Shown piece by piece: positions 1-64,000 of a DNA stretch of 64,000 bases. The stretch's first letter is position 1. Each line of letters starts with the position of its first letter. The stretch covers positions 573,009 to 637,008 of the forward strand of contig OZ246402.1 in assembly GCA_965230975.1 (NCBI GenBank), read 5' to 3'. Position numbers and translations under genes: made by a program. Origin of the DNA: an uncultured Candidatus Saccharibacteria bacterium. GTDB lineage: Bacteria > Patescibacteriota > Dojkabacteria > J137. Below the pieces are notes generated by a model. It was given only the letters and a program-made list of their open reading frames with translations. It was not told the DNA's origin and made no database searches.

Positions 1-62
1 TAAAGCATTTTGCATTTAAGAATATTAGCATGAGTATTCTATTTTTTGTAAAGGGAGATTTA

Positions 63-91
63 TTGCAAAATTGTTTTGGTTAAACTATAAT
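63..91 (+). promoter_or_regulatory. sigma70-like promoter upstream of the tRNA-Gly repeat locus
   Basis: TTGCAA (63-68), 17-nt spacer, TATAAT (86-91); first tRNA-like repeat begins at 111. Confidence 0.5.
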
Positions 92-110
92 TACCATACC
101 TCAATAATAT

Positions 111-337
111 GCGGGTATAGTATATCGGTTATTTAGAGTGTGCTTTTAAGCACTTAGAACAAGGCAATTACCTTGCTCGCAATAACCGAAGCTAGAACAT
201 TTAAAAAGTGCGGGTATAGTATATCGGTTATTATTTTAAAGTAGCTTTAGCTACGATAAGATTAAGTCAATTTCTGATAGAAAAAATAACCGTTAGCAGA
301 ACATTTAAAAAACGCGGGTATAGTATATCGGTTATTA
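111..337 (+). repeat. array of tRNA-Gly 5'-half copies separated by ~50-nt unique inserts
   Basis: GCGGGTATAGTATATCGGTTATT at 111-133 and the 25-nt version at 210-234 match the first 23/25 nt of the tRNA at 314 exactly. Conserved AATAACCG-NN-AGC(T)AGAACATTTAAAAA at 181-207 and 285-311 precedes copy 2 and the real tRNA. Period is 99 and 104 nt. Confidence 0.85.
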
Positions 338-385
338 TGACAGTTTTCCAAACTGTAGAGGGGGGTTCGATTCCCCCTACCCGCT
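314..385 (+). tRNA. tRNA-Gly (anticodon UCC)
   Basis: Cloverleaf by hand: acceptor GCGGGTA/TACCCGC, anticodon stem ACAGT/ACTGT with 7-nt loop TTTCCAA (UCC), T arm GGGGG-TTCGATT-CCCCC, discriminator T, no encoded CCA. Close to E. coli glyT as I recall it. Confidence 0.9.
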
Positions 386-495
386 TTTTCTTTATTTCTT
401 CAATTCTGGCAATCATTTAGTTTATACTACTAACAGTCTGCTCGATCAGATTCTAAAAATGTAGTAAAATTTTCACAATATTTAGTAGTATTAAA

Positions 496-1251
496 ATGAA
501 TAAGTATAAATTGTTGGTTCTTGATGTAGATGGAACCCTAGTAAAAGACACTTCTCAAGTGATTTCACCTAGAGTTATTGAAGCAATAAAATCACTAACA
601 GGTAAAATAACTACTATTCTTTGCACTGGTAGATCACTTGAGGATCTAGATCAGATAATACCTTTATTAAATTTAGAGAATTCGTATAATGTAATTGAGA
701 GTGGGTCTTCGGTTCTAAGTCCTGGGTTAAATATTGAATTTGTACGCTCAGTTGATCTAATAGATGCAAAAAGAATGTTTAATCTTCAGGGTTCACTTAT
801 AAGTAATTTTAGTATTTGTGTAGATGGAAACTGGAGATATAGCCTGGACAATATAGGAGACAATAATCATATTACTACTGTGACCTTTTATTTTGACGAT
901 CCTTCTAAAAGTGACGAAGTAATTTCTTATTTTAATGAGTTCAAAGATAAATATCATATGGCAATAGGAACTCAGTGGGGAAATCCTGAGGGGAGACAAT
1001 TAATGATTACACATAAAGATGCATCTAAGGAGAAGTCTTTGGAGTATGTTCAAAATAAATTGGGGGTAACAATTGAAGAAACCGTATGTATTGGAGATAT
1101 GCCAAATGACTTGCCTATGTTCAGAAGATCTGGATTGAAGATTTGTATGGGAAATGGTGATCAAAAACTTAAAGATGCCTCAGACTTAATAGTAAAAAGT
1201 ATAGATGAAGATGGTGTGGCAGATGCAATAGAAAACTATATTTTGAAATAG
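496..1251 (+). CDS. HAD-superfamily hydrolase, Cof-type (IIB) phosphatase
   Basis: 251-aa ORF; motif I LDVDGTL near the N-terminus, motif IV GDMPNDLPMF near the C-terminus, cap insertion between them. Confidence 0.8.
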   Translation: MNKYKLLVLDVDGTLVKDTSQVISPRVIEAIKSLTGKITTILCTGRSLEDLDQIIPLLNLENSYNVIESGSSVLSPGLNIEFVRSVDLIDAKRMFNLQGSLISNFSICVDGNWRYSLDNIGDNNHITTVTFYFDDPSKSDEVISYFNEFKDKYHMAIGTQWGNPEGRQLMITHKDASKEKSLEYVQNKLGVTIEETVCIGDMPNDLPMFRRSGLKICMGNGDQKLKDASDLIVKSIDEDGVADAIENYILK

Positions 1252-1253
1252 TT

Positions 1254-1285
1254 GGTTCGAACTTCGTACACTAACCCGCTTTTCT
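1254..1285 (+). other. degenerate remnant of a tRNA-Gly 3' end
   Basis: GGTTCGA (1254-1260), then 13 nt, then ACCCGCTTTT (1274-1283). This mirrors T-loop GGTTCGA (364-370) plus acceptor/trailer ACCCGCTTTT (379-388) of the tRNA at 314-385. Confidence 0.45.
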
Positions 1286-1423
1286 ACTAAGATCAATTTC
1301 ATTTAATTCCCACATCTTAATTAAACATCCAAGTCCATACTCTTTATATCTTGAACTAATCTAGTTATTTGCCCCACTAGTAGAGTACATGTTATCATCG
1401 GCTAATAAATTTGAAATATATTT

Positions 1424-2005
1424 ATGGATAGTCAAAATTTTACCCTTGCAATACGTACTAGGTTAGAATCTACCGAAGAGAGAAAAAAATCATGCAGTGA
1501 AAGGTATGATTATTATAGACTAAGGTTGATACCAACAGCACAGGCATTTTTAGCTTGTTTAGGAGCAGATGAACAAACAATACAAAGAATTAAGTCGTTA
1601 TTAGAAAATAGGGAATCGGGCATAAAGATGATTGAAATAGCCTCTTTATTAACTACAATGCAACATAAATTACCTAGATTACTACAATCAGCTTATAACC
1701 TAGACGAGAAGTTAGCTTACGAGGTGAAAGATGAGATATTGGAAGTATATGACAAGTTAATAGCTGCATTCACTGCATCTCAAGAATTAAAAAAATTTAC
1801 TAAGAATCCAGAAAAGATTAAATCAATTGTGAGGGCTTATTTACTTATACTATCAGCGTATAACGAGTTTATGAGTGAGATCCAATTAGCTCAATCATTA
1901 AATGAATTGGTACCAGGACTTGGAGAAAACTTTCTTAGTCATTACAATAATATTGTAGGTAAGATAGTAGGAACCATTCCACTTGGCGATGCTACAGAAG
2001 GATAA
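1424..2005 (+). CDS. hypothetical protein (helical)
   Basis: 193-aa ORF, no recognisable motif. Confidence 0.55.
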   Translation: MDSQNFTLAIRTRLESTEERKKSCSERYDYYRLRLIPTAQAFLACLGADEQTIQRIKSLLENRESGIKMIEIASLLTTMQHKLPRLLQSAYNLDEKLAYEVKDEILEVYDKLIAAFTASQELKKFTKNPEKIKSIVRAYLLILSAYNEFMSEIQLAQSLNELVPGLGENFLSHYNNIVGKIVGTIPLGDATEG

Positions 2006-2132
2006 CCTCGCATAATGAAATTAATTTGGTTTAATAAGTTCTTCTAAGGGTATAGGTAACTAATGAGTAGATTATTATTATAATTGTTTCCATATTCTCG
2101 AAATAATATTCCCACTCCGCTATAATAATTGA

Positions 2133-2621
2133 ATGGAACTAATCCAAATAACAACACAAGACCTTGCACAAAAAGCTTCGGACTTTTTATCTACCTACAA
2201 TGCTTTTGAAGACTCGAAAGATTGGAACGAAGAAGAGGTAAGACATTTAGTAGAAACACCATTTAAAGCACTAGGAAACTTAGATTACTATGGGTGGATA
2301 ATGCTAGAAAATGAAAAAGTTATTGGATATATAGACTTAAGACGACACGAATTTGCGGATGGAGGATATTATTCTGATTGGTTCGCAGTTCATAAAGACT
2401 ATAGAGGAAAAGGTATAGGAAGCAATATGCTATCTGAAGTTGAAAAATTCGCAAAATCAATCAATGCAAGGTACATATTAATAGAAACAGGAGATATTGA
2501 TTTTTATATAAGAACAAGAAATTTCTACGAGAAGAACGGTTTTAAACAAGTTGGACATATTCCCGAATACTATTATAAAAATTGGGGAATGTATATTTAT
2601 CAAAAGATGCTAATAGTGTAG
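2133..2621 (+). CDS. GNAT-family N-acetyltransferase
   Basis: 162-aa ORF; acetyl-CoA-binding segment HKDYRGKGIGSNML and C-terminal YEKNGF. Confidence 0.8.
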   Translation: MELIQITTQDLAQKASDFLSTYNAFEDSKDWNEEEVRHLVETPFKALGNLDYYGWIMLENEKVIGYIDLRRHEFADGGYYSDWFAVHKDYRGKGIGSNMLSEVEKFAKSINARYILIETGDIDFYIRTRNFYEKNGFKQVGHIPEYYYKNWGMYIYQKMLIV

Positions 2622-2729
2622 AATATTGCTATAAATATAAACCAAGATTGGACAAGATTACCTCCCAAACCACAGCCTAACCCAAAGTATAGGTATGATT
2701 ATTCAAATGCTTCTTTAACACCTGAAGAA

Positions 2730-3065
2730 ATGAAAGAGTTTACTGAAATGGGAGGTATTAATGCATATCTATCTTATTGCCCAATCGAGATAAACCCATG
2801 GTCTAAAGATAAAGCGTCTAAAGAAATGAATAATGCTAATTTTTTAAAATATAGAAGATTGTACTTAATAGCAACCCACGCTGAAATGGACACTGATAAC
2901 TATAGATTAACCAAAGAGGAGTCAAAGAGATATTACGATATTATGATGGATCAAGGAAGCTCACCTGACGATCCAGATGATATATTATCGCAAGATTTGC
3001 AGTCAGAGTTTCATATTTTAGGTAGTATTCAAAAATTTCAAGCATTAGACGCTCTTGCTTGGTAA
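2730..3065 (+). CDS. hypothetical protein
   Basis: 111-aa ORF. It is in the same frame as the upstream GNAT ORF, with only the TAG at 2619-2621 between the two open frames. Confidence 0.5.
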   Translation: MKEFTEMGGINAYLSYCPIEINPWSKDKASKEMNNANFLKYRRLYLIATHAEMDTDNYRLTKEESKRYYDIMMDQGSSPDDPDDILSQDLQSEFHILGSIQKFQALDALAW

Positions 3066-3174
3066 ATGTTTCTGCCAATCCCTTTCTATTTTTAAGCATA
3101 ACCACTAAACTCAACTTTACTAGATGCCTTTAAACTCCCAAGTTATAGTTAGTCATATTTATTAAATAATAACT

Positions 3175-3684
3175 ATGAATTTGGATAGCTTTTTTGGCGA
3201 ATGCTCAGCAGAACTAATAGAGCAAATAAAACAATATGATCAAATTTTCAGAGAAAGTGGTAATTTACCAACCAAAGAATGGGACCTCAAACTAAAAAAA
3301 GAGATGCAAACTGAATGCGACTTAATAGAATTTAGATTAAAAAGAGATTTGGGTATAGAAAAATTTGCCCAAATAAAGAGCATTATAGTTCAAAGAATAG
3401 ATGAAGAACTACTAGAATTAGTAATGCGAGTTCATAACAAAGAGGAGATAACGCCACAAGATAACTTGTTTTTGTTTAATTTAATCAATAAAGTTTATAA
3501 CTTGATTAATGAATTTGCAGAATCCGGAGGTCCCTATAGTACATACGAATATGATAGTCCCGAAAGTGATGCTTTAATTGTAGGTTACAGACTTCTAGTT
3601 AGTAAAACAAATTGGAGTTGTGAAGCAAAAATTAGTGATTTATTATGGAGTATTATCGAATTCCACGAACCTGATGAATCTTAA
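3175..3684 (+). CDS. hypothetical protein
   Basis: 169-aa ORF, acidic and helical, no motif. Confidence 0.55.
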   Translation: MNLDSFFGECSAELIEQIKQYDQIFRESGNLPTKEWDLKLKKEMQTECDLIEFRLKRDLGIEKFAQIKSIIVQRIDEELLELVMRVHNKEEITPQDNLFLFNLINKVYNLINEFAESGGPYSTYEYDSPESDALIVGYRLLVSKTNWSCEAKISDLLWSIIEFHEPDES

Positions 3685-3745
3685 AATTCACTGGTACATC
3701 AAAAAAATAGGCTTTATAATAATCAATACTTCTTAGAACATTAAG

Positions 3746-4195
3746 ATGACAGAAATATTAGGTGTAACTGAAAGATATTTCCAATATCTACTAGATGAAG
3801 CAGAAAGATTATTAGAAGTTGGCGACTTCAAAGCTGTAGCTCTTCAAGTGCTTGTACCACATAATAATATGAGATCTGGTTGGACTCTTTATATAAGCCA
3901 AATGTACTACAATCCTGCAAACGAAGAGCAAAGACAAATGGTAGAAAGAATGAAAATAGTAATACTAAAAACTATACAGGGTATTATCCCCAATTTAAAA
4001 GCCTCAAGATCATGGTTTGACTTTGTTGAAATTGAATTTATTGCAAGACAACTTAGTAAACTCGGTAAAGAAGCACCTCGAGAACTTGTTAATCAAACAA
4101 GATCTTTAATACTAGAATCAGAAAGATTAGGCGCAAATAAGGATTTGGTATGGAAAGCTTTAAATTTATTACCATCAACTGAAACTGAAATATGA
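3746..4195 (+). CDS. hypothetical protein
   Basis: 149-aa ORF; its stop overlaps the next start (ATGA at 4192-4195). Confidence 0.55.
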   Translation: MTEILGVTERYFQYLLDEAERLLEVGDFKAVALQVLVPHNNMRSGWTLYISQMYYNPANEEQRQMVERMKIVILKTIQGIIPNLKASRSWFDFVEIEFIARQLSKLGKEAPRELVNQTRSLILESERLGANKDLVWKALNLLPSTETEI

Positions 4196-4383
4196 AAAAT
4201 ATACCTTTACCAAAAATTGGCGCACCGGCAACAAGGGCACTAAATTCAATAGGAATTTATAATTTAGAACAGCTAACTAAGTTTACAGAAAAAGAGATTA
4301 TGGATTTGCATGGAATGGGCCCAAAAGCTTTGGGAATATTAAAAGTAGAAATGCAAATAAATGGATTATCTTTTAAAATTTAA
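4192..4383 (+). CDS. small helix-hairpin-helix DNA-binding protein (RNAP alpha-CTD-like)
   Basis: 63-aa ORF with LTKFTEKEIMDLHGMGPKALGIL, an HhH GxGxK-type signature. Confidence 0.55.
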   Translation: MKNIPLPKIGAPATRALNSIGIYNLEQLTKFTEKEIMDLHGMGPKALGILKVEMQINGLSFKI

Positions 4384-4420
4384 CTTTGCTATTCTATATA
4401 ATTACTATTAAATTAAAACT

Positions 4421-4774
4421 ATGCAATCTTTCAAAACAATAGATGAATACATTGCTCAATTTCCAAAAGATGTACAAGAAAAATTAGAAAAAATGAGAAA
4501 AGTAATTCACGAATCGGTACCAAACTTAGCTGAGGCCATATCTTACGGAATGCCTACATTTAAACTAAAAGGTAAAAATTTAGTTCACTTTGCAGCATAT
4601 AAAAGTCATATTGGATTTTACCCAACCCCAAATGGACTAGAAGCCTTTGCCCAAGATTTAAAAATGTACCAAACTTCTAAAGGTACAGCACAATTTCAGC
4701 TAACAGAGCCAATACCTTTTGATTTAGTAAAAAAGATAACTAAATTTAGAGCTGAACAAGTTTTGGCTAAGTAA
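4421..4774 (+). CDS. DUF1801 / YdhG-like protein
   Basis: 117-aa ORF; IDEYIAQFP...ISYGMPTFK...HFAAYKSHIGFYP is typical of the family as I recall it. Confidence 0.6.
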   Translation: MQSFKTIDEYIAQFPKDVQEKLEKMRKVIHESVPNLAEAISYGMPTFKLKGKNLVHFAAYKSHIGFYPTPNGLEAFAQDLKMYQTSKGTAQFQLTEPIPFDLVKKITKFRAEQVLAK

Positions 4775-4890
4775 CAGTAGTGTCGCTGGTTGTATCTTCA
4801 AATTCTACCTCACTTTTCACTCAAAATTCACTATACGGTGATATAATAAAATTTTAGAGCCTTATAAAAATATTTTTGATTACTATCAAT

Positions 4891-6699
4891 ATGCAAACCA
4901 CATGGGATTTATCAAAGATTTACAATCCGGCGGCAACAGATAAAGATTTTGAGAAAGAGCTTCAAGAATACGAAACCTTGGTTATGGAATTTGTAAATAA
5001 GTGGAATCCTAAACTATCAAAGGGCTATAGAGATGATTACTTAAAAGACCCTAAAGTGTTAAAGATCGCCTTAGATGAATACGAAGAACTAGAACAAGAT
5101 TGGAAAGGTTTATCTAAGGTAAGCTATTACTATCATCTTGCAACCTCAATTGACCAACTTAATACAAAACTAAAAGCTAAAGAAAATAAAGTTCACGATG
5201 TTACTATTAGAATGGCAAATGAGATCCAGTTTTTTGGATTAAGAATTGCAAAAATCCCACAATCAACCCAAAAGAAATTTTTAAAAGATAAAAATCTAGC
5301 CCAATACCACCACTGGCTAGATTCTGCATTTAAAGAAGCTAAATATCTTTTGTCTGAACCAGAAGAGAAAATTATGACCTTAAAAGGTAAAGTTGCATAT
5401 TCTAACTGGACAAGGCTTGTTTCGGAACAAATTTCTAAAGCTGAAAGAGAGGTTTTAGATGAAGATGGGAACTTAGCTACTAAGTCTTTTAGCGATATTA
5501 TGGGTTTAATTGATAATAAAGATAAAAAAATCAGAGATAGGGCGGCCGAGGCGCTGAACGGCATTTTTGAAAGTGTGGTGGATATTGCCGAGGCCGAGCT
5601 GAATTCTATAATTGAAAATAAAAAGATCGATGATTCATTAAGAAAAATGAGTAGGCCGGATGAAAGCAGATTGGTGGGAGATGATATTGAACCAGAAGTT
5701 GTAGATGCGCTAAGAGATGTAGTTACTGCAAATAACGATATTGCTAAAGAGTTTTATAAATTAAAAGCTAAATTATTGGGTCAAGAAAAGTTAGCCTATC
5801 ATGAAAGAAATGTTCCTGTTGGAGATATAGATAAAAAATATACATTCGAAGAGAGCGTAGTAATAATAAAAAAAGTGTTTAAAGATTTAAATCCTGAATT
5901 TGAAAAGTTAGTTGATGAATTTTTAAAAGGTAGAGTAGATGTATATCCTAAAAAAGGTAAAGACAATGGTGCTTTTTGTAGCTTTGCTTTCAAAAAGTCA
6001 CAACCCTACATTATGCTTAACCATACAAACAGGTTAAATGATGTACTTACATTTGCTCACGAATTAGGTCATGGAATTCATTGTGAATATTTTAGTAAAA
6101 AGCAAAACGCTTTGAATTACGGTGCTTCAATGGCAACTGCAGAAGTTGCAAGTACTTTTATGGAAGATTTTGTTTTGCAAGAATTAGCTAAAGAAGCCGA
6201 TGACAAACTTAGATTTGCTATAAATATGATGAAATTAAACGATGATGTATCAACTATAATAAGGCAAATTGCTTGTTATAACTTAGAAATGGAGTTACAT
6301 ACAGAGTTTAAAAAAGTGGGTTACTTATCAAAAGAGGTTATTGGTCAAATATTCTTAAAACACATGAAAGATTATATGGGAGATTATGTAGAACAAAACA
6401 CCGGCAGTGAAAACTGGTGGGTTTACTGGTCTCATTTAAGATATTTCTTTTATGTTTATTCTTATGCTAGTGGTTTGTTAATTTCCAAAAGTTTGCAAAA
6501 TAGTGTAAAAAAAGACCCTAAGTTTATAAACAATGTGGTTAAATTCTTTGAAGCTGGAGAGTCAAAATCACCAAGAGATATATTTTTAGATTTAGGAATA
6601 GATATTGCTCAAAAAGAGTTTTGGCAAAAAGGTATGCAAGAGGTTAGAAGTCTACTTGAAGAAACAAAAGAATTAGCAATTAAATTAAAGTTAGTTTAA
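4891..6699 (+). CDS. pepF: oligoendopeptidase F (M3B metallopeptidase)
   Basis: ORF is open from the TTG at 4876; the ATG at 4891 is preferred. Zinc motif HELGHGIH and ~600 aa length typical of PepF. Confidence 0.85.
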   Translation: MQTTWDLSKIYNPAATDKDFEKELQEYETLVMEFVNKWNPKLSKGYRDDYLKDPKVLKIALDEYEELEQDWKGLSKVSYYYHLATSIDQLNTKLKAKENKVHDVTIRMANEIQFFGLRIAKIPQSTQKKFLKDKNLAQYHHWLDSAFKEAKYLLSEPEEKIMTLKGKVAYSNWTRLVSEQISKAEREVLDEDGNLATKSFSDIMGLIDNKDKKIRDRAAEALNGIFESVVDIAEAELNSIIENKKIDDSLRKMSRPDESRLVGDDIEPEVVDALRDVVTANNDIAKEFYKLKAKLLGQEKLAYHERNVPVGDIDKKYTFEESVVIIKKVFKDLNPEFEKLVDEFLKGRVDVYPKKGKDNGAFCSFAFKKSQPYIMLNHTNRLNDVLTFAHELGHGIHCEYFSKKQNALNYGASMATAEVASTFMEDFVLQELAKEADDKLRFAINMMKLNDDVSTIIRQIACYNLEMELHTEFKKVGYLSKEVIGQIFLKHMKDYMGDYVEQNTGSENWWVYWSHLRYFFYVYSYASGLLISKSLQNSVKKDPKFINNVVKFFEAGESKSPRDIFLDLGIDIAQKEFWQKGMQEVRSLLEETKELAIKLKLV

Positions 6700-6704
6700 T
6701 TAAT

Positions 6705-7166
6705 ATGGATAGATCATACGGCCCAGGGGGGATGCAAATTTCTAGACATTGGAGATTAAACAGTCAAAGATACGGTTTAGAAGGAGTAAGGTATCAAGAT
6801 GGAGGTGTAAGTTTGCAAAATAAAAGAAGTGTTGATTACTTGCCAATTAATCGCATAAAATTCCCAAGCGAGTTAACAGATATAGTTGCTCAAGAATTTA
6901 TGCTGTATCCAGAAGATGTAAAAATCCTATTAAATCTTTTGGCTAAATGCATAGAAAGTGGTTATTCGACTATCGAAGAAATTAGCAAAATGCCTTTCTT
7001 GCAAAGAAGAGGGTTAGATATAAACATTGAAGACTTAATAATTTTTTTAAGCGAGATTGGTATTTTAATGATTAATAATAGTAGTGAAGAAGGTTTGAGA
7101 ATATTGGCAGTTATTAATAATGTAGCGTTATCCGAACTTAGTGAAAATAAGCAGATAGAACCTTAA
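6705..7166 (+). CDS. hypothetical protein
   Basis: 153-aa ORF 5 nt after pepF. The N-terminal RHWRLNSQRYGLEG resembles DUF35-type N-termini but lacks the zinc cysteines. Confidence 0.5.
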   Translation: MDRSYGPGGMQISRHWRLNSQRYGLEGVRYQDGGVSLQNKRSVDYLPINRIKFPSELTDIVAQEFMLYPEDVKILLNLLAKCIESGYSTIEEISKMPFLQRRGLDINIEDLIIFLSEIGILMINNSSEEGLRILAVINNVALSELSENKQIEP

Positions 7167-7260
7167 GTTAAAAATTTATTTATTCTAAACCGTTGTCTAA
7201 ATTTAAAGATGATAAGAAGCATTTTTAAAATTGTGAGCCAAATTGAAATTTTGTCATTAA

Positions 7261-7334
7261 GAAATTTCAATTTGTGGGCTAATTTCAAAATTCTCAAGTA
7301 AAAATTTTGAAATTGTAAGAAGTTTGTAAGATTT
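7261..7334 (+). repeat. 74-nt conserved intergenic element, copy A
   Basis: About 85% identical by hand alignment to 24451-24524. Contains AATTTCAA x2 plus the inverted TTGAAATT, and TTGTAAG x2. Ends 35 nt before the ATG at 7369. Confidence 0.75.
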
Positions 7335-7368
7335 AAATTTTATAATTAAATATTTTAAAAAAAACAAT

Positions 7369-8292
7369 ATGATTCAACTAACAGATGTAATTAAAAAGTA
7401 TGGCGAATATACAGCTGTAAACAAACTAAGCTTAAAAATAGATAAAGGTGAAATTATAGGTTTGTTGGGTCCAAACGGTGCTGGTAAATCTACAACAATG
7501 AAAATAATGTCGGGCTATTTAATACCAGATTATGGAACAGTAACGATAGATGGAAAAGATTTTCAAACATCTGATGTAGACTTAAAAAGAATCATAGGCT
7601 ATATGCCAGAAAATAACCCATTATATAAAGAAATGAAGGTTAACGAAGCATTAAGATATGCAGCTGTATTAAACGGTGTAACCAATTTGAAAGATAGAAT
7701 GGATTTTGTAATAAAAGCAACCGCTATAGACGGTGTTTTAAAAAAAACAATAAATGAATTATCTAAAGGTTACAAACAAAGAGTTGGGTTAGCAATTGCA
7801 TTAATCCACGATCCAAAAATATTAATATTAGATGAGCCTACCGAGGGTTTAGACCCAAATCAAAGAAACGAAATTAGAAACTTAATAAAAGATTTAGGGC
7901 AAGAAAGAACTGTAATAATTAGCACACACGTACTTCAAGAGGTAGAAGCAATGTGCAACAGAATAATTATAGTTAATCAAGGTAATGTAGTTTTAGATGA
8001 TTCAAAAGAAAATATTTTAAAAAGAGCAGATTCTAATAGCGAGTTTGTTCTAACTATAAAAGCTTTAGAAAGTGATTTAGCCGATATAGAAAAAGATTCT
8101 AAAATTCACATAATCTCTAAAGAAAAATCAAAAGAAACAATTTCTTATATTCTAGTAGCAGATAATGTAGATGAATTTATCACGCTTGTTAATGTTTTAG
8201 TAAAAAAGAATAAAATATTAATTACAGAACTATCTAGAAAACAAAATAACCTAGAAGAGATATTTAGACAATTAACTATTAAAAATCAATAA
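7369..8292 (+). CDS. ABC transporter ATP-binding protein (GldA-like, ABC-2 type)
   Basis: Walker A GPNGAGKST, signature LSKGYKQR, Walker B ILILDEPT. Confidence 0.85.
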   Translation: MIQLTDVIKKYGEYTAVNKLSLKIDKGEIIGLLGPNGAGKSTTMKIMSGYLIPDYGTVTIDGKDFQTSDVDLKRIIGYMPENNPLYKEMKVNEALRYAAVLNGVTNLKDRMDFVIKATAIDGVLKKTINELSKGYKQRVGLAIALIHDPKILILDEPTEGLDPNQRNEIRNLIKDLGQERTVIISTHVLQEVEAMCNRIIIVNQGNVVLDDSKENILKRADSNSEFVLTIKALESDLADIEKDSKIHIISKEKSKETISYILVADNVDEFITLVNVLVKKNKILITELSRKQNNLEEIFRQLTIKNQ

Positions 8293-8297
8293 TAAAT

Positions 8298-10586
8298 ATG
8301 AGTAAAATAAATTTAAAAATAAAAAAACCACAATTTAATATAAAAAATATTAAATTTGAAAAACCAAAGTTCAGCATGCCAAAAATAAGCTTAAAAAATA
8401 TTTGGATAATTCTTTCAAAAGAACTTTATAACTTTTTTACACAACCTATTGGCTATATTATTTCTACTATTTTTGTAATTGCATTCTTAATAATTACTTT
8501 TGGAGTTCAAAAATATTTACAGTATGGTACAAACAACCTATCTCAAATATTTGGCTATACAGCATTTTTACTATCAATTGTAATACCTGCAATTACAATG
8601 AGTAGCATATCTAAAGAGAGACAATCTGGCACATTAGAATATATATTAACCAGGCCAATAAGGGTTGTTGAATATATTTTGGGCAAAATTGCCGGCAACT
8701 CTTTAATAGTGTTTGTATTGTTACTAACTACTATACCTTTCACTTTAATTGCATCTGGTCACACACAATTTGATTTTGGGCAATTAGTTATGCAATATTT
8801 TGGATCTATGGTTTTTTCTGTAGCACTAGTAAGTGTAGGTGTTGCAGTTTCTGCAGGCTTTAAAAATGAAATTGGTGCTTTCTTAACTACAATTATTTTA
8901 TCTGCACTACTTATCTTGCTTGGTTCAGAATTAATTAGATTACCACTTATTTTAGATCCATTTATAAGTAAGTTCAGTTTAATATCTCACTATCAAGTAA
9001 TATCACAAGGCGTTATTGACATTAGAGATGTTATTTACTTTGTAGCCTTTATAATAACTTTTGTATTTATTGGATTTTATTTAGTTAAAAAAGATAAATA
9101 CCCACAAGATCATCAAGATCGAATTGGTTTAAGAAATTTAGTAATACTAAGTGTTGTAATAACATTATTAGTAGGTTATTTTGGTCAACAACTTGTTGGC
9201 AGAATAGACTTAACATCTAATAAGCTATATACATTATCTGAAGCCTCAACTCAAACAATTAATAATGTAAAAGATTTGGTTACTATAGATATTTATAAAT
9301 CTTCGGGTTTACCATTAGAATACGAATCAGAAATTAGATCAATCGAGGCCTTATTTTCAGATTATAAAAGCTATTCTGGTGGAAAGTTAGAATTAAATTA
9401 CAAAGATCCATCTACCTCAGATACAGCAAAATCAGATGCACAATCTGCAGGGTTAACTCCAGTAAATTTTACATCACAAAGCAACACATCTGCTCAGGTT
9501 GTAGAGGGTTATTTTGGCGCTGTAGTTAGATATAAAGATGATTCTCAAACAATTAACTTAATTGATGTGAATAATAACGCTTTGGTTTTAAATCCAGAAT
9601 ATGAAGTTACAAAAGCAATTAGAAGATTAACTAATTCAGAGTTAAAGAAAATCGCATTTGTAACTAATAATGTTGGGGCATCTAGATCATCTAACTTTAC
9701 AGGCTGGGATTCAGAATTGTCTTCATTATTTAATGTTGTAGATTTAGAGATTAAAGCCGAAGAAGATATCCCAACAGATGTGGCTGCATTGATTATTGCA
9801 GCTCCAAATGCAAAATTTGATGATGCAATTTTAAATAAGCTTAAGACCTACTACAGTAATGGAGGTTCAATTTTCTTGTTAACTAATAGCTTAAATGTAA
9901 CAGATTTAGCACAAGCTCCAACTGTTAACGAAGGTAGCCTGACAGAGCTTTTTGCAGATTATGGAATAGGAATTAATAGCGAGATTGTTTATGATTTAGA
10001 AAGCTACAATACTGTAAATATTCAAGGTTATTTATTCCCAATTGCTTATCCATTTTGGATTACTGCAGAAACAACAGATGTTGACTTGGCTCCAGTAAAA
10101 GGTGTAAATCAATTATCTTTGCTTTGGACAAATTCAATTAGTTTAGAATCAAAAGAGGGAAGCCAATATTGGGAGCTTGCAAAAACAACAAACTCATCAA
10201 ATGGTGAAGGTGCAGATAAAGTTTCTTTATCTTTAGATAGAGAATACACATTTCAAGAATCAGATAAATCTAGATTAATCGCGCTTGCAACTGAAAATAG
10301 TAAACAAGGTAGGGCTGTAATTGTTGCGGATTGGAAGTTTTTAAGTGATACAAATAGTTTGGTAAGCAGGTTAGATAATTTAACATTTGGAATTTCTTCG
10401 GTTGAATGGCTTACTAAAGAAGATGGCTTATCTAGTATTAAAGCTAAAGATAGAGCACCGTTAAGAGTAATTTTAACAGAATCAGAAGGATTAACCTTAG
10501 TTGCTTTAAGCTTTGTAATACCGGCAATCGGATTAATAGTAGTAGCATCTTCACAATACTACCTAAGAAAACGATTAGACGCTTAA
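8298..10586 (+). CDS. fused ABC-2 permease (GldF-like) and GldG-like extracytoplasmic domain
   Basis: 762-aa ORF. The N-terminal ~260 aa hold multiple hydrophobic helices, followed by a large soluble domain and a C-terminal TM helix. Starts 6 nt after the ATPase gene. Confidence 0.6.
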   Translation: MSKINLKIKKPQFNIKNIKFEKPKFSMPKISLKNIWIILSKELYNFFTQPIGYIISTIFVIAFLIITFGVQKYLQYGTNNLSQIFGYTAFLLSIVIPAITMSSISKERQSGTLEYILTRPIRVVEYILGKIAGNSLIVFVLLLTTIPFTLIASGHTQFDFGQLVMQYFGSMVFSVALVSVGVAVSAGFKNEIGAFLTTIILSALLILLGSELIRLPLILDPFISKFSLISHYQVISQGVIDIRDVIYFVAFIITFVFIGFYLVKKDKYPQDHQDRIGLRNLVILSVVITLLVGYFGQQLVGRIDLTSNKLYTLSEASTQTINNVKDLVTIDIYKSSGLPLEYESEIRSIEALFSDYKSYSGGKLELNYKDPSTSDTAKSDAQSAGLTPVNFTSQSNTSAQVVEGYFGAVVRYKDDSQTINLIDVNNNALVLNPEYEVTKAIRRLTNSELKKIAFVTNNVGASRSSNFTGWDSELSSLFNVVDLEIKAEEDIPTDVAALIIAAPNAKFDDAILNKLKTYYSNGGSIFLLTNSLNVTDLAQAPTVNEGSLTELFADYGIGINSEIVYDLESYNTVNIQGYLFPIAYPFWITAETTDVDLAPVKGVNQLSLLWTNSISLESKEGSQYWELAKTTNSSNGEGADKVSLSLDREYTFQESDKSRLIALATENSKQGRAVIVADWKFLSDTNSLVSRLDNLTFGISSVEWLTKEDGLSSIKAKDRAPLRVILTESEGLTLVALSFVIPAIGLIVVASSQYYLRKRLDA

Positions 10587-10611
10587 ATCGTTTCGATACT
10601 ACAACAATAAA

Positions 10612-10643
10612 ACGGGGGATTGGTTTGAAAACCAATCCCCCGT
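10612..10643. terminator. bidirectional intrinsic terminator hairpin
   Basis: Perfect 14-bp stem ACGGGGGATTGGTT/AACCAATCCCCCGT with loop TGAA, between convergent genes. Confidence 0.75.
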
Positions 10644-10719
10644 ACAATCCTAACCCATTTGCCAATACTTAAAAAAGCTCTAGTGCATTATGGTAATTGT
10701 GTAATTTAAACTAATAACA

Positions 10720-11676
10720 CTAGTTTATTCCAAATATTATTGCTACCTCGGTGATTAATAATGCGATATAAAGTCCAGTTAGCATAAAACCTTCGGTTCG
10801 ACTAACTTTTTTACCAGTCCAAGTGGCAACTCCAAACATTATTAAGGTTAATAATAAAATTACAGTGGATGGAATTATTGCTATAAAGCTATCAATTTTA
10901 ACGCCACCCGCCATTATTGCCAGTAATCCTAAAATGCCTGGGTTTACGCATGCGCTTCCAAAAAAATTACCTAAAGCAAGCGCTTCGTTATCTCTATTCT
11001 TTTTTGAAATTGCTAAAATTGTAAGCTCGGGTAAGTTTGTCCCAATTGCTAAAACTAAAACTCCAATAACCGCAGGAGAAATAGAAAGTATTAGTGCCAG
11101 ACTTTCTGCTAGCTTAACAGTCATTGAAGATGAAATTAGAAGCAAAACAATACCAATACTTGCTTTCCCAATAAGTCTAGATAGCTTTTTAATATTAATA
11201 TTTGCATGTTTTTTTAAAGCTACCTGATTAAATTTTCTATTAAGATAAGCAATAAAAATAAAATAACCACCTAATAAAGCAATCCCTTCGGTTATTGAAA
11301 TATACTTATCTAAAATCGAAATTACCATAAAAGTAATGAGTCCAACTCCCATTAAAACCTCTTTCTCTTGAAATCTATTTTTAAATTCTAATTTGCCGTA
11401 CTTAACTGCAGATAAACCAATAACTAAAGTTAAAAGTACTGTTGTAGCACCAATTAAATTCCCAACAGAAAGTTCCGGTAATTCCTGGCTAGAGAGTACA
11501 GATATAGATATCTCGGGTAAAGATGTAATAATGCTTAAAACTACAAACCCAGTAAAAAATTCGCTTACATGAAGTTTCCTAGAAAGAAAAACAAAAGAGC
11601 CTTCTACAAGCTCTGCGGATTTAACTAAAATTAACAAAAAAAATAATAACGCACCAACTATACCTAATACTTCCAT
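10720..11676 (-). CDS. Ca2+/Na+ antiporter (CaCA family, YrbG-like)
   Basis: 318-aa polytopic ORF with duplicated alpha-repeat motifs (SLPEIS...GNLIGATTV and GTNLPELT...GNFFGSACVN). Confidence 0.8.
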   Translation of the reverse strand: MEVLGIVGALLFFLLILVKSAELVEGSFVFLSRKLHVSEFFTGFVVLSIITSLPEISISVLSSQELPELSVGNLIGATTVLLTLVIGLSAVKYGKLEFKNRFQEKEVLMGVGLITFMVISILDKYISITEGIALLGGYFIFIAYLNRKFNQVALKKHANINIKKLSRLIGKASIGIVLLLISSSMTVKLAESLALILSISPAVIGVLVLAIGTNLPELTILAISKKNRDNEALALGNFFGSACVNPGILGLLAIMAGGVKIDSFIAIIPSTVILLLTLIMFGVATWTGKKVSRTEGFMLTGLYIALLITEVAIIFGIN

Positions 11677-11739
11677 TTGTTTTTATATAATTATCTTCGC
11701 TATTCTAGTATACTGTGCATATTAAGTAAATTTATTTTT

Positions 11740-13581
11740 ATGGATCAATATTCTAATATTCAAGAGATTTCCAAAACATTAAGATACTGGATTTTAAAAT
11801 CAACAACACAAGCCCAAAGTGGTCACCCAACATCGTCAATGTCTGCAGTAGAGCTTATGGCAACTTTAATGTTTGCTGGGTTCTTTAAATTTAACATTTC
11901 TGATCCAAAAAATATTTATAATGATTCTCTAGTTTTTTCAAAAGGACATGCATCTCCTTTGTTTTATTCATTGTGGGCTGCGGCAAGGGGCTTGGATTAT
12001 GAAGAATTAATGAGTTTACGAAAATTAAACTCCAGATTAGAAGGTCACCCAACAAAAAAATTCCCATTTACAATCGCTCCAACAGGATCTTTAGGGCAAG
12101 GGTTATCTGTTGGCGTTGGAATAGCTTTAAGCAAAAAATATTTAGATAAAGTTGATTCAAAATCATTTGTATTACTTGGAGATGGAGAGTTAGAGGAGGG
12201 GCAAGTTTGGGAAGCAGCACAAATAGCCTCTAAATATAAACTAAGTAATTTAATTGCTATTGTAGATGTAAATAGGCTAGAGCAAGCTGGAGAAACCTTA
12301 CATGAGTGGGACATTAAATCTATATCAAATAAATTTGAAGCATTTGGTTGGAAAACTTTAATAATTGAAGATGGGCATAATCTTCAATCTATTGCTTTGG
12401 CTTATGAAGAAGCCTTTAAGTCTATATATTTGCCTGTAGTTATAATTGCTAAAACTGTTAAAGGTAAGGGTTACCCTGCTTGGGAAAATGAACTTAACTA
12501 TCACTCTAAAGTTTTAAAAGAAGCAGATTTAGTGCAAGCGTTAGATAAGCTTGGTCAGGTTAATGTTAGTTTTACACTTCCGTTAACTAAGCCAGAAGTT
12601 TTTGCAAAGCTACCTGAAATAGCTTTAAAAACTACTTTGCCAGAATCTTTATCTTTTGATGAAACTCAAAATCTTGCAACTAAAGCTGTTTATGGAAAGG
12701 TATTAAATTACTTAAAACAAAGTAATAAAAATATAGTTGCCCTAGATGCAGGTGTGAAAAACTCTACAATGGCCCAAGATTATAGTGATAAAAATCAAGA
12801 TAGTTTCTTTGAAATGTTTATAGCAGAGCAGAATATGGTTAGTGTTGCGGTTGGACTAGCAACAACTGGTAAAGTTCCTTTTGTTTCTACATTTGCAACT
12901 TTCTTTACAAGGGCATTTGATCAAATCAGAATGGCATCTCAATCTAATGAAAATATTAAGCTTGTTGGTTCGTATTGTGGTGTTTCTATTGGAATGGACG
13001 GGCAGTCTCAAATGGGTTTAGAAGATATTGCTATGATTAGAGCCTTAAATCACTCTGTTGTTTTATATCCATCAGATATTTACTCAATGAAAGCAATGAT
13101 GGAGCTAGCTTTGGCCTATAAAGGTTTGGTATATATAAGAGCCACTAGAGAACCATCTAAATCTATTTATAATATTAATGAGAAATTTACTGTTGGAGGG
13201 TTTAAAACTTTTGAAAATGATTCAAATTCTAGTGTTGTTGCAACTGTTATTTCTGCAGGTATCACCTTACAAGAAGCATTAATCGCTCAAGAGCAATTAG
13301 AGAATCAAGGTACAAATATTCAAGTAATTGACTTATATTCAATAAAACCAATAGATTTTGAAAAATTAAAACAAGCTATAAAAAGTAATAATATAGTTAT
13401 TGTAGAAGATCACTTTCCACAAGGTGGTATTGGAGAAGCAGTAATGAGTGGGTTAATAAATTCTAACTACAAATTTAAACATTTAGCTGTAAAAAAACAG
13501 CCTATGAGTGGTTTACCTGCCGAATTACTAAAGCATGAAGAGTTAGATTCACAAGCTATTATTAAAGCTTGTAGTAATTAA
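11740..13581 (+). CDS. tkt: transketolase (N- and C-terminal halves in one ORF)
   Basis: ORF is open from the TTG at 11677; the ATG at 11740 is preferred. Has SGHPTSSMSAVELMATL, the TPP-binding GDGELEEG and a C-terminal pyrimidine-binding half. Confidence 0.85.
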   Translation: MDQYSNIQEISKTLRYWILKSTTQAQSGHPTSSMSAVELMATLMFAGFFKFNISDPKNIYNDSLVFSKGHASPLFYSLWAAARGLDYEELMSLRKLNSRLEGHPTKKFPFTIAPTGSLGQGLSVGVGIALSKKYLDKVDSKSFVLLGDGELEEGQVWEAAQIASKYKLSNLIAIVDVNRLEQAGETLHEWDIKSISNKFEAFGWKTLIIEDGHNLQSIALAYEEAFKSIYLPVVIIAKTVKGKGYPAWENELNYHSKVLKEADLVQALDKLGQVNVSFTLPLTKPEVFAKLPEIALKTTLPESLSFDETQNLATKAVYGKVLNYLKQSNKNIVALDAGVKNSTMAQDYSDKNQDSFFEMFIAEQNMVSVAVGLATTGKVPFVSTFATFFTRAFDQIRMASQSNENIKLVGSYCGVSIGMDGQSQMGLEDIAMIRALNHSVVLYPSDIYSMKAMMELALAYKGLVYIRATREPSKSIYNINEKFTVGGFKTFENDSNSSVVATVISAGITLQEALIAQEQLENQGTNIQVIDLYSIKPIDFEKLKQAIKSNNIVIVEDHFPQGGIGEAVMSGLINSNYKFKHLAVKKQPMSGLPAELLKHEELDSQAIIKACSN

Positions 13582-14879
13582 AAGCTAATATCTTTTACAT
13601 TTTTGAACTCTTTGTTAGAAACAATGCTTTGAAATCCAATCCTTTTGGCTTCTTTAATTCTTTTATCTTCAAAGTATACTTTTCTAATTTCTCCGGTTAG
13701 CCCAACTTCTCCAAAATAAACTTTATTACTACTTACGTTTTTATCTTTAATTGAAGATATTACAGCTGTAATTACTGCCAAATCTAGCCCAGGGTCAGTA
13801 ATTTTTATACCACCAGTAATATTCACATAAACATCGAAATCCCAGGTTGGAATTTTTAGCTTCTTATCTATAATCGCCAAAAGTATATAAAGTCTATTTA
13901 AATCAAACCCAGAGGTTGTTCTTCTGGGATTTGGAAAATATGTTTTAGTAGCTAATGCTTGCACTTCTACTGCAACTGGACGGCTACCTTCCATAACCAA
14001 TGAAAAAACTGATCCAGGTTCATCATTTTTACTTTCACTTAACAACTCTTTCGTATCACTTACTTCTGTTAATCCATTGTTGCCCATTCTAAAAATCCCA
14101 ACCTCATCTGATGGGCCAAATCTATTCTTTTCTATTCTTAAAACCCTAAACTCATAACGCTTTTCGCCCTCAAAGTAAATTACCGTATCAACCATATGTT
14201 CTACAATTTTAGGGCCTGCTATGTCCCCACTTTTCGTAACATGTCCAATCATTAAAGTGGTTATATTTAAACCTTTAGATAGGCTTGTAATTCTATTTGT
14301 AGCCTCTGCAACTTGAGAAACGGAACCGCTTGAAGATGCAATTTGCGGGTTTATTAATGTTTGAATTGAGTCTGCAACTATAAAGTCAATATCTTTAGCG
14401 TGAGAAGATATGTATCTCTCTAAATTGTCTACATTTACCTCTGGTAAAAATAAGACGTTACTAAGCTTTAGTTTTAGTCTATCTGCACGTTCTTTAATTT
14501 GATGCGGAGATTCTTCTCCGGCAATATATATAATTTTTAAACCTTGATTAGATAAAGTTTCTATTATTTGTAAAGTTAAGGTACTTTTACCAATACCAGG
14601 CTCTCCAGAAAATAGTATTACCTGTCCTTGAACCATTCTTCCACCAATTGCATTATCAAATTCGCTTATACCTGTTTTTATTTGAGATAATTTTGTTTCC
14701 TTTTCAAGTTCAGAAAGTTTTACAGGGGACACAGTAGAATTTGTTAGCTTACTTTTTTTTGTAGCTTTTTTATCTTCTACTCTACCTTCTAGTTCTATAA
14801 TTGTATTCCACAAGCCACAACTATCACATTGACCTTGCCATTTGTTGTATTCTTTTTGGCAGTTTGAACAAATATACAT
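13578..14879 (-). CDS. radA: DNA repair protein RadA/Sms
   Basis: N-terminal zinc ribbon CSNCQ...CDSCG, Walker A GEPGIGKST, KNRFG motif, Lon-like C-terminal domain. Confidence 0.9.
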   Translation of the reverse strand: MYICSNCQKEYNKWQGQCDSCGLWNTIIELEGRVEDKKATKKSKLTNSTVSPVKLSELEKETKLSQIKTGISEFDNAIGGRMVQGQVILFSGEPGIGKSTLTLQIIETLSNQGLKIIYIAGEESPHQIKERADRLKLKLSNVLFLPEVNVDNLERYISSHAKDIDFIVADSIQTLINPQIASSSGSVSQVAEATNRITSLSKGLNITTLMIGHVTKSGDIAGPKIVEHMVDTVIYFEGEKRYEFRVLRIEKNRFGPSDEVGIFRMGNNGLTEVSDTKELLSESKNDEPGSVFSLVMEGSRPVAVEVQALATKTYFPNPRRTTSGFDLNRLYILLAIIDKKLKIPTWDFDVYVNITGGIKITDPGLDLAVITAVISSIKDKNVSSNKVYFGEVGLTGEIRKVYFEDKRIKEAKRIGFQSIVSNKEFKNVKDISF

Positions 14880-14986
14880 ATAATGTTGTTAATTAAATTT
14901 ATTTTACTATGAGTGAACCAAAAATAAACATATTTTCTGCTAATGATGCATAAAAAGAGTCATGGAGTTTTGAAACTATCAAAGTC

Positions 14987-15331
14987 TTGAGACGCGACAT
15001 TTCTAACTATTTAAAATCATTTGAGAGTATTGAATCGCTATCGGTATTACAACTAGAGTTTTTTATCGATTTGCTTAAAAGATTGATATACGTAACAAAT
15101 AAGTATCTTAAGTTTACTTACTCATTAAAAGACCTAAATGATAATTACTCTATACTAATGTCCATGGTAAACACAGATGAAAATTTAGATGATACGTATT
15201 ATAAGCTGGTAAACAAAAGTGAAGGTCTGATAGATATAGGCGAGCTAATGTCTTTAATGATTTTATGTTACGAAATTCTTGAAGAAAGGAAGGAATTGCT
15301 ACATAACAAAAAAATATCAACGGAGGGTTAA
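14987..15331 (+). CDS. hypothetical protein
   Basis: 114-aa ORF with a non-ATG start in the ORF track. Confidence 0.4.
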   Translation: MRRDISNYLKSFESIESLSVLQLEFFIDLLKRLIYVTNKYLKFTYSLKDLNDNYSILMSMVNTDENLDDTYYKLVNKSEGLIDIGELMSLMILCYEILEERKELLHNKKISTEG

Positions 15332-15656
15332 TCTCTTTTAGCTATAATTTAAGCTTTGGCAACTAATCATTTTGTATAATTGTCAGTATTAAATAGATGT
15401 AAATGTTGATCTTCTATAATCGTAATATATAATGCTAAGTAGGGAGTTTAATTTAAAGTGATATAATTAGTAAATAAGTTTTAGATTTGCTTGTTACAAA
15501 AAGTTTATAATTAGACTATTTAATATTTTGAATTTTTAAGAAGATATAAGCTCTTAATACAATATAATGCAAAATATTAGTTTATTTTTGACTTAATTGA
15601 AAAATAGAGCCATTTTTATATAAAATTGATACGTAACTTATTTGTCACTATAAGTT

Positions 15657-16238
15657 GTGGACAATATGAGAGATTTAAAAATACTACAACACGATTTTTA
15701 TAGCTCGAAAACTACAGTGGACTTAGCTAAATCGCTATTAGGTAAGTATTTGGTTAGAGAGCTTGAAAATACAGTTTTAATAGGCCAAATAAATGAAGTT
15801 GAAGCATATCTGCAAAATGACCCCGCCAGCCACTCATTTAAAGGTTTAACTAATCGAACTTCACCAATGTTTGAAGAGCCAGGAACTGTGTATGTTTACT
15901 TTACATACGGTAAGCACTGGTGTTTTAACATAGCTGGCAATAATAAAGGTATAGGAGAAGGTGTTTTAATTCGAAGCGTAATACCGTTAGTAGGAATTGA
16001 CACTATGTTGAAAAATAGAGGTGTTGAAAGTATAGAAAACATTTCTAATGGACCAGGTAAAATAACAAAAGCATATCAAATTGATGCTTCATTTAATGGT
16101 CATAAGATTTGGAACCCACCTTTATATATTGCTACTGATGATACGAAAATTGAAGAGAATAGAATTGAGTCAACTTCACGAATTGGAATTACTAAAAATA
16201 AAGATGCAATGTTACGATTTGTTTTGGTTGAAAAATAA
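15657..16238 (+). CDS. mpg: DNA-3-methyladenine glycosylase (AAG/Mpg family)
   Basis: EVEAYLQNDPASHSF...MFEEPGTVYVYFTYGKHWCFNI matches the family signature. GTG start at 15657, or ATG at 15666. Confidence 0.85.
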   Translation: MDNMRDLKILQHDFYSSKTTVDLAKSLLGKYLVRELENTVLIGQINEVEAYLQNDPASHSFKGLTNRTSPMFEEPGTVYVYFTYGKHWCFNIAGNNKGIGEGVLIRSVIPLVGIDTMLKNRGVESIENISNGPGKITKAYQIDASFNGHKIWNPPLYIATDDTKIEENRIESTSRIGITKNKDAMLRFVLVEK

Positions 16239-16262
16239 TTAAATAAGTCATAATATATATTT

Positions 16263-16442
16263 ATGAACTCAGAAGCAACAATGCCAACTATGCCCTCCAT
16301 GCCAAATACAGAAACCAAATTGGATACTAAACCTAAGACTTCGACAAATGCTATTGAATCTTCAATTAATGCAGTTGGCGATTTTGTATTGGATACTTTT
16401 AAAGAAAGTTTATCTAGTCTTGGGAAATTAATTTTCGGCTAG
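16263..16442 (+). CDS. small hypothetical protein (59 aa), absent from the ORF track
   Basis: ATG at 16263 to TAG at 16440-16442, ending 1 nt before the next ATG (16444). Translated by hand. Confidence 0.3.
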   Translation: MNSEATMPTMPSMPNTETKLDTKPKTSTNAIESSINAVGDFVLDTFKESLSSLGKLIFG

Positions 16443-16443
16443 T

Positions 16444-16848
16444 ATGAATTTAAATTCTCATTACAAATTCGTAGATGATTGTAAAGATAAGTACGATAGT
16501 ATTATTTCACTTCTAGATTTAGAAGGAGATGCTGTTGCACTAAAAAATAACTTTTTTGATAAATTAAATGCTTTAGTTATAGATAAGTTATTAAGTGAAC
16601 TATCAGAAGACTTCCGAAAATCCATTTTGGATTTGCTGAAAACTAATGATTATATACAAATTCAAGAAAAGGTTTTAACTCACTTTACGGAAAAGCAAAT
16701 GGAAGATGCGTATGTTGAGAACTTTAAAATGCTTATAAGGAAAATGTTTGAATCTGCAAATTTTGATTCTATTAGATCTCAAGTTGAATCTATATTAGAA
16801 CTAACCACAGCTCCCGAGACTATTCCACAAGCTGTTACGACTGCATGA
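16444..16848 (+). CDS. hypothetical protein
   Basis: 134-aa ORF. Confidence 0.5.
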   Translation: MNLNSHYKFVDDCKDKYDSIISLLDLEGDAVALKNNFFDKLNALVIDKLLSELSEDFRKSILDLLKTNDYIQIQEKVLTHFTEKQMEDAYVENFKMLIRKMFESANFDSIRSQVESILELTTAPETIPQAVTTA

Positions 16849-17080
16849 TTCTATTAATTTCATCTACTTCTGCTTGTATTCTTCTTTTATAATCTTCTAA
16901 CAAGCTGTCCATTTTATTCTTCAATTCTACGCTATAGTTAGTAACCAAGGTATCTATATTATTTCTTTTAGATCTAACTCTGTCTTTTCTATTGCTATCA
17001 ATAATGCCGTTACTCAAGAAGTTTGTAATAGCTGTATCTACAGGTTGTATTATGGGCGAAAAATCAGGATTCATATTCAA
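16835..17080 (-). CDS. hypothetical protein
   Basis: 81-aa ORF, convergent with and overlapping the previous gene by 14 nt. Confidence 0.4.
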   Translation of the reverse strand: MNMNPDFSPIIQPVDTAITNFLSNGIIDSNRKDRVRSKRNNIDTLVTNYSVELKNKMDSLLEDYKRRIQAEVDEINRIMQS

Positions 17081-17153
17081 TTTATTAACTAATATTGAAT
17101 ATACACCTTAGAGTTCACTAAATAACCAAATAGGTGTTAAGAAAGTGTAAATA

Positions 17154-17504
17154 CTATTTTGACAATGTTCGTCTGCTCACAAAAAGTAAATCAACAAAAT
17201 CATAAAGAGAGCCTACTGACTCGATATGTTGATCTACAATATACTTATCTAATAAGTTAAATTGAGCTTCGCCTACTCGTGTTCTTGCAGTATATAGAAT
17301 ATTGCTAATAGTAGAATCAGGAGTCACTAGGTATTGGTTTTCATGGAAGATTACATTATCCATAATTATTCTTAACGCTGTCAAAGCGCCTTCTTCTAAA
17401 TCGTTTATACTTTGGTCTATTGTAATTCCAAAGTGTTGTGCTAAAAGTACATGAACAAGTTGAGGTTCTGTAATTAAATTTAATGTAACATCTTTCCAAC
17501 TCAT
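17154..17504 (-). CDS. hypothetical protein
   Basis: 116-aa ORF. Confidence 0.5.
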   Translation of the reverse strand: MSWKDVTLNLITEPQLVHVLLAQHFGITIDQSINDLEEGALTALRIIMDNVIFHENQYLVTPDSTISNILYTARTRVGEAQFNLLDKYIVDQHIESVGSLYDFVDLLFVSRRTLSK

Positions 17505-17580
17505 ATTATTTATTTAACTGCCAAGATTATAACAAATTTGTACTTAATTGATATATTTGTAAATATTCCTAAATAGTATA

Positions 17581-18570
17581 CTAGCCAGATGTAATAATCT
17601 CATCTTCTATTTCGTCTATCTGATAAGCATCGTAACCCTTTTTTCTTAACCAGCTTGTATAAGTTTTCGTAAAACCATGAGTTGTAAAAATTGTTTGCGC
17701 CCCACATTCTTTAACAGCGTAATTAAGCCCATTCCAGTCGGCATGGTCTGAAAGAACAAACTTTTTATCTATATTTTTTGGATTAAATAATTTCATCCAC
17801 CCAGATGCCTCTGCCAAAGAATATTTTGATCTGTCAATAATATTTGCAGAAACAAAATTATGAGGTGCTAATAATAAATCTCCGGGCTTAACTTTTGATG
17901 CTTCAAACAAAGAATAACTTGGAAGTTTTACACCACTTGATTCTATTGCCTGATTCATTTCAAAGACAGATTTATATGTAAATATTCTGCCGTCAATTTG
18001 TAAGTTCTTTAAAATTCTTTGAGCTTTACCAAGAGAGTAGCAAAGAACTACACTAAAAAGCCCCAGTGATTGATTAAACTTTATCCAGTTGGACATATCT
18101 TTAAAAATATCTGCTTGTGAATCCCATCTATAAATTGGTTGAGCAAAGGTAGTTTCTGTAACAAAATTGTCGCATTTAATTGGTACGAAAGATTGAGAAA
18201 TATTGTCGTTTTCAATTTTATAATCACCTGTAATTACCCAGCTCTCGTGCTTAGTTTGAAGCTTAATTTGAGCAGAACCAACAACATGCCCCGATGGGAA
18301 AAACGTAACTTTTACACCATTAATATTTAAAACCTCACCGTACTCAACACCCATTACATTAGTTTTTTTACCTAATCTGGTTTTTAAGATTGGAATATTT
18401 TTATAGTGCGAAAGATATTGTGTATGGCCACTTATAGCATGATCTGAATGTGCGTGGGTAATTAAAGCTTTTTTTACCTTTCGCTTAGGGTCTATGTAAA
18501 AATCACCTTGAGGGCAATAAAAACCTTTATTTGTAAATTGTATTAGCGAATTTTTTTTCATGCTTTCCAA
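17581..18570 (-). CDS. ligase-associated DNA damage response exonuclease (MBL/beta-CASP fold)
   Basis: GFYCPQGDFYIDP...ALITHAHSDHA, VVGSAQ, TETTFAQPIYRW and YSLGKAQR match the family pattern as I recall it. Confidence 0.75.
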   Translation of the reverse strand: MESMKKNSLIQFTNKGFYCPQGDFYIDPKRKVKKALITHAHSDHAISGHTQYLSHYKNIPILKTRLGKKTNVMGVEYGEVLNINGVKVTFFPSGHVVGSAQIKLQTKHESWVITGDYKIENDNISQSFVPIKCDNFVTETTFAQPIYRWDSQADIFKDMSNWIKFNQSLGLFSVVLCYSLGKAQRILKNLQIDGRIFTYKSVFEMNQAIESSGVKLPSYSLFEASKVKPGDLLLAPHNFVSANIIDRSKYSLAEASGWMKLFNPKNIDKKFVLSDHADWNGLNYAVKECGAQTIFTTHGFTKTYTSWLRKKGYDAYQIDEIEDEIITSG

Positions 18571-18621
18571 TAATTATTTGGTAAGCTATATTATCACTAG
18601 TATACTTATTTACTGCTAAAT

Positions 18622-19083
18622 ATGAATATTACTTGCGGGCTATTGATTTATAAAATAATTCCTAAATTACAAGTATTTTTGGTTCACCCTGGTGGCCCGT
18701 TTTGGAGCAAAAAAGATATTGGGGTTTGGAGCATTCCTAAAGGGGTAGCAGAAATTGGTGAATCTTTTGAAAGTGCTGCAATTAGAGAATTTCAAGAAGA
18801 AACAGGTTTTGATTTAGTTGTAGATTTAAAAGATCTATTGCCTTTAGGTGAGCAAAAATTACATGTTAGCAAGCTTATGCATTGCTTTGCTTTAGAAAAA
18901 GATATAGGTAATATAAAAGTTAAAAGTAACTTGTTTGAAATGGAGTGGCCATTTAAAAGTGGTAAATTTGAAAAATTTTCTGAAACAGATAAGGGTGAGT
19001 ATTTTGAGATTGAAGTAGCAAAAGAAAAGTTGAATCCAAAACAAGTAGTATTTTTAGATCGGTTAGAAAAATTATTAAATTAA
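18622..19083 (+). CDS. NUDIX hydrolase
   Basis: NUDIX box GVAEIGESFESAAIREFQEETG. Confidence 0.8.
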   Translation: MNITCGLLIYKIIPKLQVFLVHPGGPFWSKKDIGVWSIPKGVAEIGESFESAAIREFQEETGFDLVVDLKDLLPLGEQKLHVSKLMHCFALEKDIGNIKVKSNLFEMEWPFKSGKFEKFSETDKGEYFEIEVAKEKLNPKQVVFLDRLEKLLN

Positions 19084-19095
19084 AATATTATAAAA

Positions 19096-19126
19096 AACCC
19101 CTCAATAAAAAGTTTATTGAGGGGTT
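19096..19126. terminator. bidirectional intrinsic terminator hairpin
   Basis: 14-bp stem AACCCCTCAATAAA/TTTATTGAGGGGTT between convergent genes. Confidence 0.7.
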
Positions 19127-19144
19127 AACTTTTGTTTATAAAAG

Positions 19145-20401
19145 CTATTTTCTAGAATTAGATGAATAAGCTACATAACCTCCAGCTGCAAGTAATATAA
19201 CTAATAAGATTAATAAAATAATCCACCAGTTAATTGCCTGTGCAATGTTGTTATTATAAACCGCAAAGTTTACGCTATCGTTTCCGTTAGAGCTTATTAA
19301 TTCAAATTCAAAAGTATCGTTTCCACCTAGTGTTACATTAGATGATAAGTCACTTTTTTCAATTCTTATAAAATATTTTCCTGGGCATAACTCTGTTTCC
19401 CAGAATCCAATTCTATTAGATTTTACTTTTACAACTTCTACCTCTTTTTCTTCTTGGTCTTTAACAAATATTGTTAAATTAATATCTTGAATTCCCTCTT
19501 CTGCATTCTCTTTTACATTGTTTCTATTTATATCTATAAATACAAAACCTGAAGCCTTTGATCTTTCTAAACAATTAGATGCACTAGTATTTTCTTGTGT
19601 ATCTTGATTAGTATTATTTTCGGTTTGGTTATTTGTATTTTGTGTGTTTGTAGTTTGAGCAGAGTCAATTCTTGGAGCTTGTCCTGAGACAACGATTAAA
19701 ACTGATGCTGTTGCAACATCACCATTTTGGTCAGTAACATTTACTCCGCAAAAGTATTGTCCTGCGGAAAGTGTAATATTATTGCTATTTGCAAGTTCAT
19801 CTGATGTGGTTTGTAAACCGTTGCAAACACCGGTGTATTGATATGTGTAAGGAGTATTACCAGGATTGTTAATATGTGCAAAAACTTTAAATGTTGTATT
19901 TTCGTTTACGTAGATTGTGCCACTGTCGTTAGTTACAGGTGGTACATTACCATATAAAACTACTGTTGGTATAAGGTTGTTTACAACAGGAGGTTCTGGT
20001 TGTGGAGCAGGTGCAGGTTCTATTGTAAAAGTACCATAAGCAAATGCAGATGACTCACTCCAATCCCATACCATTACCATACATTCATGAGTACCAACTT
20101 CTGTTAAAACCAAAGTATCTGTCTCACTAGTTTCTCCGGTTTCGCATAACCAATCGTATGTTAATTCGCCTTCTGGGTATGCATTTTGAACAACCGCAGT
20201 TAATGTGATTGTGCTTGGATAAGTAACAGTTGGTGAAGGAGTAGCAATAATCCCTACACTTAATTCGGGAACTTCCGGTTCGCCTTCGTATTCTTGTGCT
20301 TTAACTACATTTGATTTGAATGTAATTAACAAAGCAAATAGAACCCCAAGGAGTATTGGAAGCTTGAATGCTAGAGCCTTTAAAGAAGACTTACTAAACA
20401 T
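19145..20401 (-). CDS. secreted, C-terminally membrane-anchored surface protein with Ig-like repeats
   Basis: 418-aa ORF with an N-terminal signal-like helix, beta-rich repeats, an Asn/Thr/Gln-rich linker, an SdrD-B/Cna-B-like segment and a C-terminal hydrophobic helix followed by SNSRK. Confidence 0.6.
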   Translation of the reverse strand: MFSKSSLKALAFKLPILLGVLFALLITFKSNVVKAQEYEGEPEVPELSVGIIATPSPTVTYPSTITLTAVVQNAYPEGELTYDWLCETGETSETDTLVLTEVGTHECMVMVWDWSESSAFAYGTFTIEPAPAPQPEPPVVNNLIPTVVLYGNVPPVTNDSGTIYVNENTTFKVFAHINNPGNTPYTYQYTGVCNGLQTTSDELANSNNITLSAGQYFCGVNVTDQNGDVATASVLIVVSGQAPRIDSAQTTNTQNTNNQTENNTNQDTQENTSASNCLERSKASGFVFIDINRNNVKENAEEGIQDINLTIFVKDQEEKEVEVVKVKSNRIGFWETELCPGKYFIRIEKSDLSSNVTLGGNDTFEFELISSNGNDSVNFAVYNNNIAQAINWWIILLILLVILLAAGGYVAYSSNSRK

Positions 20402-20507
20402 AGTAGCTTGTATGTAACAAATATAATAAAGCGATTCTACTATGCAAAGTTATTTTTTCGCAATAATCCTATAGCACGGGAATATAATTACCTGTTAAAA
20501 AGCTTTG

Positions 20508-21677
20508 CTAGCTTACATATAGCAATATACTTTTTAAGTAATCTACTTCGTTGTGGTTAATATTTATTGGATGGTCAAAAGCCAATCTTTGTTTATGTAT
20601 TATTTTTATATCTCTTTTTGCGTCTCTAGCTGCTCTTAAAACGATCTCTTCGTGCATTTCGCGGCTTACATGGTAAGAGCAAGAACATGTTAGTAAAAAG
20701 CTTCCTGCTGGCATTTTGCTTAATGCTAATCTGTTAATTTCTCCATAACCTCGTTTTGCACCTTCTATATCTTCTTTCTTTTTTGCAAATGCTGGTGGGT
20801 CTAAGATTATAAATGAATATTGTAGTGGGTCGTTTCGCAAAAATTCAAATACGTCTTGTGCTATAAATTTGTGATTGTTGCCTGTGTAGCCGTTTAATTC
20901 AAAGTTTTTGCTTGCGTAATCTACTGCGTCTGGGTCTATGTCTATAGATGTTGTTGTTTTTGCTCCATTTCTTGCTGCATATAAAGAGAATCCTCCCGTG
21001 TAGCTAAAGCAGTTTAGTAGGTCTTGGCCTTTAGAAAATTCTCCTACTAAGTGTCGCATTTCTCTCATGTCTAAGAATAGTCCGGTTTTTTGTGCTTTTA
21101 AAAAGTCTATTGTAAATTTTATTTTGTTTTCTAAGACTTCTGTGTCGCCGTTTAATTCTCCGTATAGTATGCCTTCAAAGTTTTCTAGTCCGTCTTTTCT
21201 TCTGGCAGACATGTTTGATTTTTCATATATGCATTTTGGGTTGTAGATTGCTTTTAGTTCTTCTACTACAATTGGTTTTAATTGTTCCATTCCAATTGTT
21301 GCTATTTGGATTACTATTACGTCTCCATATTTATCTACTATTAGTCCTGGTATAAAGTCTCCTTCTCCGTTTATTACACGGTATGTGTTTGTTTCTTTTT
21401 CGTTAAAGATTTTTTTTCGCATTTCTGCGGCTTTTCTTATGTTTTGTTTTAGTGATTCTATTGGGTCTTGGGTGCTAAAGTTTAGCATTCTGATTGCGAT
21501 TACAGTGTCGTTGTTGTAGTAGCCGTGTCCGAGTATTTCGTTGTTGCCACTTACGACTTGGACTATTTGTCCGTTTTGAGCGTTGGGTTTTCGGGCAATT
21601 GCTCCGTTAAATATCCAGTGATGCCTGTGTTTTATTGGCATTTCTTTACCTTGTTGCAAAAAGACTTTTTGATACAT
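20508..21677 (-). CDS. class I SAM-dependent rRNA methyltransferase (RlmI-like, PUA + MTase)
   Basis: 389-aa ORF; SAM-binding LNCFSYTGGFS, ILDPPAF motif, RlmI-like length. Confidence 0.75.
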   Translation of the reverse strand: MYQKVFLQQGKEMPIKHRHHWIFNGAIARKPNAQNGQIVQVVSGNNEILGHGYYNNDTVIAIRMLNFSTQDPIESLKQNIRKAAEMRKKIFNEKETNTYRVINGEGDFIPGLIVDKYGDVIVIQIATIGMEQLKPIVVEELKAIYNPKCIYEKSNMSARRKDGLENFEGILYGELNGDTEVLENKIKFTIDFLKAQKTGLFLDMREMRHLVGEFSKGQDLLNCFSYTGGFSLYAARNGAKTTTSIDIDPDAVDYASKNFELNGYTGNNHKFIAQDVFEFLRNDPLQYSFIILDPPAFAKKKEDIEGAKRGYGEINRLALSKMPAGSFLLTCSCSYHVSREMHEEIVLRAARDAKRDIKIIHKQRLAFDHPININHNEVDYLKSILLYVS

Positions 21678-21827
21678 ACAGAAACCTATAAACGATAAAA
21701 TTGTGAGCTTAAAGCCTGGTGTATTTTAAGATAAATAAAGTATAAATGCTATAGACACTGATATGTGGCGACAAACGGCTATCCAAAATGCTATAATGCA
21801 AGCAGTATAAATTAATATAGAATTATT

Positions 21828-23486
21828 ATGCAGGATGACCCTAAAGAAAAAGGAGAAATAAGTATAGAAATGAAAATAGCATATTTCATGTCTATTTATG
21901 GCTATATAAGACAGATGGTAGCAGAAGATAATATAGTAAATGACTTCTCGTTGGATAGTGTAGCTAAAAGAATGAATTTATTGAGTATATTTAACCATTT
22001 GAGAGTGTTTATAACTAAACATAATGAATATGCAAATGAACCTGGTTTAATAGAAAAAAATTTGGAGTCTATAGGTATTACTTATTCGGCAGATAAGTCA
22101 AGGATAGAAACTATAGCTTTCGACAGAAAATCTATGAATCCTCAAGCCAGAGCTTTAATCGAATATTATGATGACAATAGCATTAGCTCAATAAGTCTAG
22201 TGTTTAATAAGGTTCATACTGCAATAGTTACTCCAGTTTATTCAGAAGAAGAGGAAATACAATCTTTTAAAGTAGAAATGTCGACAGACTATGATAGTGC
22301 CATAGGGCCTAGTATATACCCAGAAATTACAATACCGGCAGGCTCACTAGAAGAATTAATATCGTATTTTTTCCCAAGTGATGATAAAGAAGCACGAAAT
22401 TTAAAAATTGAAGAATTAAAGCAGAATAAAGAACTATTTTTAGAATTTAATGTTGATACAATAGAATCTTACAAACGAGGAATTATTTTTAATACATGGG
22501 AGGATTTAAGAGAAGCTCTAATTATTTATGGAGAGGGCAAGTTTGTAAAAAGAGGTGCTAAAAATAAATTGGACTTAGAAAATGAAGCTTTTATTGATGC
22601 CACACCACCTGAATCAGATGTGAGAGAACTAACACAAACATTTTTATCGGCAATAAGGTCTACTTCTACCGACAGCGTAAGTGATTTTGTGGATGCATAT
22701 TTCCCATTTAAAGCGAATTTTCAACCTGGCGAGGTTTATGAGCAATACTTTGATTATGGGGAAATGGGTCTTTGGTCTAACAACTTTTTTAAATCAACTA
22801 TAAAAATTACCAAGACTGAAGATGGCAGATATATTTTAGAGGCTTGGGCTGGCTCTTCTGGGGATTCTTTAGAGAAAAGATTAGCAGAATCTCTTTTGAC
22901 AGAGAGAGTTGCCCTAGATTCTACAGTTAGAGTATATTTTCCTACAATTGATAATTATTTTTGGGTTGGTGGGTTAGATAAAATTCAAACCGAGTTGGCA
23001 AAACATGGTTATGTTACACCATATCAGTTTACACATCTTATTTATACAGAAGGTATTCCTTTGGGTTTGGTTCATTCAAAAGAAAAAAATACACTTGAAT
23101 ATAATTACGTATATGATTCTAATAAAGTAATAATACCTATTGTTCGAGAAGGTCTTCCGTTTAATATAACACTTGAATTAGTTATGCCAAGAGAATGTAG
23201 GGCTGGTTATACTCTAGAACAGTCTGAAGAAGAAGGTGAAAAAAGTTATAAACCCGAGGTATATGATAACTGGACTATATCAACAGATGGAACAGATATA
23301 AATGGGACAATAATTAAATCTGGTAAGGGAGAAGTTCATTTACCGTACATTAAAATTCGAGTCTTCCCAAATATTAGGGATTTTCTTGACCAAGAAGGTG
23401 ACCCCTATTCTCAAGAAGTAGCAAGGGCACAAAGACGTATTGTGAAAGAGGTCGCTACAATAATTGCAGGAGTCAAACTTAATTAA
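21828..23486 (+). CDS. hypothetical protein
   Basis: 552-aa ORF, no recognisable motif. Confidence 0.6.
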   Translation: MQDDPKEKGEISIEMKIAYFMSIYGYIRQMVAEDNIVNDFSLDSVAKRMNLLSIFNHLRVFITKHNEYANEPGLIEKNLESIGITYSADKSRIETIAFDRKSMNPQARALIEYYDDNSISSISLVFNKVHTAIVTPVYSEEEEIQSFKVEMSTDYDSAIGPSIYPEITIPAGSLEELISYFFPSDDKEARNLKIEELKQNKELFLEFNVDTIESYKRGIIFNTWEDLREALIIYGEGKFVKRGAKNKLDLENEAFIDATPPESDVRELTQTFLSAIRSTSTDSVSDFVDAYFPFKANFQPGEVYEQYFDYGEMGLWSNNFFKSTIKITKTEDGRYILEAWAGSSGDSLEKRLAESLLTERVALDSTVRVYFPTIDNYFWVGGLDKIQTELAKHGYVTPYQFTHLIYTEGIPLGLVHSKEKNTLEYNYVYDSNKVIIPIVREGLPFNITLELVMPRECRAGYTLEQSEEEGEKSYKPEVYDNWTISTDGTDINGTIIKSGKGEVHLPYIKIRVFPNIRDFLDQEGDPYSQEVARAQRRIVKEVATIIAGVKLN

Positions 23487-23573
23487 ATTCCTTTTTGATT
23501 TTAATAGATTAACTGATTTTTATCTATCCTTAATTCTTGTTTCTTAGTAAAATCCTTTGGTTTACCAAAGTTT

Positions 23574-24371
23574 ATGTCAAGAAATCTTCGCTTTGGTGAT
23601 GGGTTTGTTATTTCTCATGTTAGCCCTGAATACAGGGCAGATATTTTTCACTCTTTAAATTCCGGTTTTATTAATAAAGATTCTTTGTTAGAGCTTCAAT
23701 CTAAGGGTCTTACCCGAATGCTTTTGACTTTGCTTGTTGTTATGGTTTTTGTTCTTTCAAGATCCGATGTTTTGGCAAGGTTTGGTGGAGATGTTCATTT
23801 GGCTGTTCAAAGTATTTTAAGTATTCAACCTTTAACTTACAGGAATCATGTTACTAATATTAGGTCTGTTTTGGGTGTTGGTTCTACTTTTGCTTTGTTT
23901 GTTTATTCTTTTTTTAGGTTGGTTAATGTTAAAGAGGGTGGTTTTCAAGATATTGATTTTGCTACATTTCAGGCTAGTCGTATTAAGATTTTGTTTGATG
24001 ATTTTAATGTTTCAGATTCTTTGGTTAGAAGTTACCTTTTGTTGGCTTTGCGTTTTGAGTGGGTTAATTGGGATAGGTATTCGGCTTTGGTAGAAGAGTT
24101 GGAGTTGGATTTTTTTGAGGAGGTTTTGTTGTGGGTTGTGCTTATTTTGCCTAATGATGAGGAGTATTGTAATTACAGGTTTATTGCTGGTGTTTTGAAT
24201 AAGTCTGAATGGTTTGTTAGTAAAAGGGTAGATGAGTTTTATAAGAAGATGAATAGGCTGGTACCGGGTAAAACCCCAGAAACAAGATCCAGCCCACTAA
24301 TGCTATTTACGGCACTACTACATTATGGAGTGTATACAGGGAATTACTTGAAGGGGGTAGGAGAAGGGTGA
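23574..24371 (+). CDS. hypothetical protein in a strongly G+T-skewed segment
   Basis: 265-aa ORF with clear period-3 T/G-ending codons. The segment is A-poor, so stop codons are rare in all plus frames and ORF length alone is weak evidence. Confidence 0.45.
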   Translation: MSRNLRFGDGFVISHVSPEYRADIFHSLNSGFINKDSLLELQSKGLTRMLLTLLVVMVFVLSRSDVLARFGGDVHLAVQSILSIQPLTYRNHVTNIRSVLGVGSTFALFVYSFFRLVNVKEGGFQDIDFATFQASRIKILFDDFNVSDSLVRSYLLLALRFEWVNWDRYSALVEELELDFFEEVLLWVVLILPNDEEYCNYRFIAGVLNKSEWFVSKRVDEFYKKMNRLVPGKTPETRSSPLMLFTALLHYGVYTGNYLKGVGEG

Positions 24372-24450
24372 TTTTTATTTCCTCTAAAGTGTCTGGAAAA
24401 ATCTTTCAAATCAATTTTATTAAATATGCAGACGGTGTCTGCAGAATTAG

Positions 24451-24524
24451 AAAATTTCAAACTGTGGGATAATTTCAAAATTCTTCAGTACAAATTTCGA
24501 AATTGTAAGGTTTTTGTAAGATTT
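24451..24524 (+). repeat. 74-nt conserved intergenic element, copy B
   Basis: About 85% identical to 7261-7334; ends 21 nt before the ATG at 24545. Confidence 0.75.
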
Positions 24525-24544
24525 GATTGGTAATATTAAGGTAT

Positions 24545-25573
24545 ATGAATACTGTGAATAATTATAACCTTGTTCTGAAAAGTATTAAGGAAAAAATAAT
24601 TGAATCCCAAAGTCGTGCTCTTAGTTCTGTTAATCGTATATTAATAGATCTATACTGGTATATAGGCAAGCTAATCGTCGAAAAACAAAGTAAAGAAGTG
24701 TGGGGTAAGTCCATTGTAGAGCAGTTATCAAAAGACTTGCAATCTGAATTCCCAGGAATAAAAGGGTTCTCGGTTAGAAATCTTTGGAATATGAGAAATT
24801 ATTATTTAAGATATAAAGATAATACAATTCTGCAGACACTGTCTGCAGAAATTTCATGGAGTAGTAATATACTGCTATTGAATAAATGTAGTAACGATAA
24901 GGAGTTGGAATTTTATTTGCAAATGACAAGATCGAATTCTTGGTCTGTAAGGGATTTGGAGTATAGACTTAGGAGTAATGAGTTTGATAATTTTATTCAG
25001 CATCAGAGCAACTTTTCTAGTACGCTTAACTTTAAAGCAAGTAGTTCGATCAAACTTAAGGACGAATATAATTTAGACTTCTTAGGTATAAGGGAAGACT
25101 TTGCAGAAAGAGATTTGGAAAGTCTTATTGTTAAGAAAATTGACGCTTTTATAAAAGAATTTGATTGCAATTTAATGTTTTCTGGTAGGCAAGTCAAACT
25201 AGAGTTTGATGAAGAAGAATTCTTTATAGATCTTCTTTTTTACCATAAACTTTTAAGGTCATATATCGTTATAGAGCTTAAAACAACTCGATTTAAACCT
25301 GAATTTGCCGGAAAGATGTCCTTCTATCTCTCGGCAGTCGAATCAAAATTGAATCAATCCGGTTACGATAACCCTGCAATCGGAATAATTTTATGCAAAG
25401 AAAAGAATAGGAATGTAGTTGATACCACTCTTAAATTTATTACTAGACCTATTGGCGTCGCAACTTTCTCTGTTTATGAAAGAAATACTCCTCTACCATC
25501 AGATATTTCAAAGTATCTACCATTAACCGAAGAGGTAGAAAATAAGCTACTTAAATTGGCAGATATTTATTAA
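24545..25573 (+). CDS. YhcG/DUF1016-type PD-(D/E)xK nuclease
   Basis: ORF is open from the TTG at 24527; the ATG at 24545 is preferred. N-terminal LYWYIGKLIVEKQ...WGKSIVEQLSKDL; nuclease core IDLLFYH...YIVIELK. Confidence 0.75.
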   Translation: MNTVNNYNLVLKSIKEKIIESQSRALSSVNRILIDLYWYIGKLIVEKQSKEVWGKSIVEQLSKDLQSEFPGIKGFSVRNLWNMRNYYLRYKDNTILQTLSAEISWSSNILLLNKCSNDKELEFYLQMTRSNSWSVRDLEYRLRSNEFDNFIQHQSNFSSTLNFKASSSIKLKDEYNLDFLGIREDFAERDLESLIVKKIDAFIKEFDCNLMFSGRQVKLEFDEEEFFIDLLFYHKLLRSYIVIELKTTRFKPEFAGKMSFYLSAVESKLNQSGYDNPAIGIILCKEKNRNVVDTTLKFITRPIGVATFSVYERNTPLPSDISKYLPLTEEVENKLLKLADIY

Positions 25574-26829
25574 TTCACCCTCAACAAGTGTTCCCAGTTA
25601 GTTGTATATTGAGGGCTGCACATCTCTTTTTTATTCCTCCACGGCTGCTTAAGCCCACTAGACGCATACTTAACAACCTCTCTACCATAAGTCGCATTCA
25701 AGTTATCAAACTGCTTCATCAAACTCATCTTCTTATTATAAGTATCATCACTCTCAAACAAATCTAGCGGAGCCTGAGAATCCGGAACCAAACCAAGCAA
25801 CATAATCGTAGCCTTCTTATACCTAAACCCAGGCTTAAAAATAGAATGCAAAGCAGCAAAACCCGTCTTAATCAAATCCGGATTATAAGCAGTAGGGCAC
25901 TTGGTAGCCACAATCGCATAGTTAAAATACTGAGGCAAATCTTTACGGTGCATATTAGTCTTAATAGACACATACACAAAACTAGCCAAAGAACCTTGCT
26001 CGCGTAATTTTTCTGACCCACGAGTAATATAACTAGAAACCGCCTCTTCTAACCCTTCTATAGTATAAACAGGTTTACCAAACGTACGGGAACTTAAAAT
26101 ATTCTTTCTAGGCGCTTTGGTTTCTAGGTTCAAACAAGGAATCTCTTTTAACTCTGTAGCGATACGTAATTCGGTAACACTAAAGTTCTTTCTAAGCCAC
26201 ATTTCGTTACAATTTTTAAACTGCAAAGCGTTGTAAATACCCAATTCGTTTAGCTTATAGCTTGTCTTTCTACCTACACCCCAAATCTCTTGTACGGGAA
26301 GATCTTTAAGAAATGCGTCCTTATCTTGGACTGAATCCCAGTAAAACACACCACTCTTTGTTTTCTTTTTTGCTACATGATTACAGATTTTTGCTAAAAC
26401 TTTTGTTGGTGCAATACCAACACTGACTGGGATTCCGGTGGATTTTAGAATATCTGTTCTCATTTTGATACCAAAATCAATATAGTCTTTTTTTATATCC
26501 AAACTATCCATTGATAAAAAACTTTCATCAATAGAGTATATTTCCATTTGTGGTACATACGAATTTAGTATACGCATAACTCTATGGGACATATCTCCAT
26601 ACAATTGAAAGTTGGCAGAGAACACCTGAACATTATGAAGTTCTACCATGTTACGTAATTCATGTATTGGAGCACCCATTGGGAGCCCAATATCTTTTGC
26701 TTCTTGAGAACGGGCAATAATGCAACCATCATTATTAGACAAAACAACAATAGGTTTGCCTATTAATTTAGGATTAAAAACTCTTTCACAAGATGCATAA
26801 AAGTTGTTACAGTCTACTAAAGCGTACAT
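25570..26829 (-). CDS. umuC: Y-family translesion DNA polymerase UmuC
   Basis: MYALVDCNNFYASCERVFNP...VVLSNNDGCIIARSQEAK closely parallels the E. coli UmuC N-terminus; 419 aa. Confidence 0.9.
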   Translation of the reverse strand: MYALVDCNNFYASCERVFNPKLIGKPIVVLSNNDGCIIARSQEAKDIGLPMGAPIHELRNMVELHNVQVFSANFQLYGDMSHRVMRILNSYVPQMEIYSIDESFLSMDSLDIKKDYIDFGIKMRTDILKSTGIPVSVGIAPTKVLAKICNHVAKKKTKSGVFYWDSVQDKDAFLKDLPVQEIWGVGRKTSYKLNELGIYNALQFKNCNEMWLRKNFSVTELRIATELKEIPCLNLETKAPRKNILSSRTFGKPVYTIEGLEEAVSSYITRGSEKLREQGSLASFVYVSIKTNMHRKDLPQYFNYAIVATKCPTAYNPDLIKTGFAALHSIFKPGFRYKKATIMLLGLVPDSQAPLDLFESDDTYNKKMSLMKQFDNLNATYGREVVKYASSGLKQPWRNKKEMCSPQYTTNWEHLLRVN

Positions 26830-26893
26830 GTTTTTTAAGTGCTATAATCCCTATTGTACAAAGTGTATACCAATAAATTTAATAAGTATTTGC

Positions 26894-27439
26894 ATGAGTT
26901 TTTTACTTGGGATAGATCCAACAAAGTTTAGGAATAGATTAAATACAGAAAAATCATTACCAGAAAGTTTTAACTTTGATGGTTTAGAAAATAGAGCATA
27001 TAAAGCATTGTTTGTATTGGTTGATAAACTTAAAACCTTCAAATAAGATTTACCTTTAGAAGAGCGAAGTGATGGATTAAGGCTTAATGGTAAATTTGCC
27101 AACTATAGAGCTATTCATTTCTTAATTCAACAATATTTACAGTTGTATATGTATGTTACTCAATTTCAAGAAAAAACCCAGGCTATATTAATTACCTCCT
27201 TTGAACCAGATTATATAGATATAAGAAATGCAATTAGCTTTATTGACTACACTCATATACCAACTAAAAGTAGAGATTCAGAATTTTATAATCACACAGT
27301 TTCTATTCAATATTTAATATTCTTAGCAGTAATGCTTTCTATGGGAGTAGATCTAAATGCTTTAAGAGAGAATCTTGTAAGCGTTATAGAAATTTTAGAG
27401 AACCCTGAAAAAAGTCCTAATATCATAGAAGAACCCTAG
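26894..27439 (+). pseudogene. hypothetical ORF interrupted by one in-frame TAA (27044-27046)
   Basis: The ORF-track entries 26804..27046 and 27143..27439 share a frame, and no other stop lies between them. The ATG at 26894 is the first start clear of umuC. Confidence 0.3.
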
Positions 27440-27446
27440 TTTCTAA

Positions 27447-27911
27447 TCAAGCCTCTTCTGTACTAATTATAGGCATCAATTGCAGTTGATTATTTTCTAA
27501 TCTAATATCTCCAGAAAAGTATAATTCCCCACTTGGCGATATTATGCCGATGTAGTGAGGTGCACAGCGAATCCCAGAATATCCACCATCAACATAAAAT
27601 ACTACAAATAAATTATTACTTTTAGTTTTGGCATAATTTTGCAGAAGTTTAGTAGCCATGTTAATCGTTACTCCTTGAGGTAAATCAATAATCTTTAAGG
27701 GGTTATCGAATGTCCCATCTCCTCTTACCGTAATATTAAAGCCACCATCTCTATCGTATAAAGAATATACTTCTTTATGTGCATACATTTCGTTTGCTAG
27801 TTTAATTGTTTCTATTGGGTCTATTTCAACTAATGGTGTATCTAATTCAACGAGTGTTCTTCGTAGGTATTCTTCTTCATATATAGTCATACCTGGAATG
27901 GAATTTGACAT
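27447..27911 (-). CDS. hypothetical protein
   Basis: 154-aa ORF. Confidence 0.55.
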   Translation of the reverse strand: MSNSIPGMTIYEEEYLRRTLVELDTPLVEIDPIETIKLANEMYAHKEVYSLYDRDGGFNITVRGDGTFDNPLKIIDLPQGVTINMATKLLQNYAKTKSNNLFVVFYVDGGYSGIRCAPHYIGIISPSGELYFSGDIRLENNQLQLMPIISTEEA

Positions 27912-28007
27912 AAACTAAATTTAAAAAATAATGTGGTGATTATAGTTAAGGTTTGAGAAATTGTTAGTGAAGTTGACTTCACTTCATCTATTCGCTAGAC
28001 TTTTGAT

Positions 28008-28679
28008 ATGTTTGACCTCCACTACATTCAACTAAGAACAATAGAAGAACTTTTATTCAAAAAAGAGGCTACTTTTACACAGTTAAATGCTTTAAATTTA
28101 ACTAACGATCACTTTACCTTTCATATAAAGCAATTAATAAAACGAGGTCTTATAGAAAAGGTGGATGATTTATACAAACTTACATCTTCGGGTTTAGAAT
28201 TAGCAGGGCGATTAAATACAAATAAAGGGACTATATATAATCAAGCCAAACTGAGCATATTAGTAGGTATATTTAGAGAAAACAATGGAACCTTAGAGGT
28301 CCTACTATCTAAAAGAAAACGAGACCAATCAATTGGAAAAATTGCTTGGCATACTACAAAAGTAGATATTGGAGAACTATTAAAAGATTCAGCTAATAGA
28401 TGTTTAAAAAACGAGACCGGATTAACTGGAAACCCTGAATTTGCAGGAGTAACTCATGTAATTAGAAAAGATGAGAACAATTATGAAATAGATGTGGTAT
28501 TAGTAGATTTTCTTGTATTAAACCCAACTGGAGAATTAATTACAGAAACTCCAGATCAAACTAACTTTTGGATTAGCTATGAAGACGCTTTAAAGTTAGA
28601 CAACACACTTGTTGGAATGAAAGAAAAGCTTGAAGCTTTCAAGAATAGACAAATCACTTTTAACGAATACATAAACTAA
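28008..28679 (+). CDS. winged-helix DNA-binding domain fused to a degenerate NUDIX-like domain
   Basis: N-terminal HTH-like FTFHIKQLIKRGLIEK; C-terminal NUDIX-like fold with a degenerate box (GELLKDSANRCLKNETGL). Confidence 0.4.
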   Translation: MFDLHYIQLRTIEELLFKKEATFTQLNALNLTNDHFTFHIKQLIKRGLIEKVDDLYKLTSSGLELAGRLNTNKGTIYNQAKLSILVGIFRENNGTLEVLLSKRKRDQSIGKIAWHTTKVDIGELLKDSANRCLKNETGLTGNPEFAGVTHVIRKDENNYEIDVVLVDFLVLNPTGELITETPDQTNFWISYEDALKLDNTLVGMKEKLEAFKNRQITFNEYIN

Positions 28680-29062
28680 GTTGCGTGAATAACATAAGTT
28701 ACAACACCCCAAATTTGATTCCCTTCCGCTAATTTTATTGGATGGTAGTTTGGGTTTTCTGGGCATAAAAACTCTCCATTTGCGCTTTTAACATACCTCT
28801 TTACCGTAAACTCATTATCTATAACACCAATAACAATATCCCTGTTTTTAGGCTCTTTAGATTTATCTACAATAAGAATATCATTAGGAAAAATCCCAGC
28901 TTTAATCATAGAATCTCCAGAAACCTTTACAAGAAAAGTAGCAGCCGGGTGGGGAATTAAATATTCGTTTAAATCTAAAGACTTATCTAAAAAGTCATCT
29001 GCAGGTGATGGAAATCCGGCTTTAATTGTTGTTAAAAATAACGGTAAAGTTACCATACACAC
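28676..29062 (-). CDS. umuD: UmuD-like S24 peptidase (translesion polymerase accessory subunit)
   Basis: FPSPADDF, VSGDSM (Ser nucleophile), FTVKR (Lys), candidate A-G cleavage site in KAGF; no HTH domain. Confidence 0.85.
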   Translation of the reverse strand: MCMVTLPLFLTTIKAGFPSPADDFLDKSLDLNEYLIPHPAATFLVKVSGDSMIKAGIFPNDILIVDKSKEPKNRDIVIGVIDNEFTVKRYVKSANGEFLCPENPNYHPIKLAEGNQIWGVVTYVIHAT

Positions 29063-29101
29063 ACAATAAGTTAGGGGATACCATTTTTCGCAAGAGTTTT
29101 G

Positions 29102-30313
29102 CTAATCTTTAATATACTTTCTACCTTTAAGTTCTTCTGGAAAGTGCTCTTGATCCACCTTAGCATCTTTAAAGTCGTGAGCATATTTGTAGCCTTTACC
29201 ATAACCAAGCTCTTTCATAAGCTTTGTAGGCGCGTTTCTGATGTGTAATGGAACAGGTAAAGAACCATGTTTATAAACATCTTCTTTTGCGTGGCTAGAA
29301 GCCATATAAGCAGAGTTATCTTTAGGTGCTTTTGCCAAGTAAATTGCCAACTGACACAATGCAACATCGCATTCCGGCCTGCCAAGTTTTTGGCATGTTT
29401 CAAAAATAGTGTTAGCCAAAATAACAGCTTGTGGGTCTGCATTACCAATATCTTCAGATGCAAATCTAAGTAATCGTCTTGCAATGTAAAGAGGATCATC
29501 ACCTGCTTCTAGCATTCTAGTAATCCAATACACAGAGGCATTTGGGTCTGAATCTCTCATGGATTTATGCACAGCAGAAATTATATTGTAATGGTCTTCA
29601 CCTTTTCTTTCGTATTGTAAAAAGTTTTCTACCGTCTTTTTTAAAATATCTTCTGTAATCTTATTATCAACAGAAGCCATCAAAGCGCTTTCTAAAATGT
29701 TAGAAGCACTTCTTAAATCTCCATCACTAGCTTTTGCTATAAATTCTAAAACCTTTTTGCCGGCTTTTACTTCTAACCCTTCTTCTTTAACTTTACTTAT
29801 AAGCTTCTCTAGATAGTCTTGTACCTCTGTAACCGAATGCTTGTTTAGGGTGAATACCCTGCACCTAGAAAGTAAAGCTGGTATTAAACTAAAAGATGGA
29901 TTTTCTGTAGTGGCACCAATTAATGTAATAATTCCTTTTTCTACATAAGGGAGCAGAGCGTCTTGTTGAGATTTATTCCACCTGTGGATTTCGTCTAAAA
30001 ATAATATTGTCCTACTAGGAATTAATTCCATGTTACCGTTCTTTTGGTGAGCCATTGCCTTAACAATAATCTCTTTTAGCTTGTCTTTACCACTCATTAC
30101 TGCAGATAGTTTGTGAAAGTCTGCATGTATTTCTTTAGAGATTATGTAGGCTAGAGTAGTTTTGCCTGTCCCGGGTGGACCCCAAAATATTAAAGAGGGT
30201 AAGTTTTTTGTTTCTATAAATCTTCGAATAGGCATTCCTGGCCCGACTAAATGTTTTTGACCAATGTAGTCATCCAGTTTTGAAGGTCTATATTTTGATG
30301 CAATTGGTTCCAT
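29102..30313 (-). CDS. rarA: replication-associated recombination protein A (MgsA/RarA AAA+ ATPase)
   Basis: YRPSKLDDYIGQKHL, Walker A GPPGTGKTT, Walker B LFLDEIHRWNK, conserved C-terminal domain. Confidence 0.9.
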   Translation of the reverse strand: MEPIASKYRPSKLDDYIGQKHLVGPGMPIRRFIETKNLPSLIFWGPPGTGKTTLAYIISKEIHADFHKLSAVMSGKDKLKEIIVKAMAHQKNGNMELIPSRTILFLDEIHRWNKSQQDALLPYVEKGIITLIGATTENPSFSLIPALLSRCRVFTLNKHSVTEVQDYLEKLISKVKEEGLEVKAGKKVLEFIAKASDGDLRSASNILESALMASVDNKITEDILKKTVENFLQYERKGEDHYNIISAVHKSMRDSDPNASVYWITRMLEAGDDPLYIARRLLRFASEDIGNADPQAVILANTIFETCQKLGRPECDVALCQLAIYLAKAPKDNSAYMASSHAKEDVYKHGSLPVPLHIRNAPTKLMKELGYGKGYKYAHDFKDAKVDQEHFPEELKGRKYIKD

Positions 30314-30368
30314 GAGTTATTAATTCAAAAGTATACTAAGTATAGCTCTAGTATACCGATTGATGATA

Positions 30369-31181
30369 TTAATTTAAGAAGTCTTTAATTGTAAATTGGT
30401 TAGGTTTTGTTTTTTCTAAATCTTCCCACTCAATTGGCAATGAAATAGGCGCACCTTCTCTTGCCCTTGTAGAATAGGCTGCAACGGTTGTTGCTCCTCT
30501 GGAATTTCTTAAATAGTCTATAAATATCTTACCCTTGCGTTGGTCTTTAGTCACAACTGTGGTGTATAAATCGTTTTGTAATGCTAGTTTGTCGGCTATT
30601 TCTTTTGCATAGGCATGAACATAGTCCCAATTCTTTTTTTCTCTCATTGGTGCGATTATATGAAACCCTTTTCCACCTGATGTTTTTAAAGTTGGCTTAA
30701 AACCTCTAGATTCTAACTCTGCTTTTATATCTCGGGCACACTTGTAAACATGTTTAAAATCTAAATCTTCGTCTGGGTCTAAATCAAAAATCATTCTATC
30801 TGGATGTTCATAGTCAGAAAGCCGGCTATTTGTTGTATGAAATTCTAATACGCCAAGATTTAATAGGTAAAGAATGTCATCAATTTGATCTATTTCAATA
30901 TAATAATCAGTATGTCCATCCTTCTCTTTTATTTTTACGCGTTCTATATACTCAGGAAACGATTCTGATGGGTGTTTTTGAACAAATTGAATATCTCCAC
31001 CTAGGCCGTGAGGGCTTCTTATTAATGTTATTGGTCTGTCTTTAAGCTCTTTTAATATTAGTTTTTCTACCTTTAAATAGTAATTTACGAGTTCTAGCTT
31101 GGTTATTTTAGATTTAGGGAAAAGTATTTTACTTGGATGTGTTATTTTTATACTTCTGATTGTTATAAAATCATTGTCCAT
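30369..31181 (-). CDS. stand-alone LigD-type primase-polymerase domain (NHEJ PolDom)
   Basis: ITHPSKILFP...ITKLELVNYY...RPITLIRSPHG...FVQKH matches the LigD polymerase-domain pattern; 270 aa with no ligase or nuclease domain. Confidence 0.75.
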   Translation of the reverse strand: MDNDFITIRSIKITHPSKILFPKSKITKLELVNYYLKVEKLILKELKDRPITLIRSPHGLGGDIQFVQKHPSESFPEYIERVKIKEKDGHTDYYIEIDQIDDILYLLNLGVLEFHTTNSRLSDYEHPDRMIFDLDPDEDLDFKHVYKCARDIKAELESRGFKPTLKTSGGKGFHIIAPMREKKNWDYVHAYAKEIADKLALQNDLYTTVVTKDQRKGKIFIDYLRNSRGATTVAAYSTRAREGAPISLPIEWEDLEKTKPNQFTIKDFLN

Positions 31182-31268
31182 AAACTTAGTATATATTATT
31201 GTTTTTGTTTATAAAAGTTAGTTTTACATTTGGTTGGTAGGGTATCTCTTCAAAATTTAAAAAAAATT

Positions 31269-31291
31269 TAGTTCGTATTACGAACGAACTA
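31269..31291. promoter_or_regulatory. palindrome in a divergent promoter region (candidate operator)
   Basis: TAGTTCGT-ATTACGA-ACGAACTA (8-bp arms), with an alternative register GTTCG-N5-CGAAC. Lies between the LigD-Pol operon start (31181) and the gene at 31347. Confidence 0.3.
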
Positions 31292-31346
31292 TTTAAAAAT
31301 GGCTTTGAAAACGATATAGTTATATATTAGAAGTTAATTTCCTGTA

Positions 31347-31916
31347 ATGAAAATATTAATTGTTGATAATTTAACCTATAACTCTGAGTATTTAAAATCT
31401 CTTTTAAAAGATCATCAGGTAGATGTACAAATTTACAAGCAATTACAACTAGCAAGCTTGAATGAGTATGATTTATATATCCTAACTGGAACACATCATA
31501 ATTATATGGGAACAGTGATAGAAGAATGGGACAATTTATTATCAGAAAGAGAGTTGATAATGGATTCAAACAAACCTATTATTGGAATTTGCTACGGTTA
31601 TGAACTTATAGCAACTGTTTTTGGTTCAGAAATAGATTTTTACGAGCAAAGAGTACGGGGAGATTATAAAATTAAATTTATTAAAGATATTGGCTTAGAT
31701 ATCAATAAAGAATATACAGTTTATGGTAACCACTTATTGTATATTTCCAAAGTCGGACAAGATTTAGAAACTATAGCTTCATCTGAGCATGGCCCAGAGA
31801 TAATTAAGCATAAAACAAAGCCAATTTACGGACTACAATTTCACCCAGAAAAAGAAGCTGAAACAACAGATGGAGATGAGATCCTGTTAAAAATTTTGGA
31901 AAGCTTTACTGCCTAA
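31347..31916 (+). CDS. class I glutamine amidotransferase-like protein
   Basis: Nucleophile elbow GICYGYE and LQFHPE (His-Glu) motifs. Confidence 0.7.
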   Translation: MKILIVDNLTYNSEYLKSLLKDHQVDVQIYKQLQLASLNEYDLYILTGTHHNYMGTVIEEWDNLLSERELIMDSNKPIIGICYGYELIATVFGSEIDFYEQRVRGDYKIKFIKDIGLDINKEYTVYGNHLLYISKVGQDLETIASSEHGPEIIKHKTKPIYGLQFHPEKEAETTDGDEILLKILESFTA

Positions 31917-33117
31917 AAATCACTTCTTCTCTTGTAAACATCTTTACACAAACATAAAGCACCACAAAGAAAAGAATAGTAGTAGTAAGTAAAGAAAGCA
32001 AAAAATTTGTAGCAATAAATTGCCCAAGCAAAATCTGCTTTAACATAGCAACCTGCCCAACAAGAGGAATAGCAAAAATAAATGCAGAGGTATTTGCATC
32101 AAAAGCCTGCCCACTTAAACCAACAAAAATAGAACCCATAATTAATGGCAAAGTATATAACCCACCCTCTTTCGCATTTCTTGCATAAATACCAAGTAAA
32201 ACCAACAATGCTGCAATTAAGCAAGATAAAGGTAATAACACAATAAATATTTGACCTAAAATCTCTGGAGTAATATGTATGGAACCCAAATCTGGGGTAT
32301 TAACATTCCCACCGGTAGTTGCCCCACCAAACAATGCCCCTGGCAAAATACCAAAAGCAATAACCATAGAACTTACATTCAAAACCAAAGAGAGAAGAGA
32401 AAATACTAAAATTGCACCAATCTTTGACAGTCCTATAGTAATTCGAGAAGCATTCAAACTTAAAGTTGTAGCCAACGTATTCTTTTCTTTTTCACCTGCA
32501 GTTAACTCTATAGCAAACTGAGCTGCACCTTGAATTAACCCTAATATAATAATGTAAGGCAATAAAAACAAAATAAACGAACTTTGAGCTGGTTTATTTT
32601 GAACCTCTTGCAAAGTAACAGCACCAAAATTAACCGGATTTAATTGAAGTTCATCTATGGCTAAATTTGCCAAAAGCTTTGACCTTTCTATAGCAGAAAA
32701 CTGTTGGACCAAAGCTTGAACTTTTGCCAAAGAAGCAGATGAAATATTTGATGTTTGGTCAAAAACGTATCTTGAATTAGTTATTGTCTTTTCAACTGAA
32801 ATTTCAAGGTAACCTGAAATCTTTTTGTTTTCTAAATCCTGCTCGTAATTATCAGAATTCACTACTTTAACTATGCCAGAATCTTTAATGTAATTTGCTA
32901 AATCTTGATTTGCATTTGCATCTTTAATGGCAATCACTACCTCTTCTTTTTCTAGTTGTTGTCTTTGAAAATTATCTAATGCACCAACACCAAGAATTAA
33001 CATTGGTGTCAAAAACAAAGATAGTGCAATAAAAGAAACAAAAGATTTTCTATCTCTAGTAATTGTTAAAATCTCTTTTTTAAAAAGTATCCAAAAATGT
33101 CTAGTGTTCATAATCAC
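31906..33117 (-). CDS. ABC-2 type permease (NatB-like)
   Basis: 403-aa ORF with an N-terminal TM helix, a large extracytoplasmic loop and a C-terminal polytopic region; overlaps the ATPase gene by 4 nt. Confidence 0.7.
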   Translation of the reverse strand: MIMNTRHFWILFKKEILTITRDRKSFVSFIALSLFLTPMLILGVGALDNFQRQQLEKEEVVIAIKDANANQDLANYIKDSGIVKVVNSDNYEQDLENKKISGYLEISVEKTITNSRYVFDQTSNISSASLAKVQALVQQFSAIERSKLLANLAIDELQLNPVNFGAVTLQEVQNKPAQSSFILFLLPYIIILGLIQGAAQFAIELTAGEKEKNTLATTLSLNASRITIGLSKIGAILVFSLLSLVLNVSSMVIAFGILPGALFGGATTGGNVNTPDLGSIHITPEILGQIFIVLLPLSCLIAALLVLLGIYARNAKEGGLYTLPLIMGSIFVGLSGQAFDANTSAFIFAIPLVGQVAMLKQILLGQFIATNFLLSLLTTTILFFVVLYVCVKMFTREEVIFRQ

Positions 33118-33896
33118 AATTTATCACTAACTAAATCAAAAAATATTTGTTCAATGCTATCTTTCTTAAATTGCTTTTTAAGCTCTTTTACTTCACCTTT
33201 GGCCAAAATTTCACCTTTATGAATTATCGCAACATCGTCACAAAGTTCTTCGGCATCTGGCATTATGTGCGTACTGTAAAGAATAATTCTACCCTCATCT
33301 TTAAGTTTTAAAATTTGATCTTTAACTGCTCTTGAGGCAAAAATATCTAAACCATTAGTTACTTCATCAAAAATAATAACTTCTGGGTTTGTTACTAAGG
33401 CTCTGGCAATTGAAGTTTTTTGCTTCATACCTGTAGAAAAGTTAATACAAATGTCGTTTAAAAATTCTTCCATTCCAAGTTTTTGTGATATTTCAATAAT
33501 TCTCTTTTCTAAGTCTTCACTTTTGATTCCAGAAAACTCTCCAAACATTTTCATAATTTCGTAAGGGGTTAGTCTATCAAAAACTTGAGTCTCTCCAGAA
33601 ACAAAGCCCAGTTTCATTTTTAAATTGTAAATTTTTTTGTATTGTTGCCCATCTAATGTTATATCTCCAGAATGTGGGTAAGTTAGATTGGCGATTATTC
33701 GCATAGTAGTTGTTTTACCCGCACCATTGGCACCAATAAGCCCAAATATTCTGCCAGGTTTTGCTTCAAAAGAAACCCCTTTAATACCCACCTTAGACTT
33801 TTGTTTGGTTTTTTTATCTGTTCTGGTGAATAGTTTTGTTATGTTTTCTACTTTAAGCATAAAGCTTAGTATACTCCCAACTATTTTTATATTCAA
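33114..33896 (-). CDS. ABC transporter ATP-binding protein (NatA-like)
   Basis: Walker A GANGAGKTT, signature FSTGMKQK, Walker B IIFDEVT; alternative start at 33860 (MLKVENI). Confidence 0.85.
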   Translation of the reverse strand: MNIKIVGSILSFMLKVENITKLFTRTDKKTKQKSKVGIKGVSFEAKPGRIFGLIGANGAGKTTTMRIIANLTYPHSGDITLDGQQYKKIYNLKMKLGFVSGETQVFDRLTPYEIMKMFGEFSGIKSEDLEKRIIEISQKLGMEEFLNDICINFSTGMKQKTSIARALVTNPEVIIFDEVTNGLDIFASRAVKDQILKLKDEGRIILYSTHIMPDAEELCDDVAIIHKGEILAKGEVKELKKQFKKDSIEQIFFDLVSDKL

Positions 33897-33998
33897 GCAA
33901 TTGTCTTAACATACTATGATATCGAGGTTTTGGCATTTTATTGTGTTCTAAATTTTTTTTAATTAATATATAATTTGTAATATCTATTAAAAAACTGC

Positions 33999-34436
33999 AT
34001 GGATAATTCAGAACAAAATATTTCTAAAAAAAAGAGATTAATGCAAAAAGCATCAAAGATGAAGGAAAAAGTACCAACAAAACAGGTTGGGGACTTTTGG
34101 TCTGATTTTAGAGATTTCGCTTTTAAGGGCAATATTATTGAATTAGCTGTTGGAGTTGTAATTGGTACAGCATTTAATAATTTGGTTCAGTCTTTAGTTA
34201 CAAATATAATTATGCCTCCAATAGGTAAGCTTTTGGGTAATACATCTTTTACTAATCTTTTTATAGATTTATCTGGGAGTAACTATGAAACTTTGTTGCA
34301 GGCAACTACTGCTGGGGCACCAGTTATAAAATATGGTTTGTTTATTAGCAATATGATAGATTTTTTAATAATGGCACTAACTATTTTTATTGTTATAAGA
34401 TTTGTTTTAAGAGTTAAAAAGGAGGAAAAATCTTAA
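33999..34436 (+). CDS. mscL: large-conductance mechanosensitive channel
   Basis: FRDFAFKGNIIELAVGVVIGTAFNNLVQSLVTNIIMPPIG parallels E. coli MscL TM1; carries a ~30-aa N-terminal extension. Confidence 0.9.
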   Translation: MDNSEQNISKKKRLMQKASKMKEKVPTKQVGDFWSDFRDFAFKGNIIELAVGVVIGTAFNNLVQSLVTNIIMPPIGKLLGNTSFTNLFIDLSGSNYETLLQATTAGAPVIKYGLFISNMIDFLIMALTIFIVIRFVLRVKKEEKS

Positions 34437-35173
34437 TGTATAATTTAATAAAACTTCTTTATAAAAATTTTAAATACAATTTCGACTATTTGAAAGACTT
34501 TTCATATTTTCTTTTAAAATCTTTTAATTTAAAAAAAGATAAAAAATATGGTTTTGATAAAGATCTTTTCACTGTAGATCAGCTAGGTAATCCCAATCCC
34601 GTAAAGGTCACAGAGTACTATGGCTTTATAAACGACCCTGCCGCGGCAAAACGTTTTGGGACTTCGGATCTTGAAGAGTATAGTTTTTGGAGTTGGAGAT
34701 CTTGTGGCGTTGCAAATGTGGTATCAATTTTAAAAACTTTTAATAAGTATGATGGTACTTTATTTGATTTGGTTAGCGAGCTAAAAACCAAAGAGGGTTA
34801 TTTGTTTCAAGATCATTATGGCAATAAAGATTTGGGCTGGAAGCATTTTACTCTTATTAATACTTTAGAAAGTTATGGTTTTAAATCAAAATTACTTAAA
34901 AGAGTAACTCCATACAGAGTTTTACTTGAAATATTAGGTGGAAAAGTAGTAATTGCATCGGTTAAAAGTAATTTAAGATTCGAAGGAAGCCATATGATAA
35001 TTGTTAAAGGCTTTTCCAAAACAAAAAAAGGACTTGTTTTAAACATATTCAGCTCTTACAATTTAGATGGATTAGGAGGAAATACTACAATGCCATTTAA
35101 AGAGTTTAGGAGAGATTTTTTAAGGAAAGGTATAAGCGTTGATTTCAATAGTATACCAACCAATACTATATAG
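34436..35173 (+). CDS. C39-like (papain-fold) cysteine peptidase domain protein
   Basis: Candidate Cys/His dyad in WRSCGVANVVSIL and GSHMIIVKG; TAATG overlap with mscL. Confidence 0.45.
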   Translation: MYNLIKLLYKNFKYNFDYLKDFSYFLLKSFNLKKDKKYGFDKDLFTVDQLGNPNPVKVTEYYGFINDPAAAKRFGTSDLEEYSFWSWRSCGVANVVSILKTFNKYDGTLFDLVSELKTKEGYLFQDHYGNKDLGWKHFTLINTLESYGFKSKLLKRVTPYRVLLEILGGKVVIASVKSNLRFEGSHMIIVKGFSKTKKGLVLNIFSSYNLDGLGGNTTMPFKEFRRDFLRKGISVDFNSIPTNTI

Positions 35174-35174
35174 T

Positions 35175-35831
35175 ATGAATATAGTTGTACTACATGGTTG
35201 GGGTCAAAATTCAGAATATTGGCAAGAAATATCTTCAAAATTTGATAACTCACTTACATTAGATTTACCCGGATTTGGGAATACACCATTAATAGATTCA
35301 AACTGGGGTATTGCAAATTACGCATCATGGGTAGTTAACCAAATAGAGTCTAAGGGTTTAAAAAATGTAGTACTTGTAGGACACTCTTTTGGTGGTAGGA
35401 TTGCAAGTTACGTAGCTAGTCAAAACCCGGAGTGGTTAAATTTGCTAGTGCTTTATGGCGCACCTTGCATTTACAGACCATCTTTAAGTTTAAAGATGAA
35501 AACAAGGCTTTTTAAAATTTTAAAAAACCTAGGAATAAAAAAGAAGCCAAAAAATTCTGAATTAAATATCGCAGATTCAAACGGTATGGGAAAAATTTTT
35601 AGAAAAGCAGTTGTTTTTGATCAAACAGAAATCTTACCTAAGATAAAAGTCCCTACTTTGTTAATTTGGGGTGAAAAAGATTTTGATGTCCCACTTTCTA
35701 TAGCAAAGGAAATGCATACCCTTATTCCAAAAAGCCAACTTGTAGTATTAAATAACCTTGGACATAATGCACATTTAGAAAACCCAAATCTTTTTTATGG
35801 AACAATTAAAAACTTTATACAGAATAATTAA
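35175..35831 (+). CDS. alpha/beta hydrolase
   Basis: ORF is open from 35139; the ATG at 35175 is preferred (MNIVVLHGWG). Nucleophile elbow GHSFGG and a C-terminal GHNAHLE. Confidence 0.8.
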   Translation: MNIVVLHGWGQNSEYWQEISSKFDNSLTLDLPGFGNTPLIDSNWGIANYASWVVNQIESKGLKNVVLVGHSFGGRIASYVASQNPEWLNLLVLYGAPCIYRPSLSLKMKTRLFKILKNLGIKKKPKNSELNIADSNGMGKIFRKAVVFDQTEILPKIKVPTLLIWGEKDFDVPLSIAKEMHTLIPKSQLVVLNNLGHNAHLENPNLFYGTIKNFIQNN

Positions 35832-37173
35832 TTTAGTACTTCCACTTTCAGACTTTTTCTATATTCTTCAAATAGAGGAGTATTCAAGCAAAAGATTTAT
35901 TAAGTGGTTGCCCTTATACTTTTTTAAAAGAGATTTTCAAAAAAGAGATAGCTTGAAGTTTACCAAGCGAGTAAAAATAAGTATATTCTTCACTTTGATT
36001 ATTTGGATTACCTCCCTTTTGGTTATTGTTAGTTTACTAAACGAAGTATTTATTCAAATTTTAATTCTTTTATTATGGAGCTTATTAACACCCATTTTTG
36101 TGCTAATAGGTAATACTTTAGTATCGCCCTATTTTGAGTATAGGAAGAGTGCTATTAGGGCTCTATCAGTTGAAAAAATAAATTCTAATCCAAATCTGAA
36201 GATAATATTAATTGCAGGAAGTTATGGTAAAACAACAACCAAAAATTTTATATATCAATTGGTTCAGTATAGCTACAAAACACAAATGATACCTGGCAAT
36301 ATTAATACTCCTGCAGGGATTGCTAATTGGGTAAATAACAGCTTGCAGACTTCTACACAATTGCTTATTGCAGAAGTAGATGCCTATGAAGTTGGCGAAA
36401 TAGCTAAAAGTTGTAGTATTTTAAAAGCAGATATTTCAGTTTTAACAAATATTGGTGATCAACATTTAGAGAGGTTTGGAAACGTTGGGAATCTTGCAAT
36501 GGCGTTATCCGAGGTTTTTGCCTTCTCTAAACCAAATGCAAATCTAATAACAACTTCTGATGTTCTAAATACACTAACTAATAAAGAGTTTGGTTTAAGG
36601 GAGTTAACAATTATTAAACCACATGCAGTTTTAAAATATAATAGTGAAGCCCTAGATGTATCTCATTTATCTCAAACTAACCGTACTAATTTGAACTTTG
36701 CACTTTGTGTTGCTAGCATTCTAAATGTTCCTTCAAGGTTCGTTGTTGATTCGGTTGCAAAATTAGAGTTACCAGACAGAAGGCAAAAGCCGAGCACTAT
36801 TTTTGGTTATCAGGCTATAGATGATTCATATAATATAAGTTATTCAACTGCACTAGCAGGTATTAATTTTGCAAAAGAAGAGTCGAAAAAAGCTAATAAA
36901 AAACTATTGGTTATAACAGCAGGGATTCCAGAACTTTCAAATGATAATAAAGATAAGAATCAATTACTTGGAAGTTTTTTAGAAAAAAATGCTGACTATA
37001 CTGTTGTTTTAAAAAGCATCTTATATAAAGATATCTTGAGCGGGTTTACCAATAATGAAAAATATATTCTAGTTAAAGATTTAAAAACTTTTATTAAAGA
37101 TATAAATCCAAATTTTACTAAAGATGAGTGGTTTCTATTGTTACAGCCAGAGTTAAATGACTTGTATTATTAA
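35797..37173 (+). CDS. Mur ligase family protein (MurF-like) with a hydrophobic N-terminal region
   Basis: P-loop GSYGKTTTK, Mur ligase central and C-terminal domains. The first ~110 aa contain predicted TM helices instead of a normal MurF N-domain. Convergent with ddl. Confidence 0.6.
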   Translation: MEQLKTLYRIINLVLPLSDFFYILQIEEYSSKRFIKWLPLYFFKRDFQKRDSLKFTKRVKISIFFTLIIWITSLLVIVSLLNEVFIQILILLLWSLLTPIFVLIGNTLVSPYFEYRKSAIRALSVEKINSNPNLKIILIAGSYGKTTTKNFIYQLVQYSYKTQMIPGNINTPAGIANWVNNSLQTSTQLLIAEVDAYEVGEIAKSCSILKADISVLTNIGDQHLERFGNVGNLAMALSEVFAFSKPNANLITTSDVLNTLTNKEFGLRELTIIKPHAVLKYNSEALDVSHLSQTNRTNLNFALCVASILNVPSRFVVDSVAKLELPDRRQKPSTIFGYQAIDDSYNISYSTALAGINFAKEESKKANKKLLVITAGIPELSNDNKDKNQLLGSFLEKNADYTVVLKSILYKDILSGFTNNEKYILVKDLKTFIKDINPNFTKDEWFLLLQPELNDLYY

Positions 37174-38312
37174 CTAACGCTTTCTATAAATTTATCTATA
37201 ATATCTGTAGAGTAGTTTAGGGTTTGGCCTTTTGAGGAATCAAAATCAATAATAGATTGCTCAATTAAATCTGTAATTTGTTGCTTAAACTGAATTCCGC
37301 TAGCTTCCCATAAATAAAAAGCCATAGAACCAGGTATAGAATTTATCTCAGTTAAATAAAGTTGATTTTCACATACCATAAAATCAATTCTAACCATACC
37401 TTTACATCTACACGCTAAGAATGCTTTTTTTGCTGACTCTTGAATTTGTTTCTTTAAGTCATCAGAAATTTTTGCTGGCAAGTCTCTTTGTAAAGAAGCC
37501 ATTCCACTTGTACCACCTGTTTTTTTAGCTCCGCTTTGGTATTTATCGGCAAAACTTAAAATCTCATCTTTTGAAATTGGTTTCTCAATCTCACTGGTTT
37601 GTAAGTTTCCGTTTACTAGTCTAACAGAACAATTGTATTCAATAATATTAGTCAAAAATTTTTCTACCAATATTTCTGAATCTATAAAAGAAGCTTCTAA
37701 TAAAAACTTTTCGAGTTCAACTTCTGTCTTTGCTACTTTTATTCCAATGCTAGAGCCAAGGTGTACGGGCTTTATTATTAAGGGCAGATTAAGATCTCTA
37801 ATTATATTCTTAGTTATGCTTACAGAATTCTCTTTTATATCTAAAGCCTTTACGCTAAGGCCAGGTACAACATTTACACCAGCTAATTGCACTTGTTCTT
37901 TTGTTAATTGTTTATTCATCAAAATTGTAGACGATTCTTTAGATGATGATGTGTAAGCAATATTAAAGCTTTCCATCATTCCCTGAATAGCTCCATTTTC
38001 GCCGTTTCCTCCATGAAACGCTAAGTAAGCCGAATACGGGTAGATCTTTTTGTTACTTAAACCTTCAGAGAACTCTATAAAGCCACCATTTTCATCGCAT
38101 CCAAACTTTACATTAATTTGTTTTGAATTTTTAAAATCATTTCGAGACTTTAAATGCTTAAGCAGCTTAAATACTCCATTTTTATTTATGTATATTGGTA
38201 GTGGCGTGTATATTTCTAAGTCAATATTTTCAATAACTTGAAGACCTGTAATTATAGATACTTCGTGTTCGGGGGAAATTCCACCAAACATTATAAGTAC
38301 ATCTTTTTTCAT
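37170..38312 (-). CDS. ddl: D-alanine--D-alanine ligase
   Basis: MFGGISPEHEVS at the N-terminus, ATP-grasp body, EINSIPG near the C-terminus. Confidence 0.85.
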   Translation of the reverse strand: MKKDVLIMFGGISPEHEVSIITGLQVIENIDLEIYTPLPIYINKNGVFKLLKHLKSRNDFKNSKQINVKFGCDENGGFIEFSEGLSNKKIYPYSAYLAFHGGNGENGAIQGMMESFNIAYTSSSKESSTILMNKQLTKEQVQLAGVNVVPGLSVKALDIKENSVSITKNIIRDLNLPLIIKPVHLGSSIGIKVAKTEVELEKFLLEASFIDSEILVEKFLTNIIEYNCSVRLVNGNLQTSEIEKPISKDEILSFADKYQSGAKKTGGTSGMASLQRDLPAKISDDLKKQIQESAKKAFLACRCKGMVRIDFMVCENQLYLTEINSIPGSMAFYLWEASGIQFKQQITDLIEQSIIDFDSSKGQTLNYSTDIIDKFIESVS

Positions 38313-38315
38313 AAT

Positions 38316-38774
38316 TTAAATCTTATTAGCTAAATAAATAGATGTCAAAGCCAGATTTCCCCACCAGCATGTAAACGAGATTATAAAACTTATTGCAATT
38401 TTCATCTGCATAGAATTACTTAATAACTGAGTAGATCTACCTTCTTTTTCCTGTTTTAATAATGCAGGGCTTATATAAAAAGATAAAAAACATCCATTCA
38501 AAATCATGGCAATTATAGATATTACTTGTAGGTTAACAAATGAGGGTGCCCCAAATTTAGAATATGTAAGAAACAATCCAATCATTACCAAAATCATACC
38601 AATCCAAATTAAAGGTTTAGTAACTTTGTGGCTTCTAATAGTTGCTTCGGTCCAATAAGATGATTTAGTACCTAAAAATCCAAGAAGATCAATAACTGTT
38701 ACTGCACCTTGCCCTATAACAAAACCTGCTATTAAAATAAATATTGGTAAAGCTGAATCGAATTCTATATTCAT
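38316..38774 (-). CDS. integral membrane protein (about 4 TM helices)
   Basis: 152-aa hydrophobic ORF 3 nt downstream of ddl. Confidence 0.55.
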   Translation of the reverse strand: MNIEFDSALPIFILIAGFVIGQGAVTVIDLLGFLGTKSSYWTEATIRSHKVTKPLIWIGMILVMIGLFLTYSKFGAPSFVNLQVISIIAMILNGCFLSFYISPALLKQEKEGRSTQLLSNSMQMKIAISFIISFTCWWGNLALTSIYLANKI

Positions 38775-38842
38775 AACGAATTAAAAAAGAGATATAAATA
38801 AATTGTAACAAAAAGAATTAAGCTAGTATAATTCATCACTTT

Positions 38843-39094
38843 ATGGAAAATACTATTTTATTAATACAAGACTTAGATTCTGTAAGCGCAGAGAGTGTGT
38901 CGTTAATAGTAGATATTTTAAATAAAAAGAACATAAGCAAACCCGAGTATTTATTCTTTTTAGAACTTTATAAGAATATCAGGGCAAATTGTATACAAAA
39001 TAAAGCCAGTCTTTATATAGCACTGCTAGATTACAGAGATGGCAAGAATAAAAATTTATTAAAATTCTGCTCTTTTATTAAAACTGAATCTTAA
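38843..39094 (+). CDS. hypothetical protein
   Basis: 83-aa ORF. Confidence 0.4.
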   Translation: MENTILLIQDLDSVSAESVSLIVDILNKKNISKPEYLFFLELYKNIRANCIQNKASLYIALLDYRDGKNKNLLKFCSFIKTES

Positions 39095-39153
39095 CAATTT
39101 TAGTATAAGTTTCTAAAATGTGAAATTTTGACAACAATTAGCTAAACTATTTC

Positions 39154-39181
39154 TTGCAAAATATTCTCAACTCTCTATAAT
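39154..39181 (+). promoter_or_regulatory. sigma70-like promoter of the giant surface-protein gene
   Basis: TTGCAA (39154-39159), 16-nt spacer, TATAAT (39176-39181); same hexamers as the tRNA promoter. Confidence 0.5.
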
Positions 39182-39207
39182 AAAGTATTACGTATAATTT
39201 CATATTC

Positions 39208-42200
39208 ATGAGAATGAGAGATCCGCTAAGAAAATATAGAACCAGTCAGCGAAAGCTCAAAAAAATTCATTTGCTTATTATTTTGGCGGTTAGCATAACC
39301 ATATTCCCATTTGTACTTGTAGTTAATACTATCACAACAAGAGCAGTAGACTTTACATGGACACAAACAGACTGGAGTGGGGGTGTTAATACCAACGTAA
39401 TAACTTCAAATTCTAATACTTTCGTATCTCAAAGCTCAGTAGATTATGCAACTCCAGGAGAGATATTTTTAGGAGCAACTGAAAATTGGAGTGATGGTGC
39501 CTGGTCATATAGAAAATCAGTTAATCTTTCTAATACCGGATCAACATTAAGTAATTATCAGGTTATGGTAACTATTAACACCCAGCAACTTGTCTCTTTA
39601 GGTAAATTACAAAATGATTGCGATGATTTACGATTTACTACAAGTACAGGCACACAACTCAGTTATTATATGGATCCTGACTCTACTTGTAACACAGCAT
39701 CAACAGACTTTTGGGTTAAGGTTACTAGTATCCCAGCAGGTGCATCTGTAATACATATGTATTACGGAAATATAGCAGCGTCAAATGTTCAAAATGCAGA
39801 AAATACATTTGAATTTTTTGATGAATTTACAGGGTCTTCTTTAGATGCTGCAAAATGGCAAACAGGCGTAGGTGCAACAATTCCGGTTACTATAACCGGT
39901 GGGTATATGCTTCCTGGTTATGTGCCTTACAATTGGTCTGGTGCTTTAGCAAATGGTATGGGGGTTGCTCAAAACCAAATTAAGTATGGTGTTGTGGATG
40001 ATGTAGCTGTTGAATGGAAATCTTATATGGTTTTAGGTTCCACATTAGAGTATGGTCAATCAGGGTTTGCATTTGTAGACTCCAGTAATCTTTTAAGAGC
40101 AGCTATGTACCATGCAGATACAAATGTGAATACTTTAAACCCTTACTATGGTAATTTTATAGGGACTACAGTTGGTTCTTGGACCGAAGTCAATGGAGGC
40201 ACTTCTCGATTTAAACTTGTTAGAAATGGAACAAGTGTTACTTCGTATAGAAATAATGCACAGCAATCAACTGGTACTATGACAGTTAGCCCTACCAAAA
40301 TCACTTATTTCAAGCAGGACTATTATCCTAATGGTGGAAGTTGTGGTGGTAACTGTTACATGCAAAATAACAGAATATTTTGGGTCTTTACAAGAAAATC
40401 TGCTGCTACACCTCCAACAATCTCATCTTATGGGGTAGAACTTGGTCAATATGCAGATACGGGTACGTTAGAATCAAATATTTTTGATACTGGATTTTCT
40501 TCTAATTGGAATGCATTAACATTTACTAAAACAGGTAGTGGTACTGCAACAGTTAGAATTAGAACAGGAAATGCATCAGATTTAAGTGATGCTACAGCTT
40601 TTGCCTCTTGCAACACAATCTCAACTGGTGCAGATATATCAACAAATAATTGTGTAACTGATGGGCACAGATATTTACAGTATCAAGTCTCATTAAGTGC
40701 TAGTGGGACTTCACCAACTCTAACTGATATTTCAATCTCTTATACTCCTCAAGATTCTACTGCACCATCTGCAAATTCAACAAATGTACAATTAACAGGT
40801 TTATCTAATAACGATTGGGCAAAAATTGCACCAACAATAACTTGGACAGCAGGTACAGATGCAGGTGTTGGCATTGCAGGTTACTGTGTTTCTTTAGATG
40901 AAGTTCCAGTAGCTGGTTCATCTTCAACTTTGAATCCAATAACTTCATCAGGAAAATTTACAGGCTTAACAGATGCTAGCAGTTTAACACCTACAGTTTG
41001 CCCATATATTGTCAGTGGTAATTCACTAGATTTATCTACAGTCACGGGTTTAACTTTAACAAGTGGTAATAAATATTACTTTAGTTTAAAAGCGGTAGAT
41101 TTGGCAGGCAACGTTTGGACAGGAGCAAGTAATTTATATCAAGATTTAGTATGGTTTAGATTTGATAATACTTTACCTACAGCACCTAGTTTTATATCTA
41201 TGCCATCTAACTTTATATCTACAAAAGATGTAACAATAACTTGGCCAACAAGTAGCGGAGGTGCGTCAGATGCTGACTCTGGCTTAGCTGGTTTACAATA
41301 CAGAATTGGTGCTAGTGGAACATGGTTTGGTAATTTACGAAATGGAAATCAAGATTTAACAGACTTGCTTTTAAATAATGGAACTTATACTACAGATGCA
41401 ACCGTAGATTACCCACTATTACAAGAAGGTGTAAATGTTATTTACTTTAGATCTCTAGATTATGCAGGCAATGCATCTCTAACAATATCTGGAGCATTAA
41501 AATTAAATACTATTGCACCACAATCGATACAAAATTTAACTGCAACCCCTACTGACAATAATGTAAATAGTTACGCATTCTCTTGGGATCTACCATCTAG
41601 CTTTAGTGGTTCTGCAGATAACTTAACTTATTGTTATACAATAAATACTTTACCAACTGTCAATACTTGCCAATTTACCTCTGCAGGGGCTACTAACGTA
41701 TCTGCAGATGCATATGCAAGCCAACCAGGAGATAATACATTTTATGTAGTTGCAAAAGATGAGGCAGGTAATATTAACTATGCAACAGCAGAAAGTGTTA
41801 CATTTACGTATTCTGGTAGTGCACCTGGAATACCTCAAAATTTAGATGTTTCAGATATTTCTAATAAAGATACTCAAGATTGGAAGCTAGCAGTTACTTG
41901 GAATGAACCAACAAATGTAGGCGCAGGTATATCTACCTATAGAGTTTATAGAGCTATAGGTCAAGGTTTAACTTGTGCAAATGACTTTGGCCTATTTAGT
42001 CAGGTGAGTGTTGTTCAAGATGTATCATATATTAATACAGGTTTAAGCCAACAATACTACTCTTATTGTGTAAGGGCGTGTGATAGCGCAAATAATTGTT
42101 CTGCAGTTAGTGGTAGTGGAGATGAATTACCAACAGGTAAATACACAACACCTGCAACATTAGTTGCTGGCCCAACAACTCAACAAATTTCTACCAGAAA

Positions 42201-43359
42201 AGCAGTTGTAAGTTGGTCTACAAACAGAACATCAGATTCTAAAATTCAGTATGGTACGCAAACAGGTGTTTATTTTGAAGAAGAGTTTTCTAAATCTGCA
42301 CAAGTTACAGAGCATGTTATTACTTTAAATAACTTACAACCTGGAACTGTTTATTATTACAGAGCAAAGTGGACAGATGAAGATGGCAATACAGGTATTA
42401 GTGAGGAAAAAACATTTAAAACTGAACCTGCACCAGAAATCTCAAATGTTCAAACAAGTTCAGTAGGTGTTAACTTTGCTTTAGTTAAATTCACATCTGT
42501 TAGAGCTCAGAAAGTTAATATATATTATGGTAAAACAAGCCAATTTGGTGGTTTACAAACTATAAACACATCTATTCAAGAATCTCAAAGTATTTTTCAA
42601 TTAACTGGTTTAGATGATGGCACAAAGTATTATTTTAAAATAAACCCATTTGACTTAGATGGATTTGAGTATGAAGGAACTACACTTGACTTTACAACAG
42701 TTCCAAGACCAAGGGTCTTAGATGTTCAAATAGAAGAGGTAAAAGGCACAGCTCAACCAACTATTAAAGTTAATTGGAATTCAAATACAGAAATTAGCTC
42801 AATTGTTACATTTTACCCGGCTTCTAACTCGGGTTTAAAGCAAGATGTTGTAAATGTTACACCAAAAACTAAACATGAGCTTAAGTTAATATCATTAGAA
42901 GCAGAGACAAGATACGTACTAACTGTTAGAGGTATTGATAAATTAGGAAACGAGGCACTATCTACAGAATATAGCTTTACAACTGCTACAGACTCAAGAC
43001 CTCCAGTAATTTCTAACCTTAATGTAGAGACAGCAATCACAAATTCTACAGAAGTTAATAACGCCCAAATTGTAGTTTCTTGGACTACAGATGAATTATC
43101 TACTAGCCAAGTGTTGTTTGGTGAAGGGATTAATGAAAATGTAACACAAAGTACAACAGAAGATAAAAACTTAAAGTTTAATCATGTAATAGTTATATCT
43201 AACTTAAACCCATCTCAGGTTTATACAATAAGGGCTGTATCTAGAGATAGCCAAAGAAACGAAACTCAATCTGCAGATAATGTAACCGTTACTCCTTCAA
43301 GAACTGATTCTGCACTAGAGCTTATTTTGCAAAATGTATCGGATATTTTTGGAATATAA
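39208..43359 (+). CDS. giant surface protein: DUF2341 + LamG/concanavalin-like + multiple FN3-like repeats
   Basis: 1383 aa with an N-terminal TM/signal anchor and a DUF2341-like block (WSYRKSV...DCDDLRFT...FWVKV...MYYGN). Four C-terminal ~95-aa repeats each end in a (F/V)T(T/V) motif. Confidence 0.75.
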   Translation: MRMRDPLRKYRTSQRKLKKIHLLIILAVSITIFPFVLVVNTITTRAVDFTWTQTDWSGGVNTNVITSNSNTFVSQSSVDYATPGEIFLGATENWSDGAWSYRKSVNLSNTGSTLSNYQVMVTINTQQLVSLGKLQNDCDDLRFTTSTGTQLSYYMDPDSTCNTASTDFWVKVTSIPAGASVIHMYYGNIAASNVQNAENTFEFFDEFTGSSLDAAKWQTGVGATIPVTITGGYMLPGYVPYNWSGALANGMGVAQNQIKYGVVDDVAVEWKSYMVLGSTLEYGQSGFAFVDSSNLLRAAMYHADTNVNTLNPYYGNFIGTTVGSWTEVNGGTSRFKLVRNGTSVTSYRNNAQQSTGTMTVSPTKITYFKQDYYPNGGSCGGNCYMQNNRIFWVFTRKSAATPPTISSYGVELGQYADTGTLESNIFDTGFSSNWNALTFTKTGSGTATVRIRTGNASDLSDATAFASCNTISTGADISTNNCVTDGHRYLQYQVSLSASGTSPTLTDISISYTPQDSTAPSANSTNVQLTGLSNNDWAKIAPTITWTAGTDAGVGIAGYCVSLDEVPVAGSSSTLNPITSSGKFTGLTDASSLTPTVCPYIVSGNSLDLSTVTGLTLTSGNKYYFSLKAVDLAGNVWTGASNLYQDLVWFRFDNTLPTAPSFISMPSNFISTKDVTITWPTSSGGASDADSGLAGLQYRIGASGTWFGNLRNGNQDLTDLLLNNGTYTTDATVDYPLLQEGVNVIYFRSLDYAGNASLTISGALKLNTIAPQSIQNLTATPTDNNVNSYAFSWDLPSSFSGSADNLTYCYTINTLPTVNTCQFTSAGATNVSADAYASQPGDNTFYVVAKDEAGNINYATAESVTFTYSGSAPGIPQNLDVSDISNKDTQDWKLAVTWNEPTNVGAGISTYRVYRAIGQGLTCANDFGLFSQVSVVQDVSYINTGLSQQYYSYCVRACDSANNCSAVSGSGDELPTGKYTTPATLVAGPTTQQISTRKAVVSWSTNRTSDSKIQYGTQTGVYFEEEFSKSAQVTEHVITLNNLQPGTVYYYRAKWTDEDGNTGISEEKTFKTEPAPEISNVQTSSVGVNFALVKFTSVRAQKVNIYYGKTSQFGGLQTINTSIQESQSIFQLTGLDDGTKYYFKINPFDLDGFEYEGTTLDFTTVPRPRVLDVQIEEVKGTAQPTIKVNWNSNTEISSIVTFYPASNSGLKQDVVNVTPKTKHELKLISLEAETRYVLTVRGIDKLGNEALSTEYSFTTATDSRPPVISNLNVETAITNSTEVNNAQIVVSWTTDELSTSQVLFGEGINENVTQSTTEDKNLKFNHVIVISNLNPSQVYTIRAVSRDSQRNETQSADNVTVTPSRTDSALELILQNVSDIFGI

Positions 43360-43362
43360 ATT

Positions 43363-45633
43363 ATGGCAAATATATTAGAAGTAAAAAATCTATTTAAGGT
43401 TTACAACGTTAAGTCTGAAAATGTAGTTGTGTTAAGAAATATTAATCTTGAAATGCAAGATGGAGAATTCTTGATTCTTTTTGGCCCATCCGGTTGTGGA
43501 AAATCTACACTTTTAAATACAATTTTAGGTTTAGAAACTATCAGTAGTGGTAGTGTAAACTTACTTGGAAAACAAATTTCAAACCTCTCTCAAGACCAAT
43601 TAGCAGATATTAGAAAAAACAATGTAGGTATAGTTTATCAACAACCAAATTGGGTTAAATCTTTAAATGTTTTAGAAAATGTAGCTTTTCCATTATTAAT
43701 TAAAGGGATTAAAAGGGATGTAGCCTTAAAAAAGGCTAAAGAGAAGTTAGCATTGGTAGAAATGACAAATTGGACAGAATACTATCCGGTTGATTTATCT
43801 TCGGGTCAACAGCAAAAAGTTGCATTAGCCAGAGCATTAATTAATGAACCAAAAGTTTTAATAGCAGACGAGCCTACTGGTAATCTTGATTATAAAAGTA
43901 GCAATTCGTTAATGGGTATTTTTAGAGATTTATCTAATCAAGGTATCTCTATACTTTTAGTAACTCATAACCTTGTAAACTTAGATTATGCAGATAGAGT
44001 TGCCAGAATGTTTGATGGACAAATTGTAGAGTATATAGATGCAAAAAAAATATCTGAAAAAAAGCTAGATGAAATGTTGCACCCTACAGATGTTACCAAT
44101 AGTACATCTTATAAATTAAGTTTTAATATTAATAAACCTAAAAAAATTAACTTACTGGCAGATATTTTAAAAGGTCTATTATTACCACTTTTACTAGTAA
44201 AAACTGTAACTCTATTAGCTTTGTTTAGCGTGTTTAAATTATCAACTATTTTAAATAGAATAGGGTTTTATAAGTTATCTGAATCCATAGATTATTTAAT
44301 AAATATTATAGATAGAAGAGAGAATAATTCAGTAAGGTTTTCAGATGTAGCTGATATCTCTTTGAAAACTTTATTTACACACAGGGTTAGGACTTTTGTA
44401 ACAATTGGTGGTGTTGCTGTTGGTGTAAGCTTTACTGTATTGTTATTTTCTATTGGATTTGGATTTGAGCAAGTTGTTGTATCTAGAATTGCTAACTTAG
44501 AAGAATTAAATCAAGTTGATGTTGCACCACTCCCTACTAGTAATGTTTTTATAACAACTAATTCTGTGGAATCACTTAAAAATATTCCATCAATTAACAC
44601 TGTTTTACCTGTTATTGGTATTGCAGGCAAAACTAATTATGAAGGTGCTTTAGCAGATGTTGTTGTTAAGGGTGTTTCTACGAATTATATAAAAGATACA
44701 GGTTTAAAGATTACAGCAGGTAATGAGTTTTCTGCTGAATCAAATGATTTAAACTTTCAAAACATAGATGAAATTGTTCAAAATTATAAAGATAAGAATC
44801 AAATCGAAGATGATTCTTTAGGTGAAATAATTTTAGATTTACCAATTAAAGAAAGGCAAGCTGTTGTAAATGAGTCAATTTTGAATCTTTTCAATTTGCG
44901 TAAAGAAGATGCAATAGGTAAGACTTTTAAAGTTAAATTTATAGCTACTAATTCTTTAATAGGGAATAATTATAAAATATCTTCTACAGATACAGAGTAT
45001 ACAATTGTAGGTGTTGTTTCTTTTAAAGAAGAGAAGAATATTTACATTCCTGCAGAGGATTTATTGCCATTGGGTGTTCAAAGATTTTCAGAAGCCAAGT
45101 TAATTGTTTCTAATACGGACGATATTAGAAATGTTAGGGTTTCAACAGAGGCATTAGGTTTTAGGACTAGATCTATTCAAGATACTATTTCTCAGGTTAA
45201 TGCTGTGTTTGATAATGTTAGGTTAATTTTTGGAGCTGTTGGAGTCGTTGCTTTGTTTATAGCATCTTTAGGCATGTTTAATACTTTAACTGTTTCTTTA
45301 CTTGAAAGAATAAGAGAGGTTGGATTAATGAAAGCAATTGGTATGAAGTCTTTTGAAGTAAGGTCTTTGTTTTTAGCAGAGTCTACTATTATGGGCTTTT
45401 TTGGCGGTTTCTTTGGTATTATTTTAGGGGTTATTTTAGGTACGATCTTATCTTCTATTATATCTGCACTTTATATATCTAGAGGGGGAGAGTATGTAAC
45501 ATTGACTTTCTTACCACTAGAAGCAGCATTGGCAATATTGTTTATATCTGTATTGATTGGTATTTTGACAGGGTACTATCCTTCTGTAAGAGCAACAAGA
45601 ATATCTCCGTTAGAGGCATTAAGACACGAGTAG
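43363..45633 (+). CDS. fused ABC ATPase + FtsX-type permease (MacB-like)
   Basis: Walker A GPSGCGKST, LSSGQQQK, LIADEPT; then TM helix, large extracytoplasmic domain and a 3-TM FtsX-like C-terminus. Starts 4 nt after the giant gene. Confidence 0.8.
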   Translation: MANILEVKNLFKVYNVKSENVVVLRNINLEMQDGEFLILFGPSGCGKSTLLNTILGLETISSGSVNLLGKQISNLSQDQLADIRKNNVGIVYQQPNWVKSLNVLENVAFPLLIKGIKRDVALKKAKEKLALVEMTNWTEYYPVDLSSGQQQKVALARALINEPKVLIADEPTGNLDYKSSNSLMGIFRDLSNQGISILLVTHNLVNLDYADRVARMFDGQIVEYIDAKKISEKKLDEMLHPTDVTNSTSYKLSFNINKPKKINLLADILKGLLLPLLLVKTVTLLALFSVFKLSTILNRIGFYKLSESIDYLINIIDRRENNSVRFSDVADISLKTLFTHRVRTFVTIGGVAVGVSFTVLLFSIGFGFEQVVVSRIANLEELNQVDVAPLPTSNVFITTNSVESLKNIPSINTVLPVIGIAGKTNYEGALADVVVKGVSTNYIKDTGLKITAGNEFSAESNDLNFQNIDEIVQNYKDKNQIEDDSLGEIILDLPIKERQAVVNESILNLFNLRKEDAIGKTFKVKFIATNSLIGNNYKISSTDTEYTIVGVVSFKEEKNIYIPAEDLLPLGVQRFSEAKLIVSNTDDIRNVRVSTEALGFRTRSIQDTISQVNAVFDNVRLIFGAVGVVALFIASLGMFNTLTVSLLERIREVGLMKAIGMKSFEVRSLFLAESTIMGFFGGFFGIILGVILGTILSSIISALYISRGGEYVTLTFLPLEAALAILFISVLIGILTGYYPSVRATRISPLEALRHE

Positions 45634-45635
45634 GT

Positions 45636-46190
45636 TTACCAATGCGGAAATTTGTGAGTAATTTTATTGTTTTCTTCTAGCGTTGTTTTTATTTGTTGGC
45701 TATTATTTGAATAGTAGATTACATCCCCGTCTTCTGTATATTCATTTCCATTCTCAGATACATGAATAAAATTTTGGTTCTTACCAGTGAACACTTCCAT
45801 TCCAGATTTTTTGTAGAACTCTGCATTTTTAGGTTCACAAAACCCTACAATCGTTTGTTTTGATTCTTTGGCATATTCCACCATTTTGTTTATTAGTATT
45901 TTCCCGTAACCTTTACCTTGAATAATAGAAATTATTGCTTGCATTCCTAATATTTCTACTTCTCGTTTATCTACCATTACTTTTAAAGAACGTAGAGTCC
46001 CAAATGAAACTAGTTTGTTGTCATCTCTAACTAGGAAAAAAAGTCTGTCCTGGAATTGGTTATTTATTTTGTGATCCCAGATTCGATTTCTACCCAGTCT
46101 GATTACCCTGTATTCATTAACCAAATCAAGATCTTCTTGTTTAAGATTTGTTCCCAGTACTATTTCTGTAGTTATGTTCATGATTAGCAT
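45636..46190 (-). CDS. GNAT-family acetyltransferase
   Basis: 184-aa ORF; QGKGYGKILINKMVEYAK acetyl-CoA-binding motif. Confidence 0.7.
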   Translation of the reverse strand: MLIMNITTEIVLGTNLKQEDLDLVNEYRVIRLGRNRIWDHKINNQFQDRLFFLVRDDNKLVSFGTLRSLKVMVDKREVEILGMQAIISIIQGKGYGKILINKMVEYAKESKQTIVGFCEPKNAEFYKKSGMEVFTGKNQNFIHVSENGNEYTEDGDVIYYSNNSQQIKTTLEENNKITHKFPHW

Positions 46191-46220
46191 ATGTCAAAAA
46201 ATATTTATTCATTTTCAAAA

Positions 46221-46814
46221 TTATTTTTCATAAAGATATCTAGATATAATATTTAGTAATTCTTCGTCACTCATGTTTCTACTATCTAGATTTAGTTCTT
46301 CGTTCCATTTGTCCCAGAATGGTTTGTCTTTTGGTGTGTGATCAGGTTGCAATCCTAATTCTTTACAGATCTCATCTAAGTTTTTAGTGTCGTCAAATAA
46401 TTCTACTTCAAATGGGTATTTTTCGCTTTTGCCTGTTTGGTGAGACAACTTAATTTCTGCATATCCTAGATCAAACAAGTAGTTTGTGTACTGCATTATT
46501 TGTTGGGATGGTATTTGTGCATTTACAGATATTATTATTGCTTTAAAAAAGTTTAGGATTGCTTTAGCATCGTTTACTAGTGGTATTTCTAGTTCTGTTC
46601 TTTCTCTTTTATTCCAGTCTCCTGTTTTTTGTACAAACTCAGCTTGTCCGTTTGTTATTTTTATTCTGCTATCTACTTCTGGCCTTGCCCAGTCGCTTGT
46701 TTCTATTGCTAGTCGAGTCTTTTTAATTGGCTGACCAAATTTGGCTGTAAACTCTTCAAGTTTTTGGTTAAATTGTTGTTGGGTTAATAGTCCCCAGTAT
46801 TCTTTTTCTAACAT
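46221..46814 (-). CDS. possible CYTH-like domain protein
   Basis: The pattern EKEYWG...SRIKITNG...KRERTELEIPL...EIKL...PFEVEL loosely follows the alternating acidic/basic beta-strands of CYTH. Confidence 0.35.
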   Translation of the reverse strand: MLEKEYWGLLTQQQFNQKLEEFTAKFGQPIKKTRLAIETSDWARPEVDSRIKITNGQAEFVQKTGDWNKRERTELEIPLVNDAKAILNFFKAIIISVNAQIPSQQIMQYTNYLFDLGYAEIKLSHQTGKSEKYPFEVELFDDTKNLDEICKELGLQPDHTPKDKPFWDKWNEELNLDSRNMSDEELLNIISRYLYEK

Positions 46815-46829
46815 ATGGTTTTACTAAAT

Positions 46830-47771
46830 TTAGTAAAAGGAAAAGACTTCATCGGAAACTTCTCCAGTATCCCAAAGTATTTTGTTCTCTGGTTTGGATT
46901 TTATTACTACTCTTACAACCACATTCGTTGTGAGGGTAGGTAAAAATTGTACATCCTTTCTTTCATATCTTACATCTCCATATTCATTTGAAATATTGAA
47001 ATCGGTAAGCCAAATTTGGTATGGAACCCAGGAATTTCCACTTGAAATATAATTATTCTTAAATTCACCTTCATCGTTATTCTTAATATAAGCAAGAATT
47101 TCTAAATCATTAACACTGTCTAGTCCTGGACACATAAATGAACCTCGCATCTTTTGAGATGGATTATAAATTCCACCTAAAATCTCGTTTACAGGAGAGA
47201 GTATAGTTAGAGTTTTAAAATAGTAAAATGTGTCAGAAACTTTAATTTCAGATAATAAATCACCCTGAATGACCTGGACATAACATTTGTAATATCCATT
47301 TTGTAAGTTGTAAAGTCTTAGTTCAGTTTGATATCCTGTAAATTCTAATGAGTTTGGTATAGGGTCAGATGCTTTGAGAATTGCAGATTTGAATCCTCCT
47401 AGCATATTTTCTCCTTCCCAGTTGCATTCCAGAACGCCAATATCAGATTTATTTACTAATCTTATTGCAGTAACCCGAGGTAAAGTTGAAGAATTATTAT
47501 TATTTATATTTTCGTTATTATTAGTGTTAGTGATAACTTTTTGCTCATTATTATCAGTTTTTGAGACTTCTTTAGTCTCATTGGATTCGTTAACTGTCAT
47601 ATCCTCATTGTTAATTATGACATAAGATGTAGGGTATTCTTGAATCGAACTACTAAAGACATTTTTATCATGTTCGAATTTCAAAAATATACAAATTAAA
47701 AGTGTGACTATAATCGCTACACCTAGCGCAAAAATAATTAGCGATTTTTTATTAATATTTAAAAGAGACAT
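46830..47771 (-). CDS. membrane-anchored extracytoplasmic protein
   Basis: 313-aa ORF with an N-terminal TM helix, an Asn-rich low-complexity linker and a beta-rich C-terminal region. Confidence 0.55.
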   Translation of the reverse strand: MSLLNINKKSLIIFALGVAIIVTLLICIFLKFEHDKNVFSSSIQEYPTSYVIINNEDMTVNESNETKEVSKTDNNEQKVITNTNNNENINNNNSSTLPRVTAIRLVNKSDIGVLECNWEGENMLGGFKSAILKASDPIPNSLEFTGYQTELRLYNLQNGYYKCYVQVIQGDLLSEIKVSDTFYYFKTLTILSPVNEILGGIYNPSQKMRGSFMCPGLDSVNDLEILAYIKNNDEGEFKNNYISSGNSWVPYQIWLTDFNISNEYGDVRYERKDVQFLPTLTTNVVVRVVIKSKPENKILWDTGEVSDEVFSFY

Positions 47772-47885
47772 AATAGTAACTTAATTTAGTAATCTTAGCA
47801 TTTAATTATTTATATTTCATTGTGTCGCATTACAAATATAGAAATTTTCTCTTATTAAATATTTGCTTAGATTTATAATCATGTT

Positions 47886-48323
47886 ATGAATTACTCACAG
47901 ATTTTATTTGAAAAAGCAACTTCATTTGCAGAAAATTTAAAAGTCAATACCGATATATCGTCTATATTTCTAGGTGGTTCAGGTAGTAGAGGAGTAGAGG
48001 AGTAGAGGATATTAATTCGGATGTCGAAATATATATTGTGCTCAATATTAAACGTAAACTGAATTCATACGTTTACTATTAAAATGCTTGTAGATATGGA
48101 ATATGAAGTGCCTGGAGAGTGGACCATATCTTTATTAATTGAAGGAATTAAATATGACATGTATTTTTGGGAGCTTTCATATATAGATGAGTTAATTACT
48201 AATCATTCTAATTCAATATTGAGTTCTTTAGATGAATGTTCTATTTCTTCGATTTTGGATGCAAAAGTAATTACTGGCAAACTATATATCAAGTCATTGC
48301 AATTAAATTATCAAACTACCTAA
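47886..48323 (+). pseudogene. disrupted nucleotidyltransferase-fold gene
   Basis: The N-terminal fragment MNYSQ...LGGSGSRGVEE stops at the TAG at 48003-48005. Removing one 8-nt repeat unit restores GSGSRGVEDINSDVEIYIV (the GS-x-RG...D-x-D NTase motif). At least one further lesion lies before the 48084..48323 ORF. Confidence 0.6.
47986..48009 (+). repeat. perfect 8-bp tandem repeat (GTAGAGGA x3) inside the NTase pseudogene
   Basis: Read directly from the sequence; this repeat creates the frameshift and premature stop. Confidence 0.9.
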
Positions 48324-48533
48324 AACAACTACAGTCCAAACTTATTCATGAATAAATTTCCATTGAAATTTGAGGAGTTTAAATTGTTTTTGAAGTTTTA
48401 ATTACGTAGTTTTTCTCTTTTTGTGAAATCTTCATTTTAATTCACTAATAATTTCCAATATATTTGTGCCACGGTACATTGTTGAGTTTCTGTTTAGAAG
48501 TTACTATGCGGTATTAAATTTTATAAGAATAGT

Positions 48534-48746
48534 ATGACCTTTGGTGAAAAAATTCAAATTTTGAGATTAAAAAAAGGCATTAGCCAAAAGCAGTTTTCTA
48601 AAGAATCTGGTATTCCCTTTTATACAATTGTCTCTTTAGAATATGATAGAACTAAAATCCCCCTAATAACTACTGTAATAAAACTAGCCCACTATTTTAA
48701 ACTAAGCATTATAGAAATTATTGAGGGTGTAGATTTTAAAAAATAA
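48534..48746 (+). CDS. XRE-family helix-turn-helix transcriptional regulator
   Basis: 70-aa ORF; KIQILRLKKGISQKQFSKESGIPFYTIVSLE is a classic Cro/C1-type HTH. Confidence 0.8.
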   Translation: MTFGEKIQILRLKKGISQKQFSKESGIPFYTIVSLEYDRTKIPLITTVIKLAHYFKLSIIEIIEGVDFKK

Positions 48747-48789
48747 GGTTTTTATAATTGTAAAAAACTAGTACGCCTTTTAAATATCT

Positions 48790-49989
48790 TTATTCTATAG
48801 TGCTTTTATCAAATAAAGATATGGGTATTTCCTCTTCTTCGGCAGTTAGCAAAAACTCTTTAAGCATCTCTTTATGTTCGTCATTTTGCATATAAGACCA
48901 GTCTGTTGCCTCATTATAGTTAGATTTATCTTCACTAAAAAGATTAATCTCTACTCTATATTCATTAAGTTGGTAGTTTTTTATATATTTTGCAACCTCT
49001 ATTATGCCTTCTAATATAGCTTTCCTATCGTTTAATGATATAGTAATACGTTTTTCTTCATCGTTAGTATATTTTTGATAGAAAGAACCGGTGTTAATCC
49101 ACACATCTCTCGTTCGTAGTTCTTGAGCTGCACCTATGGCAATATCAGGTTGAATAAATTCAGATGCTCTAAAAATTTCTTGTGCATTAAACTGGGCATT
49201 TGGAGCCCATGGGAATCCTTGAATACCAAAACTATCTACCAATGTCTTATCTATATTAACTAAGTATGGAGCTAAGCTAATGTAGTCTCCATTGTCCCAT
49301 AACACATCATCAGGTTCATAAGTTGTAGCATTTAATAAAATACTACCTTTTGCGTTTGGAAAATACTTTTTTAAAGATCTTAAATATGTATTTACTACAA
49401 TCCCAAAATCAGAAGGCTCTGTGTCTTTATTATCCCAATTTGGAGTATTCGATTCTGGAAAGGGCACCCATGTCCCCATCATTTCATCTGTAACACCTCT
49501 TTGCTTTAGTTCAAAAAAGAATGTATCTAGTGGCTTATTGTAAACTCCATTTAAAAAATCTCTGTACCTCAATAAGTTGCCACCAGTATATGGCTCTACT
49601 ATTACAATAGGCTGTATATTATTTTGCTTAAATAAATCAAGCTTAGTAGCGATAGTAAAGGCAAGTTCCTGGGCTGAGGTTTGATCAAAAGGAATATGTG
49701 TAAAAAACATTAGTTTATTTGTAACATAGGAGTCACAAATATCTTGATATTCTGCTAATTTTATTAAGTTTTCGTCTTGTTGTGTATTTAAATTTAATGA
49801 GTCTTTTGTTGAGCATTTAGTAAACATTGGCAAATTATCACTTTTATCTTCTTTAACAATATTGGTTAAGGTTTCGTTTAAAATCTCTTTTATGGTTTGG
49901 TTACTAAATATATTGAAAGTGAAAATCACAAAACAAAAAACTGACATAATAATAATCCCGTTTGCAATAAGTAATTCTCTGTTTTTCAT
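48790..49989 (-). CDS. membrane-anchored hypothetical protein, last gene of the GT2 operon (possible polysaccharide-processing enzyme)
   Basis: 399-aa ORF with an N-terminal TM helix, 17 nt downstream of the GT2 gene. Confidence 0.55.
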   Translation of the reverse strand: MKNRELLIANGIIIMSVFCFVIFTFNIFSNQTIKEILNETLTNIVKEDKSDNLPMFTKCSTKDSLNLNTQQDENLIKLAEYQDICDSYVTNKLMFFTHIPFDQTSAQELAFTIATKLDLFKQNNIQPIVIVEPYTGGNLLRYRDFLNGVYNKPLDTFFFELKQRGVTDEMMGTWVPFPESNTPNWDNKDTEPSDFGIVVNTYLRSLKKYFPNAKGSILLNATTYEPDDVLWDNGDYISLAPYLVNIDKTLVDSFGIQGFPWAPNAQFNAQEIFRASEFIQPDIAIGAAQELRTRDVWINTGSFYQKYTNDEEKRITISLNDRKAILEGIIEVAKYIKNYQLNEYRVEINLFSEDKSNYNEATDWSYMQNDEHKEMLKEFLLTAEEEEIPISLFDKSTIE

Positions 49990-50006
49990 ATTTTAATAAT
50001 AAAATC

Positions 50007-51266
50007 TTAAATTCCTTCGCGTTTCCATACTTGCCAAACAACCTCTTCTTTTTTTAAGTACATTCGTAGACTCTTAAATAATGCCATGTATTCAATCCAG
50101 TCAAGAAAGTAAAATAGAGGCCATGTAAATGGAAACATTAATATAATTCCAATCCTAGGCTTTTCGTTGCTAAACAAGGCTGTAATTACGTAAGATAAAA
50201 ATATAAATAGAATACCAATGCTTATAGATACAAATTCAAGTGTAATTAAGCTGTAAATTAACAATACAGCTATAGCTATTGGCTCAAAAATAAGTTGTAT
50301 TTCTGTAAATAATGAAAATGGTAGTACAAAATAAGATAAAAAGAAATTGTGTGAATCTTCTGTAGAAAAAAACATTGATTTATACTTTTTAAATGTATCT
50401 AATCTTCCTTTTTTCCATCTAATTCTTTGAGAAATTAATCCTTTTACAGTAGAAGCACCTTCTGTATAGCAAACTACATTTTCTGCATAAGTACATTTGT
50501 ATCCAAAGTATCTAAGTCTCATAGACATTTCTATATCTTCGGTTTTGTTTACAGTATCAAAAAGCCCAATTTTATCAAAAACTTCTCTTCTAAAAGATGC
50601 GCAAGCACCTCCAAAAATATATTCAGCACCAAGTACTGCGTGTGTTCTCTTGTTGTAAAATCCAAAGTAGTATTCTAAGTATTGTGCTAGCCCCAACAAG
50701 GTTTTTGTATTGGTTACTTGTACATTCCCAACAACTCCAAATATTGTTTCATCTCTGTAATATTTCACTAAATTACTTATAGAACCATTTTTAAGTTTTG
50801 AATCCGCATCTATAGTTAAAACTATCTCTCCTTTAGCAAGTTGAATTCCAGTATTTAAAGCAACTCCCTTTCCACCATTTGTCTGATATTTGTAGGTGAT
50901 TTTTTCACCTAGCTCTTTATCTTTATTTTTTAAATCAGAGATGTATTTTTTCATTATTTTATCTGAGTTGTCTGTAGATCCATCGTTAACAACTATTATT
51001 TGTACATTCGAATATCCGTTATATAAGGCTGATTCAACTGTTTTTAAAATTCCAACTTCTTCATTCCAAGCAGGTATTACTACTGACACTAAATAAGGTT
51101 CTGGGTTTTCTAATGAACCATTTTTTTTATATTGCTTTATTAATCTTAATTTTTCTTTAATTGTGTACCACGGAGCTATTACTAAAAAGAGATAATTTTT
51201 AAGTAATACTAGGCTTACAAATAATGCTATTAATGATGTGAATATTATATAGATTGTATTTTCCAT
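50007..51266 (-). CDS. processive family-2 glycosyltransferase (PgaC/IcaA/cellulose-synthase-like)
   Basis: VVIPAWNEE, VVNDGSTD, TIDADS, and QRIRWKKG (the QxxRW processivity motif); flanking TM helices. Confidence 0.85.
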   Translation of the reverse strand: MENTIYIIFTSLIALFVSLVLLKNYLFLVIAPWYTIKEKLRLIKQYKKNGSLENPEPYLVSVVIPAWNEEVGILKTVESALYNGYSNVQIIVVNDGSTDNSDKIMKKYISDLKNKDKELGEKITYKYQTNGGKGVALNTGIQLAKGEIVLTIDADSKLKNGSISNLVKYYRDETIFGVVGNVQVTNTKTLLGLAQYLEYYFGFYNKRTHAVLGAEYIFGGACASFRREVFDKIGLFDTVNKTEDIEMSMRLRYFGYKCTYAENVVCYTEGASTVKGLISQRIRWKKGRLDTFKKYKSMFFSTEDSHNFFLSYFVLPFSLFTEIQLIFEPIAIAVLLIYSLITLEFVSISIGILFIFLSYVITALFSNEKPRIGIILMFPFTWPLFYFLDWIEYMALFKSLRMYLKKEEVVWQVWKREGI

Positions 51267-51270
51267 TTAT

Positions 51271-51879
51271 TTATCTGTAACTGACTAAAGAGTAACCGTA
51301 ATATATTGAATTATTAGTGTCTTCTATTAATAAAATAATTTGTCTTTTATCTGATTTACTTGCTACAAAGATATCGTTGTAGTTCAGAATTTTGATTGAT
51401 TCAACTGAGTAACTAATAGATTGCCCTTTCTTTGTAGATATATTTACAGTGTTTCCGATTTCAATGTTGCTGGTGTAGGGGATTGTTCTCCAAGATTTTT
51501 TTAAGTAAATTAAGTAGTCGACTGGATTGTTAAATTTATCGTAATTTAATTCAATGTATTGAGCCATACTAGGTCTTTGGTACCAAATATCATTTATATT
51601 TCTTGCTTCTTCAACAATCGATTTAATACCAAGTTCTTCTATTTCTATTAAATCTATTATTCCAATGTCTAAATTAATATCAATATCTTTATTACCTTGT
51701 TTAATTTTATATTCTGATACTATTTTATTTATTGGTTCTTGTATCTCCATTTGGTTCAAGGACATTCCAAGTGGTATGTCTTGGTTTGCTAGTACTTCAA
51801 ATGCATTTGCAAATATGAAAAGTGTAAATGTAAAAGATGCCAGGCCGAATATGAGCTTTTGAGGCTGTAAAAATTTCAT
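51271..51879 (-). CDS. secreted hypothetical protein
   Basis: 202-aa ORF with a signal-like N-terminus; 4 nt upstream of the GT2 gene. Confidence 0.55.
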   Translation of the reverse strand: MKFLQPQKLIFGLASFTFTLFIFANAFEVLANQDIPLGMSLNQMEIQEPINKIVSEYKIKQGNKDIDINLDIGIIDLIEIEELGIKSIVEEARNINDIWYQRPSMAQYIELNYDKFNNPVDYLIYLKKSWRTIPYTSNIEIGNTVNISTKKGQSISYSVESIKILNYNDIFVASKSDKRQIILLIEDTNNSIYYGYSLVSYR

Positions 51880-52016
51880 GATATTTTTTTGAATCTTATG
51901 TATAGACTTAAAATTATGTTTAGTATTAGTGTTATTAAGTTTATTAGTACTACTGTTGAGGCAATAAAAATTAACCCAAAAATAATAAAGTTTTCAAACA
52001 ATATGTATTGAATCAT
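51876..52016 (-). CDS. small hydrophobic protein (46 aa), absent from the ORF track
   Basis: Hand translation gives MIQYILFENFIIFGLIFIASTVVLINLITLILNIILSLYIRFKKIS. Its TGA overlaps the ATG of the next gene (ATGA). Confidence 0.35.
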   Translation of the reverse strand: MIQYILFENFIIFGLIFIASTVVLINLITLILNIILSLYIRFKKIS

Positions 52017-52158
52017 ATATGTTAGTATGATTTTTAACTTTGATAATTAAAAAAGGCTTGGTTAATTAGTTAGTTTTATTAACTAATTAGGTTTCGGTGT
52101 ATGATAATCTTATTACTTACTAAAGTCGGCAATTTTTAGTAAATAAAGTGTAAAGAAA

Positions 52159-52575
52159 TTATTTCTTTTTGTAGTTTAAATATACCTGTACCATTAGTGC
52201 TACAAGTATAAAGTTTTTTAGAATATATTGTGCTTCTAGTGTTGGCAGTAAGAATCCTGTCCACGCAATATTTGGTAAGAATATTAACGGCAGGAATGTT
52301 GTTGCCATGTGGGCTATTGATAAGACAAATGTGATTTTTGTGATTGGTTTGTATAGGTAAAGTAAACCAATTATTACTTCAGTTAATCCTAAAAATATTA
52401 CAAAGGAGTTTGAGTCTAGAAAGGGTAGGGTTGCCTTTTGAAGATCAATAACTAAGGGTGAGGCTGGGCTTTGTCCGGTTACTTTTATTATTCCAAACCA
52501 AAAGTATGCTAAGAATATTGATAGTCTAGAAAATGTATCTATGTATTTACTAAATATTGGGTCTAGCTTTTGCAT
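52159..52575 (-). CDS. integral membrane protein (about 4 TM helices)
   Basis: 138-aa hydrophobic ORF. Confidence 0.55.
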   Translation of the reverse strand: MQKLDPIFSKYIDTFSRLSIFLAYFWFGIIKVTGQSPASPLVIDLQKATLPFLDSNSFVIFLGLTEVIIGLLYLYKPITKITFVLSIAHMATTFLPLIFLPNIAWTGFLLPTLEAQYILKNFILVALMVQVYLNYKKK

Positions 52576-52700
52576 TAAATGTAACTTTTAATAAGTATTG
52601 TATTATTTAACAATTTCTTGGGTTAAAGATCAATAGTTTGTATTTTAGTAAGTTTGAAAGTTTGTGGGATACTGGTATAAGTTATTAGTTATCAAATTTT

Positions 52701-52889
52701 ATGGAAGGTTTTAATTGGGGAGTTTTTGACTTTATTATTGGGTTTTCTTTGATTTTTGTTACAGCTTTAGTTTTTTATTTTGTTTCTAAAAAACTAAAAA
52801 TACTAAAACATAAGGTTGTTTTAGGTATAGGTTTATTAGCCATATTATTAGTGGTTTGGGTGGAATTAGCTGTAGGGATTTTTAACTGA
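52701..52889 (+). CDS. small membrane protein (2 TM helices)
   Basis: 62-aa hydrophobic ORF. Confidence 0.4.
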   Translation: MEGFNWGVFDFIIGFSLIFVTALVFYFVSKKLKILKHKVVLGIGLLAILLVVWVELAVGIFN

Positions 52890-52980
52890 TTAAATATTTG
52901 CGGGATTGGATATATATCCTATTGCACATGTCAGTGCATCTATAAATTCATCAATTTGGGTTAGCGTATTTTTAGATTAT

Positions 52981-53727
52981 TTATGCAAGTTTTAAGACCT
53001 TTTTAAGAACCTTGTTATCTGTATTATATTCAACTATTTCAAAACGCCTAAAGTTTAATAGTTTTTCTCTAGAGAATTTAAGTTCAATTTTATAACCATA
53101 TATATTTAATGCTACTTGCCTAAAGTTTTGATCGTATACATTAAAACTTTGTTTTTGGGTTGTTATTTTGTCCCAAAGCTTACTTGTAATTGAGTTTGAT
53201 TTTATTTTAATTATTGAGTCTTGATAAATCTGATCATCTTCTTGGTAGCCCATTTCTGCGTAGAAGAGTTTTAGTTGATTCGCAACAATTTCTTGTAATC
53301 TGAAGATTTTAAATATTGGATTGCTAGCCTGATCTACAATTAAGTTAATTACTGATTGATCAATATATTTATCCCAATCTACTGGAATTAGTTTTTTGAA
53401 ACCATTAGATACAGCAATTAGTCTTTTTCTATCATCAAGTAAGTAGAGTAATCTATTATTAGAGTTTAATAGATCTTGTATTGAATTTTTTGCTAGATTT
53501 ATTTCTTCTTTAGAAGCTGGGTTTTGAGTTTTGCCAATTAGGTAATCGATTTCTTCTTCGTTAAGTTTAAAAACCTCTGCAATTTTTAATACACTTTCTT
53601 TAGTAGGATTTATAATATTATTTTCTATTCTGCTTATAACACCTGCTGATAATCCTGTGAGTACCTCGGCTTCAAGTTGGCTTAAGCCACATCTGTTTCT
53701 AAAGTATTTTAGTCTGGTTCCTAGCAT
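52981..53727 (-). CDS. XRE-family HTH regulator with a ~180-aa C-terminal domain of unknown function
   Basis: N-terminal LKYFRNRCGLSQLEAEVLTGLSAGVISRIENN. Confidence 0.7.
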   Translation of the reverse strand: MLGTRLKYFRNRCGLSQLEAEVLTGLSAGVISRIENNIINPTKESVLKIAEVFKLNEEEIDYLIGKTQNPASKEEINLAKNSIQDLLNSNNRLLYLLDDRKRLIAVSNGFKKLIPVDWDKYIDQSVINLIVDQASNPIFKIFRLQEIVANQLKLFYAEMGYQEDDQIYQDSIIKIKSNSITSKLWDKITTQKQSFNVYDQNFRQVALNIYGYKIELKFSREKLLNFRRFEIVEYNTDNKVLKKVLKLA

Positions 53728-53871
53728 AATGTTTTAGTTTTGAAGTAGGATTTAATTACAATATGAATTTTAGCATGAGTTACAATAAGATCTTTACAAT
53801 GTAGCCATATCAAATCAAATCACACTAGTGTGATATAATGCGTATATACTATTTTATGTAGTTAATTCACA

Positions 53872-54972
53872 ATGTCAATTAATACTGATTTAGAACAAAG
53901 TAATTCGGTTAGACTAATAAGTAGCCAAATTAAAGAGCGTTCTTCAAATGTGGTTTTATACTCTGATTCAGATTTTAAATCTGCCCACAGTATTTATTGC
54001 CCTATAGGATTTGAGTCTGTTGCTGACTATTATGTTGCTCCTTACATGCGTAAGTTTGCAGACATTATCTTTGGTGTCGCACAAAATCCTTCTTATGGAT
54101 ATTCCCCTGAAAAGAATGAAATACATATTTACTTTTCAGAAATGGATTTATATAAAGGAATTTTAGCTTTGTTAGCTAATAATACTCGAGCATTAGAGGG
54201 TATTCTTAAAGCTCTAGAAATAGATCATACTCAAATTGAAGATACTATTTTAAGATACGTAAGGCTTCTCAATAGAATTACCTTTGATAATAAATATAAT
54301 TTGGATAATCAAGATAAACTTTTACTTGAAAGGATGGGTGCTTTTTTTAGTGGCCATCCGGATTTTATAGAATTGATTTTTGGTAATTCTGTAAATTACT
54401 CTGTTTATCATGAGGTAAATCACGCCAGGTTAGATGATTTGTATTTAAATGTAGCATATATTCCAAGATATAATTCTAGTTCTGCAAGAAATGCGATGCA
54501 AGTCAGTTATATAGGGTTTATGGATAAGTTTAATGAAATTGAGACTTATTTAATTGAAAATAATAACTTAACAGATTCCTATATTACTATTCTTCAACTA
54601 ACTAATCATGGTATGTTTAAGATTTTGTTAAGGGATATCTATTCTTATCCAGATAAGATAGATGCATTGTATACAAGTTATCTGGGTTCTTTACAGGAGC
54701 TGTTTAATTTTATGCAATTCGCAATTCTAAAAAAAGATTTAGCTAAAGATGAATTACAAAAGCAATTGATTAGATATTTTTGTGCATATATTGCAGATGT
54801 AATGTTTTTATTCCCTGATAATGCTATTGTTAGAAGATACTTGGATTTGGCAAATTCTTTAGATGCAAATCAAATAAATTTGTTTTTGAAAGAGTTAGTC
54901 GCCCTAATGAATAAGGAGTCGTTTGATAAGTTTGTAGATACTCATTTTAGATGGCTACAAAAAGAGGATTAA
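53872..54972 (+). CDS. hypothetical protein with an HExxH motif
   Basis: 366-aa ORF containing YHEVNHA; divergent from the XRE gene. Confidence 0.5.
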   Translation: MSINTDLEQSNSVRLISSQIKERSSNVVLYSDSDFKSAHSIYCPIGFESVADYYVAPYMRKFADIIFGVAQNPSYGYSPEKNEIHIYFSEMDLYKGILALLANNTRALEGILKALEIDHTQIEDTILRYVRLLNRITFDNKYNLDNQDKLLLERMGAFFSGHPDFIELIFGNSVNYSVYHEVNHARLDDLYLNVAYIPRYNSSSARNAMQVSYIGFMDKFNEIETYLIENNNLTDSYITILQLTNHGMFKILLRDIYSYPDKIDALYTSYLGSLQELFNFMQFAILKKDLAKDELQKQLIRYFCAYIADVMFLFPDNAIVRRYLDLANSLDANQINLFLKELVALMNKESFDKFVDTHFRWLQKED

Positions 54973-55457
54973 TTTTCGCTATACTGATCAAGTTCCTCCT
55001 GTGTTATAGAAAACATTTGTCTTATCATATCTAGTTGAGATCTTAATACCATAAAATTTATACTGTTAGATTCCATTTCTTCAGCACTTAATATTAAAGG
55101 CATTTCTGGGTTATGTTCTTCGTAATCTGTTCTAATTTCTCCGATATGTGGTATCTTACCTATTTGTTCTATGGTTTTTAAAATTCCACCTGCTAGCCAT
55201 TGTGAGCAGTTTAACGGGCTATTTACATATTCTTCGAGGCTTAAACCTGACCTGATATTTGGATATATTCCAAGTTCTTTAAGATGGTTTAAGACTAGGT
55301 ATATTTTGTTTAGAAGTATTTCTTTATCCATTGGTCTTAAAGGTAGTGTTGGGTCCTCACTATAACTAGTAATGTATGCCATTACTTCTACACATAAATC
55401 TCTTAGCTCTTTACTTTTGTGGTCGCTATTAAAGAAATATTTATCAGGTTTGAACAT
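54969..55457 (-). CDS. hypothetical protein
   Basis: 162-aa ORF. Confidence 0.55.
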   Translation of the reverse strand: MFKPDKYFFNSDHKSKELRDLCVEVMAYITSYSEDPTLPLRPMDKEILLNKIYLVLNHLKELGIYPNIRSGLSLEEYVNSPLNCSQWLAGGILKTIEQIGKIPHIGEIRTDYEEHNPEMPLILSAEEMESNSINFMVLRSQLDMIRQMFSITQEELDQYSEN

Positions 55458-55537
55458 GAATTTATTCTCAAAAAATATTGTGTGGATTATATACTATTTT
55501 TCTGAAGTTTAAAGAATTGTACATTTAATTGGCAGAT

Positions 55538-55582
55538 CTCGTAACATTCGACTACATTTCATTTGTCTCATTAACTACGGAG
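55538..55582 (+). repeat. 45-nt direct repeat, copy 1
   Basis: CTCGTAACATTCGACTACATTTCATTTGTCTCATTAACTACGGAG; 44/45 identical to 57210-57254. Confidence 0.9.
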
Positions 55583-55709
55583 AGCTTCGGATGTTTTTCC
55601 AATTTGACCCGTGGCAAGAAATATTATTGATTGACCAATAGATATTAATTCTACACTCTATAGATTTATTAATAGTGTGTTATGATCTATCATATTTCAT
55701 TCTCAAAGT

Positions 55710-56783
55710 ATGAAACAAATGGTTCATTTAAATGAAAACATGCGTTCTAGTAGAGGCATTGTTAGAATGTTTAATCAAATACCCACACAGGAATTATTAG
55801 AAGCTCTCTCGAAATATCCTGATTTAATACCACCTGGTGCAGAGATTGTAGCAACCAATTTTGGACAGATAAATTTGGTCTACATTGTTAGAGTTCCAGG
55901 TATAAAGATCCCTAAACGAGTAATTATTATACCCAGGCCAGATAAAGAGACAAATCAGGTTGAGCAAGACACAATGGAAGATTTTTACGGTTTAAAAGAA
56001 GTGTATGAATCTTTTGTGGCATTTAAATCTGAAGGTAAGATTCAAGCTACAGCTACCATACCTATACCTAGACCTTTAGGACTTATTTGCTCTCAATTTT
56101 TAACTGTAATGGTTAATGAATTCGCGGGCAGTCAAGAAGGTTATTTTGGTTCTGAAGAAACCTTTCCTGCTTTTGTTTCGGGAGGAACAGGTGGTAATAC
56201 ATATTTAGGTTTATCCTGGATAGTGAACCCAAGTTTCACTAATGAGACAGACTTATTAAGACGTCAGACTACAAGTATTGCTAATAGGTTGACTCATCAT
56301 CTGGGTAACAATGGAATTGATAGTGAATATAGTAGTATCTCTCATGCGATAGCTATCTCTCATATTGAAGCTCTAGTCAAAGTTTGGTTACTTACAGGAA
56401 AATATCCTCTAAAATACTGTCCTTCTGCTGGAGATGGTGTTATGTTAAATAAAGATTATGATTCAAAAAGTCATCCTGACATAGCTAATGTGGATATTAA
56501 TTTAATTACATTAAGAGGCGGACTATCTCGGGTAGTAGATTCGCAAGCTTTTATTCAATTCTTAAGAGGACTAAAGGATAAGCCAATCGTTTATTGCGAT
56601 TTTAAAGGTTCGGATTTAGTCATAGTTCAACCTAATAATGCTAAATTATATGAATACTGGGGAGGAGAGGAAGTTAGTGTTTTTAGTGATAAACAAATTA
56701 GAGAAGGTATTGAAAGGGCATTTATGAATTACTTTGGAAACGATTCTTTGCATTATCTGCAAAGAATTTTGGCTGAAGTATAA
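55710..56783 (+). CDS. hypothetical protein (possibly a divergent kinase-like fold)
   Basis: 357-aa ORF. NFGQINLVYIV loosely resembles the glycine-loop strand of APH/ChoK-type kinases, but no clear catalytic motif is present. Confidence 0.55.
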   Translation: MKQMVHLNENMRSSRGIVRMFNQIPTQELLEALSKYPDLIPPGAEIVATNFGQINLVYIVRVPGIKIPKRVIIIPRPDKETNQVEQDTMEDFYGLKEVYESFVAFKSEGKIQATATIPIPRPLGLICSQFLTVMVNEFAGSQEGYFGSEETFPAFVSGGTGGNTYLGLSWIVNPSFTNETDLLRRQTTSIANRLTHHLGNNGIDSEYSSISHAIAISHIEALVKVWLLTGKYPLKYCPSAGDGVMLNKDYDSKSHPDIANVDINLITLRGGLSRVVDSQAFIQFLRGLKDKPIVYCDFKGSDLVIVQPNNAKLYEYWGGEEVSVFSDKQIREGIERAFMNYFGNDSLHYLQRILAEV

Positions 56784-56808
56784 AAAGCTCTATCAGTTTT
56801 TAATTTTA

Positions 56809-57108
56809 TTAAGCTTCTCTGTCGATTTCTTTATTTCCTAGTTCAGATTCTTGAATGTTTTTAATATCAACAGTTCTTCTAGCTAAGTACAGAGAACCAA
56901 CGCTATGTTGAAGCATTTTAATTAAACCATCAGGAGTATGGCTGCTATCGATTTCACCCTGCCCGTTAATTCCTACATAAATATTCCCATCAGTTTGAAC
57001 AAAATATACTGTATTCTTCTCTATAGCTAGTTTTTTAGCATTCGCAAGTCTTTCTTCATATGTTTCAGGAACAGTTTGATCTATTAAATCCTCAATGTGG
57101 TAGTTCAT
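56809..57108 (-). CDS. hypothetical protein
   Basis: 99-aa ORF with a good upstream promoter. Confidence 0.55.
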   Translation of the reverse strand: MNYHIEDLIDQTVPETYEERLANAKKLAIEKNTVYFVQTDGNIYVGINGQGEIDSSHTPDGLIKMLQHSVGSLYLARRTVDIKNIQESELGNKEIDREA

Positions 57109-57135
57109 TTATATAGGTTTAAAATTTAATAACTG

Positions 57136-57164
57136 ATTATAACGTTGACAAATTATGTGGTCAA
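57136..57164 (-). promoter_or_regulatory. sigma70-like promoter for the 56809..57108 gene
   Basis: On the minus strand: TTGACC (57164-57159), 17-nt spacer, TATAAT (57141-57136), 28 nt before the ATG. Confidence 0.5.
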
Positions 57165-57209
57165 TATTAGTTTCGAATTTAAGAACGGAGGAGACCAAGT
57201 AGGTCGCTC

Positions 57210-57254
57210 CTCGTAACATTCGACTACATATCATTTGTCTCATTAACTACGGAG
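57210..57254 (+). repeat. 45-nt direct repeat, copy 2
   Basis: Same 45-mer as 55538-55582 with a single T/A difference at position 21. Confidence 0.9.
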
Positions 57255-57500
57255 GAGACAGGATTCACCCATCCGGGCATCTCAATTTTCTAGAATTCGC
57301 CAAATAGTTTTAAGTAGCTCATTAAGAAAATTAGAGACGAACCTTGTTCTCATCCTGGTTTTCTTTCTTTGCTCAAATTTGCCACAATATACAATTGTGT
57401 CAAACCTGAGAACGGGACACACGGGTCTGGAACCGTAGTCACCACTAAGATTATATCCAAAAATGAGACATTTGAGACATATAAAAAAGGAGTATCAAAT

Positions 57501-58211
57501 TTATGATTCTGGAGTATCGCCAACCAGTAATCTTAATTGGGAGATAATTTGGTCCAATTCCCCATCTTTATTAGAAATATAATTAGAAAATAAATGTCTT
57601 TTTGCAAGAATAGCTCGTGCATTTCTAATTCGACCCTGAAATTCAACCTCACTTTCTCCTCGATCTCTTAGTGAAAGTCTACTTGAAATTACCTCTAAAG
57701 CTTTTTCTACTCCATTCTCACCTTCAATTTCTTCAGTAGTAATAGGACTTATAAAGCAATCATAAATTGGAATATTAAGTCTCTTGAAGATATCTTTCAA
57801 AAGTAGAGCTCCATCAACGTCAATATCTAAGATTAAACGGTTTCCATTGTTCAAAGCCACTAGTATATCATCTAAGCTTGTTCCATAGTATCCTTGCCCA
57901 TATTTACTCCATTCTAATAGCTTATTTTTATTTACTTGGTCTAGGAAGTCACTTTCATCTAAGGAATGATAATTAGATTCATTAGGATTCATACTTTTAG
58001 TCGTCGTTCTATTAACTTTAGTATATCCTCGATTGCTTGCCATAAGTTTTTCAATTATAGAACTTTTACCAACTCCATTAGGGCCAGTAATCAAAATAAC
58101 TTGAAAGTTATGTTCACCTAGGCGTTCAGATAAAGTTAGAAAATTAATCTTATCTACAGTTTGGTTCTGTCCCCATTTATAATTTCTATCTAAGTCCATA
58201 ATTATCATCAA
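57501..58211 (-). CDS. guanylate-kinase-like P-loop NMP kinase
   Basis: P-loop GPNGVGKSS, TTK...ESNYHSLDESDF, and LEWSKYGQGYYGT parallel Gmk motifs; carries a ~35-aa N-terminal extension. Confidence 0.6.
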   Translation of the reverse strand: MMIIMDLDRNYKWGQNQTVDKINFLTLSERLGEHNFQVILITGPNGVGKSSIIEKLMASNRGYTKVNRTTTKSMNPNESNYHSLDESDFLDQVNKNKLLEWSKYGQGYYGTSLDDILVALNNGNRLILDIDVDGALLLKDIFKRLNIPIYDCFISPITTEEIEGENGVEKALEVISSRLSLRDRGESEVEFQGRIRNARAILAKRHLFSNYISNKDGELDQIISQLRLLVGDTPES

Positions 58212-59073
58212 TTAAATGTAATCTGCGTTCAATTTCTTCTATATCAATAGGAAACTCTATCATCCCTTCGTGCTCAACACTTATACTCGAGAGAGCATTT
58301 GCAAATTCAATAGATTCTTTTAATGCTGCAGATTGATTTAATTTAAATATAAAACCTGCTCTCCAAACATCTCCTGCTCCAGTTGGATCTATAGAATTTG
58401 TACGATAGGTTGGAAAGATTTGTTCTAATTCAGCAGTAACTAATTTGACTCCGCCTGCTCCCAAGGTTTCAATTACTACTTTTTTATTGTCAGTTAATTC
58501 TTTGGGAGACATCTTCAATCTTGACTGAATTCTTTCCCATTCGGCATGATTAGCAATTACAATACTAGAATTAGTTATACCACTTAATAATTCCTCGTCA
58601 GATAAATTATGTAATATCATTCCTGGATCATACATATAAGTACATTTTGATTCGATTAATATTCTTTGAACTGTGAGAAATAAACTTTTATCAATAGGTG
58701 AGAGTATTGTAAAGTCAGTTGATAAGAAAGGTGGAAGTAATTCCGGATCAATTAGTCTAGATAGTCTATCCTCAAATCTTAACCAGTCTTGGTGACCATC
58801 AGAGTATGTATTTACTTCTCCTTCTGAAGTAGAAGATCTTTCAAATACAAATAAATTTGCAACATCAACACCTACTTCAGCTAAAGTATTTCTCAGAACT
58901 TCTCCATTAGATCCTATCGCGCCAATTAAACTTATTTTATTTTCTGATAGGCGAGCTAAAGTATGAGCTATTGTGAATCCAGTGCCTCCTAGAAAAATTT
59001 CTGAAGATATATTTCTGTCTAAATAGTTATTTTTTACAAATCCAACTGAACCAATAATATTTATATGTGCCAT
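58186..59073 (-). CDS. PfkB-family sugar/nucleoside kinase
   Basis: DPTGAGDVWRAGF ATP-binding motif. ORF is open to 59115, but the ATG at 59073 (MAHINIIGSVG) sits 1 nt after the upstream stop. Confidence 0.8.
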   Translation of the reverse strand: MAHINIIGSVGFVKNNYLDRNISSEIFLGGTGFTIAHTLARLSENKISLIGAIGSNGEVLRNTLAEVGVDVANLFVFERSSTSEGEVNTYSDGHQDWLRFEDRLSRLIDPELLPPFLSTDFTILSPIDKSLFLTVQRILIESKCTYMYDPGMILHNLSDEELLSGITNSSIVIANHAEWERIQSRLKMSPKELTDNKKVVIETLGAGGVKLVTAELEQIFPTYRTNSIDPTGAGDVWRAGFIFKLNQSAALKESIEFANALSSISVEHEGMIEFPIDIEEIERRLHLIDDNYGLR

Positions 59074-59074
59074 A

Positions 59075-59662
59075 CTATTTTTTATCACCAAATATCCTTC
59101 TGAATTCTTTATCAACTAACTTTCTTATTAATTCGGCTTTGCTAACTTCAAGATTTGTAGAGAGTTGTTCCATTTGTTTAAGTGTATTTGTTTTTAAAAC
59201 TACATTAAATCTTCTCTTTGGGGGATCAAGTTCGTCGATGTATTCAATAATCACATCTTCTAATTTATCTAAGTCCTTATATCTTCTAACGGTAACGAAG
59301 TCTTCTCCATACGAAAGAAGTGTTTCTGGAAATTCATTATATTTATCCTCATGAACAAGACAAAGTACAGGAATTTTATTTTCTAATGCTAATATTGTCT
59401 GAAAGAATACAGTTCTTGATTTATCAGTGAAGTATGCAACAGCAAAATCAATAGATCTAATTTGTTTTTGCGTCCCATCTACAATCGAATCTGTTTTATT
59501 CCTAACAGTTTTCTTGATAGCTGGTGGATATTCGTCAACAAATGCTGGATTATACATAGATACTCCTTGTGCACGAATTATATTTGCTATTTTTCTATAT
59601 ATTTCTATATTCAGATCTATATTTTTTATTGAAGCAAATAATCCAAATCTTTTAGCTTTCAT
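59075..59662 (-). CDS. nucleoside 2-deoxyribosyltransferase-like Rossmann domain fused to a C-terminal ribbon-helix-helix
   Basis: N-terminal FGLFASI...IRSIDFAVAYF...IPVLCLV pattern; C-terminal RFNVVLKTNTLKQMEQLSTNLEVSKAELIRKLV is CopG/RHH-like. Confidence 0.4.
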   Translation of the reverse strand: MKAKRFGLFASIKNIDLNIEIYRKIANIIRAQGVSMYNPAFVDEYPPAIKKTVRNKTDSIVDGTQKQIRSIDFAVAYFTDKSRTVFFQTILALENKIPVLCLVHEDKYNEFPETLLSYGEDFVTVRRYKDLDKLEDVIIEYIDELDPPKRRFNVVLKTNTLKQMEQLSTNLEVSKAELIRKLVDKEFRRIFGDKK

Positions 59663-60453
59663 AGTTTATAAAAATATTTAAGAACAATATTAAATAATCT
59701 TTTAGGTAAGTGACATTTACAAAATGCCAGAACTTTATCCCTATAGCTAACAAACTGAGATCTATTAGATTCAAAAATTATTGACTCTACGAGCTTAGCT
59801 ACATCTTCAGCTTTATTTCTGTCACTAAAAAAGTTTCTAAATCGTATTTGCCATTCCTCATATAGACTTTTGTATATACTATTTTCTATATTAATTGTTT
59901 CAATTATATTTTTGCCAAAACTACTTTTCACAGCACCTAAATAAATATTAGCTACTTTTATTTCAGATTCCTCGTTTAGAATGTCCAGAGTTTTACTAAA
60001 TGCCAGTTTAGATATTTCGTAATAGCCAAATGTAGGTATGTCTAATAATGAGCCTAAGGCTGCTAAATTTATTACTATTCCTTGGTTACTACGCAATTTG
60101 GGAATCAGAGATTTTAATAATTCTGTTGGACCGAAATAATTTATTTCAAATTGCTTACGAATATTCTCTATACTTAAGTCTTCGATAGTCCCTCTAAAAC
60201 CAACACCCGCATTGTTTATAAATATGTCTACTTGTTCATCTTTAAGTAAATTTATAACTTTCGGTATGCTATTAGAGTTACCTAAATCAACTTCAATAAA
60301 TTTATAATTGGACGGTTGTGAATCTATATTATTTCTACCTAATCCGATTATCTCCACATCATTTCTACTAGACAGCAAGGAAACAATAGAGTATCCAATG
60401 CCTGAACTGACTCCTGTGATAATGATTTTTTTCCTTTTATTTGATTGATTCAT
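59659..60453 (-). CDS. short-chain dehydrogenase/reductase (SDR)
   Basis: TGVSSGIG cofactor motif, NNAG, catalytic YEISK (YxxxK). Confidence 0.85.
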   Translation of the reverse strand: MNQSNKRKKIIITGVSSGIGYSIVSLLSSRNDVEIIGLGRNNIDSQPSNYKFIEVDLGNSNSIPKVINLLKDEQVDIFINNAGVGFRGTIEDLSIENIRKQFEINYFGPTELLKSLIPKLRSNQGIVINLAALGSLLDIPTFGYYEISKLAFSKTLDILNEESEIKVANIYLGAVKSSFGKNIIETINIENSIYKSLYEEWQIRFRNFFSDRNKAEDVAKLVESIIFESNRSQFVSYRDKVLAFCKCHLPKRLFNIVLKYFYKL

Positions 60454-61381
60454 CTTTAGCTAAACTTAGTAATAATCCAGTTGAAATATTGTTGTTACTT
60501 GGAAAAATTCTATTTATTTTTAAATATTCGCAGATTGCAAATATATTCATAAGCGCCTTATCTGCTGCCCACATATAATAAGGTTCGTCTGGGTAAAGAG
60601 GCATTCTATCTTCATAACTTAAACTAATTAGTTTCTCGTAAAGAGGTTTTAATTCTTCAACAGTTGTTTCGAACTTATGAGCACCAGTATTGTCAGAAGG
60701 TATTAGATTAAGATTCATTGCTTTAAAGAAATCTATAATGTTTGTACTTCCATAAACTAACAGTTCAGGTTGATTCTTTCCCTCAGTTAGAGATTTTAAC
60801 TGTTCTTTGACATAATCATAAGCTGCATTTACTTCCTCTTCACTAGGATGATGTGTTTTAGAGAATCTTTCTTGTAGATAATAAGTCCCTGTTTTAAATA
60901 AGAATGTTTGGAATATTTCTTCATCTTTTCCAATAACGACCTGAACACTTCCTCCTCCAATATCTGAAACTGCAATCACTTTACCGGGAAAATCTTTAGA
61001 AACTGAATGAAAGTAGACTTTTGCTTCATCGTCATGAGAAAGTGTTATTAATGAAATCTCAGTCTCTTGTTTTATCTTTTTTAAAACCTCATCTGCATTT
61101 TTTGCCTTTCGAATAGCTTCTGTGGTAACTCCAACATATTTGTTAACTCCAAATTCATTCATTTTTTCTTTGAAAAGTTTAAGAGCCTCAATTGTTTTAT
61201 CAATAGATTTCTCAATGATTGTATTATCAGTTTTATCAAGATCTCTTCCAAGAACAGTTAATTGTTTATCTTTATAAACTAATTCTGAATTGTAATTCGA
61301 ATCAAATTCTCTAATTTCGAACTTTGATTTTAATGTTCCAACATCTATCACAGCAACTTTTTTCTTTTTATTTTCTGACAT
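60437..61381 (-). CDS. Ppx/GppA-family phosphatase (ASKHA fold, short form)
   Basis: VAVIDVGTLKSKF and VSDIGGGSVQVV phosphate-binding loops; 314 aa, so only the two N-terminal domains. Confidence 0.7.
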   Translation of the reverse strand: MSENKKKKVAVIDVGTLKSKFEIREFDSNYNSELVYKDKQLTVLGRDLDKTDNTIIEKSIDKTIEALKLFKEKMNEFGVNKYVGVTTEAIRKAKNADEVLKKIKQETEISLITLSHDDEAKVYFHSVSKDFPGKVIAVSDIGGGSVQVVIGKDEEIFQTFLFKTGTYYLQERFSKTHHPSEEEVNAAYDYVKEQLKSLTEGKNQPELLVYGSTNIIDFFKAMNLNLIPSDNTGAHKFETTVEELKPLYEKLISLSYEDRMPLYPDEPYYMWAADKALMNIFAICEYLKINRIFPSNNNISTGLLLSLAKDESIK

Positions 61382-62666
61382 AAAAATAATTTTTTAATAA
61401 GTAATAATTTTGAGATAGATTAGATCGTAAAAAGCTACCACTAACAATATTAACGGTTTTTACATCTTCAATATCTTTTATTGTTTCTAAATCTACACTT
61501 CTATCTATTGTAATCGAAACAGGTCCCTTATATGCGTAGTTAATCATTTTGTGAGCTCGATTAAAATTAGATACTCGTTCAGTGTGATTCTTTGATTGAA
61601 GACAGACTAATGTTTCGTCTTTAATAAATTTTTCCCAAGGAAATAACTCATCAATTAAATCTTTAACGTCAAGGCTATAGTTTATTTTTTCAATAGTTAA
61701 TTTCTCGGTTTCAAATTTATCATAATTATCTCGGTTAATATGAAGAAAGATCTTACTACTTATATCTGTTTCTATATCTAAAAATTTGATCATTTGTTCA
61801 TACGATTCTTCTGATTTTGCAAATATGTGATAGTGAACATTAATGTGCGATGATTTCTCCCTTATATTTTTTATCAATTCTAATGTTAGATTAAGATTAG
61901 TGGATTGTTCGACAAATCCATCGGTGATATCTATATGTAAAAAATCAATTTTAGCTAATATTGCCTCATCGAGTGTATCAATATTTTGCTGAACAATATC
62001 TTGTATGGCATATCCAACTTGGTGATTTGAGATAATACTTTCTTTGTATAAAAGTTTAGCAATTGTGGACATTTTATTAGCATCTGTATTTTCAAATTCT
62101 GTTTTAGTAGCGGCTTTTATATTAGATTGTATATCAAAGCCATAAATATCAAGATCGATATACTTATAAAGATTTTCAGCTGCAATTCCACCTGCGAGAA
62201 AGATATTTTTTATATTGAGACTTTTAACTAGAGTATTTACTTTATCAAAACCTATTTCTTTTCCTGTACCTCCAACAAAGGATTTATCTAAAATATAGTT
62301 ATCTGCGTTTTTATTAGGTTTATCACTTTCAGATATAAGTACTTGAAATATTTCAACACTATCTCCATAGACACCTTTTAGATTGTCAATAATCTCATTT
62401 GAGTTAGAGTAATGTAGTTGAACAGCATCAAACTCCATGGAATTAATTAATTCTATAAGTGTCTCTAATTTTGTTTCCTTAGTAACCAAAACAGATTTGG
62501 TATCGGGATAAAACATTTTTAATTCCTTTATACAAATCTTGATCAGATCTAATCTTTTAAAATCATTTTCTGAAATAAGGTGAAACCCAAGATAATCTAT
62601 ACCTAGTTTTCCTGCAGTTCTTGTTTCGAAAATATTTTTTATATCGCAAAATTTAATTTTCTTCAT
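61368..62666 (-). CDS. fusion of a TrpF-like (phosphoribosylanthranilate-isomerase-like) barrel and a ribulose-phosphate-3-epimerase-like barrel
   Basis: N-half: KFCDI, AVQLH, GGTGKEIGFD, FLAGGI and GFDIQSNIK align with TrpF including the catalytic Cys and Asp. C-half: FLHIDITDGFVEQ and VSGSFL resemble RPE. Confidence 0.55.
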   Translation of the reverse strand: MKKIKFCDIKNIFETRTAGKLGIDYLGFHLISENDFKRLDLIKICIKELKMFYPDTKSVLVTKETKLETLIELINSMEFDAVQLHYSNSNEIIDNLKGVYGDSVEIFQVLISESDKPNKNADNYILDKSFVGGTGKEIGFDKVNTLVKSLNIKNIFLAGGIAAENLYKYIDLDIYGFDIQSNIKAATKTEFENTDANKMSTIAKLLYKESIISNHQVGYAIQDIVQQNIDTLDEAILAKIDFLHIDITDGFVEQSTNLNLTLELIKNIREKSSHINVHYHIFAKSEESYEQMIKFLDIETDISSKIFLHINRDNYDKFETEKLTIEKINYSLDVKDLIDELFPWEKFIKDETLVCLQSKNHTERVSNFNRAHKMINYAYKGPVSITIDRSVDLETIKDIEDVKTVNIVSGSFLRSNLSQNYYLLKNYFYVRK

Positions 62667-63352
62667 AGTAGATTATTTATAACATTCAACATGTCTGATT
62701 TGTAATCAGCTAATATAAACTTTGACCCAGCATTTAGTGCAAATTCCCTATCAATTAGATCATTATCACCAATATAATAATCCATCTTTACTCCAGAAAC
62801 ACTGTTCAGCTTATAAGCACCAAAACTATCAGGCTTATCTTTTAATATTTGACCTTCATATAAATCTTCTTCACCAATAATTACATCAAAAAAATCAATT
62901 AGATTGGCTTTAATTAATAGTGAAGTCACAATAGTCTTTCTAGTTGAACTAACAATTCCAATCTTTATATTTTTACTTTTAAGTGCAATTAATGCTGGAG
63001 TCAGATTCAGAGCAATTTGCTCTAATAAAGAATAGGTTTCTTCTTCAAGAATTGCTTTTATAGTTGCACTTTCTTTTAAACCCATAATTCTTTTTACTAT
63101 TTCATCTTCATTTTTTTCATTAAAATAAATACTGATCTGTTCTTTCATTCGAAAGTTGTTATCTAGAAATCCTTTCTTAATTCTTCGATAACTGTCAAAT
63201 CTTTCTCGGAGATTTGGTTCATAAGGAAGTAAATCTTCCAATAGAAAATTTATCCTCAAATCTTTTAAAGCAGATTCCCATCCTCTCTTATGAAAGCTGG
63301 TAGATTTTGCTATTGTTCCATCGAAATCAAATACAATAAACATATTAATCAA
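62663..63352 (-). CDS. HAD-IA family phosphatase
   Basis: Motif I FDFDGTIA, motif II GIVSST, motif IV GDNDLID. Confidence 0.8.
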   Translation of the reverse strand: MINMFIVFDFDGTIAKSTSFHKRGWESALKDLRINFLLEDLLPYEPNLRERFDSYRRIKKGFLDNNFRMKEQISIYFNEKNEDEIVKRIMGLKESATIKAILEEETYSLLEQIALNLTPALIALKSKNIKIGIVSSTRKTIVTSLLIKANLIDFFDVIIGEEDLYEGQILKDKPDSFGAYKLNSVSGVKMDYYIGDNDLIDREFALNAGSKFILADYKSDMLNVINNLL

Positions 63353-64000
63353 TATAATTTTTTAATAAACTAATTATTTTTTGTTTCTCTTTATCAAAAA
63401 CTCCTTGACGATTAGTATAACTAAATTTTTTATAAGTACCTGTGAAATTACTTGTGTAAGTAACTATTGCCTTTTCTAATACTTCGGGATTTACTCCTCC
63501 ATGATATGGTCTGATGAGATGATGATACCTATTAGTATTTTTAAATGATACAACAGCTAGAAAAGCTTCTTTAATATTTTTTGGATACAAATCTAAGAAG
63601 GTTTGAATTGTCTTTCCAGTTGTGGTCGAATCATCTAGGATTAAGACCTTATCAAAGCCTTGAAAATAGTTCTCATTATAAAAAGGTGGTAAAGAGTCAT
63701 CTAGATCTTGAACATAATTTGAACTTCCAGTTGAGTAGTTTGAAAGTGAGCAAATAATCTGACTTTCTAATGATTTATTTATGGTCATTCTAAAAGCATT
63801 AACAGCAAACGGAAGTTCCATTCCACCATATGCGAAACTCACAAGAAGAGTGTTAGATGGAATATATTGATCCGATACAACTTTAGCAAAATTTATAATT
63901 TTGTAAGGATGGCTACATTCTCTTATCTTCCTAATAATGTTGTTTTCCCAATGCTCACTAAATAGAGATCGAGAAGAGATCTCACTACAAAATCTCTTGT
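63345..64000 (-). CDS. type I phosphoribosyltransferase (5' end lies outside the window)
   Basis: PRPP-binding motif VLILDDSTTTGKT. By hand translation the frame stays open upstream of the track's GTG start all the way to position 64000. Confidence 0.7.
   Translation of the reverse strand, partial: KRFCSEISSRSLFSEHWENNIIRKIRECSHPYKIINFAKVVSDQYIPSNTLLVSFAYGGMELPFAVNAFRMTINKSLESQIICSLSNYSTGSSNYVQDLDDSLPPFYNENYFQGFDKVLILDDSTTTGKTIQTFLDLYPKNIKEAFLAVVSFKNTNRYHHLIRPYHGGVNPEVLEKAIVTYTSNFTGTYKKFSYTNRQGVFDKEKQKIISLLKNYID

Follow-up and report, generated by a model that had tools for sequence, protein, structure and literature searches.

We describe a gene, from an uncultured and ultra-small bacterium of the CPR/Patescibacteria, whose single product joins two (beta/alpha)8 barrels, the first resembling the phosphoribosylanthranilate isomerase (PRAI) TrpF and the second resembling ribulose-5-phosphate 3-epimerase (RPE); a previously undescribed fusion of two known barrel types. 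The gene lies within the ‘window’, as we call the whole 64-kb (64,000-nucleotide) stretch of DNA that was analysed, and is part of a rare and constant cassette (Table 1), which points to an undescribed pathway for the modification of pentose phosphates and not to tryptophan or central sugar metabolism. The function most likely served by the fusion is the conversion of a putative substrate, a C1-substituted ribose 5-phosphate, to the corresponding 2-ketose, with subsequent epimerisation at C3.

Table 1. Positions in the window of the fusion gene, its domains and predicted active-site residues, and the neighbouring genes of the cassette.
Feature	Position	Strand	Details
Fusion gene	61368..62666	minus	432 aa + stop, ATG start; TrpF-like barrel + RPE-like barrel
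N-terminal TrpF-like (beta/alpha)8 domain	62052..62666	minus	residues 1–205
Cys7	62646-62648	minus	predicted catalytic Cys, TrpF-like domain
Asp127	62286-62288	minus	predicted catalytic Asp, TrpF-like domain
Phosphate motifs, TrpF-like domain			GGTG 132–135, GG 159–160, GFDIQS 176–181
C-terminal RPE-like (beta/alpha)8 domain	61371..62021	minus	residues 216–432
H244	61935-61937	minus	predicted metal/catalytic ligand, RPE-like domain
D246	61929-61931	minus	predicted metal/catalytic ligand, RPE-like domain
H280	61827-61829	minus	predicted metal/catalytic ligand, RPE-like domain
D388	61503-61505	minus	predicted metal/catalytic ligand, RPE-like domain
Invariants specific to the fusion family, RPE-like domain			R364, R389, N311, N314, D333, D336
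PRTase-like protein, C-terminal part	63345..64000	minus	~427 aa; gene runs past the window end (full gene in locus L005); type-I phosphoribosyltransferase PRPP-binding motif (VLILDDSTTTGKT)
HAD-family phosphatase, beta-phosphoglucomutase-type	62663..63352	minus	Pfam HAD_2 61.9 bits; NCBIfam TIGR02009
Ppx/GppA-family phosphohydrolase	60437..61381	minus	Pfam 113 bits; NCBIfam exopolyphosphatase 142 bits (below cut-off); syntenic in all loci
Short-chain dehydrogenase/reductase (SDR)	59659..60453	minus	Pfam adh_short 76 bits
195-aa protein	59075..59662	minus	C-terminal CopG-like ribbon-helix-helix (RHH); weak RHH_3 and CopG matches
PfkB sugar kinase (ribokinase / ribose-1-phosphate-kinase-like)	58186..59115	minus	Pfam PfkB 89.7 bits; NCBIfam hits
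Guanylate-kinase-family P-loop kinase	57501..58211	minus	Pfam 59 bits; variable cassette member

The single polypeptide proposed for this interval by the initial annotation, which left its strand unstated, does indeed exist as an intact open reading frame on the minus strand; a plus-strand reading was rejected, its translation being riddled with stops. Besides the reading frame itself, the assignment is based on ~40 full-length homologues of equal length, sharing 34–97% identity and found in independent assemblies—the fusion is thus no assembly artefact—and on an AlphaFold2 model that gives both of the anticipated (beta/alpha)8 barrels (pLDDT 92, pTM 0.91). The invariant residues of the family all fall at the C-terminal ends of beta-strands in the predicted structure, which would place them on the catalytic face of each barrel. 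The family is restricted to 7 of 185,579 species genomes, every one of them Patescibacteria, and, out of 1.84 billion representatives, makes up ~20 clusters at 50% identity. When the full-text literature was searched for the fusion and for TrpF in CPR, no relevant report was returned, and the TrpF–RPE architecture is likewise absent from a survey of fusions (PMC11237513) and from further full-text literature searches. Known fusions include TrpC–TrpF (Escherichia coli, 1PII), TrpF–TrpB and, in Thaumarchaeota, Rpe with the N-terminus of transketolase (PMC11237513); each pairs a ribulose-phosphate-binding barrel with an enzyme that acts next to it in the same pathway, as the protein described here would, the difference being the identity of the partner domain. 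The present fusion is a natural example of domain recruitment inside the superfamily of such barrels.

The likeness of residues ~1–200 to phosphoribosylanthranilate isomerase, initially drawn by eye, is borne out by the Pfam PRAI model (PF00697; 54.8 bits, cut-off 22.7), which matches 38 of 38 homologues, and by hhalign, which aligns the N-terminal half with bona fide TrpF/TrpCF at a probability of 98.5% (E 2.5e-15); Foldseek additionally returns 5lhe, 4wui, 1nsj and 1lbm (E 1e-8 to 1e-6; target TM 0.73–0.81). In the TrpF mechanism a Cys on strand 1 acts as general base and an Asp on strand 6 as general acid. Cys7 of the fusion protein aligns with Cys7 of the Thermotoga maritima enzyme (1dl3) and Asp127 with D379 of the E. 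coli enzyme (1pii), and in hhalign both fall on the C and D that do not vary within the TrpF set; no fewer than 90% of homologues keep the former, and the latter is invariant, as are, or nearly so, all three phosphate-binding motifs across the 38 homologues. Each motif cited in the initial annotation can be located (KFCD at residues 5–8, GFDIQS at 176–181, LHIDITDGF at 243–251 and VSGSF at 408–412), and the Cys of KFCD is the expected catalytic residue, whereas the Asp of GFDIQS had been misassigned: according to the TrpF alignments, D178 belongs to the non-catalytic, phosphate-binding motif of strand 8, and the true equivalent is D127 in YILDKS, which corresponds to D379 of E. coli PRAI and D126 of T. 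maritima.

Set against TrpF (1NSJ/1LBM, 1PII), the N-barrel shares the (beta/alpha)8 fold, the strand-1 Cys and strand-6 Asp, QLH in strand 4, the GGxG loop, the GG of strand 7 and the GxDxxS phosphate site of strand 8, yet identity is only ~18–25%, and strands 2 and 3 carry polar motifs peculiar to the family, GFHLISxxD and LVTKE, where TrpF has the hydrophobic GFVF and VGVF. Further invariant polar residues lie near strands 1–3 (K10, H29, S32, D35, R38, K63 and E64). The NCBIfam TrpF equivalog models score the fusion at 48–66 bits, 3- to 20-fold under their cut-offs of 172–819 bits, the best being 66.5 bits (cut-off 380), 57.4 bits (212) and 54.6 bits (234). Unlike TrpF, the N-barrel is joined to an RPE-like barrel and has no trp gene context: when TrpA to TrpE of E. 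coli were used as tblastn queries against the window and 17 related loci, the sole match was that of the PRAI half, to the fusion gene itself, and trpA, trpB, trpD, trpE and IGPS were not found.

These results bear directly on the idea that genuine PRA isomerase and ribulose-5-phosphate (Ru5P) 3-epimerase activities, of the tryptophan and pentose-phosphate pathways respectively and the two for which the initial annotation proposed assays, are combined in one housekeeping protein. The above-threshold PF00697 score, a PF00834 score of 18.7 bits (below threshold) and a homologue named ‘phosphoribosylanthranilate isomerase’ by JGI all speak for it, but the shortfall against every TrpF equivalog cut-off, the missing trp genes, the loss of RPE signature loops described below, a distribution too rare for a housekeeping enzyme and the invariable location of the fusion within one accessory cassette make it barely credible, as does the general lack of amino-acid biosynthesis in CPR bacteria.

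The C-terminal half is more divergent. With the window protein as query, the Pfam RPE model (PF00834) remains under its cut-off of 21.1 bits, although 26 of 38 family members match it at E<=0.01 (best E 5e-7), and P0064, a divergent member, reaches 35.6 bits in a match that spans profile positions 11–197 of 198. An alignment of the C-domain family matches an alignment of RPE sequences in hhalign (probability 97.9%, E 4.8e-13, 174 columns); this comparison is conclusive only with a small RPE alignment as target, since with E. coli Rpe by itself as target the alignment covers just strands 2–3 (probability 19%). BLASTP gives 25% identity to canonical RPE over 208 aa (E 1e-8), whilst PDB sequence searches with the protein and with family profiles found TrpF, with RPE marginal (E 0.08–1.2). 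Because Foldseek with the whole model cannot say which barrel matches RPE, the C-domain was modelled separately; the resulting barrel is most similar to solved RPE structures. The closest named relatives on this side are the 3-epimerases of D-ribulose 5-phosphate and D-allulose 6-phosphate (PF00834; 1TQX, 2FLI, 3CU2, 3CT7), and a search of the 64-kb window did not find a canonical rpe gene there.

At the level of individual residues, H244, D246, H280 and D388 align with H34, D36, H68 and D177 of the E. coli enzyme and are invariant or nearly so; the D-x-x-H-x-D motif, the His of strand 3, the His of strand 4 and the Asp of strand 7 of RPE are all kept. The RPE-like nature first claimed for this half, from its H-x-D-x-x-D motif and C-terminal GS, stands, G410–S411 of strand 8 being retained, and with fold, profile matches and conserved active-site residues in both halves so does the placement of both in the ribulose-phosphate-binding barrel superfamily. 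Saying this, the three Met residues that cushion the enediolate in RPE (DxMDG, HLM, MSV) are missing, with T/S248, F282 and Q357 in their place. Of its three glycine-rich phosphate loops two are lost, PGFGGQ after strand 6 having become SKxHxxR (R364) and DGG after strand 7 DRS (R389). Given these losses and the sub-threshold Pfam score, the reaction of the C-domain could differ from 3-epimerisation.

The same features would also fit a protein of single activity, one of whose barrels, most probably the divergent RPE-like one, is non-catalytic and serves in ligand binding or as a scaffold; and ~190-aa C-terminal extensions without detectable RPE similarity on the TrpF-like proteins of two other loci (L014 and L019) show that such appendages can be something other than RPE. 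We regard this as unlikely; the four metal/catalytic ligand positions and eight further polar residues on the catalytic face remain invariant or nearly so down to ~35% identity, which is unexpected for a pseudoenzyme, and further architectures retain the RPE-like domain as a fusion partner in its own right. A reading of the L014 tail itself as a degenerate RPE barrel was unsupported (probability 1%).

Those architectures include a triple fusion of HAD, TrpF and RPE in a single chain, found in one lineage (P0064), and, in another lineage, adjacent genes for the TrpF-like and RPE-like domains in reversed order; in variant loci a fusion of a nucleosidase/phosphorylase-like with an RPE-like domain adjoins a TrpF-like gene, which in turn adjoins an SDR gene. 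The conserved fusion, the triple fusion and the reverse-order split genes strengthen the case for both domains working in a single pathway; the barrels may, as the initial annotation proposed, catalyse consecutive steps on the same phosphosugar.

A core cassette—PRTase-like protein, HAD phosphatase, fusion, Ppx/GppA protein, SDR and the RHH protein (u195)—is present at every independent fusion locus, including those of members at 30–40% identity and of high-GC members. The genes are tightly packed: the stop codon of the HAD gene overlaps the start codon of the fusion (ATGA) and the Ppx/GppA gene overlaps its 3' end by 14 nt, overlaps that are consistent with translational coupling, judging from gene arrangement. 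Both variants of the cassette pair the SDR with TrpF-like and RPE-like genes. The PRTase-like assignment is made from one motif and weak, sub-threshold Pfam Pribosyltran matches; the family equals the fusion in rarity, occurs on the same contigs and is syntenic at all loci. Genes for a family 2 glycosyltransferase (GT2) and an APH-like kinase lie beside the cassette wherever the sequence of a locus extends far enough, and an ASCH protein is a further flanking member; PfkB is variable (L003, L005 and L012 only) and a cytidylyltransferase-like gene, nearest to RfaE domain II, is found in some loci.

Taken with the chemistry of the two barrel families, this gene content leads us tentatively to favour a bifunctional two-barrel enzyme acting in a Patescibacteria cassette in which the product of a PRTase is isomerised, epimerised at C3, reduced and dephosphorylated; we infer the substrate, the order of steps and the downstream reactions as follows. 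The PRTase-like protein would make an N-(5-phosphoribosyl) product from PRPP, the most probable substrate of the N-barrel, which would act by acid/base isomerisation of the TrpF type (Cys7 the base, Asp127 the acid) and open this C1-substituted ribose 5-phosphate to its 2-keto, ribulose-type form. The C-barrel, as a metal-dependent RPE-type epimerase with H244, D246, H280 and D388 as putative ligands, would then invert C3 of the 1-substituted 1-deoxy-ribulose 5-phosphate to give the xylulose configuration, after which the C2 ketone may be reduced by the SDR and the 5-phosphate removed by the HAD phosphatase. We count against this scheme the single motif and sub-threshold matches behind the PRTase-like assignment, and also the Ppx/GppA protein and the kinases, which have no explained role in it.

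To our knowledge, TrpF/HisA/PriA barrels catalyse one kind of reaction only, the Amadori rearrangement of N-(5-phosphoribosyl)amines that a PRTase has produced, and the logic of histidine and tryptophan biosynthesis is that a PRTase step feeds an Amadori isomerase (TrpD to TrpF; HisG to HisA). The cassette resembles those pathways (HisG/HisE/HisI–HisA; TrpD–TrpF; PriA) in setting the gene of a PRPP-dependent transferase beside that of a (beta/alpha)8 isomerase, and in having a phosphohydrolase in the same operon (Ppx/GppA here, HisE there). It differs in that the putative transferase, an unrelated protein, combines a type-I PRPP loop with an N-terminal domain that Pfam and NCBIfam do not match, and in that the RPE-like, SDR, HAD and GT2 proteins have no counterparts in either pathway. 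A more specific form of the scheme, possible though less likely than not and somewhat less probable than the general one, is an undescribed PRPP-dependent CPR pathway: a novel PRTase would N-ribosylate an amine, perhaps a nucleotide base or amino-acid-derived, the TrpF barrel would carry out the Amadori rearrangement, the RPE barrel would epimerise C3 of the ketosamine 5-phosphate, and the SDR and HAD proteins would finish an amino-pentitol-type unit for a surface glycoconjugate or a nucleotide-like metabolite. Were this so, it would be the first TrpF-family Amadori rearrangement outside tryptophan and histidine biosynthesis and a new class of substrate for the RPE family.

The GT2, APH-like kinase and cytidylyltransferase-like context fits equally well with an ordinary route from sugar phosphate to NDP-sugar or pentitol. 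Here the TrpF-like barrel would convert ribose 5-phosphate (R5P) to Ru5P, the RPE-like barrel Ru5P to xylulose 5-phosphate and the SDR either of these two ketose phosphates to an arabinitol-, xylitol- or ribitol-type phosphate, which the cytidylyltransferase-like and GT2 proteins would activate and transfer to a surface glycopolymer, much as in the CDP-ribitol, CDP-arabinitol and ADP-heptose pathways. The last of these runs GmhA–HldE–GmhB–HldD, with PfkB, HAD and SDR among its enzyme classes, all three of which are present here; the overlap with such routes extends to an isomerase, an RfaE-II-like nucleotidyltransferase and a GT2, the GT2 of the cassette resembling exopolysaccharide and teichuronic-acid glycosyltransferases and the APH-like gene being of anomeric-kinase type. 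As differences, the isomerase and epimerase of nucleotide-sugar and pentitol routes are SIS or SDR proteins, not TrpF-like and RPE-like, and the core of the cassette includes PRTase-like and Ppx/GppA proteins. A Cys/Asp acid–base pair is also compatible with isomerisation of R5P. We nevertheless consider this route rather unlikely: it gives the strictly co-occurring PRTase-like protein no role; the nucleotidyltransferase, PfkB and kinase are variable and not core members; the extra invariant polar residues of the N-barrel suggest recognition of a substituent larger than a hydroxyl; and we know of no TrpF/HisA-family enzyme that acts on an O-sugar. The organism also encodes a transketolase, with which housekeeping Rpi and Rpe are presumably already in place; if only ordinary pentose phosphates are isomerised and epimerised, the fusion would be a case of non-orthologous replacement.

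The variable kinases suggest yet another source of substrate. The similarity of PfkB to ribose-1-phosphate kinases extends along the entire protein. Its neighbour, the P-loop kinase, scores 91 bits against NCBIfam guanylate kinase (cut-off 160) and weakly matches PhnN, the PRPP-forming ribose-1,5-bisphosphokinase (25 bits). Ribose 1,5-bisphosphate (R15P), arising through a nucleoside phosphorylase and PfkB or from PRPP, could be converted by the N-barrel to ribulose 1,5-bisphosphate and by the C-barrel to xylulose 1,5-bisphosphate (XuBP), the C1 phosphate of which a CbbY-like HAD would remove. The HAD protein belongs to the beta-phosphoglucomutase-type subfamily, which includes the XuBP phosphatase CbbY; the RPE-like domain is joined to a nucleoside-phosphorylase/nucleosidase-like domain in the variant loci; the extra invariant cationic residues of both barrels (K10, R38 and K63; R364 and R389) could hold a second phosphate; and a Cys/Asp pair is employed by the known R15P and MTR-1-P isomerases. 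We judge this very unlikely: both kinases are missing from most loci, neither the TrpF nor the RPE barrel has a known precedent for such chemistry, the neighbourhoods show no RuBisCO gene or other evident sink, and the scheme does not explain the SDR, the GT2 or the PRTase-like protein.

CPR/Patescibacteria make up a large part of bacterial diversity and have tiny genomes with very few assigned biosynthetic pathways. If our preferred scheme is correct, its chemistry would widen the reaction space of the TrpF and RPE families and bring to light a lineage-specific metabolite or envelope component in organisms that are host-dependent for most building blocks.

As to the remaining proteins of the neighbourhood, PADLOC found no defence-system match in the cassette, only generic P-loop noise, and neither a 169-aa protein nor the first ~250 aa of the PRTase-like protein have a match in Pfam or NCBIfam. 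A 183-aa protein has no Pfam/NCBIfam match itself, whilst proteins at the same position elsewhere match Pfam ASCH. A PDB sequence search with the 195-aa and PRTase-like proteins returned nothing beyond a weak CopG RHH match; from its sequence and synteny in all fusion loci, the 195-aa RHH protein is possibly the regulator of the cassette.

On the minus strand the fusion gene forms an uninterrupted ORF (ATG start, 432 aa) encoding a TrpF-like barrel (residues 1-205) followed by an RPE-like barrel (216-432); a plus-strand reading of the same interval is ruled out by stops throughout. All motifs quoted in the initial annotation are found in the product: KFCD (5-8), GFDIQS (176-181), LHIDITDGF (243-251) and VSGSF (408-412). 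The gene is real and no assembly artefact, since a search of 5.8 billion protein clusters finds about 40 homologues of full length (415-439 aa, identity 34-97%) in independent assemblies; the identical protein also has an entry from a 1.19-Mb contig. Members of the family are very few: an exhaustive HMM search of 1.84 billion representatives with the C-domain profile returns 28 proteins (E<=1e-3), of which about a dozen are fusions of 420-436 aa, and a scan of one genome per species across 185,579 species finds 7 loci, every one in a Patescibacteria/CPR MAG that carries the label Saccharibacteria, Shapirobacteria or ‘Patescibacteria group’. The ~30% GC of the window is compatible with such an organism. 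Where homologues are named, they are ‘hypothetical protein’ (candidate division WWE3, Gribaldobacteria) or, at JGI, ‘phosphoribosylanthranilate isomerase’, a transferred name.

The reading of the N-terminal half as TrpF-like is borne out by profile searches: Pfam PRAI (PF00697) scores 54.8 bits on the window protein against a cut-off of 22.7 and matches 38/38 aligned homologues, and a comparison at the profile level puts its relationship to genuine TrpF/TrpCF at 98.5% probability (E 2.5e-15, 179 columns). In HMMER alignments with solved structures, Cys7, the cysteine already singled out within KFCD, coincides with Cys7 of T. maritima and Asp127 (YILDKS) with Asp379 of E. coli PRAI, the residues that act in TrpF as general base and general acid, respectively. 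The initial annotation had placed the catalytic aspartate in GFDIQS; since Asp379 aligns with Asp127, D178 is mis-assigned, and is instead part of the strand-8 GxDxxS phosphate-binding motif. Across the family alignment C7 is kept in at least 90% of sequences, whilst D127, the GGT loop (132-134), G159-G160 and G176/D178/Q180 are invariant, as are H29, S32, D35, R38 and K63 within two polar, family-specific motifs on strand 2 (GFHLISxxDxxR) and strand 3 (LVTKE). NCBIfam TrpF equivalog models, with cut-offs of 172-819 bits, give the domain 48-66 bits, and it is not an orthologue-level TrpF. A stand-alone 240-aa ‘TrpF’ of Sorangium sp. So ce1014 (CP150356.1; locus L018, 8001-8723) has the strand-2 GFHL common to the CPR family and adjoins TrpA-like, Rieske/haem-oxygenase-like and ATP-grasp genes without a full trp operon; it may represent another non-canonical use of this barrel.

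In the C-terminal half the RPE signal is weak in the single sequence but solid across the family. PF00834 gives the window protein 18.7 bits, under its cut-off of 21.1, and PDB sequence matches to RPE are marginal; P0064, a divergent 719-aa member, scores 35.6 bits over the whole profile, and the C-domain profile recovers canonical stand-alone RPEs end to end in the exhaustive search (108-184 bits on PF00834; BLASTP against one, 25% identity over 208 residues, E 1e-8). The RPE-like assignment made by eye is upheld by the 26/38 homologues that match PF00834 (best E 5e-7) and by hhalign of the domain family against E. coli Rpe and the recovered RPEs (97.9%, E 4.8e-13, 174 columns). Because this alignment maps D31, H34, D36, H68, H92, D177 and G199 of E. 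coli Rpe onto D241, H244, D246, H280, H309, D388 and G410, respectively, the four metal ligands of RPE, both acid/base aspartates included, are kept, and the ligand positions are invariant or nearly so in the family. In contrast, the three ‘cushion’ methionines of RPE are replaced by T/S248, F282 and Q357, its PGFGGQ loop by SKxHxxR (R364 invariant) and its DGG motif by DRS (R389 invariant). The domain is best taken as a divergent, probably metal-dependent RPE-family member with a remodelled anion-binding end, and does not resemble an ordinary Ru5P epimerase.

All invariants of both domains sit at the C-terminal tips of predicted strands or just past them, the catalytic face of the barrel. We see two intact-looking sites of known chemical types, that of a Cys/Asp acid-base isomerase and that of an epimerase acting on an alpha-proton with a His/Asp-bound metal, with a phosphate-binding end kept in both barrels and remodelled in the second; that one of the two domains is non-catalytic is quite unlikely. 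Each half can be recognised as belonging, or at least related, to a well-known family, but the protein fails orthologue-level tests for both, and no trpA, trpB, trpD, trpE or IGPS gene was found in the 64-kb window or 17 related loci; that two true housekeeping enzymes, TrpF and Rpe, have been joined here we regard as very improbable. Neither a TrpF-RPE architecture nor a TrpF-like enzyme in CPR was found in the full-text literature, and a survey of archaeal fusions includes TrpF-TrpB, TrpF-TrpC and Rpe-transketolase, with TrpF-RPE absent (PMC11237513). The fusion is undescribed and lies within an undescribed cassette.

Features of the window (positions in nt)
Feature	Position	Strand
PRTase-like protein, cut by window end (frame open to end)	63345-64000	-
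HAD phosphatase	62663-63352	-
Fusion protein	61368-62666	-
Ppx/GppA-family protein	60437-61381	-
SDR	59659-60453	-
195-aa protein, CopG-like RHH tail	59075-59662	-
PfkB kinase	58186-59115	-
Guanylate-kinase-like kinase	57501-58211	-
ORFs without Pfam match	53872-54972, 54969-55457	
ORFs without Pfam or NCBIfam match	55710-56783, 56809-57108	
Processive-type GT2, 419 aa	50007-51266	-
399-aa protein	48790-49989	-
DUF2341 protein, 1383 aa, and the 756-aa ABC ATPase/MacB/FtsX chain after it	39208-45633	+
MgsA/RarA AAA+ ATPase	29102-30313	
YhcG/DUF1016 PDDEXK nuclease (+), Y-family DNA polymerase (-)	24527-26829	+/-
Transketolase	11677-13581	+
tRNA-Gly (TCC)	314-385	+

The fusion gene is third in the window's run of overlapping minus-strand genes, its start codon overlapping the HAD stop codon (ATGA) and its 3' end the Ppx/GppA gene by 14 nt. 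For the first gene a 165-aa ORF can be called from GTG 63842, yet the frame runs open through the window end, and the segment encodes the last ~218 of the ~427 residues of a PRTase-like protein. The full 427 aa, on L005 (a contig of the same organism reaching past the window end), contain the PRPP loop VLILDDSTTTGKT; no family match was detectable for the N-terminal ~250 aa. Beyond this gene L005 encodes a 183-aa protein with no match of its own in a family search (an ASCH protein holds its position in other loci), an RfaE-domain-II-like cytidylyltransferase-family protein, an APH/choline-kinase-like protein and a GT2.

By tblastn synteny, the core of PRTase-like, HAD, fusion, Ppx/GppA, SDR and 195-aa genes is present in every independent locus, and the same cassette is kept in two far more distant, higher-GC members; both barrels are locked into one conserved operon. 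The GT2 and APH-like genes adjoin it in all loci with enough flank, the cytidylyltransferase-like, PfkB and P-loop kinase genes being variable. The PRTase-like family matches the fusion in rarity and occurs on the same contigs. Ppx/GppA is among the most conserved members (52-70% identity versus 32-57% for the fusion). The 195-aa protein (39-78% identity, all cassette loci) resembles a CopG/RHH DNA-binding domain over its C-terminal ~40 aa, its N-terminal ~145 aa having no counterpart in Pfam, NCBIfam or PDB sequences; the protein may regulate the cassette by sensing a ligand. PADLOC defence models gave no match to the cassette. On its upstream side, L005 1-2400 holds a gene with a faint SMODS (CBASS-type nucleotidyltransferase) match, a DUF1508 and an S24 peptidase (LexA/CI-like), and may be a mobile or defence island at the border.

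The domains also occur in other arrangements. P0064 carries HAD-TrpF-RPE in a single chain within the same cassette, and two loci (L014, a Shapirobacteria MAG, 8618-11817; L019, a metagenome contig, 1826-4982) have split domains in reversed order: the RPE-like domain is C-terminal in a ~660-aa protein, after a domain weakly similar to PNP/UDP nucleoside phosphorylase/nucleosidase (PNP_UDP_1, SAH and AMP nucleosidase models), and the next gene (385-393 aa) encodes an N-terminal TrpF-like domain with a ~190-aa tail matching no recognised fold. An SDR lies near the split genes in L019. Taking the cassette and these variants together, the recurrent set therefore combines an SDR and an enzyme for N-glycosidic or ribosyl bonds with barrels of the TrpF-like and RPE-like types. 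The two domains need not be physically joined, and this speaks for a link through the pathway and against a composite active site. L014 also has a similar Ppx/GppA copy (61%) ~5 kb from the split genes, with PLP decarboxylase, class I/II aminotransferase, amidohydrolase and NTP_transf_2 neighbours.

To our knowledge, an Amadori-type rearrangement is the only chemistry of TrpF/HisA/PriA barrels, and in the Trp and His pathways the gene logic runs from TrpD to TrpF and from HisG to HisA. On these grounds we tentatively favour, by analogy, a route in which the PRTase-like protein would use PRPP to attach ribose-5-phosphate to an amine, the TrpF-like barrel would convert aldose to 2-ketose by such a rearrangement, and the RPE-like barrel would invert C3 of the resulting 1-substituted 1-deoxy-ribulose-5-phosphate; the SDR could then reduce C2, the HAD remove the 5-phosphate, and the GT2, APH-like kinase and nucleotidyltransferase incorporate or decorate the product. 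This model accounts for the strictly co-occurring PRTase and, if true, its N-ribosylamine and ketosamine chemistry raises the interest of the fusion. A rather unlikely alternative is that both reactions have plain R5P, Ru5P and Xu5P as substrates and feed a pentitol-phosphate or NDP-sugar glycopolymer route; a non-orthologous Rpi/Rpe, if true, would lower that interest. A bisphosphate version (R15P to RuBP to XuBP), in which the cassette HAD would be CbbY-like, strikes us as distinctly improbable.

Elsewhere in the window, a full-length three-domain transketolase means that the organism has at least part of the non-oxidative pentose phosphate pathway; the 64 kb yielded no canonical rpe. The four ORFs directly downstream of the cassette (99-366 aa) lack Pfam matches, as does the 399-aa protein adjoining the 419-aa GT2, itself with chitin-synthase/PgaC-like matches; this region, ~7 kb away from the cassette, makes a second envelope-glycan locus. 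The 1383-aa protein, with DUF2341 and fibronectin-III/purple-acid-phosphatase-N domains, is likely a surface protein, and is followed by a single 756-aa chain of ABC ATPase, MacB-type periplasmic domain and FtsX permease. The PDDEXK nuclease gene converges on that of the ImpB/UmuC-type polymerase, and the tRNA-Gly is both the sole tRNA and the sole Rfam match in the window.
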